Part shown: positions 1 to 64,000 of the stretch, in pieces
How the letters are laid out: each line of letters starts with the position of its first letter
How positions within the stretch are numbered: position 1 is the first letter of the stretch
Virus record (IMG/VR): IMGVR_UViG_3300018080_003823
Coordinates: 1,805-65,804 of that record
Length of the DNA stretch: 64,000 nt
Source: a virus
Taxonomy: Duplodnaviria > Caudoviricetes
Direction: 5' to 3' (one strand)
Made by a program: the position numbers and the translations under genes
The notes under the pieces: model-generated
Databases searched by the model: none
What the model saw: only the letters and a program-made list of their open reading frames with translations
Told to the model about the DNA's origin: nothing

Positions 1-1
1 C

Positions 2-1867
2 GGAGATGAGTCTGTATCTCACAATATAACTACAGATCGTGTGGTTTTTATTTATAATACGAATATATCTGGATCATTAGAAGTCGCCCAATATTACCAA
101 GAAAAACGAAGAATTCCGGTTGATAATTTAATTGGATTAAATATACCTATTCCTGTAGCTGGTAGTAACGGTCTTGAATGTGAATCTCCAATTACAGAAG
201 AAGATTTTACATATTTTATAGAATTGCCATTGATATCAGAATTAGAAAGATTTGGTGTTGATTTTTCTTCAGATGGAGAAAATCCGATTTGGGTAATAAT
301 TTTAGGATATGGTATACCATTATCATATGATGATGGCTATGGTAATAATATTGCTATAGCAAGTAGATTGCATAGATTAGGTAAAGATAATAGTACTCAT
401 GTTCCAAATCATACATTTGATCGTAAAATTTTTCAATTTTTTGATCATAGTGATGCTTCTAATGTTTTCTTAACGGCGATTTTAGATGGACCGAATGTGG
501 ATTCTGTAAAAACCTTAATTGACAGATCTTTAGATGTCGATAATCAGACTTTTATTACCGGTAAAATTTATGTAGATCCTTACGGCAATAAAGTTTCATC
601 TGATGATTTGGATTATCAAGATGATATTTTGGATTTTGCAAATAATGATATTCTTAATTTGGGGTTAGATGGTATTATAACAGTGGATGTTGATAGCCCT
701 TATCAGGAGCCAACTGTATCTACTTTAACGCAAGATTCATTTTATTGGGGTTGGTTTAATCCCACGTTCTCCAAATCTTTATTCAGCAATCAAAATGAAC
801 GAAGAGTTTTTCTGTATAATGCAGATGATAGGTCTGCATGTAATATTCATTATTATGACGATATTAATTCGTCACCATTTGATGAGAATGGAAGTGATTA
901 TTGGTGTAATTTAGCGATAAACGTTCCTTCTGGCTACGCTTCATGTGCAGGCTCTGTAGGAGAAGTGGGATCTGACTCTTATTTGCGTCCAGTTCCGTTT
1001 TTCAGGGCATTACATCAAGGAGCTACTCTTGGAGAGGCGTTTTTATTTGCTTCTCGATATGTAAGTTGTAGTACAGTTCTTATTGGTGATCCTTTGATGG
1101 TGGTGAATTTTCCGTCGAATTTACCATCAGATCAAAATACTTCATATACATTAATACCAAATAATGAGGTTATACTAAGAATAAAACAGAATATAGAATC
1201 ATCATTAGGCTGGGGATTACGTCAATCTCGTTTGTTGGAAGATGTAAAAGAAAGTGTATATATTAGTGCGGATATGGATGAAGAAATAAAGCTTTTAAAT
1301 CCTATTAATATGTGGTTAAATAGTAAAAATTCATCATCGCAATATAATTTATATTATTCATTAGTATCAACTTGGCTCCAATACATATTACAAACTACTA
1401 ACACGGCCTTATCTGATTGGCTAGAGTCCAATGATCAAAAAATAACAAGATATTTGAAAAATGTAATAAATCAAACTGGTACTCAGCCAATAGATGATGA
1501 TTATATTTATCCCACTGGCTGGTGGTCATTTGAGTTTGAATATACTCATCCTTTATTAAGTTTGGATAATATTTTCTTTCATTTAGAAGTATCTAGAAAT
1601 TCAGATTTTAGTGATTTAGTAGTTGATTTAACTACCACAACTAATGTATCAGGATGGAAATACGAAGTCAATCCTTATGTATTTATGCCAATGCTTGATA
1701 CTGGTCTTTTAGCTAGTTTTAGTGGCAGAAGAATTCGTTTTGAGTCTCCTGTAGACAATTATTTACAGACAACCGAAGTTTACTATATAAGATGGACTCC
1801 TACTGACGTAGATGGATTGCCATTTTTAGTGGTGTCTGATATTCAAACTATGGTGATTTCAACATGA
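2..1867 (+). CDS. TIGR03790-like protein, 5'-partial
   Basis: Frame is open from the window edge (GGA GAT GAG...). Motifs VFIYN..SLEVAQYYQEKRRIP, YWGW, GATLGEA and LIGDPL resemble the TIGR03790 family. Confidence 0.6.
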   Translation, partial: GDESVSHNITTDRVVFIYNTNISGSLEVAQYYQEKRRIPVDNLIGLNIPIPVAGSNGLECESPITEEDFTYFIELPLISELERFGVDFSSDGENPIWVIILGYGIPLSYDDGYGNNIAIASRLHRLGKDNSTHVPNHTFDRKIFQFFDHSDASNVFLTAILDGPNVDSVKTLIDRSLDVDNQTFITGKIYVDPYGNKVSSDDLDYQDDILDFANNDILNLGLDGIITVDVDSPYQEPTVSTLTQDSFYWGWFNPTFSKSLFSNQNERRVFLYNADDRSACNIHYYDDINSSPFDENGSDYWCNLAINVPSGYASCAGSVGEVGSDSYLRPVPFFRALHQGATLGEAFLFASRYVSCSTVLIGDPLMVVNFPSNLPSDQNTSYTLIPNNEVILRIKQNIESSLGWGLRQSRLLEDVKESVYISADMDEEIKLLNPINMWLNSKNSSSQYNLYYSLVSTWLQYILQTTNTALSDWLESNDQKITRYLKNVINQTGTQPIDDDYIYPTGWWSFEFEYTHPLLSLDNIFFHLEVSRNSDFSDLVVDLTTTTNVSGWKYEVNPYVFMPMLDTGLLASFSGRRIRFESPVDNYLQTTEVYYIRWTPTDVDGLPFLVVSDIQTMVIST

Positions 1868-2250
1868 CAGACGAAAAAATGATTTTTTATTCAGATTATT
1901 TTGCATACATTGCAGAAGCAGGACTCAATAGATCTAGAGCAATTTTTCCTGCTATCGCAACTAGTGTTTCTGCTGATACTTCTACAATTGTTAACCCAGT
2001 TAATGCTGATTCTGCTATAAAAAACCTAAGTAATAAATTAGAGACAAGTTACGAGTGGTTTTGGAGTGATGCTCAGAATACTACACCTATGCAACGATCA
2101 TTTATTGGTTTAAGTGAATATATTAGAAAGAAAAGCGGACTAGAAGTTGAAGACTATTTGACTCAAGAAGGCATACAGGTGGAATCAACTTATGCGCAAA
2201 TACATAACATTTTTGAAGAAACTGATATAAGTACTGGAAATGTGAAGTAA
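1864..2250 (+). CDS. hypothetical protein
   Basis: 128-aa ORF with ATGA overlap with the upstream gene; lies directly before the terminase. Confidence 0.7.
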   Translation: MTDEKMIFYSDYFAYIAEAGLNRSRAIFPAIATSVSADTSTIVNPVNADSAIKNLSNKLETSYEWFWSDAQNTTPMQRSFIGLSEYIRKKSGLEVEDYLTQEGIQVESTYAQIHNIFEETDISTGNVK

Positions 2251-2251
2251 C

Positions 2252-4594
2252 ATGAAACAAAATAGTAATATTAGTAAAGGTGATGATATAGCGGATTTAA
2301 TGGATAAGATTCGTTACGAAGTAAAAGCCCAATCTGGAGAACAATATATTCCAGATTTTATTGAATTTTGTGAGTCTAAATCATATCTTAATCTTCCTAG
2401 CAAAAATGTCCATCTATATCCAATGCAAAGAACCACTTTAAAGTGTTTCTATCGAGGACAACCTGGAAATGAGAATCTCCGGCTTACTGAAGATGAAATA
2501 CAGTTGCTTTATTCTAACAAACTGGACAATGTTTTAGAGAAATATAATAGTAATTGCCTTTTTAGAGATTTAGTATTAGTTCTTGGTCGTAGATGTATTA
2601 GTGGAGATACATTAATTTTTGATGCTAATACAGGAGAATCTAAAAGCATTCAAGAGTGGCATAAGATTGGGGAAAAATTTACTGTATGGGCATGGAATGA
2701 AGAATTGTCACAGTTTGAAAAACATTTAGCAGAACCTATAGATCAAGGCGAAAGAGAATGTTTACGAGTTACTTTAGAAAATTCAGATTATGTAGATTGC
2801 ACACCCAATCATCCATTGTTGACTGTTGATGGTTGGGTTAATACAGAAGAATTAAAACCAGGCGATGAAATAGCTCAGAACAATTACGTACAAACTCCAA
2901 ATTCTCAACCTAAAAGACCAATAGAATTTACAAAGATACAAACTATAGAACATATTGGAATAAAAAATACATATGACTTATCTATAATACACGAAGAGGT
3001 TAACAAGGAAACTTGTTGTAACTTCATGATTCATAATGGCTTACAAATGCATAATAGCGGTAAAGATTTTATGGTTTCATTGATTGCTTTGTATGAAGCA
3101 ATGAGACTTTTAGAAATGCCTGGAGGGAGTCCATTTAAGTATTATAATCTCGCTGAAGGAAATCCAATTTTTATCTTAACAGTTGCTACGTCTTCTGACC
3201 AGGCTCGTATTTTGTTTACTGAAATTAAAGAAAAAATGATGTCGTCAGATTATTTTAAAGATAAAATTGGATTTGTAGAAGCTGATAGAATCTATCTTCT
3301 TACTCCTCAAGATAAACACAAAAATAAATCCATATTAGATAGTGGAGTTGAAAATGTTGCTGCTCGTACTAAGGGGAGCGTTGTTATTATGTCTGGACAT
3401 AGTAATAGTGAATCATTGTTAGGTAAACGTATTTACACTCTTTTATTGGACGAAGTTGCATCTTTTAAAAGTACGGGTGGATCGACTTCTGGTGATCGTA
3501 TTTATTCTGCTCTAACTCCAGCTACTGCAGACTTTCAAAGATTAACTGGAGAATTAGACGACAAAGGTAATCCAGTTAAAGTGCGTGATTCTAAAGTGAT
3601 TAGTATTTCTTCGCCAAGATCAGAAGAGGGGAAATTATTTCAACTATATAAAACTGCACATGAAGATCCATTTAGATTAGCAGTTAAGTTACCCACTTGG
3701 AAAGTAAATACTGCATTTTCTGAAGATTCTTTGCGTATGGAATTTAAACATATGAGTCCTGATGAGTGGAACATGGAGTTTGGAGCTGAATTCTCAGGAA
3801 CTGCTGGAGAAAAATTCATTGCTGACCATTATGTAGATGAAGCCGTTGAAATTGGAGCAGAATTAAATTTACAGCAACGAACGTGTGGCGTGCCTGGTAT
3901 GATTTATTATGCTCATTTAGATCCTGCTGCAACCAGTCATAATTATGCTTTAATTGTATTACATGTAGAACAAAGAGTTCGGTTAGCAGAGCGTGAAGGA
4001 CGAGTCATAAAAGAAAAAACAAAAATGTTTGTAATTGACCATATTATGGCATGGGAACCTATAGCAGGTAAAGCGATTAATGTGTTTGAAGTAGATAAAT
4101 ACATTACTGATTTAGCCAAGGTGTTTAGATTTGCTATGGTTTCTTATGATAATTGGAATTCTCAATCTAGTGTTCAAAAATTACGAAGAAAAGGTATTCC
4201 TACTAAAATTACTCCTTTCCGCAAACAATATAAAATGTCCATTTATGATAATTTGCATTATTTGTTGGTTAATCATCAGTTAGCTTTACCTCCTAAGGGA
4301 CCTTATGCTCAATCTATGATAATGGAGTTAAAATGCCTAAAAAGAATTTACACTCCTGTCGGCTTTAAAATACAACCTAATTTAGAAGCTCAGAAAACCA
4401 CTGATGATTTATGTGATTGTGTTGCAGGTGCTTGTGCAATAGCTGTTGAAAATATATATACGGGATATCCTCAATCTACTACAGTCAATATGCCGCATTC
4501 TCCTACATTGGGATCAAATCAGTCGTGGCAGATAGGACAAGGGGTATACAATGACTCACAATGGCGATTCATGAATAAAAAGTTTGGCTACTAG
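2252..4594 (+). CDS. terL: terminase large subunit (intein-containing)
   Basis: Walker A LGRR|SGK (split by the intein), Walker B LLLDEVA, coupling motif ISISSP, nuclease motifs AHLDPA, SYDNW and TDDLCD. Confidence 0.92.
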   Translation: MKQNSNISKGDDIADLMDKIRYEVKAQSGEQYIPDFIEFCESKSYLNLPSKNVHLYPMQRTTLKCFYRGQPGNENLRLTEDEIQLLYSNKLDNVLEKYNSNCLFRDLVLVLGRRCISGDTLIFDANTGESKSIQEWHKIGEKFTVWAWNEELSQFEKHLAEPIDQGERECLRVTLENSDYVDCTPNHPLLTVDGWVNTEELKPGDEIAQNNYVQTPNSQPKRPIEFTKIQTIEHIGIKNTYDLSIIHEEVNKETCCNFMIHNGLQMHNSGKDFMVSLIALYEAMRLLEMPGGSPFKYYNLAEGNPIFILTVATSSDQARILFTEIKEKMMSSDYFKDKIGFVEADRIYLLTPQDKHKNKSILDSGVENVAARTKGSVVIMSGHSNSESLLGKRIYTLLLDEVASFKSTGGSTSGDRIYSALTPATADFQRLTGELDDKGNPVKVRDSKVISISSPRSEEGKLFQLYKTAHEDPFRLAVKLPTWKVNTAFSEDSLRMEFKHMSPDEWNMEFGAEFSGTAGEKFIADHYVDEAVEIGAELNLQQRTCGVPGMIYYAHLDPAATSHNYALIVLHVEQRVRLAEREGRVIKEKTKMFVIDHIMAWEPIAGKAINVFEVDKYITDLAKVFRFAMVSYDNWNSQSSVQKLRRKGIPTKITPFRKQYKMSIYDNLHYLLVNHQLALPPKGPYAQSMIMELKCLKRIYTPVGFKIQPNLEAQKTTDDLCDCVAGACAIAVENIYTGYPQSTTVNMPHSPTLGSNQSWQIGQGVYNDSQWRFMNKKFGY
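2594..3055 (+). mobile_element. mini-intein (154 aa) in terminase Walker A
   Basis: Starts CISGDT, block B CTPNHP, ends TYDL...MHN followed by Ser. Removal restores GRRSGKD. Confidence 0.92.
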
Positions 4595-4655
4595 AAGGAA
4601 TTATGCACTGTGATACGTATAATTAGTGTTGAAATTCTTTCTCTTGGAGATAGAC

Positions 4656-5342
4656 ATGTTTAATATGCAGAAACGCAAACGTACAATAGCTCAACAAATA
4701 CAGGAAAAATATAACCAGGAAAACAAACTTGGCCCAAAATCTGATGAAAATCCATCTATTCCGGAAAAAAAGTTTCCTCATCGTGATGGATTTGAGCAAA
4801 CTATAACAGAAGACCAGTTGAGTTCAGAACAAAAATTAACGGATTCTACAACAGCTCAGGTAGTTGAGAAAGAGTTAGAATCCGCTTCATCACCGTTGGT
4901 AGATCATCGCAGTGATGCAGCCGAATTGTCCGTTCCACCTATTAACGCAATAGTAGAACAAATTCGTCAAAAACGTTCAGCTGATTACATAGAAGATAAA
5001 GATCCTCATTGGAGTCATACATTTAATGAGAAAAAACAACAGGGTTCTCTTCCTAAGTGGAAAAAGAATGCGCCCCAACATGATAAACCTGTCTTAAATA
5101 ATGACCCTCAGCGTTTTTCAACAACGAAAAATGATATTAAACCTTTGATCGGCAACATTACAACTGCTGATGTTGATAAAGTAGCTCATGGTATCAAGAC
5201 GGGACGTTCTGCTGATTATGATACTGCCATGTTGGCTATTTTGCGACTCGCTAACGATGAAAGACGCGAGTTAACAGAGATAGAACGACGAACAATTGTA
5301 GATTTAAAAATTGCCAGAACTAACAAATTAATGGGAACATGA
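4656..5342 (+). CDS. hypothetical, probable head-associated protein
   Basis: ATG at 4656 follows a GGAGA RBS. N-terminal FNM..K motif and TITEDQL motif shared with the scaffold. Confidence 0.65.
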   Translation: MFNMQKRKRTIAQQIQEKYNQENKLGPKSDENPSIPEKKFPHRDGFEQTITEDQLSSEQKLTDSTTAQVVEKELESASSPLVDHRSDAAELSVPPINAIVEQIRQKRSADYIEDKDPHWSHTFNEKKQQGSLPKWKKNAPQHDKPVLNNDPQRFSTTKNDIKPLIGNITTADVDKVAHGIKTGRSADYDTAMLAILRLANDERRELTEIERRTIVDLKIARTNKLMGT

Positions 5343-5851
5343 TAACTATAATTAGTAAACAAATTATAGCCTTACGGGGCTCTCCTAGGATATATCAAGA
5401 ACCATTTGATCGTCTTCAAGAGTGGTTAAGTGGAACTAATCCTATGTCTTCTTCTACTAAAAATCATGATAGTGGGAAACGTCGAGAAGTATTCCCGGAT
5501 CTTTCTCCTGCAGGACCTGAAGAGATTTCTAAGGGACAAGGTAATAAAGGCGCTCATGATAACGTAGGATCAGGGTACGATAAAGATGTTGATTTATTTG
5601 GGGGTCGAGCTGATGATGAGACCGGTCCTGGGAACAATCGTAATTCTGACCCTGAGCAAACTTTTACAGATCATATGACATCAGATTTGGCATTTAAAAA
5701 CGATTATGATACATCAAGTACTTTAAGTCCATTAAATGAAGAAAGCCGTAAGCGAGATCGTAATTCTAATAATTATCTCATGAGTCTGCAACGACGTCCA
5801 AAAGTACAACCAAAAAGAGTTGCTTCTTGGAAACACACTTTCTTGGCGTAA
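5339..5851 (+). CDS. hypothetical protein
   Basis: 170-aa hydrophilic ORF with ATGA overlap. Confidence 0.6.
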   Translation: MITIISKQIIALRGSPRIYQEPFDRLQEWLSGTNPMSSSTKNHDSGKRREVFPDLSPAGPEEISKGQGNKGAHDNVGSGYDKDVDLFGGRADDETGPGNNRNSDPEQTFTDHMTSDLAFKNDYDTSSTLSPLNEESRKRDRNSNNYLMSLQRRPKVQPKRVASWKHTFLA

Positions 5852-5897
5852 TAGTTAAAATTTTTGGTATAATGAACTTGTAATTGCTTAAAGGAGC

Positions 5898-6743
5898 ATG
5901 AATATGATAGTAATTAAAGGAACGGATAAAATTAAAGGCGTTTTAGATCTTAATGATGTGGGACTGCAAATAAAAGCGGGTGATACATTTTCTCTTTCTG
6001 GAGATCAATTTTATAAACACGGGGTACAAGTTGCTCTTAAAATGAAATTCATTACTTATACCAATAATAATGTTCCAGATCCAGAATCAGATACCATTGT
6101 TGAATTACGAAATATTTATGACAGATCTATTACTATTAATGCAATAGATTCTGATGTGCGTCCTGGACAGACGTTTGGTATTTCTGAAGAATTAATAAAT
6201 AATGCTGATATTCAGGGAGCACTAGCAAAGGGTATGCTTGAGATTGTATCGACCATTAGATCATCAGAATCAGATATGGAATCTGATATAGAAATAGGTG
6301 GATTGTTTGATGAGGCTATTCCTGGTCCTATACCTCCGATACGAGAAGAAGCATCAATATTAGAATATAAGACTGACGATGATATGCTTGAAACTAACGA
6401 CGAATTAAATTCTCCTAATGTCATTGAAGAAGAGCCTGCCAATATAATAGATAACGAAGATCCAGACCCTGTGACTAAATTAGATGTTCCTGATCCTAAG
6501 AAGAAATCAGTAGTTTGGAACCCAAATAAAGATCCTATTCCCCATACTCGCAATAAAATGGATTCAGTAGGTGCTAGAAAAGGAGAAATTGGAGAAGTTG
6601 ATCCATTAATAGAATCTGATGTGAATTTAGGGGATGAAATCTCATTTGTAGACAATGAGCAGGATAAACAAAAACAAGAGTCTCATCCTATTTTAAAAGA
6701 TAAACCTCAGAAAGATAATAATGACGAGCTTGATTTCATCTAA
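5898..6743 (+). CDS. hypothetical protein with two N-terminal ~50-aa repeats and an acidic tail
   Basis: AAGGAG RBS. Repeats LQIKAGDTF..VQVALKMKFI and SDVRPGQTF..IQGALAKGML. Confidence 0.7.
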   Translation: MNMIVIKGTDKIKGVLDLNDVGLQIKAGDTFSLSGDQFYKHGVQVALKMKFITYTNNNVPDPESDTIVELRNIYDRSITINAIDSDVRPGQTFGISEELINNADIQGALAKGMLEIVSTIRSSESDMESDIEIGGLFDEAIPGPIPPIREEASILEYKTDDDMLETNDELNSPNVIEEEPANIIDNEDPDPVTKLDVPDPKKKSVVWNPNKDPIPHTRNKMDSVGARKGEIGEVDPLIESDVNLGDEISFVDNEQDKQKQESHPILKDKPQKDNNDELDFI

Positions 6744-6921
6744 AATTCTCGATCTCGAAAGTCCTAATCACTGGATTTATGTTTTTGCAAAACTTAATCC
6801 AAAGGAGAAAAGCTTTTTGAAGAGGTATTATTCCACATTGTATCCACGGGATTATGTTAAAAAGCTTGTAGCTTATCTGGAAAATAATGTTCAATTTAAA
6901 GAGTCACAACACAACGGATGA
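6721..6921 (+). CDS. small hypothetical protein (YP.DYV motif)
   Basis: LNPKEKSFLKRYYSTLYPRDYVKKLV resembles the C-terminus of 12049-12780, supporting a real gene. Confidence 0.55.
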   Translation: MTSLISSKILDLESPNHWIYVFAKLNPKEKSFLKRYYSTLYPRDYVKKLVAYLENNVQFKESQHNG

Positions 6922-7645
6922 GTCAGACATTCTCAGGTATGAGTTAGAGAAATGTGATATTATTCCGACCAAACAAGGATATTGGGTTGAAATAGGTGAT
7001 GAAACATTAGATTTCTCATCTTTGCAGGATGCTAAAAAACATATATTGCGTGGCATTGAGGAAATTCGAGAACAATTATGGGAGTCCTGGAAGGATCTTG
7101 CTCAATTATCTATCCGAATTAGTGATGAACCAGGTCACAATTCAGGCAGCCTAAATAATATTCTTTTTTTAAATGCTTCAAAAAAATCATTTTCACTCTC
7201 TCTGCTGTTCACTGACTTAGATTTTGCACACGATCAACTGCTTGCTCTTTTGGACACAGATATAAAAACAGTTGATAATTATCTTGTTAAACAATTTAAT
7301 TTAGAGTATTTTAAAATTCGTTCTATGCATCGTTTGATTATGTCTGAGATGTACAGATGTATGCTAATTGATCGATATTTAACAAAATGTGCTCAGATCT
7401 CTGGACCGTGGGCTAATTTAGACTTGCCTATAAAGGAGAGAGTATGGGACTGGAACGAAGGTGAAGATTCATATTTTAAAGATCGTCAAGATTCTAGACG
7501 TAATCAGATAAGATATAATCCCGAAAATGCTACTAGTTCGGGATTTTATTTTGTTTGGAATGATCTTACCAGAGATCCGTATAAATTTACAGACATGAAG
7601 GAACAGTCTCCTTATAAATCCAGAAGACAACTACTAATTCCTTGA
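6887..7645 (+). CDS. hypothetical protein
   Basis: 252-aa ORF beginning MFNLKSHN (cf. MFNLEKHN at 14323). Confidence 0.7.
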   Translation: MFNLKSHNTTDESDILRYELEKCDIIPTKQGYWVEIGDETLDFSSLQDAKKHILRGIEEIREQLWESWKDLAQLSIRISDEPGHNSGSLNNILFLNASKKSFSLSLLFTDLDFAHDQLLALLDTDIKTVDNYLVKQFNLEYFKIRSMHRLIMSEMYRCMLIDRYLTKCAQISGPWANLDLPIKERVWDWNEGEDSYFKDRQDSRRNQIRYNPENATSSGFYFVWNDLTRDPYKFTDMKEQSPYKSRRQLLIP

Positions 7646-7667
7646 TAAGCCAATAGAGGATCTAATA

Positions 7668-8489
7668 TTGCCTTTACAAGAACAAAACAATCAGCGTACT
7701 AGGCAAGCATTAATTGAGGAAGCAATTTCTAAATTAAGCCGTTTTGCTAATTTCTATGATATAGATTCTCTTTTTGTAGTTGGTGATTATTGCAGAGAGC
7801 ATTACTTAGGATCGGTTTGGAAAACTCCTAATATAAATGTTGTTTCTGCTTATAATGATCAGGCATTGCAGCTAGGCGGATTATTTGCTTCTGAATTTAT
7901 AAAAGTTCCTCCAGTATTTCATAATAAAACTAAAACTACAAGAATGGAATACAAATCTGAGATAGGTTCTATTTTAATAGAGTTTCAGGGTGACAGTGTT
8001 AAAACTTATATGAAGTCTGATGATGTAAAGGATTGGATGAAACGAACTGGCATTGAAGATATCCCTTTATTAAATAATATCTATGGCAGAGATTTTACTA
8101 TCAATTCTCTTATCTATTCTCTTAATAATAAACATATGTATGATCCAACAGATTTAGCTATTTTGAATTTTGACAAAAAGGTTATAAAATCATTATTGCC
8201 TCCAGATATGCTAATTAAATGTGATCCATTAGCAGCGTTGAAAGCTATAGAATTCGCAATGTTGTATGACTTTAGAATAGAACCTGGATTACGACATGCT
8301 ATAAAATTAGCTGGAGTAGATAATCTAAAAGCTAGTTTGAGTGAAAAAAATATTGTAAAAGCAATCGTTAAAATTTTGACAATTAATGCTGAGAAAGGAT
8401 TAGATATTCTGAAAAATTTAGAACTAGATAGGATATTATTTCATCCTGATGTAAAGAAATACTTAGAAAAAGGGTTTCAGGAGAATTAA
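7668..8489 (+). CDS. poly(A) polymerase/CCA-adding enzyme-like protein with degenerate active site
   Basis: Class II nucleotidyltransferase layout FVVGDYCRE..NINVV..RDFTINSL..YDPT..DPL. The DxD motif reads NIN. Confidence 0.8.
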   Translation: MPLQEQNNQRTRQALIEEAISKLSRFANFYDIDSLFVVGDYCREHYLGSVWKTPNINVVSAYNDQALQLGGLFASEFIKVPPVFHNKTKTTRMEYKSEIGSILIEFQGDSVKTYMKSDDVKDWMKRTGIEDIPLLNNIYGRDFTINSLIYSLNNKHMYDPTDLAILNFDKKVIKSLLPPDMLIKCDPLAALKAIEFAMLYDFRIEPGLRHAIKLAGVDNLKASLSEKNIVKAIVKILTINAEKGLDILKNLELDRILFHPDVKKYLEKGFQEN

Positions 8490-8491
8490 AA

Positions 8492-8929
8492 ATGGATGAT
8501 ACACAAATAGTAGATGTTGTTGTTAAAAAAGAGAATCAATCTCTTTTAGATTTTTTACAAACAACTCCATTGGCTAATTTTTTAACTCGACGTCCTTCTA
8601 TTTCTAGTACAGAAGCTCAAGTGTTATATGACATTTGGAAACAAGGTAATACTAATGAATATGGCAGGCATGTTTTAGATAATAGTGTTGACCCTATTCA
8701 AATAGCGACATTGACCACTAAAGGATATGTGCGTAATATTCCAACACATTTAGGTTCTGATACTTTATTGGAATTTACAGACAAAGGGAAAGAGCTTATT
8801 AAGAAGATTATATTAAATAAAGAAAAGTCAGCTTTTGAAAAAGAATCCCAAGATGATGATCCGTTTATAAAAAAAGCGTCTAGTAACTACAGAGTAGCTA
8901 ATAATTGGCTCGGAAAGTCCTTAGCCTAA
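8492..8929 (+). CDS. hypothetical protein (possible winged-helix, LEFTDKGKE)
   Basis: 145-aa ORF with an RBS; fold is a weak guess. Confidence 0.6.
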   Translation: MDDTQIVDVVVKKENQSLLDFLQTTPLANFLTRRPSISSTEAQVLYDIWKQGNTNEYGRHVLDNSVDPIQIATLTTKGYVRNIPTHLGSDTLLEFTDKGKELIKKIILNKEKSAFEKESQDDDPFIKKASSNYRVANNWLGKSLA

Positions 8930-8931
8930 CT

Positions 8932-9354
8932 ATGGAAGTTATATTACGATCAGTTAATAGGAGAGTTAAAAAGCCCATAATTAAAGACCACTATTGGTAT
9001 GACCCAGAAACTAAACAGAGATTGCACGGACGCGGAGGAAAAATGATTTTTGTTTATGATCCGGGTAAAAAGAAATCTATTCCTAGAATTGTAGATTCTG
9101 AAGAATGGGTTTTAGAAAATTCATATGAAGATATTATAACCTTTCTTCGTAAAAAAGGCATAACAATTGTCAATGAGACTCCTGGTCATTTTGTTGTAAT
9201 TAATGTCAATGCTCAGCATTGGGGTGATATAGAAGATGATTTATACAGGCATAAAATTCCTTATGATTATGATACTAAGGAATTACACAAAGAAACCCGA
9301 GGAGAAAAATGGCAAAACTCAATATCGAAATTGCCGATACACCCATGGATTTAG
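8932..9354 (+). CDS. hypothetical protein
   Basis: ORF in the operon; ATG at 8932 preferred to TTG at 8905. Confidence 0.6.
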   Translation: MEVILRSVNRRVKKPIIKDHYWYDPETKQRLHGRGGKMIFVYDPGKKKSIPRIVDSEEWVLENSYEDIITFLRKKGITIVNETPGHFVVINVNAQHWGDIEDDLYRHKIPYDYDTKELHKETRGEKWQNSISKLPIHPWI

Positions 9355-9656
9355 CTAACGGTCTTATGCACAGAACTGAATTAGCTTCTGATGCAGGTAT
9401 GTTGTTTAAATTTCCTAATATACAAGAAGCAAGATTTTGGGGTAAAAATACATATATCCCCCTAGATATAGCGTTTGTTAAAAATAATGTAATTACTGCC
9501 ATTAAAAAAATCACTCCTATGTCTACACGTTTAGTTAATAGTGATGGATTTTGCAATGTGGCCATAGAAACTAATGCTGGTTTTTTTAATGAAAATAATA
9601 TTAAACCCGGTAATAAAATAAAAATTTCAGGCAATACGGTCGAATTTGAATGCTAA
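9309..9656 (+). CDS. DUF192 family protein
   Basis: EIADTP...GLMHR.EL..DAGMLFKF...FWGKNTYIPLDIAF...IETNAGFF matches the DUF192 signature. Confidence 0.85.
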   Translation: MAKLNIEIADTPMDLANGLMHRTELASDAGMLFKFPNIQEARFWGKNTYIPLDIAFVKNNVITAIKKITPMSTRLVNSDGFCNVAIETNAGFFNENNIKPGNKIKISGNTVEFEC

Positions 9657-10246
9657 AACTTATTAATGCAAATTTAAGTAGATTGGGACAATCATTCATT
9701 GATGAATTGGATGATGTAGATTGGGGAGAAGATCCCCGTGCTCGCAAACAAGATAGTCCTTATCTCACTAAAGATACAACCCCTCCTATACCTCATGGAC
9801 AGCAAGGAGTAATTGGAGACGAGACTTTTGAAGATTTAGAGCCCGGAAGCGCTGAAGAACAGGGCATAGAACCGTATATGGAACCAGACTTATATCCTGA
9901 AGCCAGAGATGAAATTCCCATTGGAAATGAAATGCTAGGAATTCCAGAAGGGTCTCAGGAAATTGAATATAATGATGGGAAACAATTAGCTTATGATGGT
10001 ATAGATAGCAATGAGGTTATTTCATTCGATTATACTAATCGTTTTGGAATATATGCCGGAACAAGAACTGTGGAACCACATTACACATTTGTTGCTACAG
10101 AAACAGGAAATGAAGTACTAGTCGGGTATGATCGTGACCAAGGAGATATTCGGGCCTTTATAGTAGGAAATATACACCCATTTGGAGTAAGATATGAGAG
10201 TGTCAATTTTACGCCTCGTGGTGAAATAATGAGAGGTATATACTGA
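9650..10246 (+). CDS. acidic N-terminus plus WYL-like domain protein
   Basis: C-terminal ISFDYTN...TRTVEPH...LVGYD..GDIRAFIVGNI resembles WYL. Confidence 0.65.
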   Translation: MLKLINANLSRLGQSFIDELDDVDWGEDPRARKQDSPYLTKDTTPPIPHGQQGVIGDETFEDLEPGSAEEQGIEPYMEPDLYPEARDEIPIGNEMLGIPEGSQEIEYNDGKQLAYDGIDSNEVISFDYTNRFGIYAGTRTVEPHYTFVATETGNEVLVGYDRDQGDIRAFIVGNIHPFGVRYESVNFTPRGEIMRGIY

Positions 10247-11946
10247 TGGACAAAGTAATAACAGATCACTTAGTGAAACTGTCAGATAGCCTCGATAAAG
10301 CCGGGAAAACCCAGTGCTCTAATGCAATAGATGGATTGATTCAAAATAAATCTATCATAAAAATTGCTCAATATGTAGGAGCCATTGGGTATGTCCTTAA
10401 GCAAAATCGAGCTATGTCGAATTGTGTTCGTAAGAAACGAGTTGCTCATTCCGGATCTATGCAAGAAGTTGTACTGGATTGCTTAAAAGAATATCAAGAT
10501 GGACAGGAGTATGGTAATAACGAGTGGACTGCCAAATATGCTAAAGTTATTGAGCAGACTCCAGAATATTTTGATTCTTTGCATGCTGATTTTCTGAAGA
10601 TCATAGCAAGCGAGAATAATATATCTGACCATATAACTAAAGCCAAAGAAGCTAGTAGTATTCTTGTAGATAATGAGGTTGAAGATGATTTATTTAAAGC
10701 ACTTCAAGCAGATTTAAACCAGCTGGATAATTTATTTAAGGAGGGTGACGCAGATCCCCGCCCTTTTAAATTAGCCGCAGCTCCCCGCTCTCAAAGAGGA
10801 TTATGGAGTAGACTCTTCTCTCCAAGTGGGACAGCACGCGGCGTCCAGAAAGACACTGAATTAGAAATGGATAATATACTAGAAGGCATATCATCCATTG
10901 CTATGATGACGCAGCAAATTCGAAATAATATTTCAATGATTCAATATCAAGCAGCATCATTGGGACAATACCCTAACGTTATCTCGGCTGCTCAAAATTT
11001 ATCTTCGAATGATTGGAATAAAAATTTACAAGCCATACAATCGCTCCAATCTGCATTAGGAACTATAACTCAAGATCCTAGTACATTTAGATTACAAGAA
11101 TTAAGTTATAATATTTCTAATAATATGAGCAATATATATAGTCAAGTTGAACGAATTCAGAGAAATATGTTTAACTTAAGACAAAGAGATCCTATAAAAG
11201 GTAGAACTTATGGGCCTTCTACTGCAGAAGAATTTGGTCAATTAGAAATGGCGTTAGAAAAGTTAATTCGTAATCCTTTTGATGATAAAGCACTATTTTA
11301 TGCTCAAAAATTACATGGGCGACTGGAAGATGCTCTTAATATGAGACCAACAGAATTAGGCCCAGAATTCCAAGAATGGATTGAAACTCATCCTGGACAA
11401 TCTCAATTTGAGCCTCAACCTGAATTTGAAACAGAAACCGGGGAAGAAATCCCCGAAGTTGTTAATCAACCTCAATCGCCTTCGGAAGACTTAACAGAAG
11501 ATACTGCCCAACAGTTGACTCGGCTATTAGGACCAGGTTTTACTAATGCACTTGTTGAAGTTTTGGGAGAAATTGCTCGAATGGACTATGGCAGCGCTTC
11601 AGAAGCTCAAAATTTATTAAGTTTAATTCAAGAATTAAATGTATTAAATGCTCCCAATGAAGGAGAAACTAGTCAAGAATCCGAAAATATAACTTTACCG
11701 GAATCTGAAGAGCTGGAATTAGGAGATTCAGGTGGCGTTCCTGAAGAAGTTGTGCCAGAATCACAGGAATATGACGCTGATACGATACTTGACCTAGATG
11801 ACTGGAATAATATTAAAGATCCACGAGAAGCTGCTTCTCGAATGGATACATTAATTAAGATAGCTGATATTGCTGATGTGGTATCACCAAGAATTGCAAA
11901 TATAATTGACGAGTACATTAAATGCTCTAAACTTAGAAAAACCTAG
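10246..11946 (+). CDS. hypothetical, probable inner-head protein
   Basis: 566 aa with an L.K.(A/S)D.LD..G...(A/S)..ID helical motif at both ends and K-x-A sites. Confidence 0.7.
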   Translation: MDKVITDHLVKLSDSLDKAGKTQCSNAIDGLIQNKSIIKIAQYVGAIGYVLKQNRAMSNCVRKKRVAHSGSMQEVVLDCLKEYQDGQEYGNNEWTAKYAKVIEQTPEYFDSLHADFLKIIASENNISDHITKAKEASSILVDNEVEDDLFKALQADLNQLDNLFKEGDADPRPFKLAAAPRSQRGLWSRLFSPSGTARGVQKDTELEMDNILEGISSIAMMTQQIRNNISMIQYQAASLGQYPNVISAAQNLSSNDWNKNLQAIQSLQSALGTITQDPSTFRLQELSYNISNNMSNIYSQVERIQRNMFNLRQRDPIKGRTYGPSTAEEFGQLEMALEKLIRNPFDDKALFYAQKLHGRLEDALNMRPTELGPEFQEWIETHPGQSQFEPQPEFETETGEEIPEVVNQPQSPSEDLTEDTAQQLTRLLGPGFTNALVEVLGEIARMDYGSASEAQNLLSLIQELNVLNAPNEGETSQESENITLPESEELELGDSGGVPEEVVPESQEYDADTILDLDDWNNIKDPREAASRMDTLIKIADIADVVSPRIANIIDEYIKCSKLRKT

Positions 11947-12048
11947 TATGTTGAAAATAAGAGCATAAAAAAGAAGGAAAGATAACTGTGAGCACACAAC
12001 TTGTACTACACAGGATTGTCTGTAGAATATTTAATAGGAGAGGAAACG

Positions 12049-12780
12049 ATGGAATTCTTTTCTCATAGAATTGTGAATCCAGTAGGTAATGGTTCAACTT
12101 TTGATGATTGGATCAAAAAAAACTTTGTTAAAACATCTTCCGAGGCCAAACCAGAATGCGAAGATGATCCTCGTGGCCAGTGCAGAGGCCAAGTTATCAA
12201 TAATGATAACGAGGAAGGTGCGCATTCATACCAAGAGGGCGAATCAGTAGACGGTAAGCCAGATCAATCTGAAGGTTCTAAGAAAGAATCTAAGAAAGGA
12301 AAGGAAACCGAAGCAAGCTCTGATACACCTATCAAAGAAGCTGATTGCGAGAAAGAAATGGGTGAATCCAATAAAGCAGGAGATGTTACCGAGGAACACT
12401 CTGATGCTGCTAGTGCAGATGTAGGAGAAGCCAAGGTAGAGCAGAACATTAATAATGATCCCAATTATCAAAAGGGCGAGTCTACTGATCCTGGTAAAGT
12501 TGATGGCAAAAACAAGAAAGAATCCGCTGTAAAAAATGCATCATCTAAAGGATTTAAGAAAGTAGCCTCAATGGGTCATAAAGAGAAACTTGAACTGTTT
12601 GCGTATATGACGTCACAGAAAACCAAATCAGGTGCTCCTGCCTGGCCTATGGAATACGTAGAAGCGATGGTTGGAACTACTTATGCTAATTTAAAAGACG
12701 ATGAAAAAGCATGGTTCCGTAAATTCTGGGAAACTCAGTACCCTGACTCGTATGTAGCTGAAATGGTTAAGGATCGTTAA
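12049..12780 (+). CDS. hypothetical, probable inner-head protein
   Basis: ATG at 12049 follows AGGAGAGG. Internal repeat INNDN/P..YQ.GES.D. Confidence 0.7.
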   Translation: MEFFSHRIVNPVGNGSTFDDWIKKNFVKTSSEAKPECEDDPRGQCRGQVINNDNEEGAHSYQEGESVDGKPDQSEGSKKESKKGKETEASSDTPIKEADCEKEMGESNKAGDVTEEHSDAASADVGEAKVEQNINNDPNYQKGESTDPGKVDGKNKKESAVKNASSKGFKKVASMGHKEKLELFAYMTSQKTKSGAPAWPMEYVEAMVGTTYANLKDDEKAWFRKFWETQYPDSYVAEMVKDR

Positions 12781-12794
12781 AAAAAGAGGATTTT

Positions 12795-13400
12795 ATGTCT
12801 ATTATTCCTACAGGAAAACGAAGAGACCAGGTAAAACAAGGAGACTATAAATATGACAGTCTGTTTGGTAATGACCTGTTCGAGAAAATAGCAATTACTG
12901 GAGAAATGGATTTGAAAGAATCTCCTCCAGTAAATCCAACTGCTCCTACAGAGTTACAACAGGCTACCAATCAAGGTACCCTAAACTTTGATCGTGGTAT
13001 GGGAGCTAATCCGTTTCAAGACAAACGACCTGAACAGAATGTTCAAAATAACCAGCATAGTCCATTTTTAACTGATACTGGTGAATCTTTAAGTGATGAA
13101 GATGCTCAAGTAAATCAAGGACTATTGCATGAGCGTCAAAAAATTATGAATGTTTTGCAGGGTGGCGGATTTATCATGGATCTCAGTAATGCTGGTAAAG
13201 ATGGTGCAATTAATCTGAAATTACGTCCACAGCCAGGACTGCAAATTACACCAGAACATTATGAGCGTTTGTTACAAAGTCTCGCTAAGGTTGGCATAAA
13301 TCCTACACAGATTTCTGATCCAGATCCGAATACAGGAGCGATGTCAATTAGCTATAAAACAAATATAGAGCCCGAAAAGGTAACCAAGCCAGGCAGATAA
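12795..13400 (+). CDS. hypothetical protein
   Basis: 201-aa ORF with a GAGGA RBS. Confidence 0.7.
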   Translation: MSIIPTGKRRDQVKQGDYKYDSLFGNDLFEKIAITGEMDLKESPPVNPTAPTELQQATNQGTLNFDRGMGANPFQDKRPEQNVQNNQHSPFLTDTGESLSDEDAQVNQGLLHERQKIMNVLQGGGFIMDLSNAGKDGAINLKLRPQPGLQITPEHYERLLQSLAKVGINPTQISDPDPNTGAMSISYKTNIEPEKVTKPGR

Positions 13401-13415
13401 TAAGGAATAAATAAT

Positions 13416-14309
13416 ATGAAACTATCAGGACATAAATATGATAATGACGTCTTTAATAGTCTTTTAGATGGACTTTCCAAAGATGTTGAACTAAAGAAAA
13501 ATGCTCAAACTATCCCAGAGGCCAGTGAAGATCTGTTCTCTTTCTCTTCAACTACAGCTGAGAATATGAGCGATGTGCAAGTAGATCAGTTGGAATTCGT
13601 AGCAAATGAATTGTCTTTTGCAGCCGAAAAGGCTAAAATTGCCGTTAATGCTGAAGACTTAGCTAAATTTGCTTCAATTATTCAACAACAGAATATACGA
13701 GGGAAAAATATTGAGCGAGCTGCTCAAAAATATTGTAATGAAATTAATCGCGAAGTCGAATATTCTGGTACTACACGCATGAGTGGTCAAGAATTAATTG
13801 ACAAGTTGGCATCTCATAAAGTAACCCCAGCAGGCTACGATCCACAACATGGAGCAAACGATAGCCAGACAGGTAAATTTATGGGATCAATTCGTAATCC
13901 TAATAGCGTATGGGATACCGACGCTCTAGAAAAGCAATCTCAAGTCGCATTGGGTGACGAACAAATTAAGGCTAGTAAGAAGTTACACGAAGAGCATAGA
14001 ACTGCTATGAAAACAGCTCAATGGGAAGAATTACAAGAGAAACATTCTGATCCAGAGCAAGTACATAAGGGTATCAGCAATACTGGAACTTCAGAAACTT
14101 CTGAAACCTCGAATCCTAAATTAGCTGCAAATTCTATGAGTATGTTTAGCTCTGATAGAGATTTCGAAAATATTCCAGAACAAACTCTTGGAGAAGAAAT
14201 AATCGCTCAAGCAGAAGCTAGAGCAAATAAGAAAATTGCTAATGATGAATCTCCACAAATTCAAAAGCCCATGAATACCAAAGATGTTTTAGGTAAATTT
14301 TTTGAGTAA
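13416..14309 (+). CDS. hypothetical protein
   Basis: 297-aa ORF with an AAGGA RBS. Confidence 0.7.
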   Translation: MKLSGHKYDNDVFNSLLDGLSKDVELKKNAQTIPEASEDLFSFSSTTAENMSDVQVDQLEFVANELSFAAEKAKIAVNAEDLAKFASIIQQQNIRGKNIERAAQKYCNEINREVEYSGTTRMSGQELIDKLASHKVTPAGYDPQHGANDSQTGKFMGSIRNPNSVWDTDALEKQSQVALGDEQIKASKKLHEEHRTAMKTAQWEELQEKHSDPEQVHKGISNTGTSETSETSNPKLAANSMSMFSSDRDFENIPEQTLGEEIIAQAEARANKKIANDESPQIQKPMNTKDVLGKFFE

Positions 14310-14322
14310 TAAGGATGGATGA

Positions 14323-16287
14323 ATGTTCAATTTGGAAAAACACAACCAAATACCATCAGAATCCATCGAAGGAGATATAACCGGTGCGTTTGATGACTTA
14401 GAGGGACAATATCAAGGAGAGCCTGTCGAAAGTACATCAGATGAACTTGTTGATACTGTAGATGATGCTCACCAGCAATTATTACTACAACAAGCATCAA
14501 ACGTTCCTATTTGGCAATATTTTTTAGATCTAGAACAAGAACATCCAGAATTAGCCCCTGATATACAAGCAGTAAAAACTCAGTCTGGAATTCAAGCATT
14601 AGAAGACACAATGAATCCGGCAGCTATTAGAGCTTTATATGATCAACTGGAAAAAGCCAATATAGAGGCAACATCTACATTATTGAATGAGACTACTGAT
14701 AACGTATTTTCGAAATCTGCTATTCTCAACGCTGCCAGAAAAGCTCAGAATGACAGAATACGAAATGTACAAACTCCAGAAGGTTTACCTCTTTCTGCTT
14801 TTAATATCAAACAATATAAAAAAGCCCAAATGGGATCATCTAAATTCCCGGTAGTAAATTTAGGAGATTTTATTACTAAATTTGCTGATGATCTTTTATC
14901 TTGGGATGGTGATCCAAGAACACCAGAATCGCAGTTAGCAAAATTAGCTTATGAAGAAATTAGAAATGCAGTAAGTCCAGGATTTGAAGAAGAAGCTAAT
15001 AGTATTTTAGAGACTATTATTGAGTTGGATCCCATTACAGGACACTCGGATGCCGAAAAGAGCCTTATGAAAATTTATGATGTAATGCTAGCTCCAATGG
15101 CAAAGAATGAATCAACTCAAGAAATGTCGTCTCAAATAACTCCAGAAATGGAGACTATGGAGCCCATAATGAGTCAAAATGAACCAAAAGGAATTGTCAT
15201 ACATGATCTAGCAGAACATGTTACAAAAGAATCCTCTAATAACAATATGACCAAAACCGCAGCTGATCAATTTGGTCAGCAATATCTATTGTATGGACCT
15301 ACAGAGAAACGCATTTGTCCTAAGCTGCGTGGGAAAAACCTAAGTGTTGGTGATGTAGTTTCAGAATATACTTGTCGCCATCATTGTCCAAATGGAATCT
15401 GTATAGATGACAATAAAACCATTTGCGGAGAAGCACTTTGGCGAGCAAATGCAATGGACAAATTCTCTCGTGAATATGTAGATGCTGATGGAAATATTCA
15501 AGGTGGTTATTTTAATAAACGATTTGAAATAAATAGAAATGTCCCCGAAGAAAATAAGATGCGTCTAAAGCCAGGCGAAACACGCAAACCACGTCCTGCA
15601 TCCCAGGGTAATTTAGAGTCTAGAATGCAAGATATGCGAAATAAAGAAGGGCAATCTAGAGACTATCGACCTAACTCCGACACTAGCAAACCATTTAATT
15701 GGAGTAAAGATGTTGATCAAAATAATGTTCAACAAAATCAAACAAAACGCGATGCCCGCGAAAAAAATAGCGGACATCAATTAGTCCAATATACTAATAG
15801 AAATGAAGGCGAAAATAATCCCAAAAAATTAGCCTTTAATTTGAAAGCCCAGAAAACAGCTAGATTATCACAGAAACCTAAAGATCTAAAACAAACACAT
15901 AATCCGCATCCAGCTGATACTCATACTATAGAAGTAAATCCATCAGCTGCTCATGCTAGACAACCAGCAGATATAGATCCAAGAAAACAAACTCTAGATC
16001 AAGGTAAACCTATGGCTAAAAAACATTCTTTTAATCTAAAACAAGCAAAAGAATCAAAGACTTGTTACGAAGGAGAATGCTGGGATGTTAATCCATGGGC
16101 GATTTGCAATAAATCAACCGGAGGCAAAAGCAAAGGTAAAGAAAAATTTGAACGTTGTGTACAAGAAGTAAAAAGTAAAAATATGCCCGAGGAAGATTCC
16201 CCGAAAGCTGATAAAGAAGCTCAATTCTCATTAATTGAGTGGACTAAAAATCAATCCGCAGATAGTAATTCTAAAAAAAAAACTTAG
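14323..16287 (+). CDS. hypothetical Cys-cluster protein, probable head-associated; candidate -1 frameshift at the 3' end
   Basis: 654 aa with repeated FN(L/I)K..K.A motifs. Ends in an A10 run followed by TAG. Confidence 0.72.
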   Translation: MFNLEKHNQIPSESIEGDITGAFDDLEGQYQGEPVESTSDELVDTVDDAHQQLLLQQASNVPIWQYFLDLEQEHPELAPDIQAVKTQSGIQALEDTMNPAAIRALYDQLEKANIEATSTLLNETTDNVFSKSAILNAARKAQNDRIRNVQTPEGLPLSAFNIKQYKKAQMGSSKFPVVNLGDFITKFADDLLSWDGDPRTPESQLAKLAYEEIRNAVSPGFEEEANSILETIIELDPITGHSDAEKSLMKIYDVMLAPMAKNESTQEMSSQITPEMETMEPIMSQNEPKGIVIHDLAEHVTKESSNNNMTKTAADQFGQQYLLYGPTEKRICPKLRGKNLSVGDVVSEYTCRHHCPNGICIDDNKTICGEALWRANAMDKFSREYVDADGNIQGGYFNKRFEINRNVPEENKMRLKPGETRKPRPASQGNLESRMQDMRNKEGQSRDYRPNSDTSKPFNWSKDVDQNNVQQNQTKRDAREKNSGHQLVQYTNRNEGENNPKKLAFNLKAQKTARLSQKPKDLKQTHNPHPADTHTIEVNPSAAHARQPADIDPRKQTLDQGKPMAKKHSFNLKQAKESKTCYEGECWDVNPWAICNKSTGGKSKGKEKFERCVQEVKSKNMPEEDSPKADKEAQFSLIEWTKNQSADSNSKKKT

Positions 16288-16538
16288 CGAATAGTTCCTC
16301 TAAGTCTGCTCAAACCTTAAACATCGAAATTAAAGGCAAAAGAATGGGCGTACACCCAAATTTTGCTCATGAATTCCTGGATGCTGAAAGTATGCAAGAA
16401 TTTTTGCAAAACCTACATGATGACGAATGCTGTATAATTGAACAGCACGGAAATGATCTAGAGATTTTACAGGCTCTAAAAAATCGAGCTGATGCAGACG
16501 TGCAGGAAAGTACAAAATCGCTTGTAATGGATGGCTAA
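16281..16538 (+). CDS. probable -1 frameshift extension of 14323 ORF (or small ORF from ATG 16344)
   Basis: The -1 frame is open from the A10 run to TAA at 16538. No clear RBS precedes ATG 16344. Confidence 0.5.
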   Translation, partial: NLANSSSKSAQTLNIEIKGKRMGVHPNFAHEFLDAESMQEFLQNLHDDECCIIEQHGNDLEILQALKNRADADVQESTKSLVMDG

Positions 16539-16572
16539 ATTTCTATTACAAATTTTAGAGAACGGATAACAA

Positions 16573-19500
16573 ATGTCTAACATAATTCTACCTGATGATC
16601 CCGAATTTAATAAGCCTATTATTATGGGAAATCCATTTGAAGTAGATCCTACACAAGATCTTAATAAACAAGCTATTACCCCAGGAACTAAACAAGCCGA
16701 AATGGATCGTCAACGAGCAGAAAATCCACATATATTTAAGTATGCTAATACCTTGCCTAGCTCAAATCCTGAGTCGTGGCAAAATTCTATGACTAAAATT
16801 AGCCAATCTACTGGTGTGAGTAATATGATGACTCAACCAATGTGGTTTTCTCCTTTGCATACCCCCCAAAACTGGCAAGTAGCCAGCAAGAGACGTGAAG
16901 TATATCAGTGGAGCTTCGTACCAGATCACTGTTATTTGCTTAATTATGGGGATTTTTCACTATTAGATATTCAAGATGTATATACAAAACATAAGAATAA
17001 CCAAACTATGTATATACAAAACAATAAAGGTGAAAAGGCGAGTCCAGATATATGCACGAAAAGATATGTAGAGAAACAAGTTAACACATTAAAAATTATG
17101 GGTGTTTCTCATCCATTAAAAGTTACTCATGATCATAAATGCATGATTATTAAACGAGAACATGTTAAATGTACAAATGTAGACTCTCCAGGATGTCTTA
17201 AAGCCAAATGTGATTTACGACGTGCAATTGATTATAAAATATCTACAGTTAATGCCGAAGATGTGAGGAAGGGTGATTATGTTTTATGCCCATTCTCTAC
17301 TGAAGTAAAAGAATCAGTCATAAAAACTAAAGAACAAGCTAGGTTTGCTGGACATGTGGCTTCAGATGGCTATGTTTCTAAAAAGGAATCTGGAGTTAGT
17401 ATATTTTTACATCCAGATGAAGAAGAATTTGTAATGGATTCTGTCAAGCCTATATTTGATTCATATGGATCCAAAGCGAATCTTCAAAAAGATACTCGTA
17501 GTAAACAGCTTATGTCAATGCGCAGCGGAAGCAAACAATTGCATGTCTTTGCATCTAGTTTAGTCAAGGGTTCAAACATACACAAGAAATATACTGATCA
17601 AGTTATGCTCCTTGATCCGAAACTACAGTTACATGTATTAGGAGCTTATATACAATCTGATGGTTCATATAATAAAGTAAATGAGCAAATAGAAATAACT
17701 ACATGTTCAAAACATTTAGCTAGCCAGTTGCAAATAATGTTCTATAGATGTGGAATTATGGCGTTTGCTAGTAGACAGCCAAGAGGGATTAAAAATGGAT
17801 ACAAGACTAGTAATTCTCATTATTATATGATTAATGTTCCTAAAACATATGTATATATGTTGAAAGATTATGTTCCTGGAAAAATCCCAGAAAATGTATA
17901 TGAGCCAGTTGAAAAAAGTATATACAAAGATTCAAAATTCAGGGGCAAAAGCAATATATATTTCAAGAAAGATGAACATGAAATTCATCGCATTCAGAAT
18001 AGATTTTTCTGGAAAAATTATGTTGTAACTCCTGTTGTATCAAACACTTGTGAAGATTATAAAGGTGATGTTTATGACATTCGAACTCCTCCTACTTTTG
18101 CTATCACGGCAAATGGAATAGCTATTCATCAGTGTCGATTCTTCTATGAAGGAGAGCCGAAAGTTGCTGCTGCTATAGATTTTTATTGTTTCGCTCCTGA
18201 AACTCAAATTCTTATGGCTAATGGCTCTCAAAAATCTATTTCATCTATCGAACCTGGAGATGAAGTAGTATCACATTCAGGAAAAATTAACAAAGTAGCT
18301 AAAACTTTTGTTAGAGATGCATCTGAAGATATTTTGGAAATTCATTATTCTGGATCTAGTGAAATTCTGAGGGTAACATATGGTCATAAAATATTAGTCG
18401 AAGATAATGATTCAACAAAATACGTACAAGCACAAGAATTAAAGGTAGGAGATTATCTTTTAACTCCAATTAATCATCTTAATCTTGATCATGGTAGTGA
18501 ACATGTAAAGAATTTAGATGGATGTGATTATATTTATCAGGAAATAAGAGATATAAATCATTCTGAGTTTGTTGGTAAATTATATGATTTAGAAATAGAA
18601 AATGATCATTCTTACATAGCTAATGGAATAGCATGTTCGAACAGTCGCTTTCCTATGAATGGCTTTAAATTAGAATGCACTGACCCTAAAATCCTTAAAT
18701 TCTTTGCTCATCATATTGTTAAAAAATTACATCTAAATGAACGATTTAAAGAAATATCTTCCGAATACTATATGCTCGGTGATGTGTTTGTACATACAGA
18801 TATTCAATGTGATATTTGCGGAGGTACAGGAGAAGATCCAGATACTGGCGAACGATGTGATCATCCAGGAGGAAAACTCAGCCGTATCTTTATTATGAAT
18901 CCAGATTGGATAGAAGTACAAAGGTCCCCTTTAACAGATGAACCACTGATTGTATTAATACCTGACGAAGAATTACAACAAATAGTACATAAACGTCAAC
19001 CAAAAGCAATCTATGATAGAATACCAGAACACTTAAAAGCTCTTATTTTATCTAGAGCACCTATTCCATTATCGAATAGAACAATATCTCACCTAAAACA
19101 TATGTCAGTGCCTTATGGTACTTATGGTACCTCTATAATCAGAAGACTTTTTACTACTTTGGCTTACAAAACGAAGATTATGACTGCTAACTGGATTGTA
19201 GCTGAACGACTTATACTTCCTGTGCGAGTAGTAAAAATAGGTAGTGACGCTCGTCCTGCTGCTACTCAAGATATTGCTGATGTACAACAACAATTGGCAA
19301 ATGTTGCCAATGACCCTAACATGACAATAGTAACCCACCATAACTTCGAGTACGACTGGTATGGGACTTCTGGAAAAGTTCTTCAAATTACTCAGGAGAT
19401 GGAACACATTGATAAAGAGTTGTTAGATGGCTTAATGCTTAATCAAGCCCTTTTAAATGGCGAAATGTGCCATTCTGAAGATACTGAGGTACTTACAGAA

Positions 19501-21633
19501 GATGGATTCAAAACATATGATGAAATAACCAATGAACAGATTATGTGTTTTGATAGCACCTCTTCATGTATTAGGTTAGAACCTCCTTATAAATTACATG
19601 TCTACGATTATGATGATGAATTGATTCATTTCTTGGGAGAACAATTAGACATTATGGTTACTCCACATCATAAGATGTTGGTTAGATCCCCACATGGTGA
19701 TAAATGGACAACTATCCTTGCTAAAGATGTAAAACCTGGAATGAGGTTTTTGGCTCATTCTGAGTATCAATGTAACTCTTATGCTGAAGACAGAATTTCA
19801 ATTGATGAGACAATCAGTATTGCTCCTAAAGACTTTTTTGAATATGCAGGATATTATTTATCTGAGGGTCATATGTCATGCCAGAAGAGCAATTATCAGA
19901 TTTCAATATCACAGTTGAAAAAATCGTCGGTTTTACAAACTATGTCATCTTGTGTTAGTAATATGGGTATGAATTTTAGCGAGTATGATTATGATGACAG
20001 AACTACAAATTCTATTACTATCTGCAATAAGGAATTTGTACAATATATGAAAGAGAATTTTGGAACTCATGCAGAAAACAAAAAAATACCAGCTTGGATG
20101 AAAAATTATCCTGTTGATTATTTACATATACTGTTAAAAGCCCTGGTTGATGGTGATGGACATACAACCAAGCATAAAAATACAGAGAATCATGTTTATA
20201 CTACTATATCAGAAGAATTAGCAGACGATGTGCAAGAAATAGCATTTAAATGTGGTTATAATGTAAGAAAAGCAATTCATGTTGATAGGACCAAAAACAT
20301 AAATAGCAAAAGTCGATTATTATATAGGGTAAAATTCAGTAAAGGGACATGGAGCAAGGGAAACGAGCCACGACTGAAAGAGCATCATATAAATAAAGTT
20401 TCATATAAAGGCAAAGTTTGGTGTTTTACTACTTCAACTGGATTTTTTGTAACTCGCAGGAATGGGAAAATGACCATTCAAGGAAATAGCGGTTACCAGT
20501 CAGCTCAAGTAGGTGTTGAAACTCTTATTCGTCGCATTGAATCATGGCGACATACATTAGCTGAATTTGCCGAAGAAAGAATATTTAAACCTGTAGCAGA
20601 AATGCAAGGATTTGTTAATGAAAAAGAAAGTGAAGAAGTTGGTGAAACTGTCTTCATGTATCCTACTATTAAATGGAACGAATTAGAATTAAAAGATAAA
20701 ACTCAATTCCACCAGTTGCTCAATCAATTACATGACAAACAAGTCATTTCCACTCAAACTTTATTAGAAGAGTTTGGATTTGATTATGATCAAGAAGTTA
20801 TGCGCATGCGTCACGAGCAAGCTCAAGCTGGACCTGCTGGAGCAATGCTAGGTGGCGGTGGTGGAGCTGGAGGAATGCCTATGGGTGGAGGAGGAATGCC
20901 TGGAGTAGGCAGTCCTGCTCAAGGTGGCATGCCAGGAGAAGGTATGGACCCCATGGGTGGTATGGGAGGTATGGGTGGAGGCATGGACATGGGTGGTGGT
21001 GGCATGCCTGGAGCTGTTGCGGAAGGTGGAAAAATTACAAAGAAGGGTAAAAGTAAAGCTTCAGAGGAAGCAGAAGCTCCACCTATGATGCCTATAAAAC
21101 TCACCAAGATTGAACAGAAAATGGCAGGAATGCTAGAAGAAGTAGCTAGTACTATGGGTTTCTCTCCTGCTAATATTCGCATGCAATTCCCAATTGAAAA
21201 TCCCAAAGGTGGAAAACCCTTTACTATGGATTTTGCTCTTCCTCCATTGAAAATAGATATAGAAGCAGATGGTGAATTACACATGATTGCTGGACATGCA
21301 GAACATGATCAGGAGAGGGATTATTTATTAGCTCAGCGTGGATGGACAGTATTAAGATTTGATGACAAAGTCATAGAAGAGGCTCCTCATCACGTCAAAG
21401 CAACTATTAATTCATATATTACAAAAGCAATGCAAGCTCCATCTAAAACGGCATCTACAGACAATGACCATACAGTTGGTTACTTCTCTTATAGAGATGG
21501 ATCACTAAAGGATTTAGGTAAAAATGCCCAGAAGTATTATGAAGGATTTGAGACCAGAGAACAAATTCATACTTCTGAACCAGTAGGGTCTCGTTCTGCG
21601 GAAGAATATTTTGCTACAGCAAGGAAAGTTTAA
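16573..21633 (+). CDS. portal protein with three inteins and a C-terminal DUF559-like domain (~787 aa after splicing)
   Basis: Lies between the terminase and protease. Extein motifs GDVF, MNPDWIEV, YGTSIIRR, LPVRVVKIG and ISTQTLLEEFG. Confidence 0.85.
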   Translation: MSNIILPDDPEFNKPIIMGNPFEVDPTQDLNKQAITPGTKQAEMDRQRAENPHIFKYANTLPSSNPESWQNSMTKISQSTGVSNMMTQPMWFSPLHTPQNWQVASKRREVYQWSFVPDHCYLLNYGDFSLLDIQDVYTKHKNNQTMYIQNNKGEKASPDICTKRYVEKQVNTLKIMGVSHPLKVTHDHKCMIIKREHVKCTNVDSPGCLKAKCDLRRAIDYKISTVNAEDVRKGDYVLCPFSTEVKESVIKTKEQARFAGHVASDGYVSKKESGVSIFLHPDEEEFVMDSVKPIFDSYGSKANLQKDTRSKQLMSMRSGSKQLHVFASSLVKGSNIHKKYTDQVMLLDPKLQLHVLGAYIQSDGSYNKVNEQIEITTCSKHLASQLQIMFYRCGIMAFASRQPRGIKNGYKTSNSHYYMINVPKTYVYMLKDYVPGKIPENVYEPVEKSIYKDSKFRGKSNIYFKKDEHEIHRIQNRFFWKNYVVTPVVSNTCEDYKGDVYDIRTPPTFAITANGIAIHQCRFFYEGEPKVAAAIDFYCFAPETQILMANGSQKSISSIEPGDEVVSHSGKINKVAKTFVRDASEDILEIHYSGSSEILRVTYGHKILVEDNDSTKYVQAQELKVGDYLLTPINHLNLDHGSEHVKNLDGCDYIYQEIRDINHSEFVGKLYDLEIENDHSYIANGIACSNSRFPMNGFKLECTDPKILKFFAHHIVKKLHLNERFKEISSEYYMLGDVFVHTDIQCDICGGTGEDPDTGERCDHPGGKLSRIFIMNPDWIEVQRSPLTDEPLIVLIPDEELQQIVHKRQPKAIYDRIPEHLKALILSRAPIPLSNRTISHLKHMSVPYGTYGTSIIRRLFTTLAYKTKIMTANWIVAERLILPVRVVKIGSDARPAATQDIADVQQQLANVANDPNMTIVTHHNFEYDWYGTSGKVLQITQEMEHIDKELLDGLMLNQALLNGEMCHSEDTEVLTEDGFKTYDEITNEQIMCFDSTSSCIRLEPPYKLHVYDYDDELIHFLGEQLDIMVTPHHKMLVRSPHGDKWTTILAKDVKPGMRFLAHSEYQCNSYAEDRISIDETISIAPKDFFEYAGYYLSEGHMSCQKSNYQISISQLKKSSVLQTMSSCVSNMGMNFSEYDYDDRTTNSITICNKEFVQYMKENFGTHAENKKIPAWMKNYPVDYLHILLKALVDGDGHTTKHKNTENHVYTTISEELADDVQEIAFKCGYNVRKAIHVDRTKNINSKSRLLYRVKFSKGTWSKGNEPRLKEHHINKVSYKGKVWCFTTSTGFFVTRRNGKMTIQGNSGYQSAQVGVETLIRRIESWRHTLAEFAEERIFKPVAEMQGFVNEKESEEVGETVFMYPTIKWNELELKDKTQFHQLLNQLHDKQVISTQTLLEEFGFDYDQEVMRMRHEQAQAGPAGAMLGGGGGAGGMPMGGGGMPGVGSPAQGGMPGEGMDPMGGMGGMGGGMDMGGGGMPGAVAEGGKITKKGKSKASEEAEAPPMMPIKLTKIEQKMAGMLEEVASTMGFSPANIRMQFPIENPKGGKPFTMDFALPPLKIDIEADGELHMIAGHAEHDQERDYLLAQRGWTVLRFDDKVIEEAPHHVKATINSYITKAMQAPSKTASTDNDHTVGYFSYRDGSLKDLGKNAQKYYEGFETREQIHTSEPVGSRSAEEYFATARKV
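16912..18132 (+). mobile_element. portal intein 1 (407 aa) with LAGLIDADG endonuclease, Ser1 and C-terminal His-Gln
   Basis: YQW|SFVPDH..VTHDH..FAGHVASDG..LGAYIQSDG..VYDIRT..AIHQ|CRFFY. Confidence 0.8.
18187..18642 (+). mobile_element. portal intein 2 (152-aa mini-intein)
   Basis: DFY|CFAPETQILM..VTYGH..LYDLEI..IACSN|SRFP. Confidence 0.9.
19468..20487 (+). mobile_element. portal intein 3 (340 aa) with LAGLIDADG endonuclease
   Basis: GEM|CHSEDTEVLT..VTPHH..AGYYLSEG..ALVDGDG..VWCF..IQGN|SGY. Confidence 0.9.
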
Positions 21634-22058
21634 TGTTAGAAATCGAAGCTTCTAGAAAACGTATTAGAGATCGTGGTATTCATTGGGAAGAACATTATCA
21701 CGAAAAATCTAAAGCTATGAAAAAGAAATTCGAGAAAATGTTACCCAAATCATATTTTCGCTGGGAAGGCATGGATCATACAACGGGTCATCCTTATTAT
21801 GTTGTTGTAGGACCAGCTATTTCTCAAAGATATGGTAAAATGTTTTTTGCGGGCATTAAAAAAATGCCTAAAAATCCTAAAAAGAAAGCATACAGTCCAA
21901 CTGGTAAGTATTTTCCTTCTTTGCGTGGAGCATTAAGTCATGCAACAGAAATGTGGGGCATTCGTTTTCCTCAGGATGCTGGAGCTTATACAAAGAATGA
22001 TTTAGAACCCCTGAATATTCCACGACATATGAAAGGCATGGAGTCTCCAAATGGCTAA
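21633..22058 (+). CDS. hypothetical basic protein
   Basis: 141-aa ORF with TAATG overlap with the portal. Confidence 0.7.
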   Translation: MLEIEASRKRIRDRGIHWEEHYHEKSKAMKKKFEKMLPKSYFRWEGMDHTTGHPYYVVVGPAISQRYGKMFFAGIKKMPKNPKKKAYSPTGKYFPSLRGALSHATEMWGIRFPQDAGAYTKNDLEPLNIPRHMKGMESPNG

Positions 22059-25000
22059 ACGAATAGAAGGCAAAGTTAAAACTTTTTTGTTTAAAGAAGC
22101 TCACAATCGAAGAGAGCACCAAAAACAACAGTTTATAAACAAGTTTCTGTTTCATGAAGCAGAAGATCGATTTGCCAGTGTATTAAAAGAAGCTATGCCT
22201 CGTGGTGCTGGTCAGTCTACACTAAAGAATTCTGGATGGAATACCGTTTGGGACTGGTCTTTCCCAAGCGAACGAGTAGAACAAATTCGACAGGAAATCG
22301 AAGAAGAGTTTAGTCCATATTTTTATGACATTTTGCATGGTAAGCACAAACCTATTAAAGCAGGAATCACTATTAGTGATGATAAGAAACAGTCTTCTGA
22401 CGATGTCCAAGATGGTTCTATCTATTTTAGATTTTCTTATCGTCGAGCTGTAGCTCCCTTGCCAAGTGATGACCCAACTCAGCAAGCAGCTCATGATGTC
22501 TCACAAAATGCATTAAATACTCTTAACGAAATTCTTCCCGGATTTCGAGAATTTGCTGATGCAATAGAAGCGAATAACGTGCCTTTGCAGCCTTATCACT
22601 ATGGGGGTGATTTTAGCACTGCTTCCGGGGGTTTAACTGAAGGTAGAAAAGAATTTCTTTTTGATTTCATTAAACAAGAACGCCAAAGGCATTCTCAAGG
22701 TTTAGAAGGGGCACAAACTTCCACTTTTTACAGACAACATGAAGCAATGTTAGATGAAACAGGGGATATTCCTATATCTACTAGACAAGCTAGAAAGAAG
22801 ATATTCTCCAACTCAGACATTCCAAATGTTGCTACTTTTAATGATTTATTTAGAGCAATTCAGTTTAAAGTACAAGATGGTTATACGCTCAATATGCCTG
22901 AATTAACCCGAACTGTAAAAGGGCTAATTGATGAAAGTTTACAAAAACATCAGCTAGATGTACAATCTCAAGATCCTAAAGAACGAGGATATATTGATAC
23001 GTATAAATATTTTTATTTTACTTTGTTTAAAGATATTACAACTTGGTTTGAAGCCTTTGCCACAAAGGGAACTAGTCCGACTAATGTAGATGTAACACTT
23101 CAAGAATTACGTTTAGCTTTAGCTCATTTAACAACTCCTACAGCCAATGGACGACATTCATTAGAACCTGATCAGTTTTCTTTGTCTACTCGAACCCCAT
23201 ATTATAGTAACGGATGGGATTCTTCACCTAACAATGCTCGTCAAAAAATGCTAACTTTGCCTCCTTTGAGACAATTACCAGATGGGGAGGTTCGATATGA
23301 TCGCGGCAATGGAAACATGGGATATGATCATTTAACGTCCAACTGGAAAGATGGAGTAGAATTATTTTTAAGTAATTGGGGACCAAAATGCCACGAATGG
23401 TATGAGATCTTAAGCACAGGAAATGCTAATGAAGCATTATCTACTCAGTCACCAGAAACTTTTGATGCGTTTCAAAATGTTTTTAATAATAGAACCAGTG
23501 CAGAAAATGTTTTGGATATTATAGCAAAATCACAAGGCAACTGGGATGATTTCAAACAGAATCATTTGGATAAATCTTTTTACAGTGAAATAAGAACTGT
23601 TTATAATGGAATGAAGGTATTGGAGGCAGAAAAGCATTTAGACCCTTCTCCGGTTCGTCATAAATTCCCTATACAGGCAAATCCTGATTCTGATGTATTA
23701 CAGCAAGTAAATGAATATGCACAACAAATGTTATCTTTGTCTAAATCTAGTATCGAATATGCAACTGAAATGTTTGATGCTTTAAATAAAAATCTTATTG
23801 CTCTGTATTCTAATCAAGAGTTGGATTGGGACACTTTAACGCTTGCTCTTAAACAACTTAATGATGCTAGGAAATTAACAAATATTAAAATTAATCCTCA
23901 AGATACTACCAAAGCTAATAATTGGGTTGGTCAAACTCAAGAAGATGCAACCTATAAAATGGATGCCAAAGGATTTGAAGCTTTTAGGAATTTTGGGTAT
24001 TCTACAGCAAAAATGATGGATTTCTTATCGGCCGTAATGACTCGTTGCTGCGTTGAACAAGTCAATACTCGCGAAGATGGCAATCCTGAAACTTTTTATG
24101 GACATCAATATTCAGGTAGCTCAGGTAAGGGTCGTGGAGGAGAAATTATATTATCTGTTCGTTATGCGTTTAGTGCTCCTGAACTTAGTCAAGATCCGAA
24201 AATTATCCAACAAGTAAGAGATGAGCAACGCAAACGACATGTTAGAGCACGATCTAGACTGCAACGACAAACAAAGTTCCCAGAACATGCAGAACCAACT
24301 GGGAGATTTGCTGATCCTAATGATCCAGAAAGCGAAGTGGGTATTTTTGAGCCTCTTCCTAATGAACAAACTCCTATTGTTACTATTGTAGAAAATGTGG
24401 AATATTTTTTAGGACAAGCAGCTGGAAAACGTCGATTTGCTAAAACTATTAGACATGGTTTGCCCTGGCGTCATATGATTGATCAATTTATGCTGATGTA
24501 CCCAGATGTTGGCGACCAATTAGGCGTTATATTTGAACCTATGAATGCTGATCTTCAACGTCTAGAATTGTCTTGTAAAAGAGCTATTGATAAAGTACGA
24601 CAAGGAATAGAAGTTCACTATACTAATGATGATGGAGAAACTACAGTATTATCTAGTGATCAATTACAGTCAGAATCGTTAGAATTAGGTGATATTCCTG
24701 AAGTGGAGACAGAAGCACCCAAGTCTCCGGAAATTCCGGTTACTTCACCAGGAGTAGCACAGCCAACAGCTCCAGCAGTTCAAGAAATTCCTGTTCCTGA
24801 AATGGAAGTAGTTGATCAACAGCCTGTACAAACTCAAGAAGAAAATGTACCTCCTAATGTTGTTAAATCAATGCCTTCAGTAAATTTTGTTGGAAAGAAT
24901 AGAAATAACAATCGTCAATTATTAAGATCTCATTCGCATGTATTAGGAAGCGTATCAGAGAGATTTATCAGATCCGCAAATAAATTAGATGAAATCGGCG

Positions 25001-25062
25001 AAACAAAAATTGCTGATAAAATAGATGTACTATTGTCTAAAATCCAGGAAGAAAAAATATGA
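22051..25062 (+). CDS. large hypothetical, probable head-associated/ejection protein
   Basis: 1003 aa with N-terminal KEA sites and a C-terminal ANKLDEIGETKIADKID motif. Confidence 0.7.
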   Translation: MAKRIEGKVKTFLFKEAHNRREHQKQQFINKFLFHEAEDRFASVLKEAMPRGAGQSTLKNSGWNTVWDWSFPSERVEQIRQEIEEEFSPYFYDILHGKHKPIKAGITISDDKKQSSDDVQDGSIYFRFSYRRAVAPLPSDDPTQQAAHDVSQNALNTLNEILPGFREFADAIEANNVPLQPYHYGGDFSTASGGLTEGRKEFLFDFIKQERQRHSQGLEGAQTSTFYRQHEAMLDETGDIPISTRQARKKIFSNSDIPNVATFNDLFRAIQFKVQDGYTLNMPELTRTVKGLIDESLQKHQLDVQSQDPKERGYIDTYKYFYFTLFKDITTWFEAFATKGTSPTNVDVTLQELRLALAHLTTPTANGRHSLEPDQFSLSTRTPYYSNGWDSSPNNARQKMLTLPPLRQLPDGEVRYDRGNGNMGYDHLTSNWKDGVELFLSNWGPKCHEWYEILSTGNANEALSTQSPETFDAFQNVFNNRTSAENVLDIIAKSQGNWDDFKQNHLDKSFYSEIRTVYNGMKVLEAEKHLDPSPVRHKFPIQANPDSDVLQQVNEYAQQMLSLSKSSIEYATEMFDALNKNLIALYSNQELDWDTLTLALKQLNDARKLTNIKINPQDTTKANNWVGQTQEDATYKMDAKGFEAFRNFGYSTAKMMDFLSAVMTRCCVEQVNTREDGNPETFYGHQYSGSSGKGRGGEIILSVRYAFSAPELSQDPKIIQQVRDEQRKRHVRARSRLQRQTKFPEHAEPTGRFADPNDPESEVGIFEPLPNEQTPIVTIVENVEYFLGQAAGKRRFAKTIRHGLPWRHMIDQFMLMYPDVGDQLGVIFEPMNADLQRLELSCKRAIDKVRQGIEVHYTNDDGETTVLSSDQLQSESLELGDIPEVETEAPKSPEIPVTSPGVAQPTAPAVQEIPVPEMEVVDQQPVQTQEENVPPNVVKSMPSVNFVGKNRNNNRQLLRSHSHVLGSVSERFIRSANKLDEIGETKIADKIDVLLSKIQEEKI

Positions 25063-26984
25063 TAGAAAAACGAGCAGACTATCAAGTGGTTGATGCTCAA
25101 CCATTAAATACACCCAATTTTAGTGAAAGCTTTATAAAAGATCAAGCGCTAAAAGTAGATGCAACTGTATTAGCTGATACTCTTACTAAGATTGCAAATT
25201 CATCAAAAGAGTCTAGTGATAAAAGTGGTGATGCAGCAGAATCACCAATATTTGATCTAGAAGCAGAAATTTCTAGTCATCCAGATTCATTGTTTATAAA
25301 ATGCTTTGCCATTAAAGCCAATGAAACTAATGAAAATGGTGATTATTTCTCTGTGGAAGAACTTATGAAAGCTACTCCTACTTTTGTGGGAGTGCCACTA
25401 TTTACTAATCATGCTAATTCAGATATAAATGAAGCTCGTGGTAAAGTTGTCCATTCGTGGTGGGATGATGAACAAAATGGAATTATGATTATTGGAAGGG
25501 TTGATGCAGCTGCTTATCCTCAATTAGCCCGTGGTATAAAAGAAGAATATGTAGTTGGAACAAGTATGGGATGTTTTACTTCGAAGTGTCGCGTTTTAAT
25601 GGCTAATGGGACCTATTTACCCATTTCTGAAGTCCAGGATGGCGACTTGGTATATACACACAAAGGAAGAACTCAAGAAGTTCTTAATGCTCAGATTCGA
25701 TATAAGAAAGAATTTATTAAGCAAATATCATTTGAAGGCTATTCTTCTGTTTTAGAAGTTACAAAAGAACATCCAATTCTAACTTTGAAAAATCCTGAAG
25801 ATTCAGAAAATTTTTCTTCAGAAAATTTAACTTGGACTAAAGCTCAAGATTTAGGCGCTGGTGATTCTGTTTTGGATAGCGGTAATGTATATACAAAATC
25901 TGATGACTCAAAAAATAATGTATATACAAGTTCTGGATCGTATTTACTTCGAAAAATTAAGAAAATAGATAACCTGTTTTATGAGGGTCCAGTATATAAT
26001 CTACAAGTAGCAAAAGATAATTCATATGTAGTGGAAGATGTTGCTGTTAAAAACTGTCAAGTACAATACTCACTATGCTCAATATGCCATAATTACGCTG
26101 AAACTCCCGATCAGTACTGCTCTCATATAAGAGAACAAAAAACACGAGAAGTACATGCAAGAAAAGTTGAATGCGCATATCACAAACACGGCAATGAAGA
26201 ACAATGTCCAATCTGTGGAAGCAGAAAAGGAGAAAAGAAAGTTTTTGCAGTCAGTAGCAAAGCATTTGAGTACAATTATGGGATAAAATTTATCGAGAAT
26301 TCCTTCGTAGTCAACCCTGCATGCCCAGATTGTGGAGTTACAGAAGTTATTGATCCTCATAAACTTCTAGCAAAAATTGCTGACATTCAAGCAGCATTAC
26401 CAAACCTTTTGAAAGTGGCTGCCGAACAAGATATGTTCTGCTCAGATAAACAATGCGTTAAATTAGCAGGACAAGCAGAATTAGATAGCCTAAACCAAGC
26501 CTTAGATCTTGTAAGTTCTGTGTCCCAGTCTATGTTATCTCAAAAAGAGCAATTAGATCTGGAATTTTTAAGTGATTTAGTAAAAGTGTTAGCAGATCTG
26601 CAAACCGTTGTTGATGAATTAACAGAACAAGGATATGGAAGGTTGCAATCTCCTAGTGGTGTTGGTGCTGATACTGATGAAATTCAAAAACCAACTGGAC
26701 CACCTATGGGTGATAATGTTACTCGATCAGTACAACCATTGAATCCTACTCCAGGAGGCGGATCTAAGATTCAAACAGGACCTGCAGGACAAGTAGGAAC
26801 TGTTACAGGTCCTATGGCTCATAAAAAATTATTGCAATTGCAAAAATTAGCTACCAATCTAATTAAACGAACCGAACATAAATTTGAAATACCAGACCTG
26901 CAAATAAGTCAAAAAAATATCAAATTAGCGTCTCAACGGCGTAAAAAGAGATTAAATTTGCGAATGAAATTGGACACAAAATAA
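25059..26984 (+). CDS. prohead maturation protease (HK97/assemblin-like, intein-containing, Zn-finger insertions)
   Basis: NENGDYF, PLFTNH, ARGKV, TSMG|C (catalytic Ser region), FIENSFVVNPA; CSIC, CPIC and CPDC. Confidence 0.85.
   Translation: MIEKRADYQVVDAQPLNTPNFSESFIKDQALKVDATVLADTLTKIANSSKESSDKSGDAAESPIFDLEAEISSHPDSLFIKCFAIKANETNENGDYFSVEELMKATPTFVGVPLFTNHANSDINEARGKVVHSWWDDEQNGIMIIGRVDAAAYPQLARGIKEEYVVGTSMGCFTSKCRVLMANGTYLPISEVQDGDLVYTHKGRTQEVLNAQIRYKKEFIKQISFEGYSSVLEVTKEHPILTLKNPEDSENFSSENLTWTKAQDLGAGDSVLDSGNVYTKSDDSKNNVYTSSGSYLLRKIKKIDNLFYEGPVYNLQVAKDNSYVVEDVAVKNCQVQYSLCSICHNYAETPDQYCSHIREQKTREVHARKVECAYHKHGNEEQCPICGSRKGEKKVFAVSSKAFEYNYGIKFIENSFVVNPACPDCGVTEVIDPHKLLAKIADIQAALPNLLKVAAEQDMFCSDKQCVKLAGQAELDSLNQALDLVSSVSQSMLSQKEQLDLEFLSDLVKVLADLQTVVDELTEQGYGRLQSPSGVGADTDEIQKPTGPPMGDNVTRSVQPLNPTPGGGSKIQTGPAGQVGTVTGPMAHKKLLQLQKLATNLIKRTEHKFEIPDLQISQKNIKLASQRRKKRLNLRMKLDTK
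25572..26054 (+). mobile_element. mini-intein (161 aa) next to the protease catalytic Ser
   Basis: TSMG|CFTSKCRVLM..VTKEHP..VYNLQV..AVKN|CQV. Confidence 0.9.
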
Positions 26985-27125
26985 ACCAATAATCATTTGA
27001 CACCAAATTTATGCAGGATATAACCATTTAAAAAACTAACACATGGGATACGTCTACATCTACACACATTCGTGTGGACAAAGAATATATAATTTGGTTG
27101 AGTAACAAAAATAGGAGTCCTACAT

Positions 27126-30100
27126 ATGCTCGATAATGACCAGAGACAAGCGTTAATGGAAAAGCTTCGAAATAAGGTTAAAAAAGCCAGTTCGAATATT
27201 TCCACCAAGGTTGAAGCCCAAAAAGGTGATTTCAAAGTTGTCGTAGCATCAGATTCTATTGATTACTTTTATAAGACTAATAAAGTTGGCACAATGAAAG
27301 TCGCTGGCTTTGATGACGAAACAATTGAACTAATCAATGCTGATGCCAACGAAGCAGCTCACGAAATGCTCGAAACATTTGCAAGCACTTTCGACACTCA
27401 AGAATTCACGAAAGAAGCTGCCCAAACTAAAGAAGCAGCTCATGAAACGTTAGATGAACATACTTGGCAGATGACTACTCAAAAGCAATTGGATGAACAG
27501 AAAACTGCCCTGCACCCCAGAAAAGACGAACATATTAACAATATCACTCAAAAACAACTTCCTGAAAATGGAAAACGTCCCGGAACTTACGAAGAAGTAA
27601 CCGAAGCCCAGATGGCTCAAGAAAAAACAACTTTCTATAACGAACCTTTAGATGCATCTCATAGAGTATTAGAAGACCGCAATATTGTCACAGAAGGTCA
27701 ATTGGACGAAGGCGTTGCAACGTACTCCGATGAAGGACAGACAGAACGAGGAGAAATGAGTGCAAAATTTGATGGAGATTTAGCGAAACAGTCACATATG
27801 ATTGGTGAAAAACAATTAGCCGAATTACTGAAACATCACGAATGGACAGAGCCCCTTACAATTACTGAAGGTAAGGATCAGCTGCCCAAACAAGATGGTG
27901 AACTCGGACGAATTACAGCAGAAACTGCAAAGAAAATCGTCACTTCTGCTCTTAATGCATTAGGAAATACAATTATTGCTGCTGGAGTAACTCCTGCAAA
28001 TCTTTCCAACATCGTTAATAAACTTATCTCACATGCTAGTAAATATCCAGTATTAGCAGATACTCTTAATAGATATGCACAGTCAGATGTTACAACTATT
28101 AATGAAAAGGTTGCTAATGCTCAATATTTTGGGTTAGTAACTAATGCTAATCAGAATTTAAGTGATACACTAATTGCTGATATATTAGTTCGGCAGTTAG
28201 CCAAAATTGCAGAAGACCCCAGACACATTGTTAAGGGTCTTATTTCTTTGGCTCAGTCGGAAGATTTTGAAACCAAAATAGATGAAGCCGCAAAACTTAA
28301 TATTACCGAACAAACTAATGATAATGTTAGCTCAGATGAAGATCTCGAAGTTTTTGCTAGCGTTATTAAGGGCGATGACCAGAAGCCAAAAATCGAAGGA
28401 AGCGCCAAAGAAGACGGACTTTATCAATATGCCGGAAAAATAGATGAAGTTAAAGCCGATGTCTCAGATAGAGACGTGTTTGTAAAAGCAGCTTCAGACT
28501 ATGCCAAAGAAGTCATTGCTACTAATGTAGATACAGAATTAAATCTTAATCCACTATCAATCGATGTAAATGAAGAATTAGGTACTTTTAAAATACAAAT
28601 GAAAGATGCTTCGTTTGAATCAGATTCGTTAGAAGCAAGAGCTGAAAAACGCAGAGAACTCGTTAAAGAAGCTCAGTTTGGTGGCGGTGGCGGAATGCCT
28701 CCAGCCGGTGGAGATCAAATGGGTAACCCAATGGCACCTCCTGGAGGAGGAGATATGGGAGCACCACCTCCTGGAGAAGCATTCTCACAAGAACCTCCTC
28801 CTATGGAAGAAATGCCCGACGAAGGAATGGGTGGCGAACCTAAACCTCCTGGAAGTATCTGTAGCGTATGTGGATCAGAAGACGTAGATGTGGATAATGG
28901 AGAATTTAGATGTAATAGTTGTGGAGCCGAAGGTGATATTCATGTTAGATTAGATATCAAGAAATGGCCTGATACTATCCACGAAACCGAACAAGAAGAA
29001 GAGCCAGGATTCGGACTCGGAGCAGAAGACGAACAAGGTATCGGAGGAATGGAAGAGCCAGCTATGGGTGGAGAAGGCGAAGGTACTACAATGCCAAATA
29101 TTCCTATCGCTGCATCCGTAAGAGTAACTCCTCGTTTGTTAGAAAAAGTAGCAGAACAAAAAATCGAAATGGGTTCTGTTTGTCCTAACTGCGGTGGACA
29201 TAATACCGACGTATTCAAGAGCGCAAATACAAAGGGTAAACATGGTATTTGCTGGGATTGCTTGCAAGAATACAACTATCAAGTGAAAGCTAATACCAAA
29301 AAGGCTCATCAAGTTTATGCCCAGTTTACATGGATTCCAAAAACTGCAGAAAAATGTACTACATGCAATAGATTGCGTACCTCTTTTGTTAAGTCTTTGG
29401 AAGATTATGGCATGAAATTCGATGAATTTAATAGTCTTAATAGCATTAAAGAAAAAGCTAATATTATTTTAGCTATGAATAAGGCAGGTACGCTGAATAT
29501 CAAAGAAGCCATGACTGCCCCACTATCTATTAATAAATATGCGGCTACATTTAAGCAGAAATTTGAGAAATTCCCAAGTGCTTCATGCATGGAAAGAATT
29601 GCTCGTAGGTTTGGAGAAAATGCAACCGCCATGGCAGGACCTTGCCAAGGTAAACCTCTCGCAGATTGCGTTTGTGGACAATTAGAGAATTTAGGAATTT
29701 ACACAGACGGACTGGCTGCCAAGGTAGCTCACGTTATGGGTAGCGAAGATCCAATGGTTAATAGCCCAAGTGAAACCTGCGTAAAAATGTTTATTAATGA
29801 TAATTATAACGTCAAAGAAGCATGTACTATCTGTGATGGACTCAGAGCAGCAGCTGCTACCGACGAAGAATTAATGATTGAAGCAATTGCCCAAATGAGC
29901 CCATTCGCTAAACCTGCTCCTAAACCTATGGCAGCCCCCGTAGATCAGATGAAAGCTGCACCTCCAGCTAAGCCAATGGCAGCTCCTGTAGCAGCGCCAG
30001 CTCCTATGGAAGCTCCTGTAGCAGCTCCAGCAGCAGCGCCAGCAGCAGCGCCAGCTCCTATGGAAGCTCCTGTAGCAGCTCCAGCAGCAGCGCCAGCAGC

Positions 30101-32156
30101 AGCGCCAGCTCCTATGGAAGCCGCTCCTATGGAAACCCCAATAGAAGTTACGGATGTCCCAGAGATGGGTGATGGACATATGGACATAGAGATGGATATT
30201 GAAGGAGATACAGGTTTCGAAGATGATATGGGTCTCGAAGAAGATTTTGGAGATACCGGACTAGAAGACGAAGGTGATTTCCAGACTATACTAATCGATG
30301 GATTGCAAGATTTACTAAATGCTCTGCAAGGAGTAATTGGTGAAGATATGATCGATACTACCAACGACTTCGGTGAAACAGATGATATAGGTGAAGAAAT
30401 CTCCGAAGATGCATTAAACGTCAGCGAACCCGAAGCAGAAGAAGATCTCGATGTCGGTGATGTGGCAGATGTTGATGGCATTGAAGAAACTCCCGAAGAA
30501 GAAATTCCCGGAGTTATGGAAGAAGAAGATTTTGGTAAACATGGAGACGAAGACGAAGAACCTATGAGCAGTCCTATGAAGGAAAAACACATGGAAGCTA
30601 AGCCCATGCCCGAGCAAAGATTGCCACATGCTGCAGAAACAGAAGAAACTGAAGTACATACTGCAGAAACAGAAGAAGAAACTCATACTGCAGAAACAAA
30701 TGATGATTCTTCGCTAATGAAACAGGCAAGTACAACTAATGAATTAGATCGATTGCTATACAGAATGAAGAGTGGAACTATTACTAAATCAGCTACCGCT
30801 CTTGATAATCTAATCGATGGATTAGCAGAAAGTACCCCTTCGTTGTTTAAAGAAGCAGCCAAAACCCAGGGTGATGTCAAAACATTGACTCGTAAAGAAG
30901 CGAAAGAAAGTAAACTTGTCACAACTCCCACACAAGATACTGATGGTATCGGGAAATATAAAGATGGCAAACCTATGGGACACGAAGATAAATTTGATGC
31001 CGATAAACCCGATGTACCTCGCAGTGATGCAACCATCGGCGATGAAGGCAAAGAAGTTAAAGTGAATGATAATGATCGACCAACTGTACCTCATGGGTCA
31101 CCATTAATGGATGGCGAAGAACACTATCCCGCAGAAAAAGGCAATGTCGTTGATGGAAATCAAGGCAGTATGCAAACTTCTGCAAGTACTGACTCAACTA
31201 AAAAAGAAGCAAAATGCACAAAATCTTTAGAAGAAAAAGAGGAAGAAGACACAGAAAAGGATAAGTGTGCAGAATCAGAAACTTCTAATAATATGAAAAC
31301 TGCAAAATATACTGTAAAACCCGGAACTAAGCATTATGACGAATTAGCCACTAGGCTTTCTGAGGGAAAAGACCAAGTTAAACTTGCAGATAATAATGAA
31401 TACACAATGAAACAGGATAACGAAAAAATAATCTATCTTACAGAAGTAGATAATATTACGAAAGAATCACAAACTGTTTCTCCTAAGAGCGTAGAGAAGT
31501 TAGAAGATGATCCAGACATTAATCCGAGCAGTGGACCGGGAGCGGGCAAAACTCATGCAGACGAAGCACATAGTCTTGGGGTAGACGAAAAGAAACCGAG
31601 CGAAGGAATGGACGAACCATCTGTACCCGAAGCTCCAGAAGGTGGACAACTTGCCAGAGAACATACTTACGACAATAAGTTGGAAGGACCTTCGGTGCCA
31701 GCAGGTGGAGGCATGGATGAAAATTATGATCAGAACGAAAAGAATACACCCGAGAAATTAGATCAAGTATTAGGAAAAGAAAACGATATAGCCGCAATGG
31801 CTGAAACGAACAAAGAACGAGCTACGAAAATTGCTGGACAAATGTTGAAGACTCAAACAATTTCGATTGACGAACTACCAAATAAAATTGCAGAATTGTC
31901 AAAAGCAAGCTCTGAAATTTTAGATGATTACGAAAATATGCTCAAAGAAGCATCAACCAAAAAAGGATTGCAAAAATCGGCTAATGTAGGCCCTTCGGAA
32001 ACCTCATTCCAGCTGCAATCCTCCTTCAAGCCCGTTGGCGAAGAAGGAAAAGATACTCCTCTGAAAGATTCACTTCAAGGATTATTTAGACTGGATGAGA
32101 GAAATAAAGATTACGAAAAATTCGCAGCTAAAAAAGATAATAAGCTGTGGCATTAA
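27126..32156 (+). CDS. giant scaffold/core-like protein
   Basis: 1676 aa between the protease and decoration/capsid genes. Acidic, Pro/Ala/Gly repeats, several CxxC pairs and many K-x-A sites. Confidence 0.65.
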   Translation: MLDNDQRQALMEKLRNKVKKASSNISTKVEAQKGDFKVVVASDSIDYFYKTNKVGTMKVAGFDDETIELINADANEAAHEMLETFASTFDTQEFTKEAAQTKEAAHETLDEHTWQMTTQKQLDEQKTALHPRKDEHINNITQKQLPENGKRPGTYEEVTEAQMAQEKTTFYNEPLDASHRVLEDRNIVTEGQLDEGVATYSDEGQTERGEMSAKFDGDLAKQSHMIGEKQLAELLKHHEWTEPLTITEGKDQLPKQDGELGRITAETAKKIVTSALNALGNTIIAAGVTPANLSNIVNKLISHASKYPVLADTLNRYAQSDVTTINEKVANAQYFGLVTNANQNLSDTLIADILVRQLAKIAEDPRHIVKGLISLAQSEDFETKIDEAAKLNITEQTNDNVSSDEDLEVFASVIKGDDQKPKIEGSAKEDGLYQYAGKIDEVKADVSDRDVFVKAASDYAKEVIATNVDTELNLNPLSIDVNEELGTFKIQMKDASFESDSLEARAEKRRELVKEAQFGGGGGMPPAGGDQMGNPMAPPGGGDMGAPPPGEAFSQEPPPMEEMPDEGMGGEPKPPGSICSVCGSEDVDVDNGEFRCNSCGAEGDIHVRLDIKKWPDTIHETEQEEEPGFGLGAEDEQGIGGMEEPAMGGEGEGTTMPNIPIAASVRVTPRLLEKVAEQKIEMGSVCPNCGGHNTDVFKSANTKGKHGICWDCLQEYNYQVKANTKKAHQVYAQFTWIPKTAEKCTTCNRLRTSFVKSLEDYGMKFDEFNSLNSIKEKANIILAMNKAGTLNIKEAMTAPLSINKYAATFKQKFEKFPSASCMERIARRFGENATAMAGPCQGKPLADCVCGQLENLGIYTDGLAAKVAHVMGSEDPMVNSPSETCVKMFINDNYNVKEACTICDGLRAAAATDEELMIEAIAQMSPFAKPAPKPMAAPVDQMKAAPPAKPMAAPVAAPAPMEAPVAAPAAAPAAAPAPMEAPVAAPAAAPAAAPAPMEAAPMETPIEVTDVPEMGDGHMDIEMDIEGDTGFEDDMGLEEDFGDTGLEDEGDFQTILIDGLQDLLNALQGVIGEDMIDTTNDFGETDDIGEEISEDALNVSEPEAEEDLDVGDVADVDGIEETPEEEIPGVMEEEDFGKHGDEDEEPMSSPMKEKHMEAKPMPEQRLPHAAETEETEVHTAETEEETHTAETNDDSSLMKQASTTNELDRLLYRMKSGTITKSATALDNLIDGLAESTPSLFKEAAKTQGDVKTLTRKEAKESKLVTTPTQDTDGIGKYKDGKPMGHEDKFDADKPDVPRSDATIGDEGKEVKVNDNDRPTVPHGSPLMDGEEHYPAEKGNVVDGNQGSMQTSASTDSTKKEAKCTKSLEEKEEEDTEKDKCAESETSNNMKTAKYTVKPGTKHYDELATRLSEGKDQVKLADNNEYTMKQDNEKIIYLTEVDNITKESQTVSPKSVEKLEDDPDINPSSGPGAGKTHADEAHSLGVDEKKPSEGMDEPSVPEAPEGGQLAREHTYDNKLEGPSVPAGGGMDENYDQNEKNTPEKLDQVLGKENDIAAMAETNKERATKIAGQMLKTQTISIDELPNKIAELSKASSEILDDYENMLKEASTKKGLQKSANVGPSETSFQLQSSFKPVGEEGKDTPLKDSLQGLFRLDERNKDYEKFAAKKDNKLWH
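30000..30121 (+). repeat. 54-bp tandem repeat (x2 plus partial) encoding APMEAPVAAPAAAPAAAP
   Basis: Identical units start at 30000, 30054 and (partial) 30108. Confidence 0.9.
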
Positions 32157-32181
32157 AAATCTAAATTAAGGAGATTTAAAT

Positions 32182-32856
32182 ATGGCTCTTATAGAAGTTT
32201 TTCATGTTGTGGCGAGCCAGTTCCCAATCGATACTAGCAGCGCAACCATCATTCCACAAGGTCGCCTTGTGACTTTGGATGGTAATGGGCAAGTGCAGCT
32301 ATGCCCAGACGCAGATGGCGTAACTGGACCTTATCCTGTAGGAATCGCTGGTGACTCGCATTCAACTGGTACTACTAGTTATACACCGGAATCTGGTGCT
32401 CCACTTAGTAGAGACCCGGTAACTTCGTTGACAGGATCACTAATTGTTGGATCGTATGGTACTTCACAGCGATTTACTCAGAACCGATCTGCTGATAATT
32501 ATGACGAAGTTCTTGCTAGCGGCAAGATGACGGTTTATCATAGTGGTGGAGAATTCTGGACTGACCAGTATGAAGTTACTAACTCGGCGAGTGATGCTAC
32601 TGTATTTACACCTGGATTCACTCTGTGGTCATCTTCGGTTGCTGCTAACATAGGCATGTTCACAGACGAAGAATGTGCAGATGCTACGCAGCTTAATGAT
32701 GCATCACATCGAGCTGGTATTACATTGACTTCTCCAACTGCATATCCAAGTGGTGTACCAGGAACTGGTACAAATGCAGTAGGTTTCTCGGCACTACCAG
32801 AAGGTGGAAACTCGATAGCATGGGGTACGTTCCTGCATGTTAAATTGACTGTCTAA
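32182..32856 (+). CDS. head decoration/capsid-stabilising protein (putative)
   Basis: Immediately upstream of the MCP with an AAGGAG RBS; ASGKMTVY..GGEFWTDQY. Confidence 0.6.
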   Translation: MALIEVFHVVASQFPIDTSSATIIPQGRLVTLDGNGQVQLCPDADGVTGPYPVGIAGDSHSTGTTSYTPESGAPLSRDPVTSLTGSLIVGSYGTSQRFTQNRSADNYDEVLASGKMTVYHSGGEFWTDQYEVTNSASDATVFTPGFTLWSSSVAANIGMFTDEECADATQLNDASHRAGITLTSPTAYPSGVPGTGTNAVGFSALPEGGNSIAWGTFLHVKLTV

Positions 32857-32906
32857 TTTAATTAAGCCAACTTACCTATGGTTTTTGGCTATTAAGGAGA
32901 ATATAA

Positions 32907-33003
32907 ATGATTGATAAGAATAGTCTTACGTCCGAACAAAAAGAGGCTGTGATCGCACAGGCACTCAATACAGACGAAGGTCGAACGGCTTTGGCCCAAG
33001 CGA
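32907..33003 (+). CDS. major capsid protein, exon 1 (not in ORF track)
   Basis: AAGGAG RBS at 32894; encodes MIDKNSLTSEQKEAVIAQALNTDEGRTALAQA+A and joins in frame to exon 2 (97+773 nt = 289 aa + stop). Confidence 0.85.
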
Positions 33004-34172
33004 AGGATTAACACCATCGCCACTGTGTATAATTCACAGTGAAAAAAAATGCTATATGCAGGAAAGTCCTGACACTTTCAACACACTAACAAGGTAACAG
33101 ATGTTGATAGAACGGATAACCCGCAGGAAACCGAGAAAGTTAATATATGCTAAATGTTAAATGGTTGGCTGGTTTTTTTGATGCCGAAGGATCGGTTAGT
33201 TTTAACTATAAACCAAATATTGATTTGGTAAATACATCAGCTGCAACGATGTTTCAAATCAAAGATTTGATGAATAAGTTAAATATCGATTTAAATATGA
33301 ATTTTAGAGAAAAACCCTCAAAAAGCAGCAAAAAACCACGATGGGATATTTTTTTAAGACATGAATATCAAATTATTCCATTTATTAAACATATTGGACC
33401 ATATGTATTTGGGAAGCAATTTCAATTACAAATGATTAAAGATTGGTACAATAAACCTTTTGATGGAATAAAAGAAAAGATACAATTTACTAACCAGGTA
33501 AATAATAAGATTATATCTAATTCAACAAAAGTAATGGAAAAATTAGGTGTCACAAAACTTGAAATATATGATGATATACCAGTATTAACTGATGAAGATT
33601 CATATATAACAACTAACACATTCAATGATATAGAATATTTTGCAGGGCTGTTGGATGGTGAAGGTACTATAAATATTCATTATAGAGCTTCATCAGGGAC
33701 TTCACTAGGAAGATACACTCCACAAATCCTGTTTAATAATACAGATAAGATTATTATAAAATGCTATTGTTCTACTCTAGTAAATAACAATATTCCATAT
33801 CATATATCATTTAGACAAGCTGGTACTACATCAAATCGTAGAAGATGGGATGTTATGGTTTCAGGTGTTAAACGGTGTGAAAGATTGTCCAGCTTGTTAG
33901 TAAACCATTTAGAAACTAAGAGAGAACAATGCAATCTCTTATTACAGTATTGTAAACACCGTTTACTTTCTCCTAAATCTATTAACGAATTAGGAAAAGA
34001 AACTAAAACGGCGTTACAACAAATGAGAAAAGGTATATATTAATTTGGGATCCTCAACGACTATATGCGTTTCATCCTTTCGTAGGATGGTGAGATAGTC
34101 TGAACTGTATGGTAACATGCAGAGACAAGCAGAAATGACTTGTCCCACTCATAAGAGTGAGTAACAAAATTG
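33004..34172 (+). ncRNA. group I self-splicing intron in the major capsid gene
   Basis: P element ATATGCAGGAAA, Q element AACCCGCAGG, R element TCAACGACTA (34054), S element GAGATAGTC (34092), P3 AAATGC/GCGTTT, P8 CATCCT..AGGATG, P9 hairpins and terminal G at 34172. IGS ACCATCGC (33013-33020) is complementary to the ligated exon junction. Confidence 0.9.
33147..34043 (+). CDS. intron-encoded double-motif LAGLIDADG homing endonuclease
   Basis: WLAGFFDAEGS and YFAGLLDGEGT; located between the Q and R elements of the intron. Confidence 0.92.
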   Translation: MLNVKWLAGFFDAEGSVSFNYKPNIDLVNTSAATMFQIKDLMNKLNIDLNMNFREKPSKSSKKPRWDIFLRHEYQIIPFIKHIGPYVFGKQFQLQMIKDWYNKPFDGIKEKIQFTNQVNNKIISNSTKVMEKLGVTKLEIYDDIPVLTDEDSYITTNTFNDIEYFAGLLDGEGTINIHYRASSGTSLGRYTPQILFNNTDKIIIKCYCSTLVNNNIPYHISFRQAGTTSNRRRWDVMVSGVKRCERLSSLLVNHLETKREQCNLLLQYCKHRLLSPKSINELGKETKTALQQMRKGIY

Positions 34173-34945
34173 TGGTAGAACCAATTCGTCGTTCATTGGA
34201 ATATCAGGCAGTTGGTCGTAAACTGCTGTTGGTGGATGAACTTCCACAGGGAGCATTGGCACGCTACGAGAGAGATGTCTCGGCTATTGCTCATATTATA
34301 GCTCGTCGAGGAGCTGTCCCTGATCAGATTCAGGAAGGTGAAGAAATTCTTGTCCCGACTTTCGAAATTGCAGCGAACCCGCAGGTTCGTCTTTCCGAGA
34401 TTAAAGCTCGTCGATTCTATATCGTAGACCGGGCTCAAATCAAGGCTAAAGAAGCCATTCAGAAGGAAGAAGATTCGAATATCTTCAGTGCTCTTATTGC
34501 AGCTGCTGACACACGTAATGATCAGATCGTCACCAACGTCGGTTCATTGTCGCCAGCTTCATTGAATACTGCTTTCCGTTTCATTGAGCAACACGACTTG
34601 GTAGCAACCAAGATTATCGTTCATGCTAATCAGTATGCTTCGATTCGTGTATTCGGTAAGGATTTCTACGATGAAGCAACCACTCGCGAGATTTTGACCA
34701 GTGGTTTGTTTGGTCACGTGTGGACTGCAGACATTCACGTTTCGTCACGAATGGATGCAGATACAGTTATGGTTGTGGCAAGCCCTGACACTGTTGGCGC
34801 TTTCCCGATTCGCCAAGACATCACAGTTCTCCCCGCTGATGATCCTAAGAAATTACGACTCGGCTGGGTCATCTATGAGGAGGTTGGCATCGTTGTCGTA
34901 AACGATTACGCTTTGGCGAAGATTGAGGTAACTAGCGGAACGTAA
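34173..34945 (+). CDS. major capsid protein, exon 2 (HK97-fold, putative)
   Basis: (M)VEPIRRSLEYQAVGRKLLLVDELPQGALARYERD...LGWVIYEEVG. Highly biased codon usage, position in the head module and a strong terminator downstream. Confidence 0.88.
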
Positions 34946-34985
34946 GCCTTTGTGATACAAGGACTTATAGTTTTATAGTTTTACG

Positions 34986-35014
34986 AGAGCAGGCAGAAAT
35001 GCCTGCTCTTTTTT
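34986..35014 (+). terminator. intrinsic terminator after the capsid gene
   Basis: AGAGCAGGCA-GAAA-TGCCTGCTCT followed by a T-run. Confidence 0.9.
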
Positions 35015-35330
35015 GTTTAACCTATTCGTACATTATGTTCTGTTTTCTTTAGTTTGCAGATTTGTATATACATGTTTAAATTTTTGTATATACATTCACT
35101 TGGGCTTATCTGATATTTGTATATACGATTTACAAGACAGCACATTATATTATCTATCATAAGTTTGTGTTTTGTGTAACTGTAATTATATTTTGAACTA
35201 TACTTGCATCTAAACCTCAAAAATGTATATACAAATATTTTTGATTTAGTCGAGAAAATTATTTGACTTATAAATCATTAAATATTAAGTATATACAGGA
35301 TACTCGGAGCAAATTCATGTATAATGAAAC

Positions 35331-35999
35331 ATGAATACTATAGATCAATTTTATTTATTAGGTGCTTATTGGGGTGATGGTCATGTTTATTATATAAAGG
35401 GCAAACATGGAAGTTCATATCAATTTAGCATAGTTTCTGAAGATGAAGATTTTTGTCAATTATGTTCAAATATAGTTTATAATTATATTCATAAACCTGG
35501 AACTGTTAAATTAGTTAATAATTATTATAAATTAATTGTTTGCAGTAAAAATTTATGTGATTCCATTTTGAATCATACTTGTTCTGTAACAAATTATTAT
35601 TCTGCTGATAGATATCAAAAGAAATCGCGATTACCTCACTTCCCTAGTTTAGAACATAAAAAATCATTTATTCGAGGGTTAATGGATTCGGATGGGTGGA
35701 TTTCTAAAAGAAAAAATGGGAAGTACACAAAATACGAAGTGGGTTTTAAAAATAGCTCTGTTTTAAGTTCGGAAATTTACAAATTAATGATAGAGATTGG
35801 ACTATCCTGTGGTCAACTCTCTTTCAGAGAAGGAACCGTCAGTGTGCGTAATGGTAAGAAGTACAATAAAAGTAAAGAACAGTGGTTTTGGACAATTACT
35901 CCGTTGAATTATATTACCACTGTTGGTTTTAGTATAAAACGAAAAAATCTTTTATGTAAAGAGTTTTTAAAAGACCGGAAATATACATCACAGTTTTGA
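35331..35999 (+). CDS. free-standing LAGLIDADG (intein-type) endonuclease
   Basis: YLLGAYWGDGH and FIRGLMDSDGW. Confidence 0.85.
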   Translation: MNTIDQFYLLGAYWGDGHVYYIKGKHGSSYQFSIVSEDEDFCQLCSNIVYNYIHKPGTVKLVNNYYKLIVCSKNLCDSILNHTCSVTNYYSADRYQKKSRLPHFPSLEHKKSFIRGLMDSDGWISKRKNGKYTKYEVGFKNSSVLSSEIYKLMIEIGLSCGQLSFREGTVSVRNGKKYNKSKEQWFWTITPLNYITTVGFSIKRKNLLCKEFLKDRKYTSQF

Positions 36000-36008
36000 A
36001 AGATTAGA

Positions 36009-36552
36009 TACACATGACTACTAGAAAAATATTCAATTTTGAATCTGTAACACTAAACTTTATAAGGAGTATTTGAACATGAGCATGACATGTCCTAATT
36101 GTGGAGTTGTTGATCCACATCAAAAAACTGGAACACCACAACATAATGCACATACTGAAGCTTGTCTAAATGGAGAAATTATCGGTCAATCGGAATATTT
36201 CCGAAATGCTCCACAACAAGATCAAGAAAAAATCGTTAATCTTCTCAATCGTTTAGCTGCGGGTGAGGATGTTGGTTCGGAATATCAACAGCTTTTACTC
36301 AAGATGGACAGTGATTACAAGATAGCCCAAAGAGGTGATCGTACTATTAATTGGTCTCAAGAGATGGATGTGGCTCTTGTTAAGTCTTTTATGGGTGATA
36401 TGCATAATTTTTTTGTGTTTTGTAGAACGTATAACATTTGGACGGATGAAGCATTTGCTCGATATGATTTATTGAAGAAGTCTGAGGATTTTGATAAGTT
36501 AAGTACACATGGCTACTAGAAAAATATTCAATTTTGAATCTGTAATATTAAA
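36009..36552 (+). repeat. 49-bp direct repeat (36009-36057 / 36504-36552) flanking a small ORF
   Basis: tacacatg(a/g)ctactagaaaaatattcaattttgaatctgtaa(c/t)a(c/t)taaa with 3 mismatches. Confidence 0.9.
36079..36519 (+). CDS. hypothetical protein with N-terminal CxxC
   Basis: AAGGAG RBS at 36064; CPNC motif. Confidence 0.6.
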   Translation: MSMTCPNCGVVDPHQKTGTPQHNAHTEACLNGEIIGQSEYFRNAPQQDQEKIVNLLNRLAAGEDVGSEYQQLLLKMDSDYKIAQRGDRTINWSQEMDVALVKSFMGDMHNFFVFCRTYNIWTDEAFARYDLLKKSEDFDKLSTHGY

Positions 36553-38236
36553 TGAACTTACTTTAGAAAAAGAAGGATATCATCCCGATAAATATGGTAC
36601 TTCTTCTGCTAAATTTGTATGGGCTAGTTGTAGATTTTGTGGAGAGCCTTCTCGTATTCGTAAAGGATTCTTCAATAAAGCTGGATCTGCTTGTCACAAA
36701 GAATGTAGATTAAAAGAGCAGAGTTTGGCTGGGTCTCCGTTTAAAGATCCTGCAGTACGTGATAAATCAAAGAAGACGAATAAGGAGCGATATGGAGCTG
36801 AACATGCTTGTCAGAGCAAGGAAATAGCTCAGCGCATATCAGCAGTTAGAAGTACTCAGTGTAATAAAGATAAAATTAAGTCTACTAATTTGGAAAAATA
36901 TGGAGTTGAGAATCCGTTTCAATCTGAAGAAATCAAAGCAAAGACACGTGAAACCAATTTAGAGAAATATGGATGTGATCATGCTATACAAAATGCCGAA
37001 GTTCAACAGAAAGCTCAACAAACTAATCAGGATCGTTATGGTGTAAACAATCCTATGCAATCTGCAGATATTCGTAACAAGGCAGAACAAACCAATTTAG
37101 ACAGATATGGTGTTGGCAATGTTATGCAAGACTCTGCTATAAAAGCATATTCTCAGCAAAAGTTTATGAATGCAGTAGAAATAGATTCTACAGGTCATTA
37201 TAAGTTAATTAATACATTAAGAGATAATTCATTTTGGGATAGAATGAAACAATGTAATTCAACTTTAAAAGAATTATGTGATGAATTTGATATTGATTAT
37301 CAAAGTACCACCAGTCGTCTTTTGCATGATGAATTTAGAGATAAATATTATAAGCATTATTCATTTCCTCGACAACAACAGCAGAAACAGATTAAGATTT
37401 TAGTGGAAAATTTTGGATTAAAAGTGGTATTTAATACTCGAAAAATTATTTCTCCTTTAGAATTAGATTTATATATTCCCGCGAAATCTTTTGCTATTGA
37501 ATTTAATGGTAATTATTGGCATTCTGAAGCTTGTTTAGACAAAAAGGCTCGTAATAAGCATCGTCATAAAACAGATCTTTGTAGAGAAAAGGGCATTCGG
37601 TTATTTCATATTTTTGAGCATCAATGGGAAACTCGTAAATCTCAATTATTAAATTTTATTAGGACTATCGTTGGTGCTAATGAGATTAAAATAGCAGCTC
37701 GAAAATGTCAAATTACTCATGATGTTTGTAAAGATTTTTTAAACAGTAATCACATTCAGGGTTATGGTCAAGGAACAATTAAATATTTCAATTTAGTTTA
37801 TAATGATGAAATAGTAGCAACTATGACAGCCTCTAAGCATCATCGTCAGAATAGTTCTAATGGGTCTATAGTTTTGAACAGATTATGTTTTAAAGACAAT
37901 ATTACAGTTCAGGGTGGAGCTAGTAAATTATTCAAGAGTATGGTTGCTTGGGCTAAGGATGAATTGTATACTGATATAGTATCATGGTCGGACAATTGCT
38001 GGACTGAGGGTGCTATTTATAGAACATTAGGATTTGATTTAGTTCAGGAATATGGTCCTGATTATTTTTATTGGGATTTAAAAAAGCATCGATATTACAG
38101 TAAACAGAGTCAACAGAAGAAAAAAACGGGTTGTCCTGAGGGGATGACAGAGCGTGAGTGGTGTATTGAGCGTGGATTGAGTAGAATTTGGAATTGTGGG
38201 AAGAAGTTATGGAAATTCCCACTTCTTCGTGTATGA
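36509..38236 (+). CDS. homing-endonuclease-like protein (TNL.KYG repeats plus Vsr/PD-(D/E)xK domain and GNAT-like C-terminus)
   Basis: Five-fold TN(K/L/Q).(K/R)YG..N repeats; ELDLYIP..FAIEFNGNYWHS; RLCF...GGASKLF...SWSD. Confidence 0.75.
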   Translation: MATRKIFNFESVILNELTLEKEGYHPDKYGTSSAKFVWASCRFCGEPSRIRKGFFNKAGSACHKECRLKEQSLAGSPFKDPAVRDKSKKTNKERYGAEHACQSKEIAQRISAVRSTQCNKDKIKSTNLEKYGVENPFQSEEIKAKTRETNLEKYGCDHAIQNAEVQQKAQQTNQDRYGVNNPMQSADIRNKAEQTNLDRYGVGNVMQDSAIKAYSQQKFMNAVEIDSTGHYKLINTLRDNSFWDRMKQCNSTLKELCDEFDIDYQSTTSRLLHDEFRDKYYKHYSFPRQQQQKQIKILVENFGLKVVFNTRKIISPLELDLYIPAKSFAIEFNGNYWHSEACLDKKARNKHRHKTDLCREKGIRLFHIFEHQWETRKSQLLNFIRTIVGANEIKIAARKCQITHDVCKDFLNSNHIQGYGQGTIKYFNLVYNDEIVATMTASKHHRQNSSNGSIVLNRLCFKDNITVQGGASKLFKSMVAWAKDELYTDIVSWSDNCWTEGAIYRTLGFDLVQEYGPDYFYWDLKKHRYYSKQSQQKKKTGCPEGMTEREWCIERGLSRIWNCGKKLWKFPLLRV

Positions 38237-38479
38237 TGTAGGAGTTTATAGTATGTGTATGTTTATGACTGTTAAGACTAAGGTGAAAGGTCCATGGTGT
38301 AGTGACAATATAAAATCTCGGAAGAAGTTTTATTGTGATTATTGTCGTAAGTGGAAATCAGGTGGGACAATTTATCGTTGGGTGGATGGGTTGCGTTCAT
38401 GTATTTTGTGTAATATAGATTAGTAATAGGTTTAGGTGGTTTTTATTTCCGCGAAAAATTATTCATATAGGAGACATGA

Positions 38480-38734
38480 ATGTTAACCAGATTTTTTGAG
38501 AAGAGGTCAGACGACGATCCTATAACTAGCACTAATTTACTTTCTACTGTTAAGGATGAGTCAGTAATATTGCAAGAAGGTTTAGAGATTGTCATAGATA
38601 ACAAGCGGTGTTCTTATGTTCGGTTTAAAATTGTAAAAGTACAGTTATTTGTTATGCGGACAGAACATGTTGACAAATTACGACAAGAAGTTTTTGTGAA
38701 GCGGATCTTTAAGGAAGAAAGCAATGAAGAATAG
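38480..38734 (+). CDS. hypothetical protein
   Basis: AGGAG RBS; 84 aa. Confidence 0.55.
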   Translation: MLTRFFEKRSDDDPITSTNLLSTVKDESVILQEGLEIVIDNKRCSYVRFKIVKVQLFVMRTEHVDKLRQEVFVKRIFKEESNEE

Positions 38735-38921
38735 ACAATGGATAGTGATTTTATTTGATGAAGAGGAGAATACTCCTTCTGATTCTGTTTTAGAAGTTTT
38801 TGGTCCTTTTAAATCATCAGATGAAGCAGAAGCTTGGTCTGATGACTATTGGTCGAAAATGTCTACAGAAATGCAAGAATTTCGAGGATTAACAGCTCAT
38901 TCAATTTGTCCTATCAGTTGA
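38724..38921 (+). CDS. hypothetical protein (GPF.S..EA..W motif)
   Basis: Overlapping start; the motif is of a type common in small phage proteins. Confidence 0.55.
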   Translation: MKNRQWIVILFDEEENTPSDSVLEVFGPFKSSDEAEAWSDDYWSKMSTEMQEFRGLTAHSICPIS

Positions 38922-38947
38922 GGAGAATGTTCAACTATGCATAATAC

Positions 38948-38976
38948 AAAAAGGCTAGCCACGAATGACTAGCCTT
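38948..38976 (-). terminator. probable intrinsic terminator
   Basis: AAGGCTAG..CTAGCCTT stem with an A-run on the left (U-tail on the minus strand), between convergent genes. Confidence 0.6.
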
Positions 38977-38987
38977 ATACAGGGAAT

Positions 38988-39215
38988 CTAGTACGCGAAT
39001 GCTAATGTGTCGTATGTTTCGACATCATTAGGATTCACCGGAAGTGAATCAGAAGGGCATTTTAAGTAGTTTATACATGTGAAATCTTTGGCGGGTTTTT
39101 GTAACTCCATTGCTTCTTCGTAGTAATGAACTTGTCTAGCATGTAATAATTCTAGAGATACAATTCCGAACAACACAACTGCTTGTAATGTAAAGAAAAT
39201 ACTTTTTTGACGCAT
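38988..39215 (-). CDS. small protein with N-terminal hydrophobic/signal segment
   Basis: AAAGGAG RBS before the ATG at 39215; MRQKSIFFTLQAVVLFGIVSL. Confidence 0.55.
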   Translation of the reverse strand: MRQKSIFFTLQAVVLFGIVSLELLHARQVHYYEEAMELQKPAKDFTCINYLKCPSDSLPVNPNDVETYDTLAFAY

Positions 39216-39331
39216 GATTTCTCCTTTTAAATAGGCGCCTAAGTTACTTACATTATTCAATATAAACAATGAAAGTATGCGTTAATTTCAGGTTAAAAAT
39301 ACGTTAAGGAATGTTAACGTTGTGAGTTAGT

Positions 39332-39766
39332 TCATGAAACATCTGTTTTATTATCGAAGTGTTCTTCTTTGTCGTCTGCTTTTGTTTTGTGTATCGTACC
39401 CTGTTTATGATTAGGTGGTGAATAGATTGAATATAGTTTCAAGTCTTCTGTTTCAGATATATTGATTATATTATGTTTTGTGCCTGATGATATAGTAGCC
39501 GAATCTCCATCTGTTACTTTGTGTGGTGTTCCTTCTATTATCACTTCTCCTTGTCCAGCTTCAAATCTAAAGAATTGATCTAGATCATGTGTTTCTGTGC
39601 CTATCTCTTCTCCTGGTTTTAGAGACATAAGTACTAATTGGCTATTTTTGGTAGTAAATAGGACTTTGCGGTAGTTGGTATTTTCTAGAGTATCTTTTTC
39701 TATATTTGAGAAAAATGCTGTTTTGGGAGTATTTTTCTGTAGTTTTTTGCTGATTATTGTTTTCAT
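39332..39766 (-). CDS. cupin-domain protein with a 17-aa N-terminal extension
   Basis: NIEKDTLENTNYRKVLFT..SQLVLMSL.PGEEIG.E.H.LDQFFRFE.G..HNIIN..LKLYSIYSPPNH. Confidence 0.85.
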   Translation of the reverse strand: MKTIISKKLQKNTPKTAFFSNIEKDTLENTNYRKVLFTTKNSQLVLMSLKPGEEIGTETHDLDQFFRFEAGQGEVIIEGTPHKVTDGDSATISSGTKHNIINISETEDLKLYSIYSPPNHKQGTIHKTKADDKEEHFDNKTDVS

Positions 39767-39910
39767 GATGTTGTGTAATTGGAAGAAAAATCAGTAATTT
39801 CCTTCTTATCGCAGGAAATGAAGACAAATTTTGAGTAATTTTAAATAGATCATTTGTCTGGAGATCATCAAAAGTAGAACTAATTTTTAATATGTAAAGG
39901 GACCTTAAAT

Positions 39911-40234
39911 ATGAGTACTGTTTCGCCGACAGAAGACACATATATAGATACAAATTTACCAAATACTAATTATAGCAACTCTAATGCTTTAAAGATTTGT
40001 TTTGTGGCTTTGAATTCTTCTAGAGCATTGTTTAAGTTTGATATGACCCAAATTGCTAACCCTAGTCAAGCAGCCAGTGTATTTTTTACCGGTTATATAA
40101 ACCATATTTTGGACAGTGATGTTGAATTTGGGTTAATCCAATCTGCCAAACGCAATATCACTGGTACTACTTGGAATAAATGGAATGGAGTAGATGATTG
40201 GAGTTTGGCGCACAGGAGGACACTTAAAACCTGA
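39911..40234 (+). pseudogene. truncated paralogue of 40563-41642 (DNRLRE-like), fused to a mobile-element remnant
   Basis: PTEDTYI..NY..RALFKFD..KRNIT..TWNKWNGVDDW aligns with the downstream gene; similarity stops at ~40201. Confidence 0.7.
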
Positions 40235-40554
40235 TAATACCAGAATACTCAAAATAGTACCTCTTAGATTCCACAGAAGACAATTACACGCTTTACAGTG
40301 TTTTAAAGGTGGAGTAAGAAAGAATTATGGCAGTACTAGGAGTTTGGGGTTTAAGAGAGGTTCGTTGGTTGAGCATAAGAAATACGGATTAAGTTATGTC
40401 GGAGGAAGTAGTAGAGGAAGGTTAAGTTTACATTCTGTATTAAGTGGAGTACGTTTGGCTCAGAATGTAAAGGTAGAGGAATGTTCATTTAGGAGTTATT
40501 CGAGTGTTCGTTTTTCCTCTACAGGGGCTAAAGCCCCATAGTTTCTAAAACGAA
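40202..40554 (+). mobile_element. 3' remnant of an IS200/IS605-family IsrB/IscB (RRXRR) element with terminal hairpin
   Basis: GGH..PDNT..HRRQLH..KGG.RK.YG.T.SLGFKRGSLV.H.KYG..YVGG..RLSLH. Hairpin GGGGCT-AA-AGCCCC at 40524-40537 is nested in TTCGTTTT/AAAACGAA. Confidence 0.7.
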
Positions 40555-40562
40555 AGAAAATT

Positions 40563-41642
40563 ATGAGTTCTAATATAAATCCAATAGAAGATACGTATTT
40601 ATCGGACGTGTCCCCAACAACTAATTATAGTTCCTCTGATAGGTTGTATTTAGTTAGCGCTGCTCCTGGTGCGGTATACAATGTTTTGATGCGTTTTGAT
40701 GCATCTAGTGTAATTGCTTTGACAAATATTACTGAGGTTACATTACATTGTACAGTAGAAGAATCACATGTCCAAATTCCTGGCACAGATATCCTCATTT
40801 ATGCAGGTTTAGTTCCATATAACAAACGAAATATCACAGATTCTACATGGAATAAATGGAATGGAGTAGATGACTGGGCTACTGCAGGAGGGGATGTTGA
40901 TGATGGATTAGGTTTAGTTACCATAAGCACTATTTCAGCAGAAGATCAAACCACTTTGTCTGGTGACGTAACCTCATTGTATGAATATGCTCGTGATACT
41001 TTAGATGTAACTGATTGGTTTACTATTGTAATCAAAACAGGCTGTATCCTAGGATCTACATATACTTATCTTTATAGCTCTGAATATGCTACGGCATCAT
41101 ATCGTCCGTATCTTACTTTTACTTATTCTTCTGCATCTACTACTCAGTCTGAACCTGCAGTAACTATTTCTCAATCTTTTGCTACCAGCTCAACAGTAAG
41201 TGCAGAGCGCAGTCAAGTCACATCTATAATAGTTCCTTCTGTGTCTAATCATACGGATACTCAATATCAGATATTTGATTATGTAGTATCAACTAATGAT
41301 ACTCCATTAATAGATGTTCGATCTAGCAACACAGAATTATTGACCAATGGTAACATATCAGAATTATCTCTTATTGAACTAGGTATTATTTTAAAGATGA
41401 ATCATTTATATAAAATACGGTTTAGAACTAAAAGTGGATCATCGTGGTCTTCATGGTCTTCTTTAACCACATTTCGAACTAGGGACTTAGATTACAAGTA
41501 TAAGCGCGGTCATCGTAACAGCGAAGTAGTTCAATTGACTACAGAAACAGCTACAAACCGAGGGGCTACTATAGTTAATAACGGTTCAGCGGTGACTAAT
41601 ACTAGTACATCTCGTGGGGCAACTATCGTAAATCCTGATTGA
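40563..41642 (+). CDS. DNRLRE/FN3-like domain protein, probable virion surface protein
   Basis: EDTYL..PTTNY..LMRFD..SSEY..RPYLTFTY followed by an FN3-like segment (YKIRFRT..WSSWS). Confidence 0.65.
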   Translation: MSSNINPIEDTYLSDVSPTTNYSSSDRLYLVSAAPGAVYNVLMRFDASSVIALTNITEVTLHCTVEESHVQIPGTDILIYAGLVPYNKRNITDSTWNKWNGVDDWATAGGDVDDGLGLVTISTISAEDQTTLSGDVTSLYEYARDTLDVTDWFTIVIKTGCILGSTYTYLYSSEYATASYRPYLTFTYSSASTTQSEPAVTISQSFATSSTVSAERSQVTSIIVPSVSNHTDTQYQIFDYVVSTNDTPLIDVRSSNTELLTNGNISELSLIELGIILKMNHLYKIRFRTKSGSSWSSWSSLTTFRTRDLDYKYKRGHRNSEVVQLTTETATNRGATIVNNGSAVTNTSTSRGATIVNPD

Positions 41643-41670
41643 GCCCATTATTAAAAATTCACGAATTTTG

Positions 41671-41699
41671 TTGACTTACTCTAGATTATGCTGTATACT
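41671..41699 (+). promoter_or_regulatory. sigma70-type promoter for the small-gene cluster
   Basis: TTGACT-N17-TATACT. Confidence 0.7.
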
Positions 41700-41750
41700 A
41701 TAGGGCATGATGAGTTTGATGAAGTGTAATATTTTTGAACAGGAAAAGAT

Positions 41751-41942
41751 ATGACTACTCAACACGCAACTTGTCTAGTCGATGGTGAACCTTGGTATAG
41801 CATGGATCTTCCTGAGGGCGTTGAATTTGTAGGCATGGAGAAAGATCCTAATCAACCGCCGAGATATGGCAAAATGTATCATCCCTGGTTCAATTGTCCT
41901 TGTTACGAGACGACTAAGGAGAAGGAACGACATGACGGTTAA
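41751..41942 (+). CDS. hypothetical protein
   Basis: First ORF after the promoter; AGGA RBS. Confidence 0.5.
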   Translation: MTTQHATCLVDGEPWYSMDLPEGVEFVGMEKDPNQPPRYGKMYHPWFNCPCYETTKEKERHDG

Positions 41943-42132
41943 AGAACTGAAAGACAAATTGAACGATTTCCCGGATGACATGGCAGTTTGGTGGGTAGAT
42001 GTTATTGAAGGTAATGATGACACTGTTGAAAGTGTTTACGAAGGACAGGATCCATACGGAGCAGATACTGATAAGGTAGTGTTTATTTCTCCTTCATATG
42101 CTCCAAGGTGCAAATTAAATGACAAACCCTAA
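41932..42132 (+). CDS. small hypothetical protein (MTVKELKDKL..FPDD type)
   Basis: ATG at 41932 follows AAGGA; N-terminal motif common in small phage proteins. Confidence 0.6.
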   Translation: MTVKELKDKLNDFPDDMAVWWVDVIEGNDDTVESVYEGQDPYGADTDKVVFISPSYAPRCKLNDKP

Positions 42133-42481
42133 TGACAGATTAGATTGTTCTGATGTGGAAGCATATATAGATCAAAAAGTTCGTCAAAAGTTACGTAAAT
42201 GGCTTGGTAAGGATGGTATTTCTTTTTTTCGCGAAATTAAAGAAAAACATGGTCGAGTAGATGCCTGTTGGTTAGAAGGTTCTGAGGATGATCCCGATAA
42301 GACTGTTCTGGCTAATGCTATCGAGAAGGCTAAATTTCCTGGAATTCCTCATCCTGTTCATTTCCGTGAGGGTATGCAAGTAAGGAATTTTTTGCGTACT
42401 ATTTTTGGTGATACTTGGACTGCTCACGATTATGATAATAGATGGGCAGAGTTGATAGAAGATGCTATAAGGGAGAATTAG
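42119..42481 (+). CDS. hypothetical protein (PHPVHFREGMQVRN motif)
   Basis: 120-aa ORF in a tightly packed cluster. Confidence 0.6.
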   Translation: MTNPNDRLDCSDVEAYIDQKVRQKLRKWLGKDGISFFREIKEKHGRVDACWLEGSEDDPDKTVLANAIEKAKFPGIPHPVHFREGMQVRNFLRTIFGDTWTAHDYDNRWAELIEDAIREN

Positions 42482-42697
42482 ATGCTTCCTAGAGACAAGG
42501 AAATAATGTATATGCATTTGGATGCTATCAGAAAAGCTATACAGAGTTTGAATGATGAGAATGATCAATCTTGGGATTGGAGATTAAATTGCAACCTCAT
42601 TGATATACGAGACAAAATTAGAGAACGCGTTCATTTGGATCCGACCAGAAAGACCATGGAGAGTTATAATGGAGCCGAAAAGACCGAACACGATTGA
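42482..42697 (+). CDS. hypothetical protein
   Basis: ATG lies directly after the TAG of the previous gene, in the same frame. Confidence 0.5.
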   Translation: MLPRDKEIMYMHLDAIRKAIQSLNDENDQSWDWRLNCNLIDIRDKIRERVHLDPTRKTMESYNGAEKTEHD

Positions 42698-43217
42698 AGT
42701 TAATACTACTTCGCATGAGCATACTCATTTTTTAGCTGGGGTACAGTTAATCCGTCAAGCTAATGAAAAATATAAAGTTCCGTCAGAAAATTGGCCTTCT
42801 CCTACTCGTCATAGGATTGGCACTTCTAATGATAGATATTATGCTGAAATATGGACAGATGGGATGGATTGGCAACGCAATTATTGGTGTTTAGAGGCTG
42901 TTAATTATAGCCCACCTGCATGTTCTCCTTTTCTTAGATTCGCAGATTATAGCGAAGAAAACAAGTTTAACAACTATGACTTAAATAAAATGCTGGAAGC
43001 TTTATTGTATTTTCGGCGGAATGAAATATGGATTAGACATAACGATTGGAGATGTATTTATGGTGATGAAGTGTGGGGTTTTTTAAAATATAATTTAGGT
43101 TCAGCTAAAAACTCTTGGGTGGATTGTTCGTATGCTCACAATTCACAACCATTGGTTAAATTTCAAATAATGCACGATTTTTTACCCAATTGGGTTAATC
43201 ACTTAGGGACAAAATAA
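42669..43217 (+). CDS. hypothetical protein
   Basis: ATG at 42669 follows GGAG; ORF track start is 42600. Confidence 0.55.
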   Translation: MEPKRPNTIEVNTTSHEHTHFLAGVQLIRQANEKYKVPSENWPSPTRHRIGTSNDRYYAEIWTDGMDWQRNYWCLEAVNYSPPACSPFLRFADYSEENKFNNYDLNKMLEALLYFRRNEIWIRHNDWRCIYGDEVWGFLKYNLGSAKNSWVDCSYAHNSQPLVKFQIMHDFLPNWVNHLGTK

Positions 43218-43784
43218 ATGATCTATGTTATTGGTCCTAAAAGTATTAAAGTACCCAACGCTATTAATACTACTTCTCGTTCTAAGAATTGGAGCAGAGG
43301 TTTAAGTCCTTTCTTTTTAGGTCCAGTTACATTAACAGGAGCCAACAATAGTATTTCTTATAATGTAGAGAATGCATGGCAATTTACCAAGGTATATCCT
43401 GAACATACAAAAGATGGATTTCCCTCTAAAGAATATTTCAAATGGGCTAGAAGTGGATTTGAGGATCATAGGGCTCATCGTTATCCTATGGGTAAAGGTA
43501 GAATTCCGTGTTATTCTTGGTGGAATAAGGAAAAATTATCTTATATAGAGGCGCGTAAAGAAATTTATATACCTTTGTATTCATCTGCTGTTTCTAAATC
43601 TGATGCTTTTCAGAAATTAAAAAAGATTCATGAAGAAGGAAAAGATATTTGGTTGTGGGATTTTGATGGTTATAATCATCGAATTTTAGATATGTCTTGG
43701 GATGAAGTAATCAACAATGAAGACAGGAAGATGGGGCATGCTTTTGTTTTAGCTATGATGTTGGAAAAAGTCATAAAAGAGTAA
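43218..43784 (+). CDS. DUF6939/NADAR-like protein (putative)
   Basis: LSPFFLGPV..NVENAWQFTKVY..LSYIEARKEIYIPLY..GHAFVL. Confidence 0.55.
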   Translation: MIYVIGPKSIKVPNAINTTSRSKNWSRGLSPFFLGPVTLTGANNSISYNVENAWQFTKVYPEHTKDGFPSKEYFKWARSGFEDHRAHRYPMGKGRIPCYSWWNKEKLSYIEARKEIYIPLYSSAVSKSDAFQKLKKIHEEGKDIWLWDFDGYNHRILDMSWDEVINNEDRKMGHAFVLAMMLEKVIKE

Positions 43785-43829
43785 ACAGCATGCATTGTGT
43801 TCTGGTTATAAACTAATGGAATTGAAACA

Positions 43830-44345
43830 ATGAAAGCCAAAAACTGTCCTAGGTGTGAAAGTGACGATCTAGATATTAATGATTGTGGTTATAGTTCTTT
43901 TAATATTGCTTGGGTCCGTTGTAAACAATGTAATTTAACAGTTAAGGTAACAGGAGATAACGCTGTTAATACCTGGAACAAGTGGATAGAAGATCCTGCA
44001 GGGACACTAGTAGAGGAAATTCGCTACAAGGCTAAAGAAAATCGACGTTTACGAAAAGAGACAGGAATAGATATATCAGAATATGCGGCTGATTTAATTT
44101 CTGTCTTGTCCACAAAGAAAACTCCTAAAACAAAAAAGTCCAATATGATCAGTAGAGAAGAGGCAGAGTCTTTTTTATACAAAGTGGATGTGGAAGGACT
44201 ATGTTATGCAATTCGTAATTATGCTCCGGAAAATACCAATGATGAAGATCTAGAAAGAACATTAGCAGCTTTTAAGATCATTTATGGTAAAATTAAGGAA
44301 TATGTAGAAGAGTTGCGAGACCATTATGGTATTGAGGAGTGTTAA
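43830..44345 (+). CDS. Lar (restriction-alleviation)-like Zn-ribbon domain protein
   Basis: KNCPRCES..VRCKQC..AVNTWNK. Confidence 0.5.
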   Translation: MKAKNCPRCESDDLDINDCGYSSFNIAWVRCKQCNLTVKVTGDNAVNTWNKWIEDPAGTLVEEIRYKAKENRRLRKETGIDISEYAADLISVLSTKKTPKTKKSNMISREEAESFLYKVDVEGLCYAIRNYAPENTNDEDLERTLAAFKIIYGKIKEYVEELRDHYGIEEC

Positions 44346-44623
44346 AAATGAGAGCACCAACAATTAGATTTGGTAGATATAGAATTAGATACAGACAAGT
44401 ACCATATGTGGATAGGTATTTTTTTGTAGATATTTTAAGAAGTCCTAGCGGGAAACGTTGGAGCAAAGATGAAATAAGAATTAGAGGCTTTCATCGCCTC
44501 TATGACATCGCGGTTTGCAAATTGTTTTGGTTTGTTGTATTAGAAACCGATCATAAGCGACTAGATGATTTCATGGAAAAAGTAAAATTGTACGATGACT
44601 ATTTAGACAAAAGTGAGGACTAA
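44339..44623 (+). CDS. hypothetical protein
   Basis: ORF in the cluster; GAGGAG RBS. Confidence 0.5.
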   Translation: MLKMRAPTIRFGRYRIRYRQVPYVDRYFFVDILRSPSGKRWSKDEIRIRGFHRLYDIAVCKLFWFVVLETDHKRLDDFMEKVKLYDDYLDKSED

Positions 44624-44625
44624 AC

Positions 44626-45006
44626 ATGGAAGCTCCATCGGGTTACGTTTGTCTGAATACTGACGAGGTTATTCGTCGTTGCGAATTGGCTATCAATGAA
44701 ATTAAAGCTATTCGTCAAAAAGATGATGATGAATTTATAGCTCAATATATTGAAGATTATAATTATTGGTCTTTTCTACCTTGGCGAGAGTTTATAGATA
44801 AAGAACAGGCTAAACGGAATATAGCGAACTCTAAAAACACTTGCTATTTTTTTCGTTACCCTAGTATTTATGGAGATAGGTTTTTGGATAATGCAGAAAA
44901 GCTGTTAGAGGCTGCTCTTGCAACTCATCTTGAAGTTATGTGGATTGCTTCGGGAGCGTATATTCTTTTAAAGAAATTCAAAGAAACTTCTAAAACAGAT
45001 TTTTAA
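44626..45006 (+). CDS. hypothetical protein
   Basis: 126 aa; GAGGA RBS. Confidence 0.55.
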   Translation: MEAPSGYVCLNTDEVIRRCELAINEIKAIRQKDDDEFIAQYIEDYNYWSFLPWREFIDKEQAKRNIANSKNTCYFFRYPSIYGDRFLDNAEKLLEAALATHLEVMWIASGAYILLKKFKETSKTDF

Positions 45007-45035
45007 AAAATGCTTGCCGACTTATGGAGAACCTA

Positions 45036-45386
45036 ATGCCAAAGAGATTTTATGACATTAAAGAAGTATCTGAAACACTAGATAAATCTGAAGATGAAAT
45101 CAAACAGTTAGTAGTGAGTGGGAATTTGATGGAATATAGAGACGGAGGTTCACCTCTTTACAAAAGAGAGGAAGTTGAAAAGATTAAATCACAGGAAGAT
45201 CTTCCACCTGTTAAATCTAAAGAATGGGAATGGGAACGGATAAGCTTGGTTCCCGAAGAAGTAGTACCCGAAGAGTCTACAGTAATTTCTAATATATGTT
45301 CAAAATGCGAAAATGGAATTGTTATTAAAGGCAAAGTAGTAATTTGTTGTGTTGTATTAATTGTATTGAAAAGTTTAATCTTTTAA
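45036..45386 (+). CDS. excisionase/MerR-like HTH protein with hydrophobic C-terminus
   Basis: MPKRFYDIKEVSETLDKSEDEIKQLV.SG.L.EYRDG..LYKREEVE. Confidence 0.65.
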   Translation: MPKRFYDIKEVSETLDKSEDEIKQLVVSGNLMEYRDGGSPLYKREEVEKIKSQEDLPPVKSKEWEWERISLVPEEVVPEESTVISNICSKCENGIVIKGKVVICCVVLIVLKSLIF

Positions 45387-45399
45387 ACCGGGGGGAATT

Positions 45400-45840
45400 A
45401 TGGTTTTTATGACAAGCGGACAGTATAAGAGGTACCTTAGGGTTATTAAACAACTAGAAGATTGTGAAGAAATATATTATGACGCTATTAAAGCTCTTCT
45501 GTTACGAATACATGAGATTTGTGTTGAGCAAGGAATTTCAAAGAGACTTACCAAGAAGCAGCGGAATAAAATTAGTTTTAGTTTTCGGAATAGGCATGCC
45601 ATTGATGATGAAACAACAATAAGCGTAATTGACATATATCCTCCATCTTTAACTGATACTTTTCATCTTGAGTATCTGCCAGTTTCATGGTTATGGCGGG
45701 GTAGTAGTTGGGAAGCAGAGTTTATCGAAGAATGGATCGAACCAGTTCTATTAGAACAAGAAAAACACAAGAAACAAATTGAAGATGATGAGTTTGAAGA
45801 GTATGAGCGATTACAGAAAAAATTCAAAAATAAGACATAA
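45400..45840 (+). CDS. hypothetical protein
   Basis: 146 aa ending EEYERLQKKF. Confidence 0.6.
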   Translation: MVFMTSGQYKRYLRVIKQLEDCEEIYYDAIKALLLRIHEICVEQGISKRLTKKQRNKISFSFRNRHAIDDETTISVIDIYPPSLTDTFHLEYLPVSWLWRGSSWEAEFIEEWIEPVLLEQEKHKKQIEDDEFEEYERLQKKFKNKT

Positions 45841-45859
45841 GTACAATGAGAGAAAAATC

Positions 45860-45997
45860 ATGAAACCAGAATCAGTAGATTGTCCACGGTGTAAAGGTAA
45901 TGGAAAGAATGAGTTCGATTGGAGGAAATGCAAATTTTGTCATGGTAAGAAAGAAGTCACTATAGAAGCTGTCAAATGGTATGAAGAAAGAAAGTAG
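45860..45997 (+). CDS. small DnaJ-type Zn-finger protein
   Basis: CPRCKGNG and CKFCHGKK. Confidence 0.55.
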   Translation: MKPESVDCPRCKGNGKNEFDWRKCKFCHGKKEVTIEAVKWYEERK

Positions 45998-46136
45998 AAT
46001 TAGAAATTACTAATTAATGGAACGAACCGATGAGAATCAAAGCAGAAACTCATATTTCCGAAGACCTTAAACAATGGGACAAAAGAAATCCTAAGCCTCG
46101 TAAGTTTCCGAAAAAATCACAATAGATTGAGATATT

Positions 46137-46937
46137 ATGCATTTTTTAATTGAATCTAGAATTTGGGAAGACAATGAAGAGCGTATTATTTCTGTTTTAA
46201 CAGATAAAAAAATACCCTATACTACTCATCCTTTTGCTCCCTTCGATCCATCTATTTTAAATACTATTGATGATCCTAATATATTCTGTTACGGGTCATT
46301 ACAATGGATTGCGCAAGCTCGAACAATACACGATCTCAGATTGAATATTATGTGTTCAATTTACAATTTTGATTGTCAAGTATATTACCCTTACTTTGAG
46401 GATTTTTTGTTTAATGATACATATCAAATGATGACTTTGTGTGATTTTGTATCTAATTTCAAAAATTTGTTAGACCAGTATGAAGGCAAGCTTTTTTTGC
46501 GCCCTTGTACTGGATATAAGAATGGTCCTATTTCAGGTGGTATATTTGATCAACATACATTTGATAAATACATTTATTTTTTTAAGGATGAATTAAAAAA
46601 AGAAGACATGGTGATTGTTGATAAAGTTCGTCATATAGATTACGAATGGAGAACTATAATACATGGTAATAGATGTATAACAGGGTGTCAATACGGATCA
46701 TTTGATTTAGAAACCCAGAGATATGGATTTGATCCTGATCCTAGTTTTCCAGATCGTGTACGTATTAAAGCGGAAGAAGTGGCTCGTGCTATAAAATGGG
46801 TTCCTGATCCTATCTTTGTTTTAGATATAGTTGAGAGTAAGGGTGAATTGTCTGTGATGGAAATTAATGCTCTGAGTACTTCGGGGTGGTATGATTGTGA
46901 TATTGGTGCTATTGTTGATTCGATTTGTTTAATTTAA
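46137..46937 (+). CDS. ATP-grasp (R2K/DUF4343-like) protein
   Basis: YGSL..LFLRP..K..SGGIF..EWR..FVLDI..VMEINALSTSGWY.CD. Confidence 0.75.
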   Translation: MHFLIESRIWEDNEERIISVLTDKKIPYTTHPFAPFDPSILNTIDDPNIFCYGSLQWIAQARTIHDLRLNIMCSIYNFDCQVYYPYFEDFLFNDTYQMMTLCDFVSNFKNLLDQYEGKLFLRPCTGYKNGPISGGIFDQHTFDKYIYFFKDELKKEDMVIVDKVRHIDYEWRTIIHGNRCITGCQYGSFDLETQRYGFDPDPSFPDRVRIKAEEVARAIKWVPDPIFVLDIVESKGELSVMEINALSTSGWYDCDIGAIVDSICLI

Positions 46938-46950
46938 AAAGGACAGAATA

Positions 46951-47088
46951 ATGGCTTTTATGACGAAGCAATGGATTAAGCCATACCAAATTAAAGAACA
47001 AAAATTGTTACAAAAGCAACAAGAACAAGATGATAAAAATGATTTAAAAGAATACAAGCGCTTAAAGAAAAAATTTGGCGGGAAATAG
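46951..47088 (+). CDS. 45-aa internally deleted paralogue of 45400-45840 (not in ORF track)
   Basis: AAAGGA RBS; MAFMT..QWIKP..DLKEYKRLKKKF versus MVFMT..EWIEP..EEYERLQKKF. Confidence 0.55.
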   Translation: MAFMTKQWIKPYQIKEQKLLQKQQEQDDKNDLKEYKRLKKKFGGK

Positions 47089-47098
47089 GAGGTTAATA

Positions 47099-47332
47099 AT
47101 GGTATGCACCCGTTGTGAAGGTACTGGTTTTTTGAATCTTCATCAAATAGATGAAGATAATGTTTTAGATGATGGAGTTGATGCTATTTTGATGTGGATA
47201 CAGACTCACGACAATCATGATGTAATGATTTGTGATTGTTGTGGAGGTGAAGAAGGGTGGTATGGAGAGCCAGGATACCATCATCACAACGGATCTGGAT
47301 GGGATACTCCTGGGATTCCGGATTGTATTTAG
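47099..47332 (+). CDS. small Cys-rich protein
   Basis: GGAGG RBS; CTRCEGTG and CDCCGG. Confidence 0.55.
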   Translation: MVCTRCEGTGFLNLHQIDEDNVLDDGVDAILMWIQTHDNHDVMICDCCGGEEGWYGEPGYHHHNGSGWDTPGIPDCI

Positions 47333-48468
47333 AATGGAGGATGTGAATATTTCCCATTAGGACGCCATTCTTTTCTGGCATGTGCAGATATAGTAAGTTG
47401 ATCTAATCCGCTTAAATCATCGGATATAGTAAATTGCAATTCATCGTGATTTTCTGCTTTTAATATTACAGGTTCGTGTATTCTTACAGAAATAGAAATC
47501 CAAGTATTTATTCCTGTATTACTACTACCATAGCTATCTAATGAAACTCCTGGTAGTTTTAATATATCTGACAACTGTCGAAATATTAAAGATTCACGAA
47601 CTGTTTCATCTTGGACTCTAAGATAACGCAAACCACTATCTAAAGCAGCAACTCCTAGCCACGAATTATATGGAATAGCAGGTACAGTCCCGTGTTCATT
47701 ATCTGAATTATAATCATTATCTGCTATAAAAACATGCAAACTACTTACATGAAGCCAGCTATCTTTTTCAGGAGTTACACAAAATGATATTGGAGCTATT
47801 CCACCTGCCGCTTCAGATAACTCGAATTGGATATCATCTAAATAATATTTCGGAGCTTTGCCTTCATCGGCTACTTGTTTGAATCTTAGAGCATTCATAG
47901 TTCCTACTAAGTTCATATCTTCTAAAGGAATAGAAATTTTATGCCATATATCGAATGAGTTCCAAGTAAAATAGTCTTCCAAAGCTGCGGAAATTCCTAT
48001 TTGTGAATTTGTTCCTGTATCCCATCCACAAACTTCTATTGAATCTCCTGCATTCCAGTCTTTATCAACATATATCCACATTGTCAATGATATATAATTA
48101 GAAAGTATTAAATCGCTACCTTTTGCGAATTGGTAAACATCATCTACATCTGCATTATCTGTTTTAATGCTATATGTACCATTATGGCTTTGATCTACGC
48201 TGCTGAATAGAGTTTTTACGCCTACAATAGAAGATCCTGTCCAGTAAGTGTCATCTGTTCCATTGTGTACATATTCCGGAGTTCCTGTAGGACTAGCACC
48301 CTGATTCATAGCTATTCCGTAATCTGGATTTGAGAAAAATATAACTTCATTCGTAAATATTTTATGATCTCGTGCAGCTACTACGAGTGCATGAGATTCA
48401 CCTTCAGAACAATCTACTTCTGCTTGTGTTCCTGTAGAAGGATCTGTTATGTGATTTTTAATAGACAT
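47329..48468 (-). CDS. probable virion protein with an inserted carbohydrate-binding-like module
   Basis: Central LSNYISLTMWIYVD..WHKISIPL..YYLDDIQF segment; N-terminus is related to the neighbouring paralogues. Confidence 0.6.
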   Translation of the reverse strand: MSIKNHITDPSTGTQAEVDCSEGESHALVVAARDHKIFTNEVIFFSNPDYGIAMNQGASPTGTPEYVHNGTDDTYWTGSSIVGVKTLFSSVDQSHNGTYSIKTDNADVDDVYQFAKGSDLILSNYISLTMWIYVDKDWNAGDSIEVCGWDTGTNSQIGISAALEDYFTWNSFDIWHKISIPLEDMNLVGTMNALRFKQVADEGKAPKYYLDDIQFELSEAAGGIAPISFCVTPEKDSWLHVSSLHVFIADNDYNSDNEHGTVPAIPYNSWLGVAALDSGLRYLRVQDETVRESLIFRQLSDILKLPGVSLDSYGSSNTGINTWISISVRIHEPVILKAENHDELQFTISDDLSGLDQLTISAHARKEWRPNGKYSHPPF

Positions 48469-49028
48469 TAAACTTTTTCATGAAAAAACATAGCAAGGGT
48501 CATTATTACATTAACGCTGTCTCCACTACCTCCGGCGAAACAATAGGCAGTAAATATGTTATTTTTAGGCACGATAATATAAGAATCCCACTCGGTCTTT
48601 GCGCTAGATGTAGCTTCTGTAAAATATAACCTATCTATTTCCCATCCTCCAGCTAATCCGGTTATATCTGTACCTACTTGACACGTACAATCGGCCAAAT
48701 TACCACTACCTGCGTTTCGGTTTCCTGGTGTACTATCTGTTCCATCTACAGGAGTACCAGTATCACCCAACTTGAAATAAATCTCGCAAGCATCATTGAC
48801 TCCAATACGGGCAGATGTTATTAAAAGATCTTTATCATCGGTGTTTTTTATATATAAAAAGCACGCATCATTACCATCCGGGACTTGATCAATCATAACA
48901 GAATACATGTCTCCATGAGTATGATTTACGTGATGTTGATCAGATTGCGAAACACATGATGACGCAATCATGTTTTCATTGCTGACTTTTACTTTGTAAC
49001 TGTGTCCTGTTCCATCTTCTATTTGCAT
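48468..49028 (-). CDS. probable virion protein, paralogue 3
   Basis: IEDGTG...V..EN; HHVNH; LYIKNT. Confidence 0.65.
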   Translation of the reverse strand: MQIEDGTGHSYKVKVSNENMIASSCVSQSDQHHVNHTHGDMYSVMIDQVPDGNDACFLYIKNTDDKDLLITSARIGVNDACEIYFKLGDTGTPVDGTDSTPGNRNAGSGNLADCTCQVGTDITGLAGGWEIDRLYFTEATSSAKTEWDSYIIVPKNNIFTAYCFAGGSGDSVNVIMTLAMFFHEKV

Positions 49029-49040
49029 AATTCTCTCCTG

Positions 49041-49616
49041 TTACCCATGATGTGCCAGGGAATGATAATTAAATGGTATTGATGCAATAACAGTAACAGA
49101 GCTAGTATCGCACCATACTGTGAATGTAGCACTCTTTGATACAATTATATCTTGAGGAAAATTACAATGGCTTGTGTTGGCAGCTGCTCTGAATACATGC
49201 CTTCCTACGATCTCTCCATTTGTCAAAGTAGCAGAGCCGCCATCTAAATCTGCTCCTTGCTCAAATACCCCATCTGCATCATTGTTAATACCTCCATGAA
49301 CATTAGCTGGGGTTATTGCTGTAGCATTATTTCGTGTACCTTGTCCATTTAGTTTGTAATACACCTGACATGCCCCATCTACTGACAAATCTATCCCTTC
49401 AATAACTAAGTCTTCTTCAGAAGTATTTTGTATGTACAATATACAATCATCATCAGCAGCAGGGGATTGCTCAAATAACAAAATATAAGCCTCTCCTTCA
49501 TGATGATTTACATGGTGTTCTACCGTACTACTTATAGAAGTTACAGCCAATCTGTTTTCATTATTAACGGAAGCTAGATTCCCTTGTCCTTTTCCATCTT
49601 TTATTGAGTCTGGCAT
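49041..49616 (-). CDS. probable virion protein, paralogue 2
   Basis: IKDGKGQGNLASVNNENRL; HHVNH; LYIQNT. Confidence 0.65.
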   Translation of the reverse strand: MPDSIKDGKGQGNLASVNNENRLAVTSISSTVEHHVNHHEGEAYILLFEQSPAADDDCILYIQNTSEEDLVIEGIDLSVDGACQVYYKLNGQGTRNNATAITPANVHGGINNDADGVFEQGADLDGGSATLTNGEIVGRHVFRAAANTSHCNFPQDIIVSKSATFTVWCDTSSVTVIASIPFNYHSLAHHG

Positions 49617-49628
49617 AACGCCTCCTAG

Positions 49629-50210
49629 TTACTTTAAAAATCCCAAAATATTTATAGCAGCTTCACCTTCTTCTTCTCCTTGAAGGTTTACAGATATTGT
49701 GTCATTAGTTCCAATGATAATAGCACCTCCAACATGGTAATGCTGGGCTCCCTGTCCGTTACACCAATAAAAACCTGCAGTTCCAGGCGTGTGACCTGTC
49801 ATGCCATCTCCTGTTTCGTCCCAATATAATACTGTTAAATCAGCAGACGATGGTATTGTGCGATTTGTAGCTCCAGCACTTCCGGTAGTTACATTTGTAT
49901 CCGGTACTGTGTCATTAAATACTAATTGACCGAGCATTGCTCTATTATGGTTGGTGTTGCCCCCATTCCAATTAAACCAGAAATCAGTAAAATAGAAATT
50001 TTTGGAGGAGTCTAAATTTTTAATAAACAGTATTCTTCCACCTGTAGTTGTTATAGTTCTCATAGGAGTGGTAATGCCAAAAGCATTTCCATCGAATTCA
50101 CTTCGTTTGGCTATTAGAGGAGTAGTAGTAGCAAATGTCAGCAATTGTTGTTCGCTATTTACTTCTGCTAGATTCCCTTTGCCTCTTCCATCACTAATCA
50201 TATCCGGCAT
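49629..50210 (-). CDS. probable virion protein, paralogue 1
   Basis: ISDGRGKGNLAEVNSEQQL; LFIKNL. Confidence 0.65.
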   Translation of the reverse strand: MPDMISDGRGKGNLAEVNSEQQLLTFATTTPLIAKRSEFDGNAFGITTPMRTITTTGGRILFIKNLDSSKNFYFTDFWFNWNGGNTNHNRAMLGQLVFNDTVPDTNVTTGSAGATNRTIPSSADLTVLYWDETGDGMTGHTPGTAGFYWCNGQGAQHYHVGGAIIIGTNDTISVNLQGEEEGEAAINILGFLK

Positions 50211-50380
50211 TATGATAATTCCTCTTTAGTTATTTCATTATCTGTTATTATTTGCAAATGGATGTTCATTATTCTAAGTTCTTGTAAAATTTTAGTTAAA
50301 AGTCCTTGGATGTTATCATCAGTTACTGCAACTTCAGTTTTGGTTCCTTCTGTTTGAGTTGGTTGTATTATATGAGACAT
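50210..50380 (-). CDS. small hypothetical protein
   Basis: TAATG overlaps on both sides; LL.KIL.EL..MN.HL..IT motif. Confidence 0.55.
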   Translation of the reverse strand: MSHIIQPTQTEGTKTEVAVTDDNIQGLLTKILQELRIMNIHLQIITDNEITKEELS

Positions 50381-50985
50381 TATAAAATATGCCATCCACT
50401 TCCGTTAGAGATTATGGGAAAACTCATATACTGCTGAGTAATAGCTTGTGAATCTTCTCCGTCAATGCTTTCTTCTGATGGGGCAGCTACAATTACGTTA
50501 TTTGATCCATCACTTATACGTTTAATATTGAAGCAATATCCATTTATTCCTATTGCAGAAGGCAATGTTATTGTAACTTCTCCTGCACTAGCATCTACCA
50601 GTATTACATCATCATCAAGTACTGCTGTGTAATCCGAAGACACAGTTTTAGTATTCCGAACTAATTCAGTAGCACGTTCTGCTTCTTCTGCTACTCTAGT
50701 ATCAGCTAAAACTGCAGGAATTATATTATCATAAATATCAGAAGTATCAATATTTTCTCTGCGGCGATTTTTGAATCTTAATAATCCTAATTCTACTGCC
50801 AATTTGAGATCGGTCGAATTTCCAATTCGTTGAATAGATGCTGATTTTAATAGATCATAAGTGCTACCGGGTAAAATTTCAACATTATCCAAATCACCCA
50901 GAGTAATAGGATTATTTGTAAGATTTTGCACAATTCGTGTCTCATTGTTGGAATCCGAACCTCTACCTTCTCTTCGTCTAAACAT
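50380..50985 (-). CDS. probable virion protein with a tail-fibre-type C-terminal domain
   Basis: DYTA..DDDVILVDAS...TITLPSA..IKRI..N.V....IDG...SNGSGW. Confidence 0.65.
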   Translation of the reverse strand: MFRRREGRGSDSNNETRIVQNLTNNPITLGDLDNVEILPGSTYDLLKSASIQRIGNSTDLKLAVELGLLRFKNRRRENIDTSDIYDNIIPAVLADTRVAEEAERATELVRNTKTVSSDYTAVLDDDVILVDASAGEVTITLPSAIGINGYCFNIKRISDGSNNVIVAAPSEESIDGEDSQAITQQYMSFPIISNGSGWHIL

Positions 50986-51725
50986 TATTTTTTGATCTCG
51001 TTAGTGGTTACTATTTTAGTGTTACGACCGGTATACATGGTTCGTTTAACAACTTCTTCATTGTGTCTTCCAGAGAATTTATCTTGCTTAGATTCTTCTT
51101 GTAATTCTGGATATTTTGATCCATAAATAGTTTGTTGCCAATTTTTTTCACTGTGCTGTAAATCTCCCTCATCAAGAGCAAGAATTTGTTTCTTATATCT
51201 ATGTGTTTCTGCAATAGGTCTTATTGCTTCGCGAATTATTGGAGCAATTGTTGTTGGATGTTTCATATTAGCATTATGCTGTTTTTGTATACCGTTAAGA
51301 GCATAAACTAGAGTCTCAAAAACTTGTTTAGCTAGCTTCTCTTCGGTTTTAGCAAATTTCCATATGGATTGTAATGCAGCGTAATCGAAACTTCCTGAAT
51401 AATGTGTTAATTTTAACTTATAAGAATCAGCAATTTTTCTAAGTATTACTTCACAAGAATAATTATCTCTATTGGCTTCTGTGGTCACGAAACGAAATAC
51501 TTGAGATTTAATTACATCTTTAGATTGGCTCTTTGCAAATTTGTCTAAGAAATCACTGTACCCTGCTATCGTAATATCCGATTCAGGAATATCGATATCA
51601 TCATGTTCCATGACAATTTTAGCGATTTTAGCATAATTCTCAGTAAAATTGTCTAAAAAATGGCTACAATTGTTTCCCCATTTCATAGTACTTCCCTCGA
51701 TAAGCGACTTGTAGTATATATTCAT
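50985..51725 (-). CDS. hypothetical protein
   Basis: 246-aa ORF heading the minus-strand cluster. Confidence 0.65.
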   Translation of the reverse strand: MNIYYKSLIEGSTMKWGNNCSHFLDNFTENYAKIAKIVMEHDDIDIPESDITIAGYSDFLDKFAKSQSKDVIKSQVFRFVTTEANRDNYSCEVILRKIADSYKLKLTHYSGSFDYAALQSIWKFAKTEEKLAKQVFETLVYALNGIQKQHNANMKHPTTIAPIIREAIRPIAETHRYKKQILALDEGDLQHSEKNWQQTIYGSKYPELQEESKQDKFSGRHNEEVVKRTMYTGRNTKIVTTNEIKK

Positions 51726-51823
51726 ATATTATTTAGTCTCTCCTTTTTTAAAAACCATTTTCCTGATATCAAGAAAATGGTCGTATCAAGAGTGTATAAT
51801 TGAACTCACCTATGGAGATTTTT

Positions 51824-53038
51824 ATGTCAAAAAAACTTGCTCTTTTTACTTCTGAATCTGTTACAATGGGTCATCCTGACAAAGTCGCTGATAGTATTTC
51901 TGATGCAATTTTAGACAGTCTTATTAAGCCCGATCCGCATGTACGAGCTGCAATAGAAACTTTGGTTACCACTGACACTGTTGTTGTTTCCGGAGAGATT
52001 ACCGTTCATAATGAAGCGGCAAAACAAGCTCTTAAAAACATAGAACAAACAATAAGACGTACTATTCAGCAGATCGGGTATACCAGACCAGGCTCTGGAT
52101 TCGATTACAAGACGTGCAAAATTGACTCTAAAATACATCCTCAATCCGAAGACATTAGTCGTGGTATTACACGAGATGAAAAGCCAGATACAGAGCAAGG
52201 AGCTGGAGACCAGGGGATGATGTTTGGTTATGCTTGTAATGAGACTAAATCCCTCATGCCTCTGCCTATTCAGCTGGCTCATCGATTAGTCAAACAATTA
52301 GCTTTAGTTCGAGAACTGGATATTTGCCCATGGGTTCTTCCTGATGGTAAATCGCAAGTAACTATTGAATACGAAGATGGTAAACCAGTGGGTATACATA
52401 ATATTGTAATATCAACTCAACACACAGAAGATGTTATTTCGAGTTCTACAGATGAAATTAGTGATATTGCCAAAGAAGAGATTTTGGAGAATGTTATAAA
52501 GCCTGCTATTCAGCATGAATGTCCACAATTCTCCAAAGATAATTTTTCTATTCATATTAACCCAACTGGTCGTTTTGTAATAGGTGGACCCCATGGAGAT
52601 ACAGGTCTCACGGGAAGGAAAATAATTGTAGATACTTATGGAAGTATGGGACGCCATGGAGGAGGAGCATTTTCTGGCAAGGATCCAACTAAGGTAGATC
52701 GATCAGCAGCTTATATGGCTAGGTATATTGCCAAAAATATTGTTAGTAATAAATTAGCTGATCGGTGCGAAGTACAGCTTGCTTATGCTATTGGTGTAGC
52801 AGAACCTGTGAGTGTTTTAATAGATACTTTTGGGACTGGTTCTATAGAAGAAGATAAGTTAGAAAGAATTGTTCGTAATATATTTCCTTTGACTCCAGCA
52901 GGTATTATTAAAGAATTAGATCTTCGTCGTCCTATTTATTATGAAACATCACATCATGGGCATTTTGGTGGGACTAATTCAGATTTTACATGGGAGAAAT
53001 TGTGGGATTATACTATTCTTCTAAATAGAATTTTATAA
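51824..53038 (+). CDS. metK: S-adenosylmethionine synthetase
   Basis: [62 protein letters not shown]. Confidence 0.97.
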
Positions 53039-53084
53039 TGTGTTTCATAGTGTATAATAAAAATGCACTATATGGAGAAATACA

Positions 53085-53753
53085 ATGAGCACAATAAGAG
53101 TAAAAAAAGTTGATAATTTAACTGATTCAATAGATCAAGAAGCGTTAACGGAAATGCAGAGGAAGATGAAATACAAGAAGATGGGCATAAAAAATGCTAT
53201 GAGCCGTCATAGCAGACAAATGGAATTAGCAAGAAATAGGCTTGATTCTAACTTTAGTGAGTATTTGGAACAGGATGAAATAATTAGGCTATTAAAAATA
53301 TCACACGATATTGAAGAAAATCCCAGTCAGTTACATTGTAAGTGCAAACACAAAGATGCCCCCCATACTCCTGATTTTGACTTGAATGTATTTGTAAATA
53401 GAATCAAACAAATGAAAATAGAGGATAATCCACGTCGTTTGTGCTCATCATTAATAGCAACATTAGATGCTATTAGCACCGATTTGACAGAAGATAATAT
53501 TAATACATTAAGAGAATTATTGCCAAAGATAGTTGATATATTACATTCTGTAGAAAAAGAGAGGAATAGGACTACTTCGATGGACAAGGAGGAAATAAAA
53601 GAATTCGAAAAATCATGTTTGGTATCTACTTGTATGACTGACGAATTCTGGACGGATATCATTTTACAGAACAGATTGCATTCCATCACAAGAAAAGAAC
53701 AAAATAAGCGTAATAATTTTTCGATAGATGATATTGACATCGATTTTCTGTAA
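53085..53753 (+). CDS. hypothetical protein
   Basis: 222 aa; GGAG RBS, with TATAAT upstream. Confidence 0.65.
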   Translation: MSTIRVKKVDNLTDSIDQEALTEMQRKMKYKKMGIKNAMSRHSRQMELARNRLDSNFSEYLEQDEIIRLLKISHDIEENPSQLHCKCKHKDAPHTPDFDLNVFVNRIKQMKIEDNPRRLCSSLIATLDAISTDLTEDNINTLRELLPKIVDILHSVEKERNRTTSMDKEEIKEFEKSCLVSTCMTDEFWTDIILQNRLHSITRKEQNKRNNFSIDDIDIDFL

Positions 53754-53761
53754 TGTATAAT
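53734..53761 (+). promoter_or_regulatory. consensus sigma70 promoter for the tRNA/pth operon
   Basis: TTGACA (53734-53739)-N16-TATAAT (53756-53761), 9 nt before the tRNA. Confidence 0.8.
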
Positions 53762-53770
53762 GTAGTTGTA

Positions 53771-53844
53771 GCGTCAGTAGCTCAATTAGGCAGAGCAGTT
53801 CTCTCTAATAGAACTGGTTCCAGGTTCAAGTCCTGGTTGACGCA
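53771..53844 (+). tRNA. amber-suppressor tRNA (anticodon CUA), CCA not encoded
   Basis: Acceptor GCGTCAG/TTGACGC+A73, D arm GCTC/GAGC, anticodon stem GTTCT/AGAAC with loop CT-CTA-AT (anticodon 53805-53807), T arm CCAGG-TTCAAGT-CCTGG. Confidence 0.93.
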
Positions 53845-53881
53845 ATAGTAGATAATTAAGTCTATTTTAAGGAGAAAAACA

Positions 53882-54274
53882 ATGGGTTTTACGTAGGTAC
53901 AAGAGCCGTATTTGTATGTCATAGTCCGAAAAGATCTTTCAACTCCACAACAAGCCGTTCAGGCAATGCACGCTATTTTTGAATTAACCACTTCAGAGTC
54001 CTTTAAACCACCGTAGAGACATCCTAACATAATATTTTGTGAAGTTCGTAATGAGCGTCAATTATTCAAATTTTCTCAGAAATTAAAAACAGAGAATATA
54101 AAATTTGTCATTTTTCAAGAACCAGATATCGGTGATGAATATACAGCTCTGGCCACAGAGATAGTATATGATCACCGATCTTTGTTTAAAAATTTACAGT
54201 TAGTTCAGGATAATTGCACAAAGGGAACATTTCATACTCTGGTTGCAAACAATAAAAAGGAGCCAAAATCATGA
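53882..54274 (+). CDS. peptidyl-tRNA hydrolase (Pth2-like), 130 codons with two in-frame TAG (53894, 54014); not in ORF track
   Basis: AAGGAG RBS; MGFT*VQEPYLYVIVRKDLSTPQQAVQAMHA..PP*RHPNIIFCEVRNE..FQEPDIGDEYTALA. Ends in TGA with ATGA overlap with the next gene. Confidence 0.85.
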
Positions 54275-54774
54275 ATAGTACTATTGTTGATCAAGCATTT
54301 AAAACTAGATGGGGTTATGTTGCATATAGTTATGAGGATTACAAAAAGCTTAAAAGATTGAATATAATTTTCCAAAAAGCTCGCACTTATGCATATCAAT
54401 GGGAGAGATGGGTAAGAAAAGCTCCTCATAATAGAGTACGTAAAATTTGGAAGCGAGATGAGAATAGACACAAAATCGGATATACTATTTCAGGACCATT
54501 GCCCGAACCTCAGTTTTGTGATATATTTTTCACGAAATTAGTAGATACTGATCGTAATCCTATTGGACAAAGATGGCTTAATATGGTTATTTATTCTAAT
54601 ATAGGATACATACGAATCGATAAAGATATTGCTACAGAATATCGTAATTCTCATCGTCCAGTAGAAACGTCCGAAAAGGTTCCGGAAGCCAATATGTCTA
54701 GTGATGAAATTGATGAATTACTTGAAAAAGCAGAAGATTGGTATAATTCAATAAATGCTGTTACGTCTGTCTGA
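54271..54774 (+). CDS. hypothetical protein coupled to the pth2 gene
   Basis: ATGA overlap with the pth2 stop; AAGGAG RBS. Confidence 0.7.
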   Translation: MNSTIVDQAFKTRWGYVAYSYEDYKKLKRLNIIFQKARTYAYQWERWVRKAPHNRVRKIWKRDENRHKIGYTISGPLPEPQFCDIFFTKLVDTDRNPIGQRWLNMVIYSNIGYIRIDKDIATEYRNSHRPVETSEKVPEANMSSDEIDELLEKAEDWYNSINAVTSV

Positions 54775-55521
54775 CAGCATGTTTCTTTGTTTCCGGATGG
54801 ATGATATTTTAGAAGTATGTATAAATGAGCCAATTGTCTGTTCAGTGTCACCGGATGCTGAACAGACAATTGTGCCATCCGGATCTATTATTCTGCTTGA
54901 CCCACAAAATGTTAAATTCTTATCTCGTCCAACTCTATTACATGCTACGACATATACCTGATTTTCGATTGCTCTGCACATAGTTAATATTTCCCAATGT
55001 TTTAAATTAGTAAAAGCAGCAATGATAATAATTATTTCAGCCCCATTAGCTGCTAAGGTTCTTGCTACTTCTGGGAAATAAATATCATATCCGATTAAAA
55101 AACCGAATTTAATTCCTCTTATATTAACTATTGGAAGTGAATCACCAGGCGTCATATGATGTTTTTCATATACAGGATAAGAGTGCAATAAATGAGTTTT
55201 TCTATAACACATTGTTTTTTCCAAATCATATATCATCATACTATTAAACAAATGGCTGTTAGTTTTTTCTGAAAGCCCACAAATTACTCTTACATTTAAT
55301 TCCTCAGCTTTACGTTTAATCTTGTCATACGGAGTATTAGAAGACCATGACGATGAGCAATCTGATATGTTTGTCATTTCATATCCAGTATCAGATAATT
55401 CTGGGAATATTACTAATTGACAATTATCTAATTGCGCTTTTTCTATTGATTTTATGATTTTTGAGCAGTTATGTTCAATATTTCCAACATCACAATTAAG
55501 CTGTACTACATTTATTTCCAT
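54748..55521 (-). CDS. carbon-nitrogen hydrolase (nitrilase-fold) lacking the catalytic Cys
   Basis: VIFPEL, YRKTHL, LIGYDIYFPE (normally ICYD), RAIENQ, GSSRIIDPDG. Confidence 0.85.
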   Translation of the reverse strand: MEINVVQLNCDVGNIEHNCSKIIKSIEKAQLDNCQLVIFPELSDTGYEMTNISDCSSSWSSNTPYDKIKRKAEELNVRVICGLSEKTNSHLFNSMMIYDLEKTMCYRKTHLLHSYPVYEKHHMTPGDSLPIVNIRGIKFGFLIGYDIYFPEVARTLAANGAEIIIIIAAFTNLKHWEILTMCRAIENQVYVVACNRVGRDKNLTFCGSSRIIDPDGTIVCSASGDTEQTIGSFIHTSKISSIRKQRNMLSDRRNSIY

Positions 55522-55830
55522 AATATTTTTGCACCTATTAACGATTAATCGAACTATTTAATGTTTCCTCCCTATTTAGTAGGAAATCAATATATTGTCG
55601 GATGATCATATTGCAAACTAGAGAAATATCACGCTAAAAATCATTAATATTCAAGAAAGTAGCAATTCTAAATTAGAACATGCCCGAAAAATTGGCGAAT
55701 CAATCAGAAGAGACTGAAAGGCAATAGATTTTCCTGCAGAACAGTTTGTAATGAGATTATAAGTAGAGAAGGAACACGGATCTGATCCTGAGATCAATGT
55801 TACAAATGAAGGGGGAGGGATTCTCTCGAT

Positions 55831-56334
55831 CTAAAGGAAGTAAAGGCAAGTATAAATTTTGGAATCTACAAGATAACCCTGTTCTGCTTTCGTTTTAAGC
55901 CACTCATCTAAAATTTCTAAATGAACCTTATGTAGCACAATATCTTCAGCTGGATCTTGCCTAGGATTAGTGCATTTGGTAAGTCCTTCTGCTTTAAAAA
56001 GTGTTATCTTCTCTGAAGTTAATCCTGACGAAGTGGGAGTTTTCATGATTTTTGTTAGAGACTTAGCCTGATAGCCAGTTTCTTCTTCTAATTCAGTTTT
56101 AACTGCTTCTTCAGGACTCTGTCCTTCTAGATTGTCACCTACGAGTCCAGCTGGAATTTCAATAGTTCTATTATCAACAGGAATACGAAACTGCTCAACC
56201 AATAACAATTCATCGTCTTCGGTGATAGCTAAAATACCGATGACTCCGGTAGTATTACTTCGCTCTACATATTCCCATCCATATTTTGAAGTGACTTTTA
56301 AAAACTTTCCTTCGAACAATGAACTGCCACCCAT
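55831..56334 (-). CDS. NUDIX hydrolase (ADP-ribose pyrophosphatase-like)
   Basis: LVEQFRIP..IEIPAGLV...EEAVKTELEEETGY. Confidence 0.85.
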   Translation of the reverse strand: MGGSSLFEGKFLKVTSKYGWEYVERSNTTGVIGILAITEDDELLLVEQFRIPVDNRTIEIPAGLVGDNLEGQSPEEAVKTELEEETGYQAKSLTKIMKTPTSSGLTSEKITLFKAEGLTKCTNPRQDPAEDIVLHKVHLEILDEWLKTKAEQGYLVDSKIYTCLYFL

Positions 56335-56373
56335 GTTTTTGTCCTTGTTAATATATGTTAGAAACCTACTGCT

Positions 56374-56401
56374 ATATTACTACATTCTAGCAAAATGTCA
56401 A
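56374..56401 (-). promoter_or_regulatory. possible sigma70 promoter for the NUDIX gene
   Basis: Minus-strand TTGACA-N16-TAATAT. Confidence 0.5.
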
Positions 56402-56413
56402 GAATTTTTTTGA

Positions 56414-57424
56414 TCAGAATTCTGATTCATCAATTCTGTACCACTTTATATATGGTTTTCGAGCATTCCCAGTAATATAATTTACAATGAATATGGAATC
56501 ATCTGGTAATTGTACCCATCCTGTATAACCTGAATCTGAACGAGAACTATTATCATGATCCAGAGGCAAAATAATTGATTTATCAAAATTACTTATAAAA
56601 GAATCAGGGCTAGTCAAACAAGCAAAAGTGTTTTTAGCCCAATATCCTCGAAAAAATGAATGTGATGCTTCTCGATATGTTGTAAGTAAACGCCCAGAAC
56701 GTAATATACCACAAACAGGACGATGACAACCAGCCATACGAGTTTCTATAACAGGAGACCAGCTAACACCATCTTTTGAAGTACAATAATATGCGGGTCT
56801 CCCTATTCCAGAATTTTCTCGCATTACACAAAATAAACGGGGTTTATGATAAAAAATAGAGCCTTCACAAAAATTAAATCCTGACTTGTGTGCAACTGGA
56901 TGTTGTTGCCATGGACCTTCTAGGCTGTTACTAATCCAGACATTTTGAGTTAAATTTTCTTGATAAGGCTCATCTAATGAACGCCTTCTGGTATGAGTAG
57001 CAATAAGAAACTTATTGTGAAATTGAAAGATTCTATCAGGAACTATTCCTGAAATTCCTAGATCTATTGGTTCTTCCCAAGTCTCTCCGTCTGTAGAACG
57101 CCATAGGAGGACGCTGGTGCGCTCTGGGGTATCTTCTGCTCCAATGTAGTCTTCTGAAGCCTCTACACGGTCACACAGGACGCACAGGGTATCTTCTATG
57201 ACCATAATGCGGGGACAATTGTAGCGATCTTGACTGGTAGATATTGTTATTGGATCTAGAAATGTTTCAGCATCTTTGGATTGAGCAAGTTTAATTTTAG
57301 TTTCACTAGCTGTTTTATGTTGGTCTGATTCTCTGTAAACTACAAACAATTTTCCATTGAAAAATGCTATATCAGGATGACCTTGCCAAATTCCATCGTC
57401 TCGATTAACTATTCCTTTTTGCAT
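56414..57424 (-). CDS. BNR/Asp-box beta-propeller (sialidase-like) protein
   Basis: Asp boxes SKDAETF, STDGETW and SKDGVSW; DSGYTGWVQL. Confidence 0.8.
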   Translation of the reverse strand: MQKGIVNRDDGIWQGHPDIAFFNGKLFVVYRESDQHKTASETKIKLAQSKDAETFLDPITISTSQDRYNCPRIMVIEDTLCVLCDRVEASEDYIGAEDTPERTSVLLWRSTDGETWEEPIDLGISGIVPDRIFQFHNKFLIATHTRRRSLDEPYQENLTQNVWISNSLEGPWQQHPVAHKSGFNFCEGSIFYHKPRLFCVMRENSGIGRPAYYCTSKDGVSWSPVIETRMAGCHRPVCGILRSGRLLTTYREASHSFFRGYWAKNTFACLTSPDSFISNFDKSIILPLDHDNSSRSDSGYTGWVQLPDDSIFIVNYITGNARKPYIKWYRIDESEF

Positions 57425-57430
57425 GCATTA

Positions 57431-58066
57431 TTATACACATTTTTTGAAATATGTTTCTACTACGCCCATGTTAGTAACTTGACTGTCTTCAACAGAATTC
57501 CAAATTATTTCTAATTTTTCACAATGAGCAAAATCATCAGCAACTATGGTCTTTCGTCCAAATCGTTTTTTGCTTTCGACTAATCCTGGGTGACAAAAAT
57601 CAATTAATTCTGTACAACTAAATCTATCTGTATTGTTGAAATCAAATCCAAAATCATATGGACTTCCAACTACTTCTAAAGCTTTTTTGATCGCATCTAA
57701 TTGTCCTTCGGGTGGACGCAATATGATAAGATGATCTGTTCGTATAAAATTAAGAAAATCTTCTTGTAATACTCCATCACTTACAGCATGGACTACTTGT
57801 TCTGGCTGTCCGTTTATGTTCCCGACATACAATCCAGCGTGATTCCAGAATCCTGGAAAAAGATATGAACTTAAATATCCATCAAATCTACGTAGAAGGA
57901 TATCTCCTGGTTGCATTATCTTAATTATTTTTCGATAATGTTCTCCTTTTAATCTATATCCTACGGCATTAATTGTAAACCAGAATGGATGTGCGATTCC
58001 TCCCCATTTAATATCCCCGATAAATCGGAAAATGGCTTTTTGAAATCTATATAGATATTTATTCAT
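57431..58066 (-). CDS. permuted papain-like NlpC/P60 (YiiX/YebB-like) protein
   Basis: QPGDILL..WNHAGLY..PYDFGF..FSCTEL. Confidence 0.8.
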   Translation of the reverse strand: MNKYLYRFQKAIFRFIGDIKWGGIAHPFWFTINAVGYRLKGEHYRKIIKIMQPGDILLRRFDGYLSSYLFPGFWNHAGLYVGNINGQPEQVVHAVSDGVLQEDFLNFIRTDHLIILRPPEGQLDAIKKALEVVGSPYDFGFDFNNTDRFSCTELIDFCHPGLVESKKRFGRKTIVADDFAHCEKLEIIWNSVEDSQVTNMGVVETYFKKCV

Positions 58067-58163
58067 GGACTGGAATACGCTTTTAAAGGATAATTATCCT
58101 TCCGGATTACATACAATTGCGGTATAATGTACCATCATCTTGAACTTGAATATGGAGATTATT

Positions 58164-60251
58164 ATGCGATTTCATATACCAGGATTGCCTCATACAGTAA
58201 CCAACAAAAAGTTTTGTCATTGCGCGTTTACTCAAAAAGTTTATAAATTATGTGATATGCTTCATTCTTTAGGGCATGATATTATTCACTATGGATGTGA
58301 AGGTAGTGATCCGGTATGCACTGAACATATTGATGTTATCACCGATGATTTTCGTAAACAATATTATCCAGATGAATGGCATGATAAACAATGGGACTAT
58401 GATGTTAAAGATGAATGCCATAAACAATATTTCAATAAAACTATTACTGAGATAAAGAAAAGAAGAACAGATGACGATTTTCTTCTGTGTAGTTGGGGAT
58501 GGGGGCACCAACCGATAGCTTCTGCTCTAAGTGATTCTATAATGGTTGTGGAACCCGGAATTGGGTACAAAGACACTTTTTGTAGTTTTAGAGTTTTCGA
58601 ATCATATAATTGGATGTCTCATGTCTATGGTCAAGGTCAAATGGATTCTAAAACAGGCAAACGAGTAGCCCAGGAAAATGGGCGTTTTTTTGATGCTGTA
58701 ATTCCCAATTACTTTGATCCTGATGATTTCGATTATACCCCTAATGACAAAGAAGATTATTTCTTGTTTTTAGGGCGTATTGTTAAGCGAAAAGGAATAC
58801 ATGTAGCTGTTGATGTTATGACTCGAATTGGTGGGCATCTTAAAGTGGCAGGTCAAGGTCAATTTAACAAAATGCCTTCACGGTGTGGAGAAATTATAGA
58901 ACATATAGGATTTGTAAATGTAGAGCAACGAAGACAATTGTTAGCTAAAGCCAAAGCTGTTATTATGCCTACGCTTTATATAGAACCATTTGGAGGCGTT
59001 GCGGTTGAAGCCATGATGAGTGGAACTCCAGTCATATCAACAGATTGGGGAGTATTTCCGGAAACTGTCTTGCATGGGCTTACAGGTTATCGATGTAGGA
59101 CACTAGAGCAATTTGAATGGGCATGCCGTAATATAGAAAATATATCTCCGGAAACTTGCAGAACATGGGCTATGAATAATTTTGCCATGGATCGTGTGGC
59201 TAAAATGTATCAGGAATATTTTGAATTCCTTTCTTATACCAAAGAAAAAGCAGGTTGGTATAAGATGAATCGTCAGCGTAGTGAAATGAGCTGGCTAGAC
59301 AAGCAATATCCACAAGCATCTCCAAAGTCTGAGTCTCTACACACAGAACCGGTTTTATCAGAAACCAGAAATATTCTTCCGTTAGAAAATGAGCCTGATT
59401 ACGAATTAGATCTTAGTTGGTATGACAAGCAAAGAAAACCTGGTATATCATTCTTAATGAGAGCAAAAAATGAAGAGAGAACTATTGGAATGGCTCTAGA
59501 TTCTTTGAGTCAATTAACAATTCCATATGAAATAAATTTAGTTCTTAATAATTGCGAAGACAAAACCCGTGATATTGTACAGGACAGAATAGATAAAGGT
59601 TATCCGATTAATTTATATGATTATCCATTTCAATTAGGCAAAACCGGCATTGAGAATCAATGCACTCCTGTAAATAGTGTGCATTCTACTATCTGGTTGT
59701 TAAATTGGATGCTTTTAAAAGCTAATTATGAATATACTTTTAGATGGGATTCGGACTTCATGATGACTTCTGCTTTGGCAGAAGAAATCGAAGAGAAAGT
59801 TATTCAAGATTCTGAAGCAGATATTTTCAATATTTCGGCAATATTCTCGGATTCAGGCAAAGCCAATAAAGAGCCATATCTCTGGTCTAATTCCCTAAAA
59901 CCTCGTTATTGCCGTTATTCACTATGGCATTTGACGAAATTCGGAGTCCAAGGACCACGAATATCTTCGCTAGATGGTGCAATAATTCACGATAGCCCGT
60001 TATCTCATGTGAAGAGCTATTGGGATACTGATCCATGGTGGGAATCTGAGCACAGAGAAGAAACAGAAGAAATGATTCAAATGTGCAAGGAAAAGTATGC
60101 AAAATTAATAGAAGTAGCAGGTGATTCTAGTCCTCGCGGTAGAGCATCGTGTCCTGAATCAGAAGAATTAGCCAAAAAAATTCAAAAAGCTTTAGGAGGT
60201 GTTGATGTCGAAGAAATCATTCCCCTTAAGGAACATACATTAATGATTTGA
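58164..60251 (+). CDS. glycosyltransferase fusion (GT4-like N-terminal plus GT2-like C-terminal)
   Basis: [36 protein letters not shown]; then [16 protein letters not shown]. Confidence 0.85.
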
Positions 60252-60294
60252 GTTTAAAAAGAGGAAAAAGGGAGTCGAATCTCACATTATTTGT

Positions 60295-62895
60295 ATGGCC
60301 ACGACCGTTGATCATAATTATGGTGTCGAAATTCAAGCTGGTATTCCACCAATGCTGGCGGTACCTATATCTGGTACTGTTAGTATTCAAATTTTCAATA
60401 CTAGCAACGAAATTGTAGGAGAAACCACATCAACTCCTCAAGGAATATGGCGTCAATCATTTCAATTAGAAGATGGATCTTATATCGTCAAATTTAGTGG
60501 TAGATTCCGTCCTATTGGAATTGGATTTCATTCATCATTTACCAAAACTGTACCTTCAGTAACATTAAATATAGCAGTACCTTTATCATCTGATTTTGAT
60601 CCAGAAATACCGTCTACTACAGGTAAAACTGGAGCAACAGGACCAGAAGGACCTATGGGATTAATTGGTCCAGCTGGACCGGCAGGTTCTGACGGGTTGC
60701 CAGGTCCTATTGGAGCCACAGGACCGGAAGGTCCTATGGGACTAACAGGAGCTGATGGGTCTTCTGGATCTCCCGGTGTTCAGGGTATACAAGGACCTGC
60801 GGGACCACAAGGCAGCCAGGGAAATCAAGGGGCCGCAGGGCCTCAAGGGCCTATAGGTCCTCAAGGATTACAGGGTCCAGTAGGAGCTACTGGACCTGTG
60901 GGGCCAGCAGGAGCAGATGGATCTGGCACAGGAGCAACTGGAGCTGGAGCTACAGGACCACAAGGAGAAATAGGAGCTACTGGACCTGCAGGAGCAGATG
61001 GAGCAATTGGAGCTACTGGCCCTGCAGGAGCAGATGGAGCAATTGGAGCTACTGGCCCTGCAGGAGCAGATGGAGCAATTGGAGCTACTGGCCCTGCAGG
61101 AGCAGATGGAGCAGTTGGTGCCACAGGTCCTGTAGGTGATGCAGGTGACCTTGAACTTGGCACTCCTACTGATGGTAGCTGGGCCGATGGATTGTTTTCT
61201 TCATGGACTAGCTCTACATGGACTAATGATGCTATAGATGATATAAATGAAGTATTAAGCAGTTTGGCTCCTTCTCCAGCTCCAGATCTAGATGATGTAG
61301 ATGTAGATACTAATGGAGAGAATGGAAAACTCTCTTTTGATGGCTCTAATCCAATTGCAGAAGATACTTATTATGCTGTTACAGGTATTGGTTCTCGTCC
61401 TGCAGTAACTGTAGATAATGCCTTTAATGATAGTGGAGATCGAGCAGGTATTATAGGTTTAAACACTGATGTTACTGGAACTCTCAATGAAGATGTAGAT
61501 GAAGGAGCTGGGAGTCCTACTGCGGCTTATCCTGCTAATGCTTTTGGAGATGCAGATCAGGGTAATTTAATATTAGAGCTTAATGGAGTCACCGAGCGTA
61601 CTATAGATCTTTCTACTGCTGGAGCAGTAGATGATGGTTCTGCTACAACTGGATTTGATATCTCTGATCATTCATCTGTTAGTTTTCCTAATGGTGATCC
61701 GTTTACTCAATTCCAATACAGAACTGGATCTTGGAGAGTAGATAGCTCTGATATGAGATTAGGGTGGAATTATGTTAGAATCCGTCATGAGAAAACTGCT
61801 GGAGTTTTTACTGATACAAATTATGTAGATTGGGTAGTAGATGGTAATGCAGCTGCTACTACATTCTCAGGAGAAACACTAGATAATTTATCTATGTCAG
61901 GAGCAAGTACTCTCTCAGGAGTAACTTATCACACTTCTGGAGATGCTGATTATGATGTAGTAATAGACAATGGACAAAGAAACACTTATATAGAAACAAA
62001 TGCTATAACTTTTTCTACAACTAGGTGCAGCGTATCTTCTTTGAGCTTTTCTGCTACAGGAGGCAACGAGTTAGCCACTACTACTATTACCAATAGAACT
62101 GTAACAGTTAGTACGGGTAGAATTTTAAACCAAACCATTGAAGTTCAAACCTCAGTTGATCGTACTACAAATAGCACCTTAAGTAGCACTAATAAAACTA
62201 TTAGTGGACTTTTAGTAGACACATATATTAGTGGAGCTAGTGGGCAAGATAATAATAGTGAAAGCTTCAATGCTGAAGGTTACCGTCAAACTTCTGATAT
62301 CTCTTTAACAGATACTGGATTTGGTAGCGGACCAGGTAACGGAACTGCTGATTGGACCAGTTCAACTAGCATAACAACTGGAGGGGCAGGATATAATGAC
62401 GGTCTATTACAATATAATGGTAGACTGTACTATCCAACCAATGGGGCTAACGGTGGTAATTTTGGAGGAATAACTAATGGCCCTGCAGGAAATCCAGATT
62501 ACTCATCTGCTTCAGGTGACAGAGTTTATTTAAGATATTTTTATGATAGCTCTCCTAGACAAAACTTTGTATTTAATATAAGTGTATCAAGTACCACTTT
62601 TGTATCTGTTGCCACAGGTCCTAGTGGTAATAATGTTACAGCTGAGATATTAGCTCCTAATACTACTCAAGATGGAGTAGGAACTATAGAGTGGAAGGAC
62701 ATGGTGACATCTTATACTGATGATGACAGCATTGGCGCTTACAATGCTAGTGGAGGAGCTACCATTCCAACCGATTGGGGTGTAACATTGGGTACTAGAT
62801 CAACCAGTACATCTGGGTATGTTATAGTAGTTCGAATTACTGCTTCCTCAAGCTGGTCCGGGTATATAAACAGCATAGAGGTTTCTTTCTCTTAG
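60295..62895 (+). CDS. collagen-repeat fibre/structural protein
   Basis: Gly-X-Y tract at ~60620-61150 followed by a Ser/Thr/Gly-rich beta region. Confidence 0.8.
60973..61130 (+). repeat. 36-bp tandem repeat ([12 protein letters not shown], ~4 copies)
   Basis: Units of ggagctactgg(a/c)cctgcaggagcagatggagcaatt. Confidence 0.85.
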
Positions 62896-62904
62896 GATTA
62901 ATTC

Positions 62905-64000
62905 ATGGCTTTTACAACAGAATCATTAGCAAAAGCAGCATTCAAGCGTATGCTTGGATTATCTCATACTGCTAATGCTGCAGAGCCAGGAAACGAAGGT
63001 AAACCTTCTAGATATACTATACATGCAGATAACATATTTGCAGAAGAGATTCCGTTAACAGCTGGAGCTGTATCTGGAAGAATTTTAGATTGTACTAATT
63101 CTACACCAGGACAACCTAATAGTGAATTAGTCTTACATTTATTTAGTGCTTCAGGTGGTAAGGCTTATTTTGTTCAAATTCCTAGTGGTCATGATTTACT
63201 CAATTATATAAATCCTTTAACCGGGGTTAACTATACTCAGCAATCTGGCACGCCGAGTGATGATGATGATAGGGCGCAGTTTATTATTCCTAAATCGTTT
63301 GGATCTACTTGGCGTCCTATTTTGTATGATAATGGAGATGAAGTAGCTCCTTCCGCCGCGAATGACTGGTTTTTAGATGAGAACGCTGGTGTAATTACTG
63401 CAGAAACAGATTTAAGTTTAGGTTCTACAGGTACTTTATCTTGCTATGTCTATGTTGGAGATATGGTAGGAGATATTCTAAAGAAGAATAACTTCATTGG
63501 AGCTACAGGACCCACTGCTGCAGATGATAATGAAAGTGGTTATTCTGTGGGATCGTTTTGGGTTGATACTGTACTCGATGAAGCTTTCATATGTGTGGAT
63601 GATGCCACAGGAGTAGCTGTTTGGTCTCAAATAGATGGAGGGGGAGAAGGAACAGTTGGAGCTACGGGTCCTGCTGGATCAGATGGAGCAGTAGGAGCTA
63701 CAGGCCCTGCAGGAGCGGATGGAGCAGTAGGAGCTACAGGCCCTCAAGGAGAGCAAGGAGAGCAAGGAACAGTAGGAGCTACAGGCCCTCAAGGAGAGCA
63801 AGGAGAGCAAGGAACAGTAGGAGCTACAGGCCCTCAAGGAGAGCAAGGAGAGCAAGGAGAGCAAGGAGAGCAAGGAGAGCAAGGAACAGTAGGAGCGACA
63901 GGCCCTCAAGGAGAGCAAGGAGAGCAAGGAGAGCAAGGAACAGTAGGAGCTACAGGCCCTCAAGGAGAGCAAGGAGAGCAAGGAACAGTAGGAGCTACAG
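62905..64000 (+). CDS. collagen-repeat fibre/structural protein, 3'-partial (not in ORF track)
   Basis: ATG at 62905 ([14 protein letters not shown]...) is open to the window end; [12 protein letters not shown] motif followed by Gly-X-Y repeats. Confidence 0.85.
63730..64000 (+). repeat. nested tandem repeats: GTVGATGPQ unit plus a variable number of 9-bp GEQ units
   Basis: acagtaggagctacaggccctcaagga interleaved with (gagcaagga)n, n=2,2,5,3,2. Confidence 0.85.

Follow-up and report, generated by a model that had tools for sequence, protein, structure and literature searches.

The major capsid protein gene of a phage-G-like jumbo phage is split by a mobile group I intron that, on the sequence evidence, most likely splices after an adenosine, A33003, by means of a four-base-pair P1 helix with an A-U pair at the cut. 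In the predicted P1, the cleavage-site pair is thus of the Watson-Crick type, A-U, its purine lying in the exon, and the helix is devoid of the U.G wobble that usually marks group I 5' splice sites. From the sequence, we infer both that splicing occurs and the way in which the site is chosen. The window, that is, the whole stretch of 64,000 nucleotides analyzed here, represents a fragment from a phage-G-like jumbo phage, and the search for near-identical DNA among named phages returned no match for it.

The interrupted capsid gene and its predicted splice junction

The gene and its insertion are made up of the following features.

32894-32899, + strand: ribosome-binding site AAGGAG, upstream of the ATG at 32907
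32907-33003, + strand: major capsid protein exon 1 (MIDKNSL...ALAQA and the A of the Met codon), from homology to the gp27 N-terminus and to 77 intronless loci
33004-34172, + strand: group I intron of 1169 nt with omega-G 34172 as its last base, from intronless alleles, a partial RF00028 match, and covariation
33147-34043, + strand: LAGLIDADG homing endonuclease ORF of 298 aa, from Pfam, with the two motifs LAGFFDAEGS and FAGLLDGEGT
34173-34945, + strand: exon 2 of the major capsid protein (the TG that completes the Met codon, followed by VEPIRRSLEYQ...), from gp27 and PHROG 2522

The interrupted gene had been taken for that of the major capsid protein in a preliminary description of this DNA, and homology agrees. 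Exon 2 is 54.8% identical to gp27 of Bacillus phage G over 98% of its length, the N-terminus of gp27 aligns with the product of exon 1, and the split gene matches PHROG 2522 (phrog_2522), a major head protein family, with E = 1.5e-59. Without splicing, the reading from ATG 32907 continues past ...ALAQA for only two residues, KD, before the stop codon TAA at 33009-33011, in the P1 loop. The intron divides a Met codon as A|TG, and this Met is universally conserved at the site.

Position 33000-33003 reads GCGA, 34172 is G, and 34173-34176 reads TGGT. Joining 33003 to 34173 therefore gives GCG A|TG GTA GAA, or AQA-M-VEPIRR, in frame. Among 80 related capsid loci, 77 read A[Q/E]AMVEPIRR with no interruption (76 as AQAM and one as AEAM), the remaining three being two intron carriers (L008 and L065) and one cut locus (L084); gp27 of phage G reads ALAQAMANPIR at this point. 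These uninterrupted loci fix the junction at A33003|U34173, the only join that gives the A[Q/E]AMVEPIRR product, and the boundaries of the insertion cannot slide because the flanking bases differ. The in-frame junction with a split Met codon, the terminal G and the AQAMVEP sequence expected of intronless homologues, all put forward in the preliminary description, are borne out by direct reading and, for AQAMVEP, by these loci. The two products named there as contrary outcomes, AQAKD.. and AQAKVEP, are excluded by the same 77 loci, unless the window allele makes a deviant protein. The comparison supports the view that the intron would have to be excised after A33003.

The same intron is found at the same site, with both ends seen, in five lineages with diverged exons: the window, L065/L119/L121, L118, L122, and L124. 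In L008, L120, and L123 it is seen by its 3' end only. A G followed by TGGT closes the intron in 9/9 copies examined (eight aligned copies and that of L124). Beyond these loci, a distant-mode similarity search with the 5' half of the intron gave no match, and a pattern of the 3' core had 0 matches in genome contigs. The pattern GCTATATGCAGGAAA..TGA had 31 matches in viral contigs, all of which proved on inspection to be chance matches outside the intron family.

Predicted pairing at the 5' splice site

The predicted pairings that bring both exon ends together involve a single guide sequence, directly followed by the P2 hairpin.

33000-33003, + strand: 5' strand of P1, exon GCGA, invariant in 5/5 lineages, with the 5' splice site between A33003 and A33004
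33013-33020, + strand: internal guide sequence ACCATCGC, exact complement of the joined exon ends
33013-33016, + strand: P10 part of the guide, ACCA, pairing with UGGU of the 3' exon (34173-34176)
33017-33020, + strand: P1 part of the guide, UCGC, pairing with exon GCGA, with U33017 opposite A33003
33021-33041, + strand: P2 hairpin CACUGUG/CACAGUG, abutting P1 with no joining nucleotide

As first claimed, positions 33013-33020 are the exact reverse complement of 33000-33003 joined to 34173-34176. The expected number of exact 8-mer complements within the first 25 or so intron positions is about 25 x 4^-8 = 4e-4. The claim that A33003 is paired with U and followed by an A.A mismatch also holds on direct reading: A33004 faces A33016, and the pairs G33005-C33015 and G33006-C33014 come next. 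The 50 nt from 32996 to 33045 fold to exactly P1 plus P2 (-16.3 kcal/mol, z = -4.94), and none of 200 shuffles of this segment folds as well. Both helices fold as predicted in 6/6 copies, and every copy has a hairpin at the P2 position, of wholly different sequence.

Exon GCGA, guide UCGC, and A at position -1 are present in all five lineages seen with a 5' end, from which it follows that the predicted pair at the cut is A-U in each of them. The A at -1 paired with U, as described at the outset for the window, thus recurs in 5/5 diverged lineages seen with both ends, and the U.G pair usual in group I introns is absent from all five, replaced in the window by A33003-U33017. The position that follows is an A opposite A or G in the copies. 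P1 comprises only 4-5 bp and is invariant across copies, hence without covariation of its own. In P10, the guide varies between ACCA, ACCG, and ACUA, and pairing with UGGU is kept, in the case of ACCG and ACUA through wobble pairs; these changes are transitions on one side only, a type that leaves pairing opposite U or G intact in every case.

The Ala codon that precedes the site reads GCG in 5/5 intron carriers, versus GCA in 42, GCT in 24, GCC in 7, and GCG in 4 of the 77 intronless alleles. The G of this codon is required by P1, although the GCG of the carriers could have been co-converted during homing and not selected for P1. A different guide, located downstream of P2 (GUCCU at 33066-33070, facing AGGAU at 33004-33008), was considered and rejected: the stretch is the P5 common to the T4 nrdB core, provides no P10, and lacks conservation as a pairing partner.

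The closeness of U33008 and U33009, a few nucleotides downstream, raises the question of whether a canonical U serves as the 5' site, or whether the cut falls after G33005, so that a slightly deviant capsid protein with AQAKD(L)VEP or AQAKVEP is made. Either G34172 or G34174 could then be the terminal G, the frame can be kept, and L122, alone among the copies, allows by eye a GGU/GCC helix with a U.G pair. Such a cut is most improbable. The window, L065, and L124 have no G upstream of P2 that could pair with those uridines, and a scan of 6 copies for an alternative P1 at a conserved position, with U.G and at least three further pairs, found none. The extra residues would also vary between copies (two in the window, one in L065), whereas exactly one residue, Met, occupies the site in 77/77 uninterrupted homologues, and the guide complements the A|U junction exactly.

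The ribozyme core and its relatives

The core helices P3 to P9 follow one another in the canonical group I order and are backed by covariation. The limits of the 5' half come from per-copy segmentation and are tentative, in P4 because of a conserved A.C mismatch.

33047-33052, + strand: P3, 5' strand, tentative limits
33053-33056, + strand: J3/4, tentative limits
33057-33062, + strand: P4, pairing with P4' at 33120-33125, tentative limits
33063-33065, + strand: J4/5, tentative limits
33066-33117, + strand: P5 and its extension, tentative limits
33118-33119, + strand: J5/4, tentative limits
33120-33125, + strand: P4', tentative limits
33126-33135, + strand: P6, 5' strand, pairing with 34044-34053, with the endonuclease ORF in the P6 loop
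34044-34054, + strand: P6', 3' core
34055-34058, + strand: J6/7, 3' core
34059-34064, + strand: P7, 3' core, from the Rfam alignment and pair counts
34067-34072, + strand: P3', 3' core
34073-34089, + strand: P8, 3' core
34090-34094, + strand: J8/7, 3' core
34095-34100, + strand: P7', 3' core
34105-34122, + strand: P9 with a GUAA loop, 3' core
34124-34144, + strand: P9.1, 3' core
34146-34159, + strand: P9.2, 3' core
34160-34172, + strand: invariant tail AGUAACAA..G, from the alignment of copies

The Rfam model RF00028 matches the 3' half only (33942-34122), with 31.8 bits and E = 6.3e-6, below its gathering score of 50 bits, because the core halves lie on either side of the 897-nt ORF in P6 and the 5' half of the model was aligned to the ORF. 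The assignment to group I made at first sight is upheld by this partial match together with covariation in P7, P8, P9, and P9.1, and in P2, P3, and P6. The first four helices are 98.5% paired, and both sides have changed in 10/25 pairs; slid controls are 33-48% paired, and the covariation score was equalled by 0/500 shuffles. The strands of P2, P3, P6, and P9.2 are likewise compensatory between copies, as in P6, where AGGA/UCCU alternates with AGAA/UUCU and CCGAG/UUUGG with CUGAUA/UAUCAG. By these compensatory changes, the predicted ribozyme is under structural selection.

This selection bears on whether the intron is spliced at all. Were it unspliced, or rarely spliced, the capsid protein would be made in two pieces, a peptide of 32 residues from exon 1 and a body translated from the in-frame GUG at 34172-34174, or the allele would be defective and reliant on a second copy or co-infection. 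G34172 followed by UG does form, in every copy and by necessity, a GUG that shares the frame of VEPIRR, the window has a stretch with GAG about 10 nt upstream of it, and the record, with an estimated completeness of 39%, could leave a second capsid gene elsewhere. However, the Shine-Dalgarno-like stretch is missing in L065 and L118, a single capsid gene is found in the 65.8-kb record, and the compensatory changes in the ribozyme helices across lineages would be purposeless without splicing. Exon 1 is moreover under purifying selection, and its end always restores the spliced frame. Differences in exon 1 among carriers are mostly synonymous (13 synonymous and 4 non-synonymous codon differences over 28 codons between the window and L118), indicating that exon 1 is translated. 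Absent or rare splicing is accordingly very unlikely.

By sequence, the core appears most similar to those of the phage introns of T4 nrdB and Staphylococcus phage Twort, a type that belongs to subgroup IA2. The segment P8-J8/7-P7'-P9 is 84-90% identical to theirs over 38-45 nt, and GGAAAGUCCU (P4-J4/5-P5) is held in common with T4 nrdB. The likeness extends to the GUAA loop on P9, the location in an essential phage gene, a stop in frame shortly past the 5' splice site, and an endonuclease ORF in a peripheral loop. In contrast to both, the window intron lacks P7.1/P7.2 between P3' and P8 (a spacing of 8 nt, versus about 37 nt in T4 nrdB), its endonuclease is of the LAGLIDADG type, and the last base of its 5' exon is an A facing U, in place of the U.G pair.

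An intron in a phage capsid gene is in itself already known. The major capsid gene of mycobacteriophage LittleE (Cluster J) contains a group I intron that bears a LAGLIDADG-type ORF and is spliced late in infection (PMC3706429). Its exon 1 ends in U as usual, and it has no sequence relation to the window intron.

The intron ORF matches Pfam LAGLIDADG_3 (PF14528) with 30.1 bits against a cut-off of 22.5, and its two motifs are the number expected of a monomeric enzyme. Homologous ORFs occur in all the other copies; the ORF is intact in 8/8 copies compared, and its start is also seen in the L124 copy; in several copies, the start lies inside the ribozyme core (AUGGAYAACCCGCAGGAAAC). The protein had 0 matches among solved structures and, used as a query in viral contigs, no relative. 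A second LAGLIDADG ORF lies downstream of the capsid gene, at 35331-35999. It was considered as the mark of another intron, but 34900-36300 gave no group I match, and the ORF is therefore treated as free-standing.

Proposed choice of the splice site and the wobble rule

The U.G wobble at the 5' splice site counts among the firmest rules for group I introns and has been called "critical and highly conserved" (PMC4227781) and "completely conserved", the latter in a 2025 intron database that uses it as a filter and discarded 16,427 candidates for lacking the U (PMC11835236). In the full-text literature searched, which takes in few subscription journals, no natural group I intron with A at -1 is reported, and the only natural exceptions found have C or, where the U-G is shifted, as in group B IStrons, G. 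The latter (BcISt1 of Bacillus cereus and the CboIStrons of Clostridium botulinum) are natural bacterial and phage group I introns with a base other than U at the end of the 5' exon, as deduced from uninterrupted homologues and then confirmed by RT-PCR (PMC4227781); splicing of CboIStrons, and the subgroup IA2 stated for IStron introns, are covered in 10.1101/2023.11.20.567912. Besides the non-U exon end, they share with the window intron a critical pair that adjoins a loop and is not inside a continuous helix (PMC4227781). However, their exon ends in G (they are inserted after GG) and the U-G is retained, shifted one base into the intron (PMC4227781), whereas in the window GCGA closes the exon, the intron opens with an A opposite A or G, and P1 has no U.G. 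Group B IStrons also carry IS607/IS605 transposase genes, while the only ORF of the window intron is of the LAGLIDADG type, and these differences in ORF, exon end, and first intron base exclude it from that group.

The C-ended exception, in which a Watson-Crick pair naturally takes the place of the U.G wobble, was reportedly described by Hur and Waring in 1995. There the exon keeps a pyrimidine and the guide keeps its G, in contrast to the A and U of the window intron.

Most likely, two transesterifications of the usual kind would excise the intron from the late mRNA. In the first, guanosine would attack the A33003-A33004 bond, held in a 4-bp P1 stacked directly on P2. In the second, G34172 would fill the G site while P10 (UGGU/ACCA) aligns the 3' exon, and ligation of the exons would yield ...AQA-M-VEPIRR. 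The adenosines of J4/5 and J5/4 look ordinary, so that the core shows nothing that visibly explains the A-U pair. The best guess is that helix geometry defines the site: A-U is in every case the last pair of a fixed stem of 4-5 bp, counted from where P1 meets P2, and an unpaired A facing a purine always comes next. A natural group I lineage without any G.U wobble, cutting after the A of an A-U pair that ends a 4-bp P1, with the site set by the P1/P2 distance and the helix end at the A-purine mismatch, is on this basis a credible but tentative proposal.

An intron-encoded protein or a host factor may also assist in the choice of site. LAGLIDADG maturases are known in fungal mitochondria, and the LAGLIDADG ORF is intact in every copy and starts inside the core in several. 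If the RNA alone were not competent, a LAGLIDADG maturase or a host or phage factor could replace the wobble contact at the same junction, after A33003. With a standard core, a purine at -1 should make a poor substrate, given that engineered Anabaena introns needed a pyrimidine at this position and that a reversed G-U abolished the reaction (PMC12355055). On the other hand, nothing ties the LAGLIDADG protein to RNA binding, solved structures include no relative of it, homing explains the retention of the ORF equally well, and all the usual helices are present in the core, which makes such dependence on a protein rather unlikely.

If the RNA performs this reaction unaided, a U-ended 5' exon is no chemical necessity of the group I fold, and the finding bears on how the ribozyme core reads its substrate helix. 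It also bears on annotation: databases that discard U-less candidates would filter out introns of the A-ended type or give them wrong boundaries and, if the reading is true, hide an unknown number of them. The design of trans-splicing and RNA-circularizing ribozymes, now confined to targets with a terminal U or pyrimidine (PMC12355055), is concerned as well. A family of introns with A-U at the cut, shared by diverged phages in a gene that is essential and highly expressed, would mean a second way of marking the cleavage site.

An interrupted capsid gene in a phage G relative

The window comes from a 65.8-kb viral record of IMG/VR, itself a fragment, and makes up most of it; around the intron lies the head-gene block of a phage related to Bacillus phage G. 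Between 34175 and 34942, one frame shows 54.8% identity to phage G gp27 (a major head protein by annotation) over 98% of its length, and matches PHROG 2522 (major head protein) with E = 1.5e-59. The other piece of the gene lies upstream, separated from it by 1169 nt that carry an ORF of their own:

32907 (ATG, with AAGGAG in front), plus strand: short upstream frame (exon 1), reading MIDKNSLTSEQKEAVIAQALNTDEGRTALAQA, then KD and a stop
33147-34043, plus strand: intron ORF, 298 codons, two LAGLIDADG motifs

The exon 1 protein can be aligned to the N-terminal end of gp27, ...EEGRVALAQAMANPIR. Between the window and L118, a related intron-carrying locus, the 28 codons of exon 1 show 13 synonymous and 4 non-synonymous differences, and because divergence among intron carriers falls chiefly at synonymous sites, exon 1 is evidently still translated. 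This is the only capsid gene in the record fragment.

On the 5' side of the gene are found a very acidic protein of 1676 aa (27126-32156), which carries Pro/Ala-rich repeats along with several CxxC pairs, and then a 224-aa ORF (32182-32856) that occupies the position of phage G gp26 (capsid decoration) and has no Pfam or PHROG match. On the 3' side, a second LAGLIDADG-like ORF (35331-35999, 222 aa; LAGLIDADG_3, 26.4 bits; PHROG 4645 endonuclease) comes after a terminator-like hairpin that has a U run (within 34938-35020). It looks free-standing, since no group I match was found in 34900-36300. Further on, a tRNA with anticodon CUA (53771-53844; Rfam 62.5 bits), labelled tRNA-Pyl by ARAGORN, is a potential amber suppressor. 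By a crude count in the window, TAG ends 8 of 46 long plus-strand frames, and its readthrough would merge a few long frames, such as 10225-11985, 14323-16320, 40137-41642, and 60247-62901; this possible recoding leaves the intron ORF and both capsid exons unaffected.

Splice sites and the P1 pairing

The mRNA is probably joined at A33003|U34173. As the preliminary description had claimed from the sequence alone, ACCATCGC (33013-33020) is the exact reverse complement of GCGA (33000-33003) followed by TGGT (34173-34176); the chance expectation for an exact 8-mer complement in the first ~25 intron positions is about 4e-4. Joining 33003 to 34173 restores GCG A|TG GTA GAA (AQA-M-VEP), the last base of the intron is G, and the A33004.A33016 mismatch is present in P1, followed by two further pairs. 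When 32996-33045 is folded, just this P1 and an adjoining 7-bp P2 are formed, at -16.3 kcal/mol (z = -4.94; none of 200 shuffles folds as well). RNAfold returns the same P1-P2 arrangement in six of six copies, with the A-U pair as the last before an unpaired A.

Intronless homologues, expected in the same description to read AQAMVEP, agree with this junction. Searching IMG/VR with the exon-2 protein gave 80 loci, 77 of them uninterrupted and reading A[Q/E]AMVEPIRR (76 with Q, one with E); of the other three, L008 and L065 carry the intron and L084 is truncated. In more distant relatives, at equal spacing, the position of the Met holds M in phage G and in an uncultured phage, and L in Tunturi_5. 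Compared with the intronless alleles, the inserted DNA is exactly 33004-34172, and neither boundary can be shifted, since A follows the 5' junction where the 3' exon begins with T, and the intron ends in G where the 5' exon ends in A. The observation behind the proposed site is confirmed and its interpretation as a variant splice site supported.

The alternative junctions that had been put forward would put two or three residues, or a Lys, at a point where every relative has a single Met, and the number of extra residues would vary among copies (GCGAAGGATT in the window, GCGAAAT in L065). When six copies were scanned upstream of P3 for a U.G pair adjoined by three or more others, no such helix came up at a conserved position. 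In two other loci (L036:1895-3001 and L076:1950-3001), the capsid gene is split ~60 nt downstream by a different, unrelated group I-like intron, between the D and E codons of LLLVD|ELPQGAL; used as a control of the method, it shows a canonical site, GGTGGAT| with GTCCACC (U.G pair), and ends in G.

Pattern scans of metagenome and viral contigs, built on the 3' core or on P3-P4, brought up further copies. The intron occupies the identical site, with both ends seen, in the window, L065 (the same contig as L119, with L121 as a near-identical variant), L118, L122, and L124, and with only its 3' part seen in L008, L120, and L123, because these contigs end inside it. All five lineages with a 5' end share one layout: exon ...GCGA, A, a short loop with an in-frame TAA, the guide, and P2. 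The guide reads ACCA, ACCG or ACUA and then UCGC, and P2 adjoins it without a joining nucleotide; terminal G followed by TGGT is found in nine of nine copies examined. P1 has no covariation of its own because it is invariant, and the changes in P10 are transitions opposite U or G that always preserve pairing. Five of five carriers use GCG for the Ala preceding the site, versus 4 of 77 intronless alleles (GCA 42, GCT 24, GCC 7). This bias fits P1, which needs that G; the codon could also have been carried along by co-conversion during homing. As read from sequence, these capsid-gene group I introns form a family in which the 5' exon has A as its last base, with an A-U pair and no U.G in P1.

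Ribozyme fold and its endonuclease

The covariance-model check that had been proposed for the group I assignment gave a partial match. Rfam at gathering thresholds reports nothing at the intron locus; when the region is searched by itself, Intron_gpI scores 31.8 bits (E = 6e-6), under the gathering score of 50. Matched elements are R, S, P8, and P9, within 34040-34122, with the 5' half of the model forced onto ORF sequence, and it falls short because the ORF splits the core. This ORF, held in the P6 loop, matches Pfam LAGLIDADG_3 at 30.1 bits (cut-off 22.5).

Comparison among copies speaks far more strongly for a group I intron. In an alignment of eight 3' halves, 98.5% of cells in P7, P8, P9, and P9.1 are paired, with both-side changes in 10 of 25 pairs. 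Sliding the partner by 1-3 columns leaves just 33-48% of cells paired, and none of 500 shuffles reached the covariation score. P3 varies from AAAUGC/GCGUUU to AAUUGC/GCGAUU and AAACGC/GCGUUU, and P6 from AGGA..CCGAG/UUUGG..UCCU to AGAA..CCAAA/UUUGG..UUCU and AGGA..CUGAUA/UAUCAG..UCCU. By per-copy listing, P2 and P9.2 are hairpins at fixed places whose sequences are unrelated among copies. The limits of P4 (drawn as UGCAGG/CCCGCA) are tentative because of a conserved A.C mismatch. The T4 nrdB and Twort introns are 84-90% identical to the window intron in the 3' core, over 38-45 nt, and T4 nrdB also has GGAAAGUCCU (P4-J4/5-P5) in common with it; the window intron has no room for P7.1/P7.2. Helix covariation and this T4 nrdB- and Twort-like core argue that the ribozyme is intact and under selection for its fold.

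Two single-stranded stretches, the P9.1 loop CAGAAAUGA (34130-34138) and the tail AGUAACAA (34160-34167) just 5' of the terminal G, are invariant in eight of eight aligned copies, amid helices that vary freely. Their probable role is in tertiary contacts of a P9.0-like or loop-receptor kind. In L118, L120, L122, and L124, the endonuclease ORF begins at an AUG within the ribozyme core (AUGGAYAACCCGCAGGAAAC, covering P5', J5/4, P4', and P6), so that the same nucleotides serve as coding sequence and as catalytic RNA. At this place the window (33112-33146) has ACG instead of AUG, and its ORF begins 34 nt downstream of there, at 33147.

Unspliced RNA could in principle also yield a capsid body beginning MVEPIRR, since the terminal G followed by UG necessarily forms an in-frame GUG. 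However, the Shine-Dalgarno-like stretch upstream of this GUG is not conserved, and selection on the ribozyme would be left unexplained.

Recognition of a site without U.G

Group I introns in phage capsid genes are as such already known. At the splice-site position itself, an exception with C was reportedly described by Hur and Waring in 1995. The nearest precedent is found in the group B IStrons, which splice after G, with a U-G pair shifted by one base and an adjoining internal loop (PMC4227781). C. botulinum IStrons, related elements with a target motif ending in G (TGGG), have been shown to splice in E. coli (10.1101/2023.11.20.567912). For a 2025 database of 42,459 introns, U at this position was a condition of entry, and 16,427 candidates lacking it were discarded (PMC11835236); engineered Anabaena introns need a pyrimidine there (PMC12355055). 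Searches of the main texts in a full-text literature collection yielded no natural group I intron with A at -1.

In standard introns, the wobble pair is reported by Strobel and Cech in 1995 and Knitt et al. in 1994 to be recognised by J4/5 and J5/4 through its minor groove. In the window intron, both are ordinary A-rich strands, and the pair at the site is A-U, its purine being the exon base. Splicing would follow the standard guanosine-initiated pathway, and RNA alone, without protein, may splice at A33003|U34173, a prospect rated slightly below even; the LAGLIDADG protein of the intron, or another factor, may help. Two features are constant among copies: a stem of 4 pairs (5 in L118) counted from the linkerless P1/P2 junction, and a helix break right after the cleavage site, with A opposite A or G. 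Because of this constancy, recognition by position and helix end is the favoured reading, in which these two features would mark the site. Every copy has an in-frame TAA in its P1 loop, where translation would be halted at the intron entrance, as in other phage introns.

What the first reader, a model, noticed from the sequence alone, without database searches (positions are those of the whole stretch)
53734..54774. Amber-suppressor tRNA operon whose next gene is a peptidyl-tRNA hydrolase containing two in-frame amber codons
Seen: a consensus TTGACA-N16-TATAAT promoter, a clean cloverleaf tRNA with anticodon CUA, and 37 nt later an RBS-led frame MGFT*VQEPYLYVIVRKDLS..QQAVQAMHA..PP*RHP..FQEPDIGDEYTALA. 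Both interruptions are TAG. The frame ends in TGA overlapping the next gene's ATG. The stops sit before the first conserved strand and in a loop-like segment, outside the conserved motifs. Elsewhere TAG is an ordinary stop (terL 4594, 11946, 62895) and long genes are not TAG-broken, so the genome is not recoded. Established: V(R/K)xDL..Q..HA..EPD...TA is the Pth2-type signature, and RF1 competes with suppressor tRNA at UAG. Inference: a self-contained read-through switch in which Pth is made only when the phage tRNA outcompetes RF1 twice. This could be when termination is impaired by host defence or takeover, which is when peptidyl-tRNA recycling is needed. Two stops would make the response roughly quadratic.
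Basis: partly seen in the sequence, partly recalled or inferred. Interest (0 to 1): 0.93.

Follow-up and report, generated by a model that had tools for sequence, protein, structure and literature searches.

The report
Suppressor-tRNA-gated phage Pth2-like gene cassette
A phage that otherwise uses the normal genetic code carries one UAG-reading tRNA followed by a small tRNA-hydrolase-like gene that keeps UAG stops at codons 5 and 45, and related phages keep the same layout, so the enzyme is probably made only while that tRNA overrides the stop.

Summary
A perfect TTGACA-N16-TATAAT promoter (53734-53761) precedes the genome's only tRNA (53771-53844, anticodon CUA). It is followed by an RBS-led Pth2-fold gene (53882-54274) with TAG at codons 5 and 45, then an overlapping 167-aa gene.

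The phage is not recoded: 13 of 67 long ORFs end in TAG and none is TAG-broken.

In 17 of 17 distinct related loci the gene keeps a TAG within its first five codons, and 11 of 17 keep the second TAG. Synonymous sites are saturated (median pS 0.76) and dN/dS is about 0.15 on both sides of TAG45. A CUA tRNA lies upstream in 15 of 18 loci.

In 80 more distant IMG/VR loci of the family, 74 hold a suppressor tRNA, and it is the nearest tRNA in 66. Twenty-one have a TAG at codon 3-5, as does the cultured Acinetobacter phage ME3.

Best reading: a suppressor-tRNA-gated gene, and a protein that is a functional partner of that tRNA. Read-through, the inserted residue and hydrolase activity are not shown.

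I found no paper that describes this. This scan has already noted the same design on other DNA (328 notes, at least 226 genomes).

The parts
53734..53761 (+). Sigma-70-type promoter, TTGACA-N16-TATAAT, 9 nt upstream of the tRNA
   Evidence: 12 of 12 match. Only such match in the window, 0.16 expected by chance. That it is used is an inference.
53771..53844 (+). Amber-suppressor tRNA, anticodon CUA, short variable loop, A at the discriminator position, no encoded CCA
   Evidence: ARAGORN. Rfam tRNA 62.5 bits. In 15 homologous tRNAs, 15 of 22 stem pairs show compensatory changes while CTA is invariant. BLAST neighbours are mostly phage tRNA-Trp genes.
53869..53874 (+). Shine-Dalgarno AAGGAG, 7 nt before the ATG of the leader
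   Evidence: Read from the sequence. A GGAG-type motif sits before the leader ATG in the related loci.
53882..54274 (+). Pth2-fold gene, 130 codons if both TAGs are read through
   Evidence: With TAG=Q it scores 23.7 bits on PF01981 against a 23-bit cut-off, and 28 of 28 family members match PF01981. AlphaFold2 model pLDDT 83. Top Foldseek hits are Pth2 structures with TM 0.65-0.75 normalised to the target. dN/dS is about 0.15.
53894..53896 (+). Gate 1: in-frame TAG at codon 5 (MGFT-TAG-G), in the disordered N-terminal tail
   Evidence: An early TAG is kept in 17 of 17 distinct relatives. The codons before it vary synonymously. Model residues 1-9 are coil.
54014..54016 (+). Gate 2: in-frame TAG at codon 45 (KPP-TAG-R), in the loop between helix 21-36 and strand 49-55
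   Evidence: TAG in 11 of 17 relatives; the others have CAT (2), TAT, AAT, GAA or a gap. Loop position taken from the model.
54271..54774 (+). Third gene of the operon: 167-aa protein of unknown family; its ATG overlaps the TGA of the Pth2-like gene
   Evidence: tblastn found it in 14 of the 18 related loci, and it lies directly behind the Pth2-like gene in 12 of them. The 9 full-length copies I examined have their own GGAG motif. No Pfam or PHROG family. Model pLDDT 84 with no informative structural match. Absent from 80 distant loci.
54755..54790 (+). Terminator-like hairpin plus T-rich tail at the end of the third gene
   Evidence: Pattern scan: 9-pair stem followed by GTTTCTTTGT. A consensus match only.

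Best explanation
This is a three-part phage operon: promoter, amber-suppressor tRNA(CUA), a Pth2-fold protein gene and a 167-aa partner gene.

The Pth2-like mRNA is translated past codon 5, and in this phage also past codon 45, only when the phage's own charged CUA tRNA beats release factor 1 at UAG. The tRNA is therefore made first, and the protein follows only once the tRNA is abundant and functional. That is a feed-forward gate built from stop codons placed in structurally tolerant spots.

The same protein family sits beside suppressor tRNAs in most distant relatives, even where the gene has no TAG. The protein is therefore most likely a functional partner of the suppressor tRNA, for example freeing it or other tRNAs from peptidyl- or acyl-tRNA made as a side effect of read-through or drop-off. 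It is less likely to be a general housekeeping hydrolase.

Shown: the anatomy, conservation, selection, fold and linkage. Inferred: co-transcription, read-through by this tRNA, competition with RF1 (established knowledge of UAG decoding) and the hydrolase activity.
For: **1. The TAG itself is selected.**
- In 17 of 17 distinct loci (window, L001-L012, L014-L017) the gene has a TAG within its first five codons.
- In the codon alignment of these 17 genes, the only columns (with a residue in at least 15 sequences) where one codon reaches 85% are the ATG, the TAG5 column (15 of 16) and two sense codons (GAT and TAT, 15 of 17 each). This holds although median pS is 0.76, and 71 of 136 pairs are saturated.
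- The four leader codons vary synonymously: GGT/GGA, TTT/TTC, ACG/ACA/ACC/ACT.

**2. Both halves are coding.** Median dN/dS is 0.145 between the two TAGs and 0.165 after TAG45. The Pfam match runs across TAG45, covering residues 11-80.

**3. No general alternative start.** A start-capable codon between the early TAG and the conserved core is absent in 7 of 17 loci.

**4. Linkage to the tRNA.**
- A CUA tRNA lies upstream on the same strand in 15 of 18 loci.
- In 80 distant IMG/VR loci, 69 hold a CUA tRNA, 4 a UUA tRNA and 1 a UCA tRNA. A suppressor is the nearest tRNA in 66 of 80, always on the same strand and often 4-17 nt behind the gene.

**5. The early TAG recurs widely.**
- It occurs in 21 of those 80 loci, in a MAG contig (L106) and in cultured Acinetobacter phage vB_AbaM_ME3 (MT-TAG, with a CTA tRNA about 450 nt upstream).
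- Across 36 distinct genes the TAG is at codon 3 (11), codon 4 (3) or codon 5 (22).
- It is followed by a purine in 35 of 36 genes, against 65 of 114 for TAGs that end long ORFs in the same loci (Fisher p = 1.3e-6, not corrected for relatedness).

**6. Not genome-wide recoding.**
- 13 of 67 window ORFs end in TAG.
- Code-11 coding density is 0.84-0.955 in the related loci, and TAG-as-sense gives no gain over a TGA-as-sense control.
- A scan for RBS-led genes with an early stop found no excess beyond the Pth2-like genes and one L017 gene: 28 TAG hits, 19 of them those genes, against 10 TGA hits and 3 TAA hits.

**7. Fold.** Model pLDDT is 83, and the best Foldseek matches are Pth2 structures (2zv3, 3erj, 1wn2, 1xty, 1q7s). 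The family profile hits 2zv3 at E = 2e-6.

**8. The tRNA is real.** 15 of 22 stem pairs show compensatory changes and the anticodon is invariant.
Against: - There is no direct evidence that UAG is read through, of which residue is inserted, or that the protein hydrolyses anything.
- No RNA data were available.
- The loci are related phages, so counts of conserved TAGs and the Fisher test overstate independence. Saturated synonymous sites argue against simple inheritance, but I did no tree-aware test.
- TAG45 is missing in 6 of 17 relatives, and 59 of 80 distant loci have no early TAG. Gating is therefore dispensable for the protein's function.
- Some distant loci look genuinely TAG-recoded, because TAG-as-sense raises coverage. 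There a TAG in this gene need not be special.
- HMMER aligns only the N-terminal two thirds to canonical Pth2, and the family has a gap where canonical Pth2 has Gly-Lys. The chemistry may therefore differ.
- The Gln shown at both sites in database homologues only reflects gene callers that read TAG as Gln. P0007 equals the L009 gene with TAG at both sites.
Confidence: 0.72

Rival explanations
1. Incipient or partial code-15 recoding without a regulatory role. After the phage acquired a suppressor tRNA, TAG drifted into tolerant positions of a nearby gene as a neutral synonym of a sense codon.
For: - Borges et al. propose that suppressor acquisition precedes recoding and report standard-code relatives that carry suppressor tRNAs (passages read).
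- Both TAGs sit in tolerant positions, a disordered tail and a loop.
- At the codon-45 column, TAG alternates with CAT, TAT, AAT and GAA.
- A few distant relatives have TAGs at other internal positions, in L034, L038, L043, L044, L045 and L104.
- Some distant loci look recoded.
Against: - A neutral synonym should interchange with sense codons at this divergence (median pS 0.76). Yet the early TAG is kept in 17 of 17 loci and recurs at codon 3-5 in 36 distinct genes.
- No other gene of the window or of the 16 related loci shows homology-supported in-frame TAGs, except one L017 gene that carries the same leader.
- TAG remains a common true stop.
- The purine bias after the early TAG (35 of 36) is not seen at terminating TAGs.
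Confidence: 0.12
2. The tRNA's real job lies elsewhere, such as reading through TAG-terminated phage or host genes or countering a defence. The TAGs in the Pth2-like gene merely tie an accessory gene to the tRNA, so the linkage is an addiction or co-inheritance device and not a sensor.
For: - A tRNA would not be kept only to express a gene that could simply lack TAGs.
- 13 window ORFs end in TAG and would be extended by 2 to 72 residues if read through.
- The 115-aa ORF 40194-40541 ends in a TAG that is in frame with the 359-aa ORF 40563-41642.
- Most distant relatives keep the gene-tRNA pair without any TAG in the gene.
Against: - No conserved read-through extension was found. In the one fusion candidate the TAG is followed by T, and the downstream ORF has its own start after a purine-rich stretch.
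- The XacN1 authors also found no read-through targets for their CUA tRNAs (passage read).
- This reading does not exclude gating. It only changes what gating is for.
Confidence: 0.1
3. The first four codons are a separate minigene (MGFT-stop). It acts by termination-reinitiation, or by producing peptidyl-tRNA, and the Pth2-like protein starts at a downstream codon independently of the tRNA.
For:
- The window has a TTG at codon 11 preceded by AAGAG.
- GenBank annotates the ME3 homologue from a Val codon after the TAG.
Against: - A start-capable codon after the early TAG is missing in 7 of 17 loci, and the codon-11 column is CTT, CTG, GTC, ATA, GTA, ATC or GTT in 10 of 17.
- The residues between the TAG and the core (EPY) are conserved as protein.
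- TAG45 would still block the protein in 11 of 17 loci.
- The stop in the leader is TAG in all 36 distinct early-TAG genes compared, never TAA or TGA, and nearly all of these loci carry a CUA tRNA.
Confidence: 0.05
4. A pseudogene, or a sequencing or assembly error.
For: There are two in-frame stops in a 130-codon frame. A standard-code gene caller truncated one homologue: P0009 starts after the TAG.
Against: - dN/dS is about 0.15 on both sides of TAG45.
- The same TAGs occur in independent contigs from several projects.
- A second assembly of the run is identical.
Confidence: 0.01

Closest known systems
Stop-codon-recoded phages with their own suppressor tRNAs (TAG read as Gln, 'code 15'; crAss-like, Lak and others; Borges et al., bioRxiv 10.1101/2021.08.26.457843, passages read; Peters et al., PMC9523058, abstract seen)
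   Same: A phage-encoded CUA tRNA lets the phage translate genes that a standard-code host would terminate. The stop codon is proposed to time expression.
   Different: In recoded phages, 26-71% of genes carry in-frame stops, mainly structural and lysis genes, and TAG is depleted as a stop. Here one gene is affected (two in L017), the structural genes are TAG-free and TAG ends 13 of 67 ORFs. The TAG sits at a fixed place (codon 3-5), and the client gene is physically linked to the tRNA.
prfB (RF2) autoregulation through an in-frame UGA early in its own gene
   Same: An early in-frame stop inside a translation-factor-like gene makes its synthesis report on how that stop is being decoded.
   Different: prfB escapes by +1 frameshifting, and its product is the factor that reads the stop. 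Here escape would be by a suppressor tRNA. Whether the product acts on UAG decoding is unknown.
Canonical archaeal/eukaryotic Pth2 (PF01981; PDB 2zv3, 3erj, 1wn2, 1xty, 1q7s) and the PTH2 genes reported in jumbo phages (Iyer et al., PMC7824862, passages read)
   Same: Same fold (target-normalised TM 0.65-0.75). Shared R-x-D-L...Q..HA N-terminal motif. 28 of 28 members match PF01981.
   Different: The phage proteins are shorter, about 96-130 aa. They have a two-residue gap where canonical Pth2 has Gly-Lys, and their own invariant E-P-D...T motif is not aligned by HMMER. They are linked to suppressor tRNAs, which the jumbo-phage paper does not mention (0 occurrences of 'suppressor').
Orphan suppressor tRNAs of standard-code phages, e.g. 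Xanthomonas phage XacN1 (PMC5852040, passages read)
   Same: CUA tRNAs in a phage that uses the standard code. XacN1 also encodes a homologue of this protein as the C-terminal part of ORF364.
   Different: The XacN1 authors looked only for extensions after terminal TAGs and found no target. Here the target is an in-frame TAG at the start of a neighbouring gene. In XacN1 no tRNA lies within 2.5 kb of the homologue.
Lambda bar minigenes and Pth (rap) (recalled; lead from note e1-6235310)
   Same: A strong RBS followed by a 2-4-codon ORF, connected to peptidyl-tRNA hydrolase biology.
   Different: bar minigenes are stand-alone and end in a true stop. Here the short ORF is the head of the hydrolase-like gene itself, and its stop matches a tRNA encoded alongside.

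Membership tests
Pth2 (PF01981) peptidyl-tRNA hydrolase family | Score at or above the Pfam gathering threshold | tested here: met
   With X at the TAGs the window protein scores 22.8 bits against a 23-bit cut-off. With TAG=Q it scores 23.7 bits, and 28 of 28 aligned family members match with a best E of 1.5e-10. The window protein alone is marginal.
Pth2 (PF01981) peptidyl-tRNA hydrolase family | Pth2 alpha/beta fold | tested here: met
   AlphaFold2 model has pLDDT 83 and pTM 0.71. The 12 listed Foldseek rows with E of 1.4e-4 or better are 2zv3, 3erj, 1wn2, 1xty, 1q7s, 1rlk and 2gax.
Pth2 (PF01981) peptidyl-tRNA hydrolase family | Catalytic residues of canonical Pth2 | tested here: inconclusive
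   The D-L...Q..H-A block is shared. The family has a gap at the canonical Gly-Lys, and HMMER stops aligning at about profile position 79 of 109. Which residues are catalytic in Pth2 I know only from recall, and the paper I sought was not held.
Pth2 (PF01981) peptidyl-tRNA hydrolase family | Hydrolysis of peptidyl-tRNA | not testable with these tools
   Needs an enzyme assay or complementation of a pth(ts) strain.
Functional suppressor tRNA | Cloverleaf with canonical D and T loops and a CUA anticodon, maintained by selection | tested here: met
   Rfam 62.5 bits. ARAGORN. Compensatory changes in 15 of 22 pairs and an invariant CTA across 15 loci.
Functional suppressor tRNA | Aminoacylation, and which residue is inserted at UAG | not testable with these tools
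   BLAST neighbours are mostly phage tRNA-Trp genes. The discriminator base varies (A, G, C) among the 15 tRNAs. The Gln in database proteins is a gene-caller convention.
Code-15 (TAG-recoded) phage | Many genes with in-frame TAG, and TAG rare or absent as a true stop | tested here: not met
   One gene in the window has in-frame TAGs. TAG ends 13 of 67 ORFs. TAG-as-sense gives no density gain. No other homology-supported in-frame TAG.
prfB-like autoregulatory stop | Conserved early in-frame stop in the gene | tested here: met
   17 of 17 close loci, and 36 distinct genes with the TAG at codon 3-5.
prfB-like autoregulatory stop | The product acts on decoding of that same stop | not testable with these tools
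   Only the linkage to suppressor tRNAs (66 of 80 nearest-tRNA cases) hints at it.
bar-type minigene | Strong RBS plus an ORF of 2-5 codons | tested here: met
   AAGGAG-N7-ATG GGT TTT ACG TAG. This is anatomy only. Drop-off and toxicity were not tested.

The most novel reading that the evidence does not exclude
The cassette is a self-tuning controller of UAG read-through. The Pth2-like enzyme acts specifically on the suppressor tRNA, hydrolysing its peptidyl or acyl form. Its own synthesis needs that tRNA once or twice, so the pair forms an autoregulatory loop that sets how ambiguously the infected cell reads UAG. This would be a phage-borne analogue of prfB autoregulation, and a general answer to why standard-code phages carry 'orphan' suppressor tRNAs.
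Probability: 0.2. Interest if true: 0.9.

Novelty: new variant of a known kind. Interest (0 to 1): 0.78.

Why it matters
Suppressor tRNAs in phages that use the standard code have had no known client. The XacN1 authors searched for one and found none. Here the client is identified by position and conservation: a small Pth2-fold gene next to the tRNA, often with a UAG at codon 3-5.

- The design is widespread. It gave 359 relatives in IMG/VR and 2,381 cluster representatives at E of 1e-10 or better.
- It is present in a cultured phage (ME3), so it can be tested directly.
- If the gate works as read, it is a natural tRNA-operated translational switch, and a possible first step on the road to stop-codon recoding.
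- The pair also offers a compact natural part for orthogonal control of gene expression.
- I found no paper holding both 'PTH2' and 'suppressor tRNA' (0 hits). The two papers that hold 'peptidyl-tRNA hydrolase', 'suppressor tRNA', 'in-frame' and 'bacteriophage' are general reviews by their titles and abstracts.
- Supplements were closed and subscription journals are not searched, so a prior description cannot be excluded.

Tried and rejected
**Searches that led nowhere**
- DNA similarity of 53000-55600 to GenBank phages: no match.
- The tRNA against E. coli genomes: no match.
- A single-protein scan of IMG/VR found nothing. The alignment-based scan found L001.

**Gln at the TAG sites.** I first took the Gln at both sites in database homologues as evidence for TAG=Gln. 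I rejected this when the locus DNA showed TAG there.

**Other in-frame TAG candidates**
- An all-against-all search for other in-frame TAGs gave mostly off-frame artefacts of DNA-level conservation.
- The apparent TAG in the BNR-like gene of L005 and L006 is a true stop followed by the next gene.
- The window candidates 36804, 63719 and 60147(-) from the early-TAG scan lie off-frame inside longer ORFs.

**Third gene (54271-54774).** No Pfam or PHROG family. No usable Atlas hit. No Foldseek match at E of 0.001 or better. VIA-align gave at best Z 5.5 to helical bundles, which is uninformative.

**Stop-anticodon covariation (lead from e1-5642810).** My five loci with UUA or UCA tRNAs (L052, L082, L083, L085, L086) show no early TAA or TGA in the gene. 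The lead was therefore neither confirmed nor refuted here.

**Expression.** No RNA holder was listed for this DNA. The one DNA run is probably the source.

**The paper on Pth2 active-site residues** (PMC2253226) is not held.
Full report
**What is there**

The window is 64,000 of the 65,804 bases of a single contig with 36% G+C. It is a tailed phage, with a terminase at 2252-4594 only distantly like known ones (25% identity to Streptomyces phages).

The features at 53734-54790 on the + strand, in order:
- The only perfect TTGACA-N16-TATAAT in the window.
- The contig's only tRNA, 53771-53844, anticodon CUA.
- After a further 37 nt, AAGGAG-N7-ATG and a 130-codon frame, 53882-54274, with TAG at codons 5 and 45.
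- A 167-codon gene whose ATG overlaps the TGA of that frame, 54271-54774.
- A terminator-like hairpin, 54755-54790.

**The phage is not recoded**

Of 67 long non-overlapping ORFs, 37 end in TAA, 17 in TGA and 13 in TAG. The gap of 517 nt that holds the tRNA and this frame is the largest hole in the code-11 gene map. Reading TAG as sense raises coding density only from 0.951 to 0.958, and a TGA-as-sense control gives 0.944.

**The protein**

- With X at the TAGs it scores 22.8 bits on PF01981 (cut-off 23), over residues 11-80 and so across TAG45. With TAG=Q it scores 23.7 bits, and all 28 of 28 aligned relatives match PF01981.
- A profile of the family hits the Pth2 structure 2zv3 at E = 2e-6.
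- An AlphaFold2 model has pLDDT 83. Its best Foldseek matches are Pth2 structures 2zv3, 3erj, 1wn2, 1xty and 1q7s, with target-normalised TM 0.65-0.75.
- HMMER aligns only about the first 79 of 109 profile positions. The family has a two-residue gap where canonical Pth2 has Gly-Lys.

I call it Pth2-like. Activity is not shown. Codon 5 falls in the disordered N-terminal tail, and codon 45 in the loop between helix 21-36 and strand 49-55.

**Relatives**

The word-index search gave 20 homologues, the closest showing Gln at both TAG positions. This is not independent evidence. P0007 is the L009 gene with TAG read as Gln, and P0009 is the L006 gene truncated after its TAG.

- Eighteen loci were recovered. 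L013 repeats L012, and L018 is cut at its 5' end.
- In all 17 of 17 distinct genes (window included) a TAG lies within the first five codons. Fifteen have the form M-x-[F/H/Y]-T-TAG. L001 has two early TAGs, and L005 and L016 have TAG at codon 3.
- The second TAG is present in 11 of 17. The others have CAT twice, TAT, AAT, GAA or a gap.
- A CUA tRNA lies upstream on the same strand in 15 of 18 loci. The exceptions are L003, L016 (70 nt of upstream sequence) and L018 (7 nt). In L017 the tRNA is 7.9 kb away.
- These 15 tRNAs show compensatory changes in 15 of 22 stem pairs, with an invariant anticodon.

**Selection**

- Synonymous sites among the 17 genes are saturated. Median pS is 0.76, and dS is finite in only 65 of 136 pairs.
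- Median dN/dS is 0.146 overall, 0.145 between the TAGs and 0.165 after TAG45.
- Among columns with a residue in at least 15 sequences, only four have one codon at 85% or more: the ATG, the TAG5 column (15 of 16) and two sense codons.
- The four leader codons vary synonymously.
- A start-capable codon between the early TAG and the core is absent in 7 of 17 loci. Re-initiation therefore cannot be the general route.

**No other clients**

An all-against-all comparison of stop-to-stop frames found no other well-supported in-frame TAG in the window. A scan for RBS-led genes with an early stop gave 28 TAG hits, 19 of them Pth2-like genes or the L017 gene, against 10 TGA hits and 3 TAA hits. The exception is L017, where the gene after the Pth2-like gene also begins MGFT-TAG (phrog_14850, function unknown).

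**The wider family**

A scan of IMG/VR with more distant members gave 359 relatives, of which 80 were returned.
- 78 of the 80 hold a tRNA within 4 kb. 69 hold a CUA tRNA, 4 a UUA tRNA and 1 a UCA tRNA.
- A suppressor is the nearest tRNA in 66 of 80 (61 CUA, 4 UUA, 1 UCA). It is always on the same strand and often 4-17 nt behind the gene. Two loci have no tRNA and 12 have another tRNA nearest.
- 21 of 80 have a TAG at codon 3-5.
- Among 185,579 prokaryote genomes only 6 contigs, all from MAGs, carry the family. Four of them have a CUA tRNA, and L106 begins MT-TAG.
- In GenBank, the cultured Acinetobacter phage vB_AbaM_ME3 has MT-TAG before ME3_195 and a tRNA annotated 'OTHER, anticodon CTA' about 450 nt upstream.
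- Klebsiella phage RaK2 has the gene without a TAG, between tRNA-Leu and tRNA-Gly. XacN1 has the domain at the end of ORF364, with no tRNA nearby.
- Over 36 distinct early-TAG genes the TAG is at codon 3 (11), codon 4 (3) or codon 5 (22). The next base is A (24), G (11) or C (1). After TAGs that end long ORFs in the same loci it is A 33, C 24, G 32, T 25 (Fisher p = 1.3e-6, relatedness not corrected).
- Some distant loci may be truly recoded.
- The profile finds 4,853 cluster representatives at E of 0.001 or better and 2,381 at E of 1e-10 or better. The weaker ones will include canonical Pth2.

**The third gene**

tblastn found a homologue of the 167-aa protein in 14 of the 18 related loci. 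It directly follows the Pth2-like gene in 12 of them and lies further away in L017 and L001. The 9 full-length copies I examined have their own GGAG motif. The protein has no Pfam or PHROG family. Its confident model (pLDDT 84) has no informative structural match. It is absent from the 80 distant loci, so it is specific to this clade.

**Interpretation**

The TAGs are maintained as TAGs in a coding, selected gene that sits beside the one tRNA able to read them, in phages that otherwise use TAG to stop. The simplest mechanism is a translational gate. Ribosomes stop after four codons unless the charged CUA tRNA wins against RF1 (the competition is established knowledge). In this phage they must win again at codon 45.

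The gene-tRNA pair is kept even where the gene has no TAG. I therefore infer that the protein works with the suppressor tRNA, and that gating is an added layer. What the protein hydrolyses, which residue is inserted (the BLAST neighbours of the tRNA are mostly phage tRNA-Trp genes), and whether the loop is feed-forward or feedback remain open.

**Literature and earlier notes**

Borges et al. describe genome-wide recoding and suppressor tRNAs in standard-code relatives. The word 'hydrolase' does not occur in that preprint. Iyer et al. report PTH2 in jumbo phages without mention of suppressors. The XacN1 paper found no target for its CUA tRNAs. No held paper contains both 'PTH2' and 'suppressor tRNA'.

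This scan has met the same design before on other DNA: 328 notes in at least 226 genomes. One of them was later re-checked, with 'what was seen stands' and a 20/100 chance for its bold reading.

What this window adds:
- A small, single-tRNA phage in which the tRNA comes first, under a consensus promoter.
- A second conserved gate at codon 45.
- A clade-specific third gene.
- A portable MGFT-TAG leader.

Noticed in passing
L017:8310-8978: The gene after the Pth2-like gene also starts MGFT-TAG behind its own GGAG motif. It lies in frame with the end of the Pth2-like ORF, whose first stop is that same TAG. It matches phrog_14850 (function unknown, E = 3e-42). The leader therefore looks portable.
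   Followed up: partly
window 40194-41642: A 115-aa ORF ends in TAG at 40539-40541. Seven codons further on, it is in frame with a 359-aa ORF (40563-41642). Read-through would fuse them. The TAG is followed by T, and the second ORF has its own ATG after a purine-rich stretch.
   Followed up: no
window 46137-60251: The cassette sits among auxiliary genes. These are an R2K ATP-grasp protein (46137-46937), SAM synthetase MetK (51800-53038), a carbon-nitrogen hydrolase (54748-55521, -), a NUDIX protein (55831-56334, -), a BNR-repeat protein (56414-57424, -), a C92 papain-like amidase (57431-58066, -) and a two-domain glycosyltransferase (58140-60251). The BNR-like gene is syntenic in L005, L006 and L007.
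   Followed up: partly
window 60295-64000: Collagen-repeat proteins (PF01391). The contig ends inside a GEQ-type repeat, so the assembly probably broke there and the genome is incomplete.
   Followed up: no
proteins P0004-P0011: Public protein sets hold these genes either read through with Gln at the TAGs (a gene caller using TAG=Gln) or cut short after the TAG (P0009, P0010). Database residues at such sites say nothing about the real residue.
   Followed up: yes
L099:2474-2812 (Acinetobacter phage vB_AbaM_ME3, KU935715): GenBank starts ME3_195 at a Val codon after the TAG. An ATG-ACT-TAG leader lies 36 nt upstream in frame, and the CTA tRNA is annotated only as 'tRNA-OTHER'.
   Followed up: partly
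L034, L038, L043, L044, L045 (about 4001-4290) and L104: Some family members without an early TAG carry a single internal in-frame TAG at differing positions.
   Followed up: no
L002:7758-8012, L006:7926-8012, L008:2553-2660: The frame upstream of the leader ATG is open and contains a TAG a few codons before that ATG, in the same frame as the Pth2-like gene.
   Followed up: no
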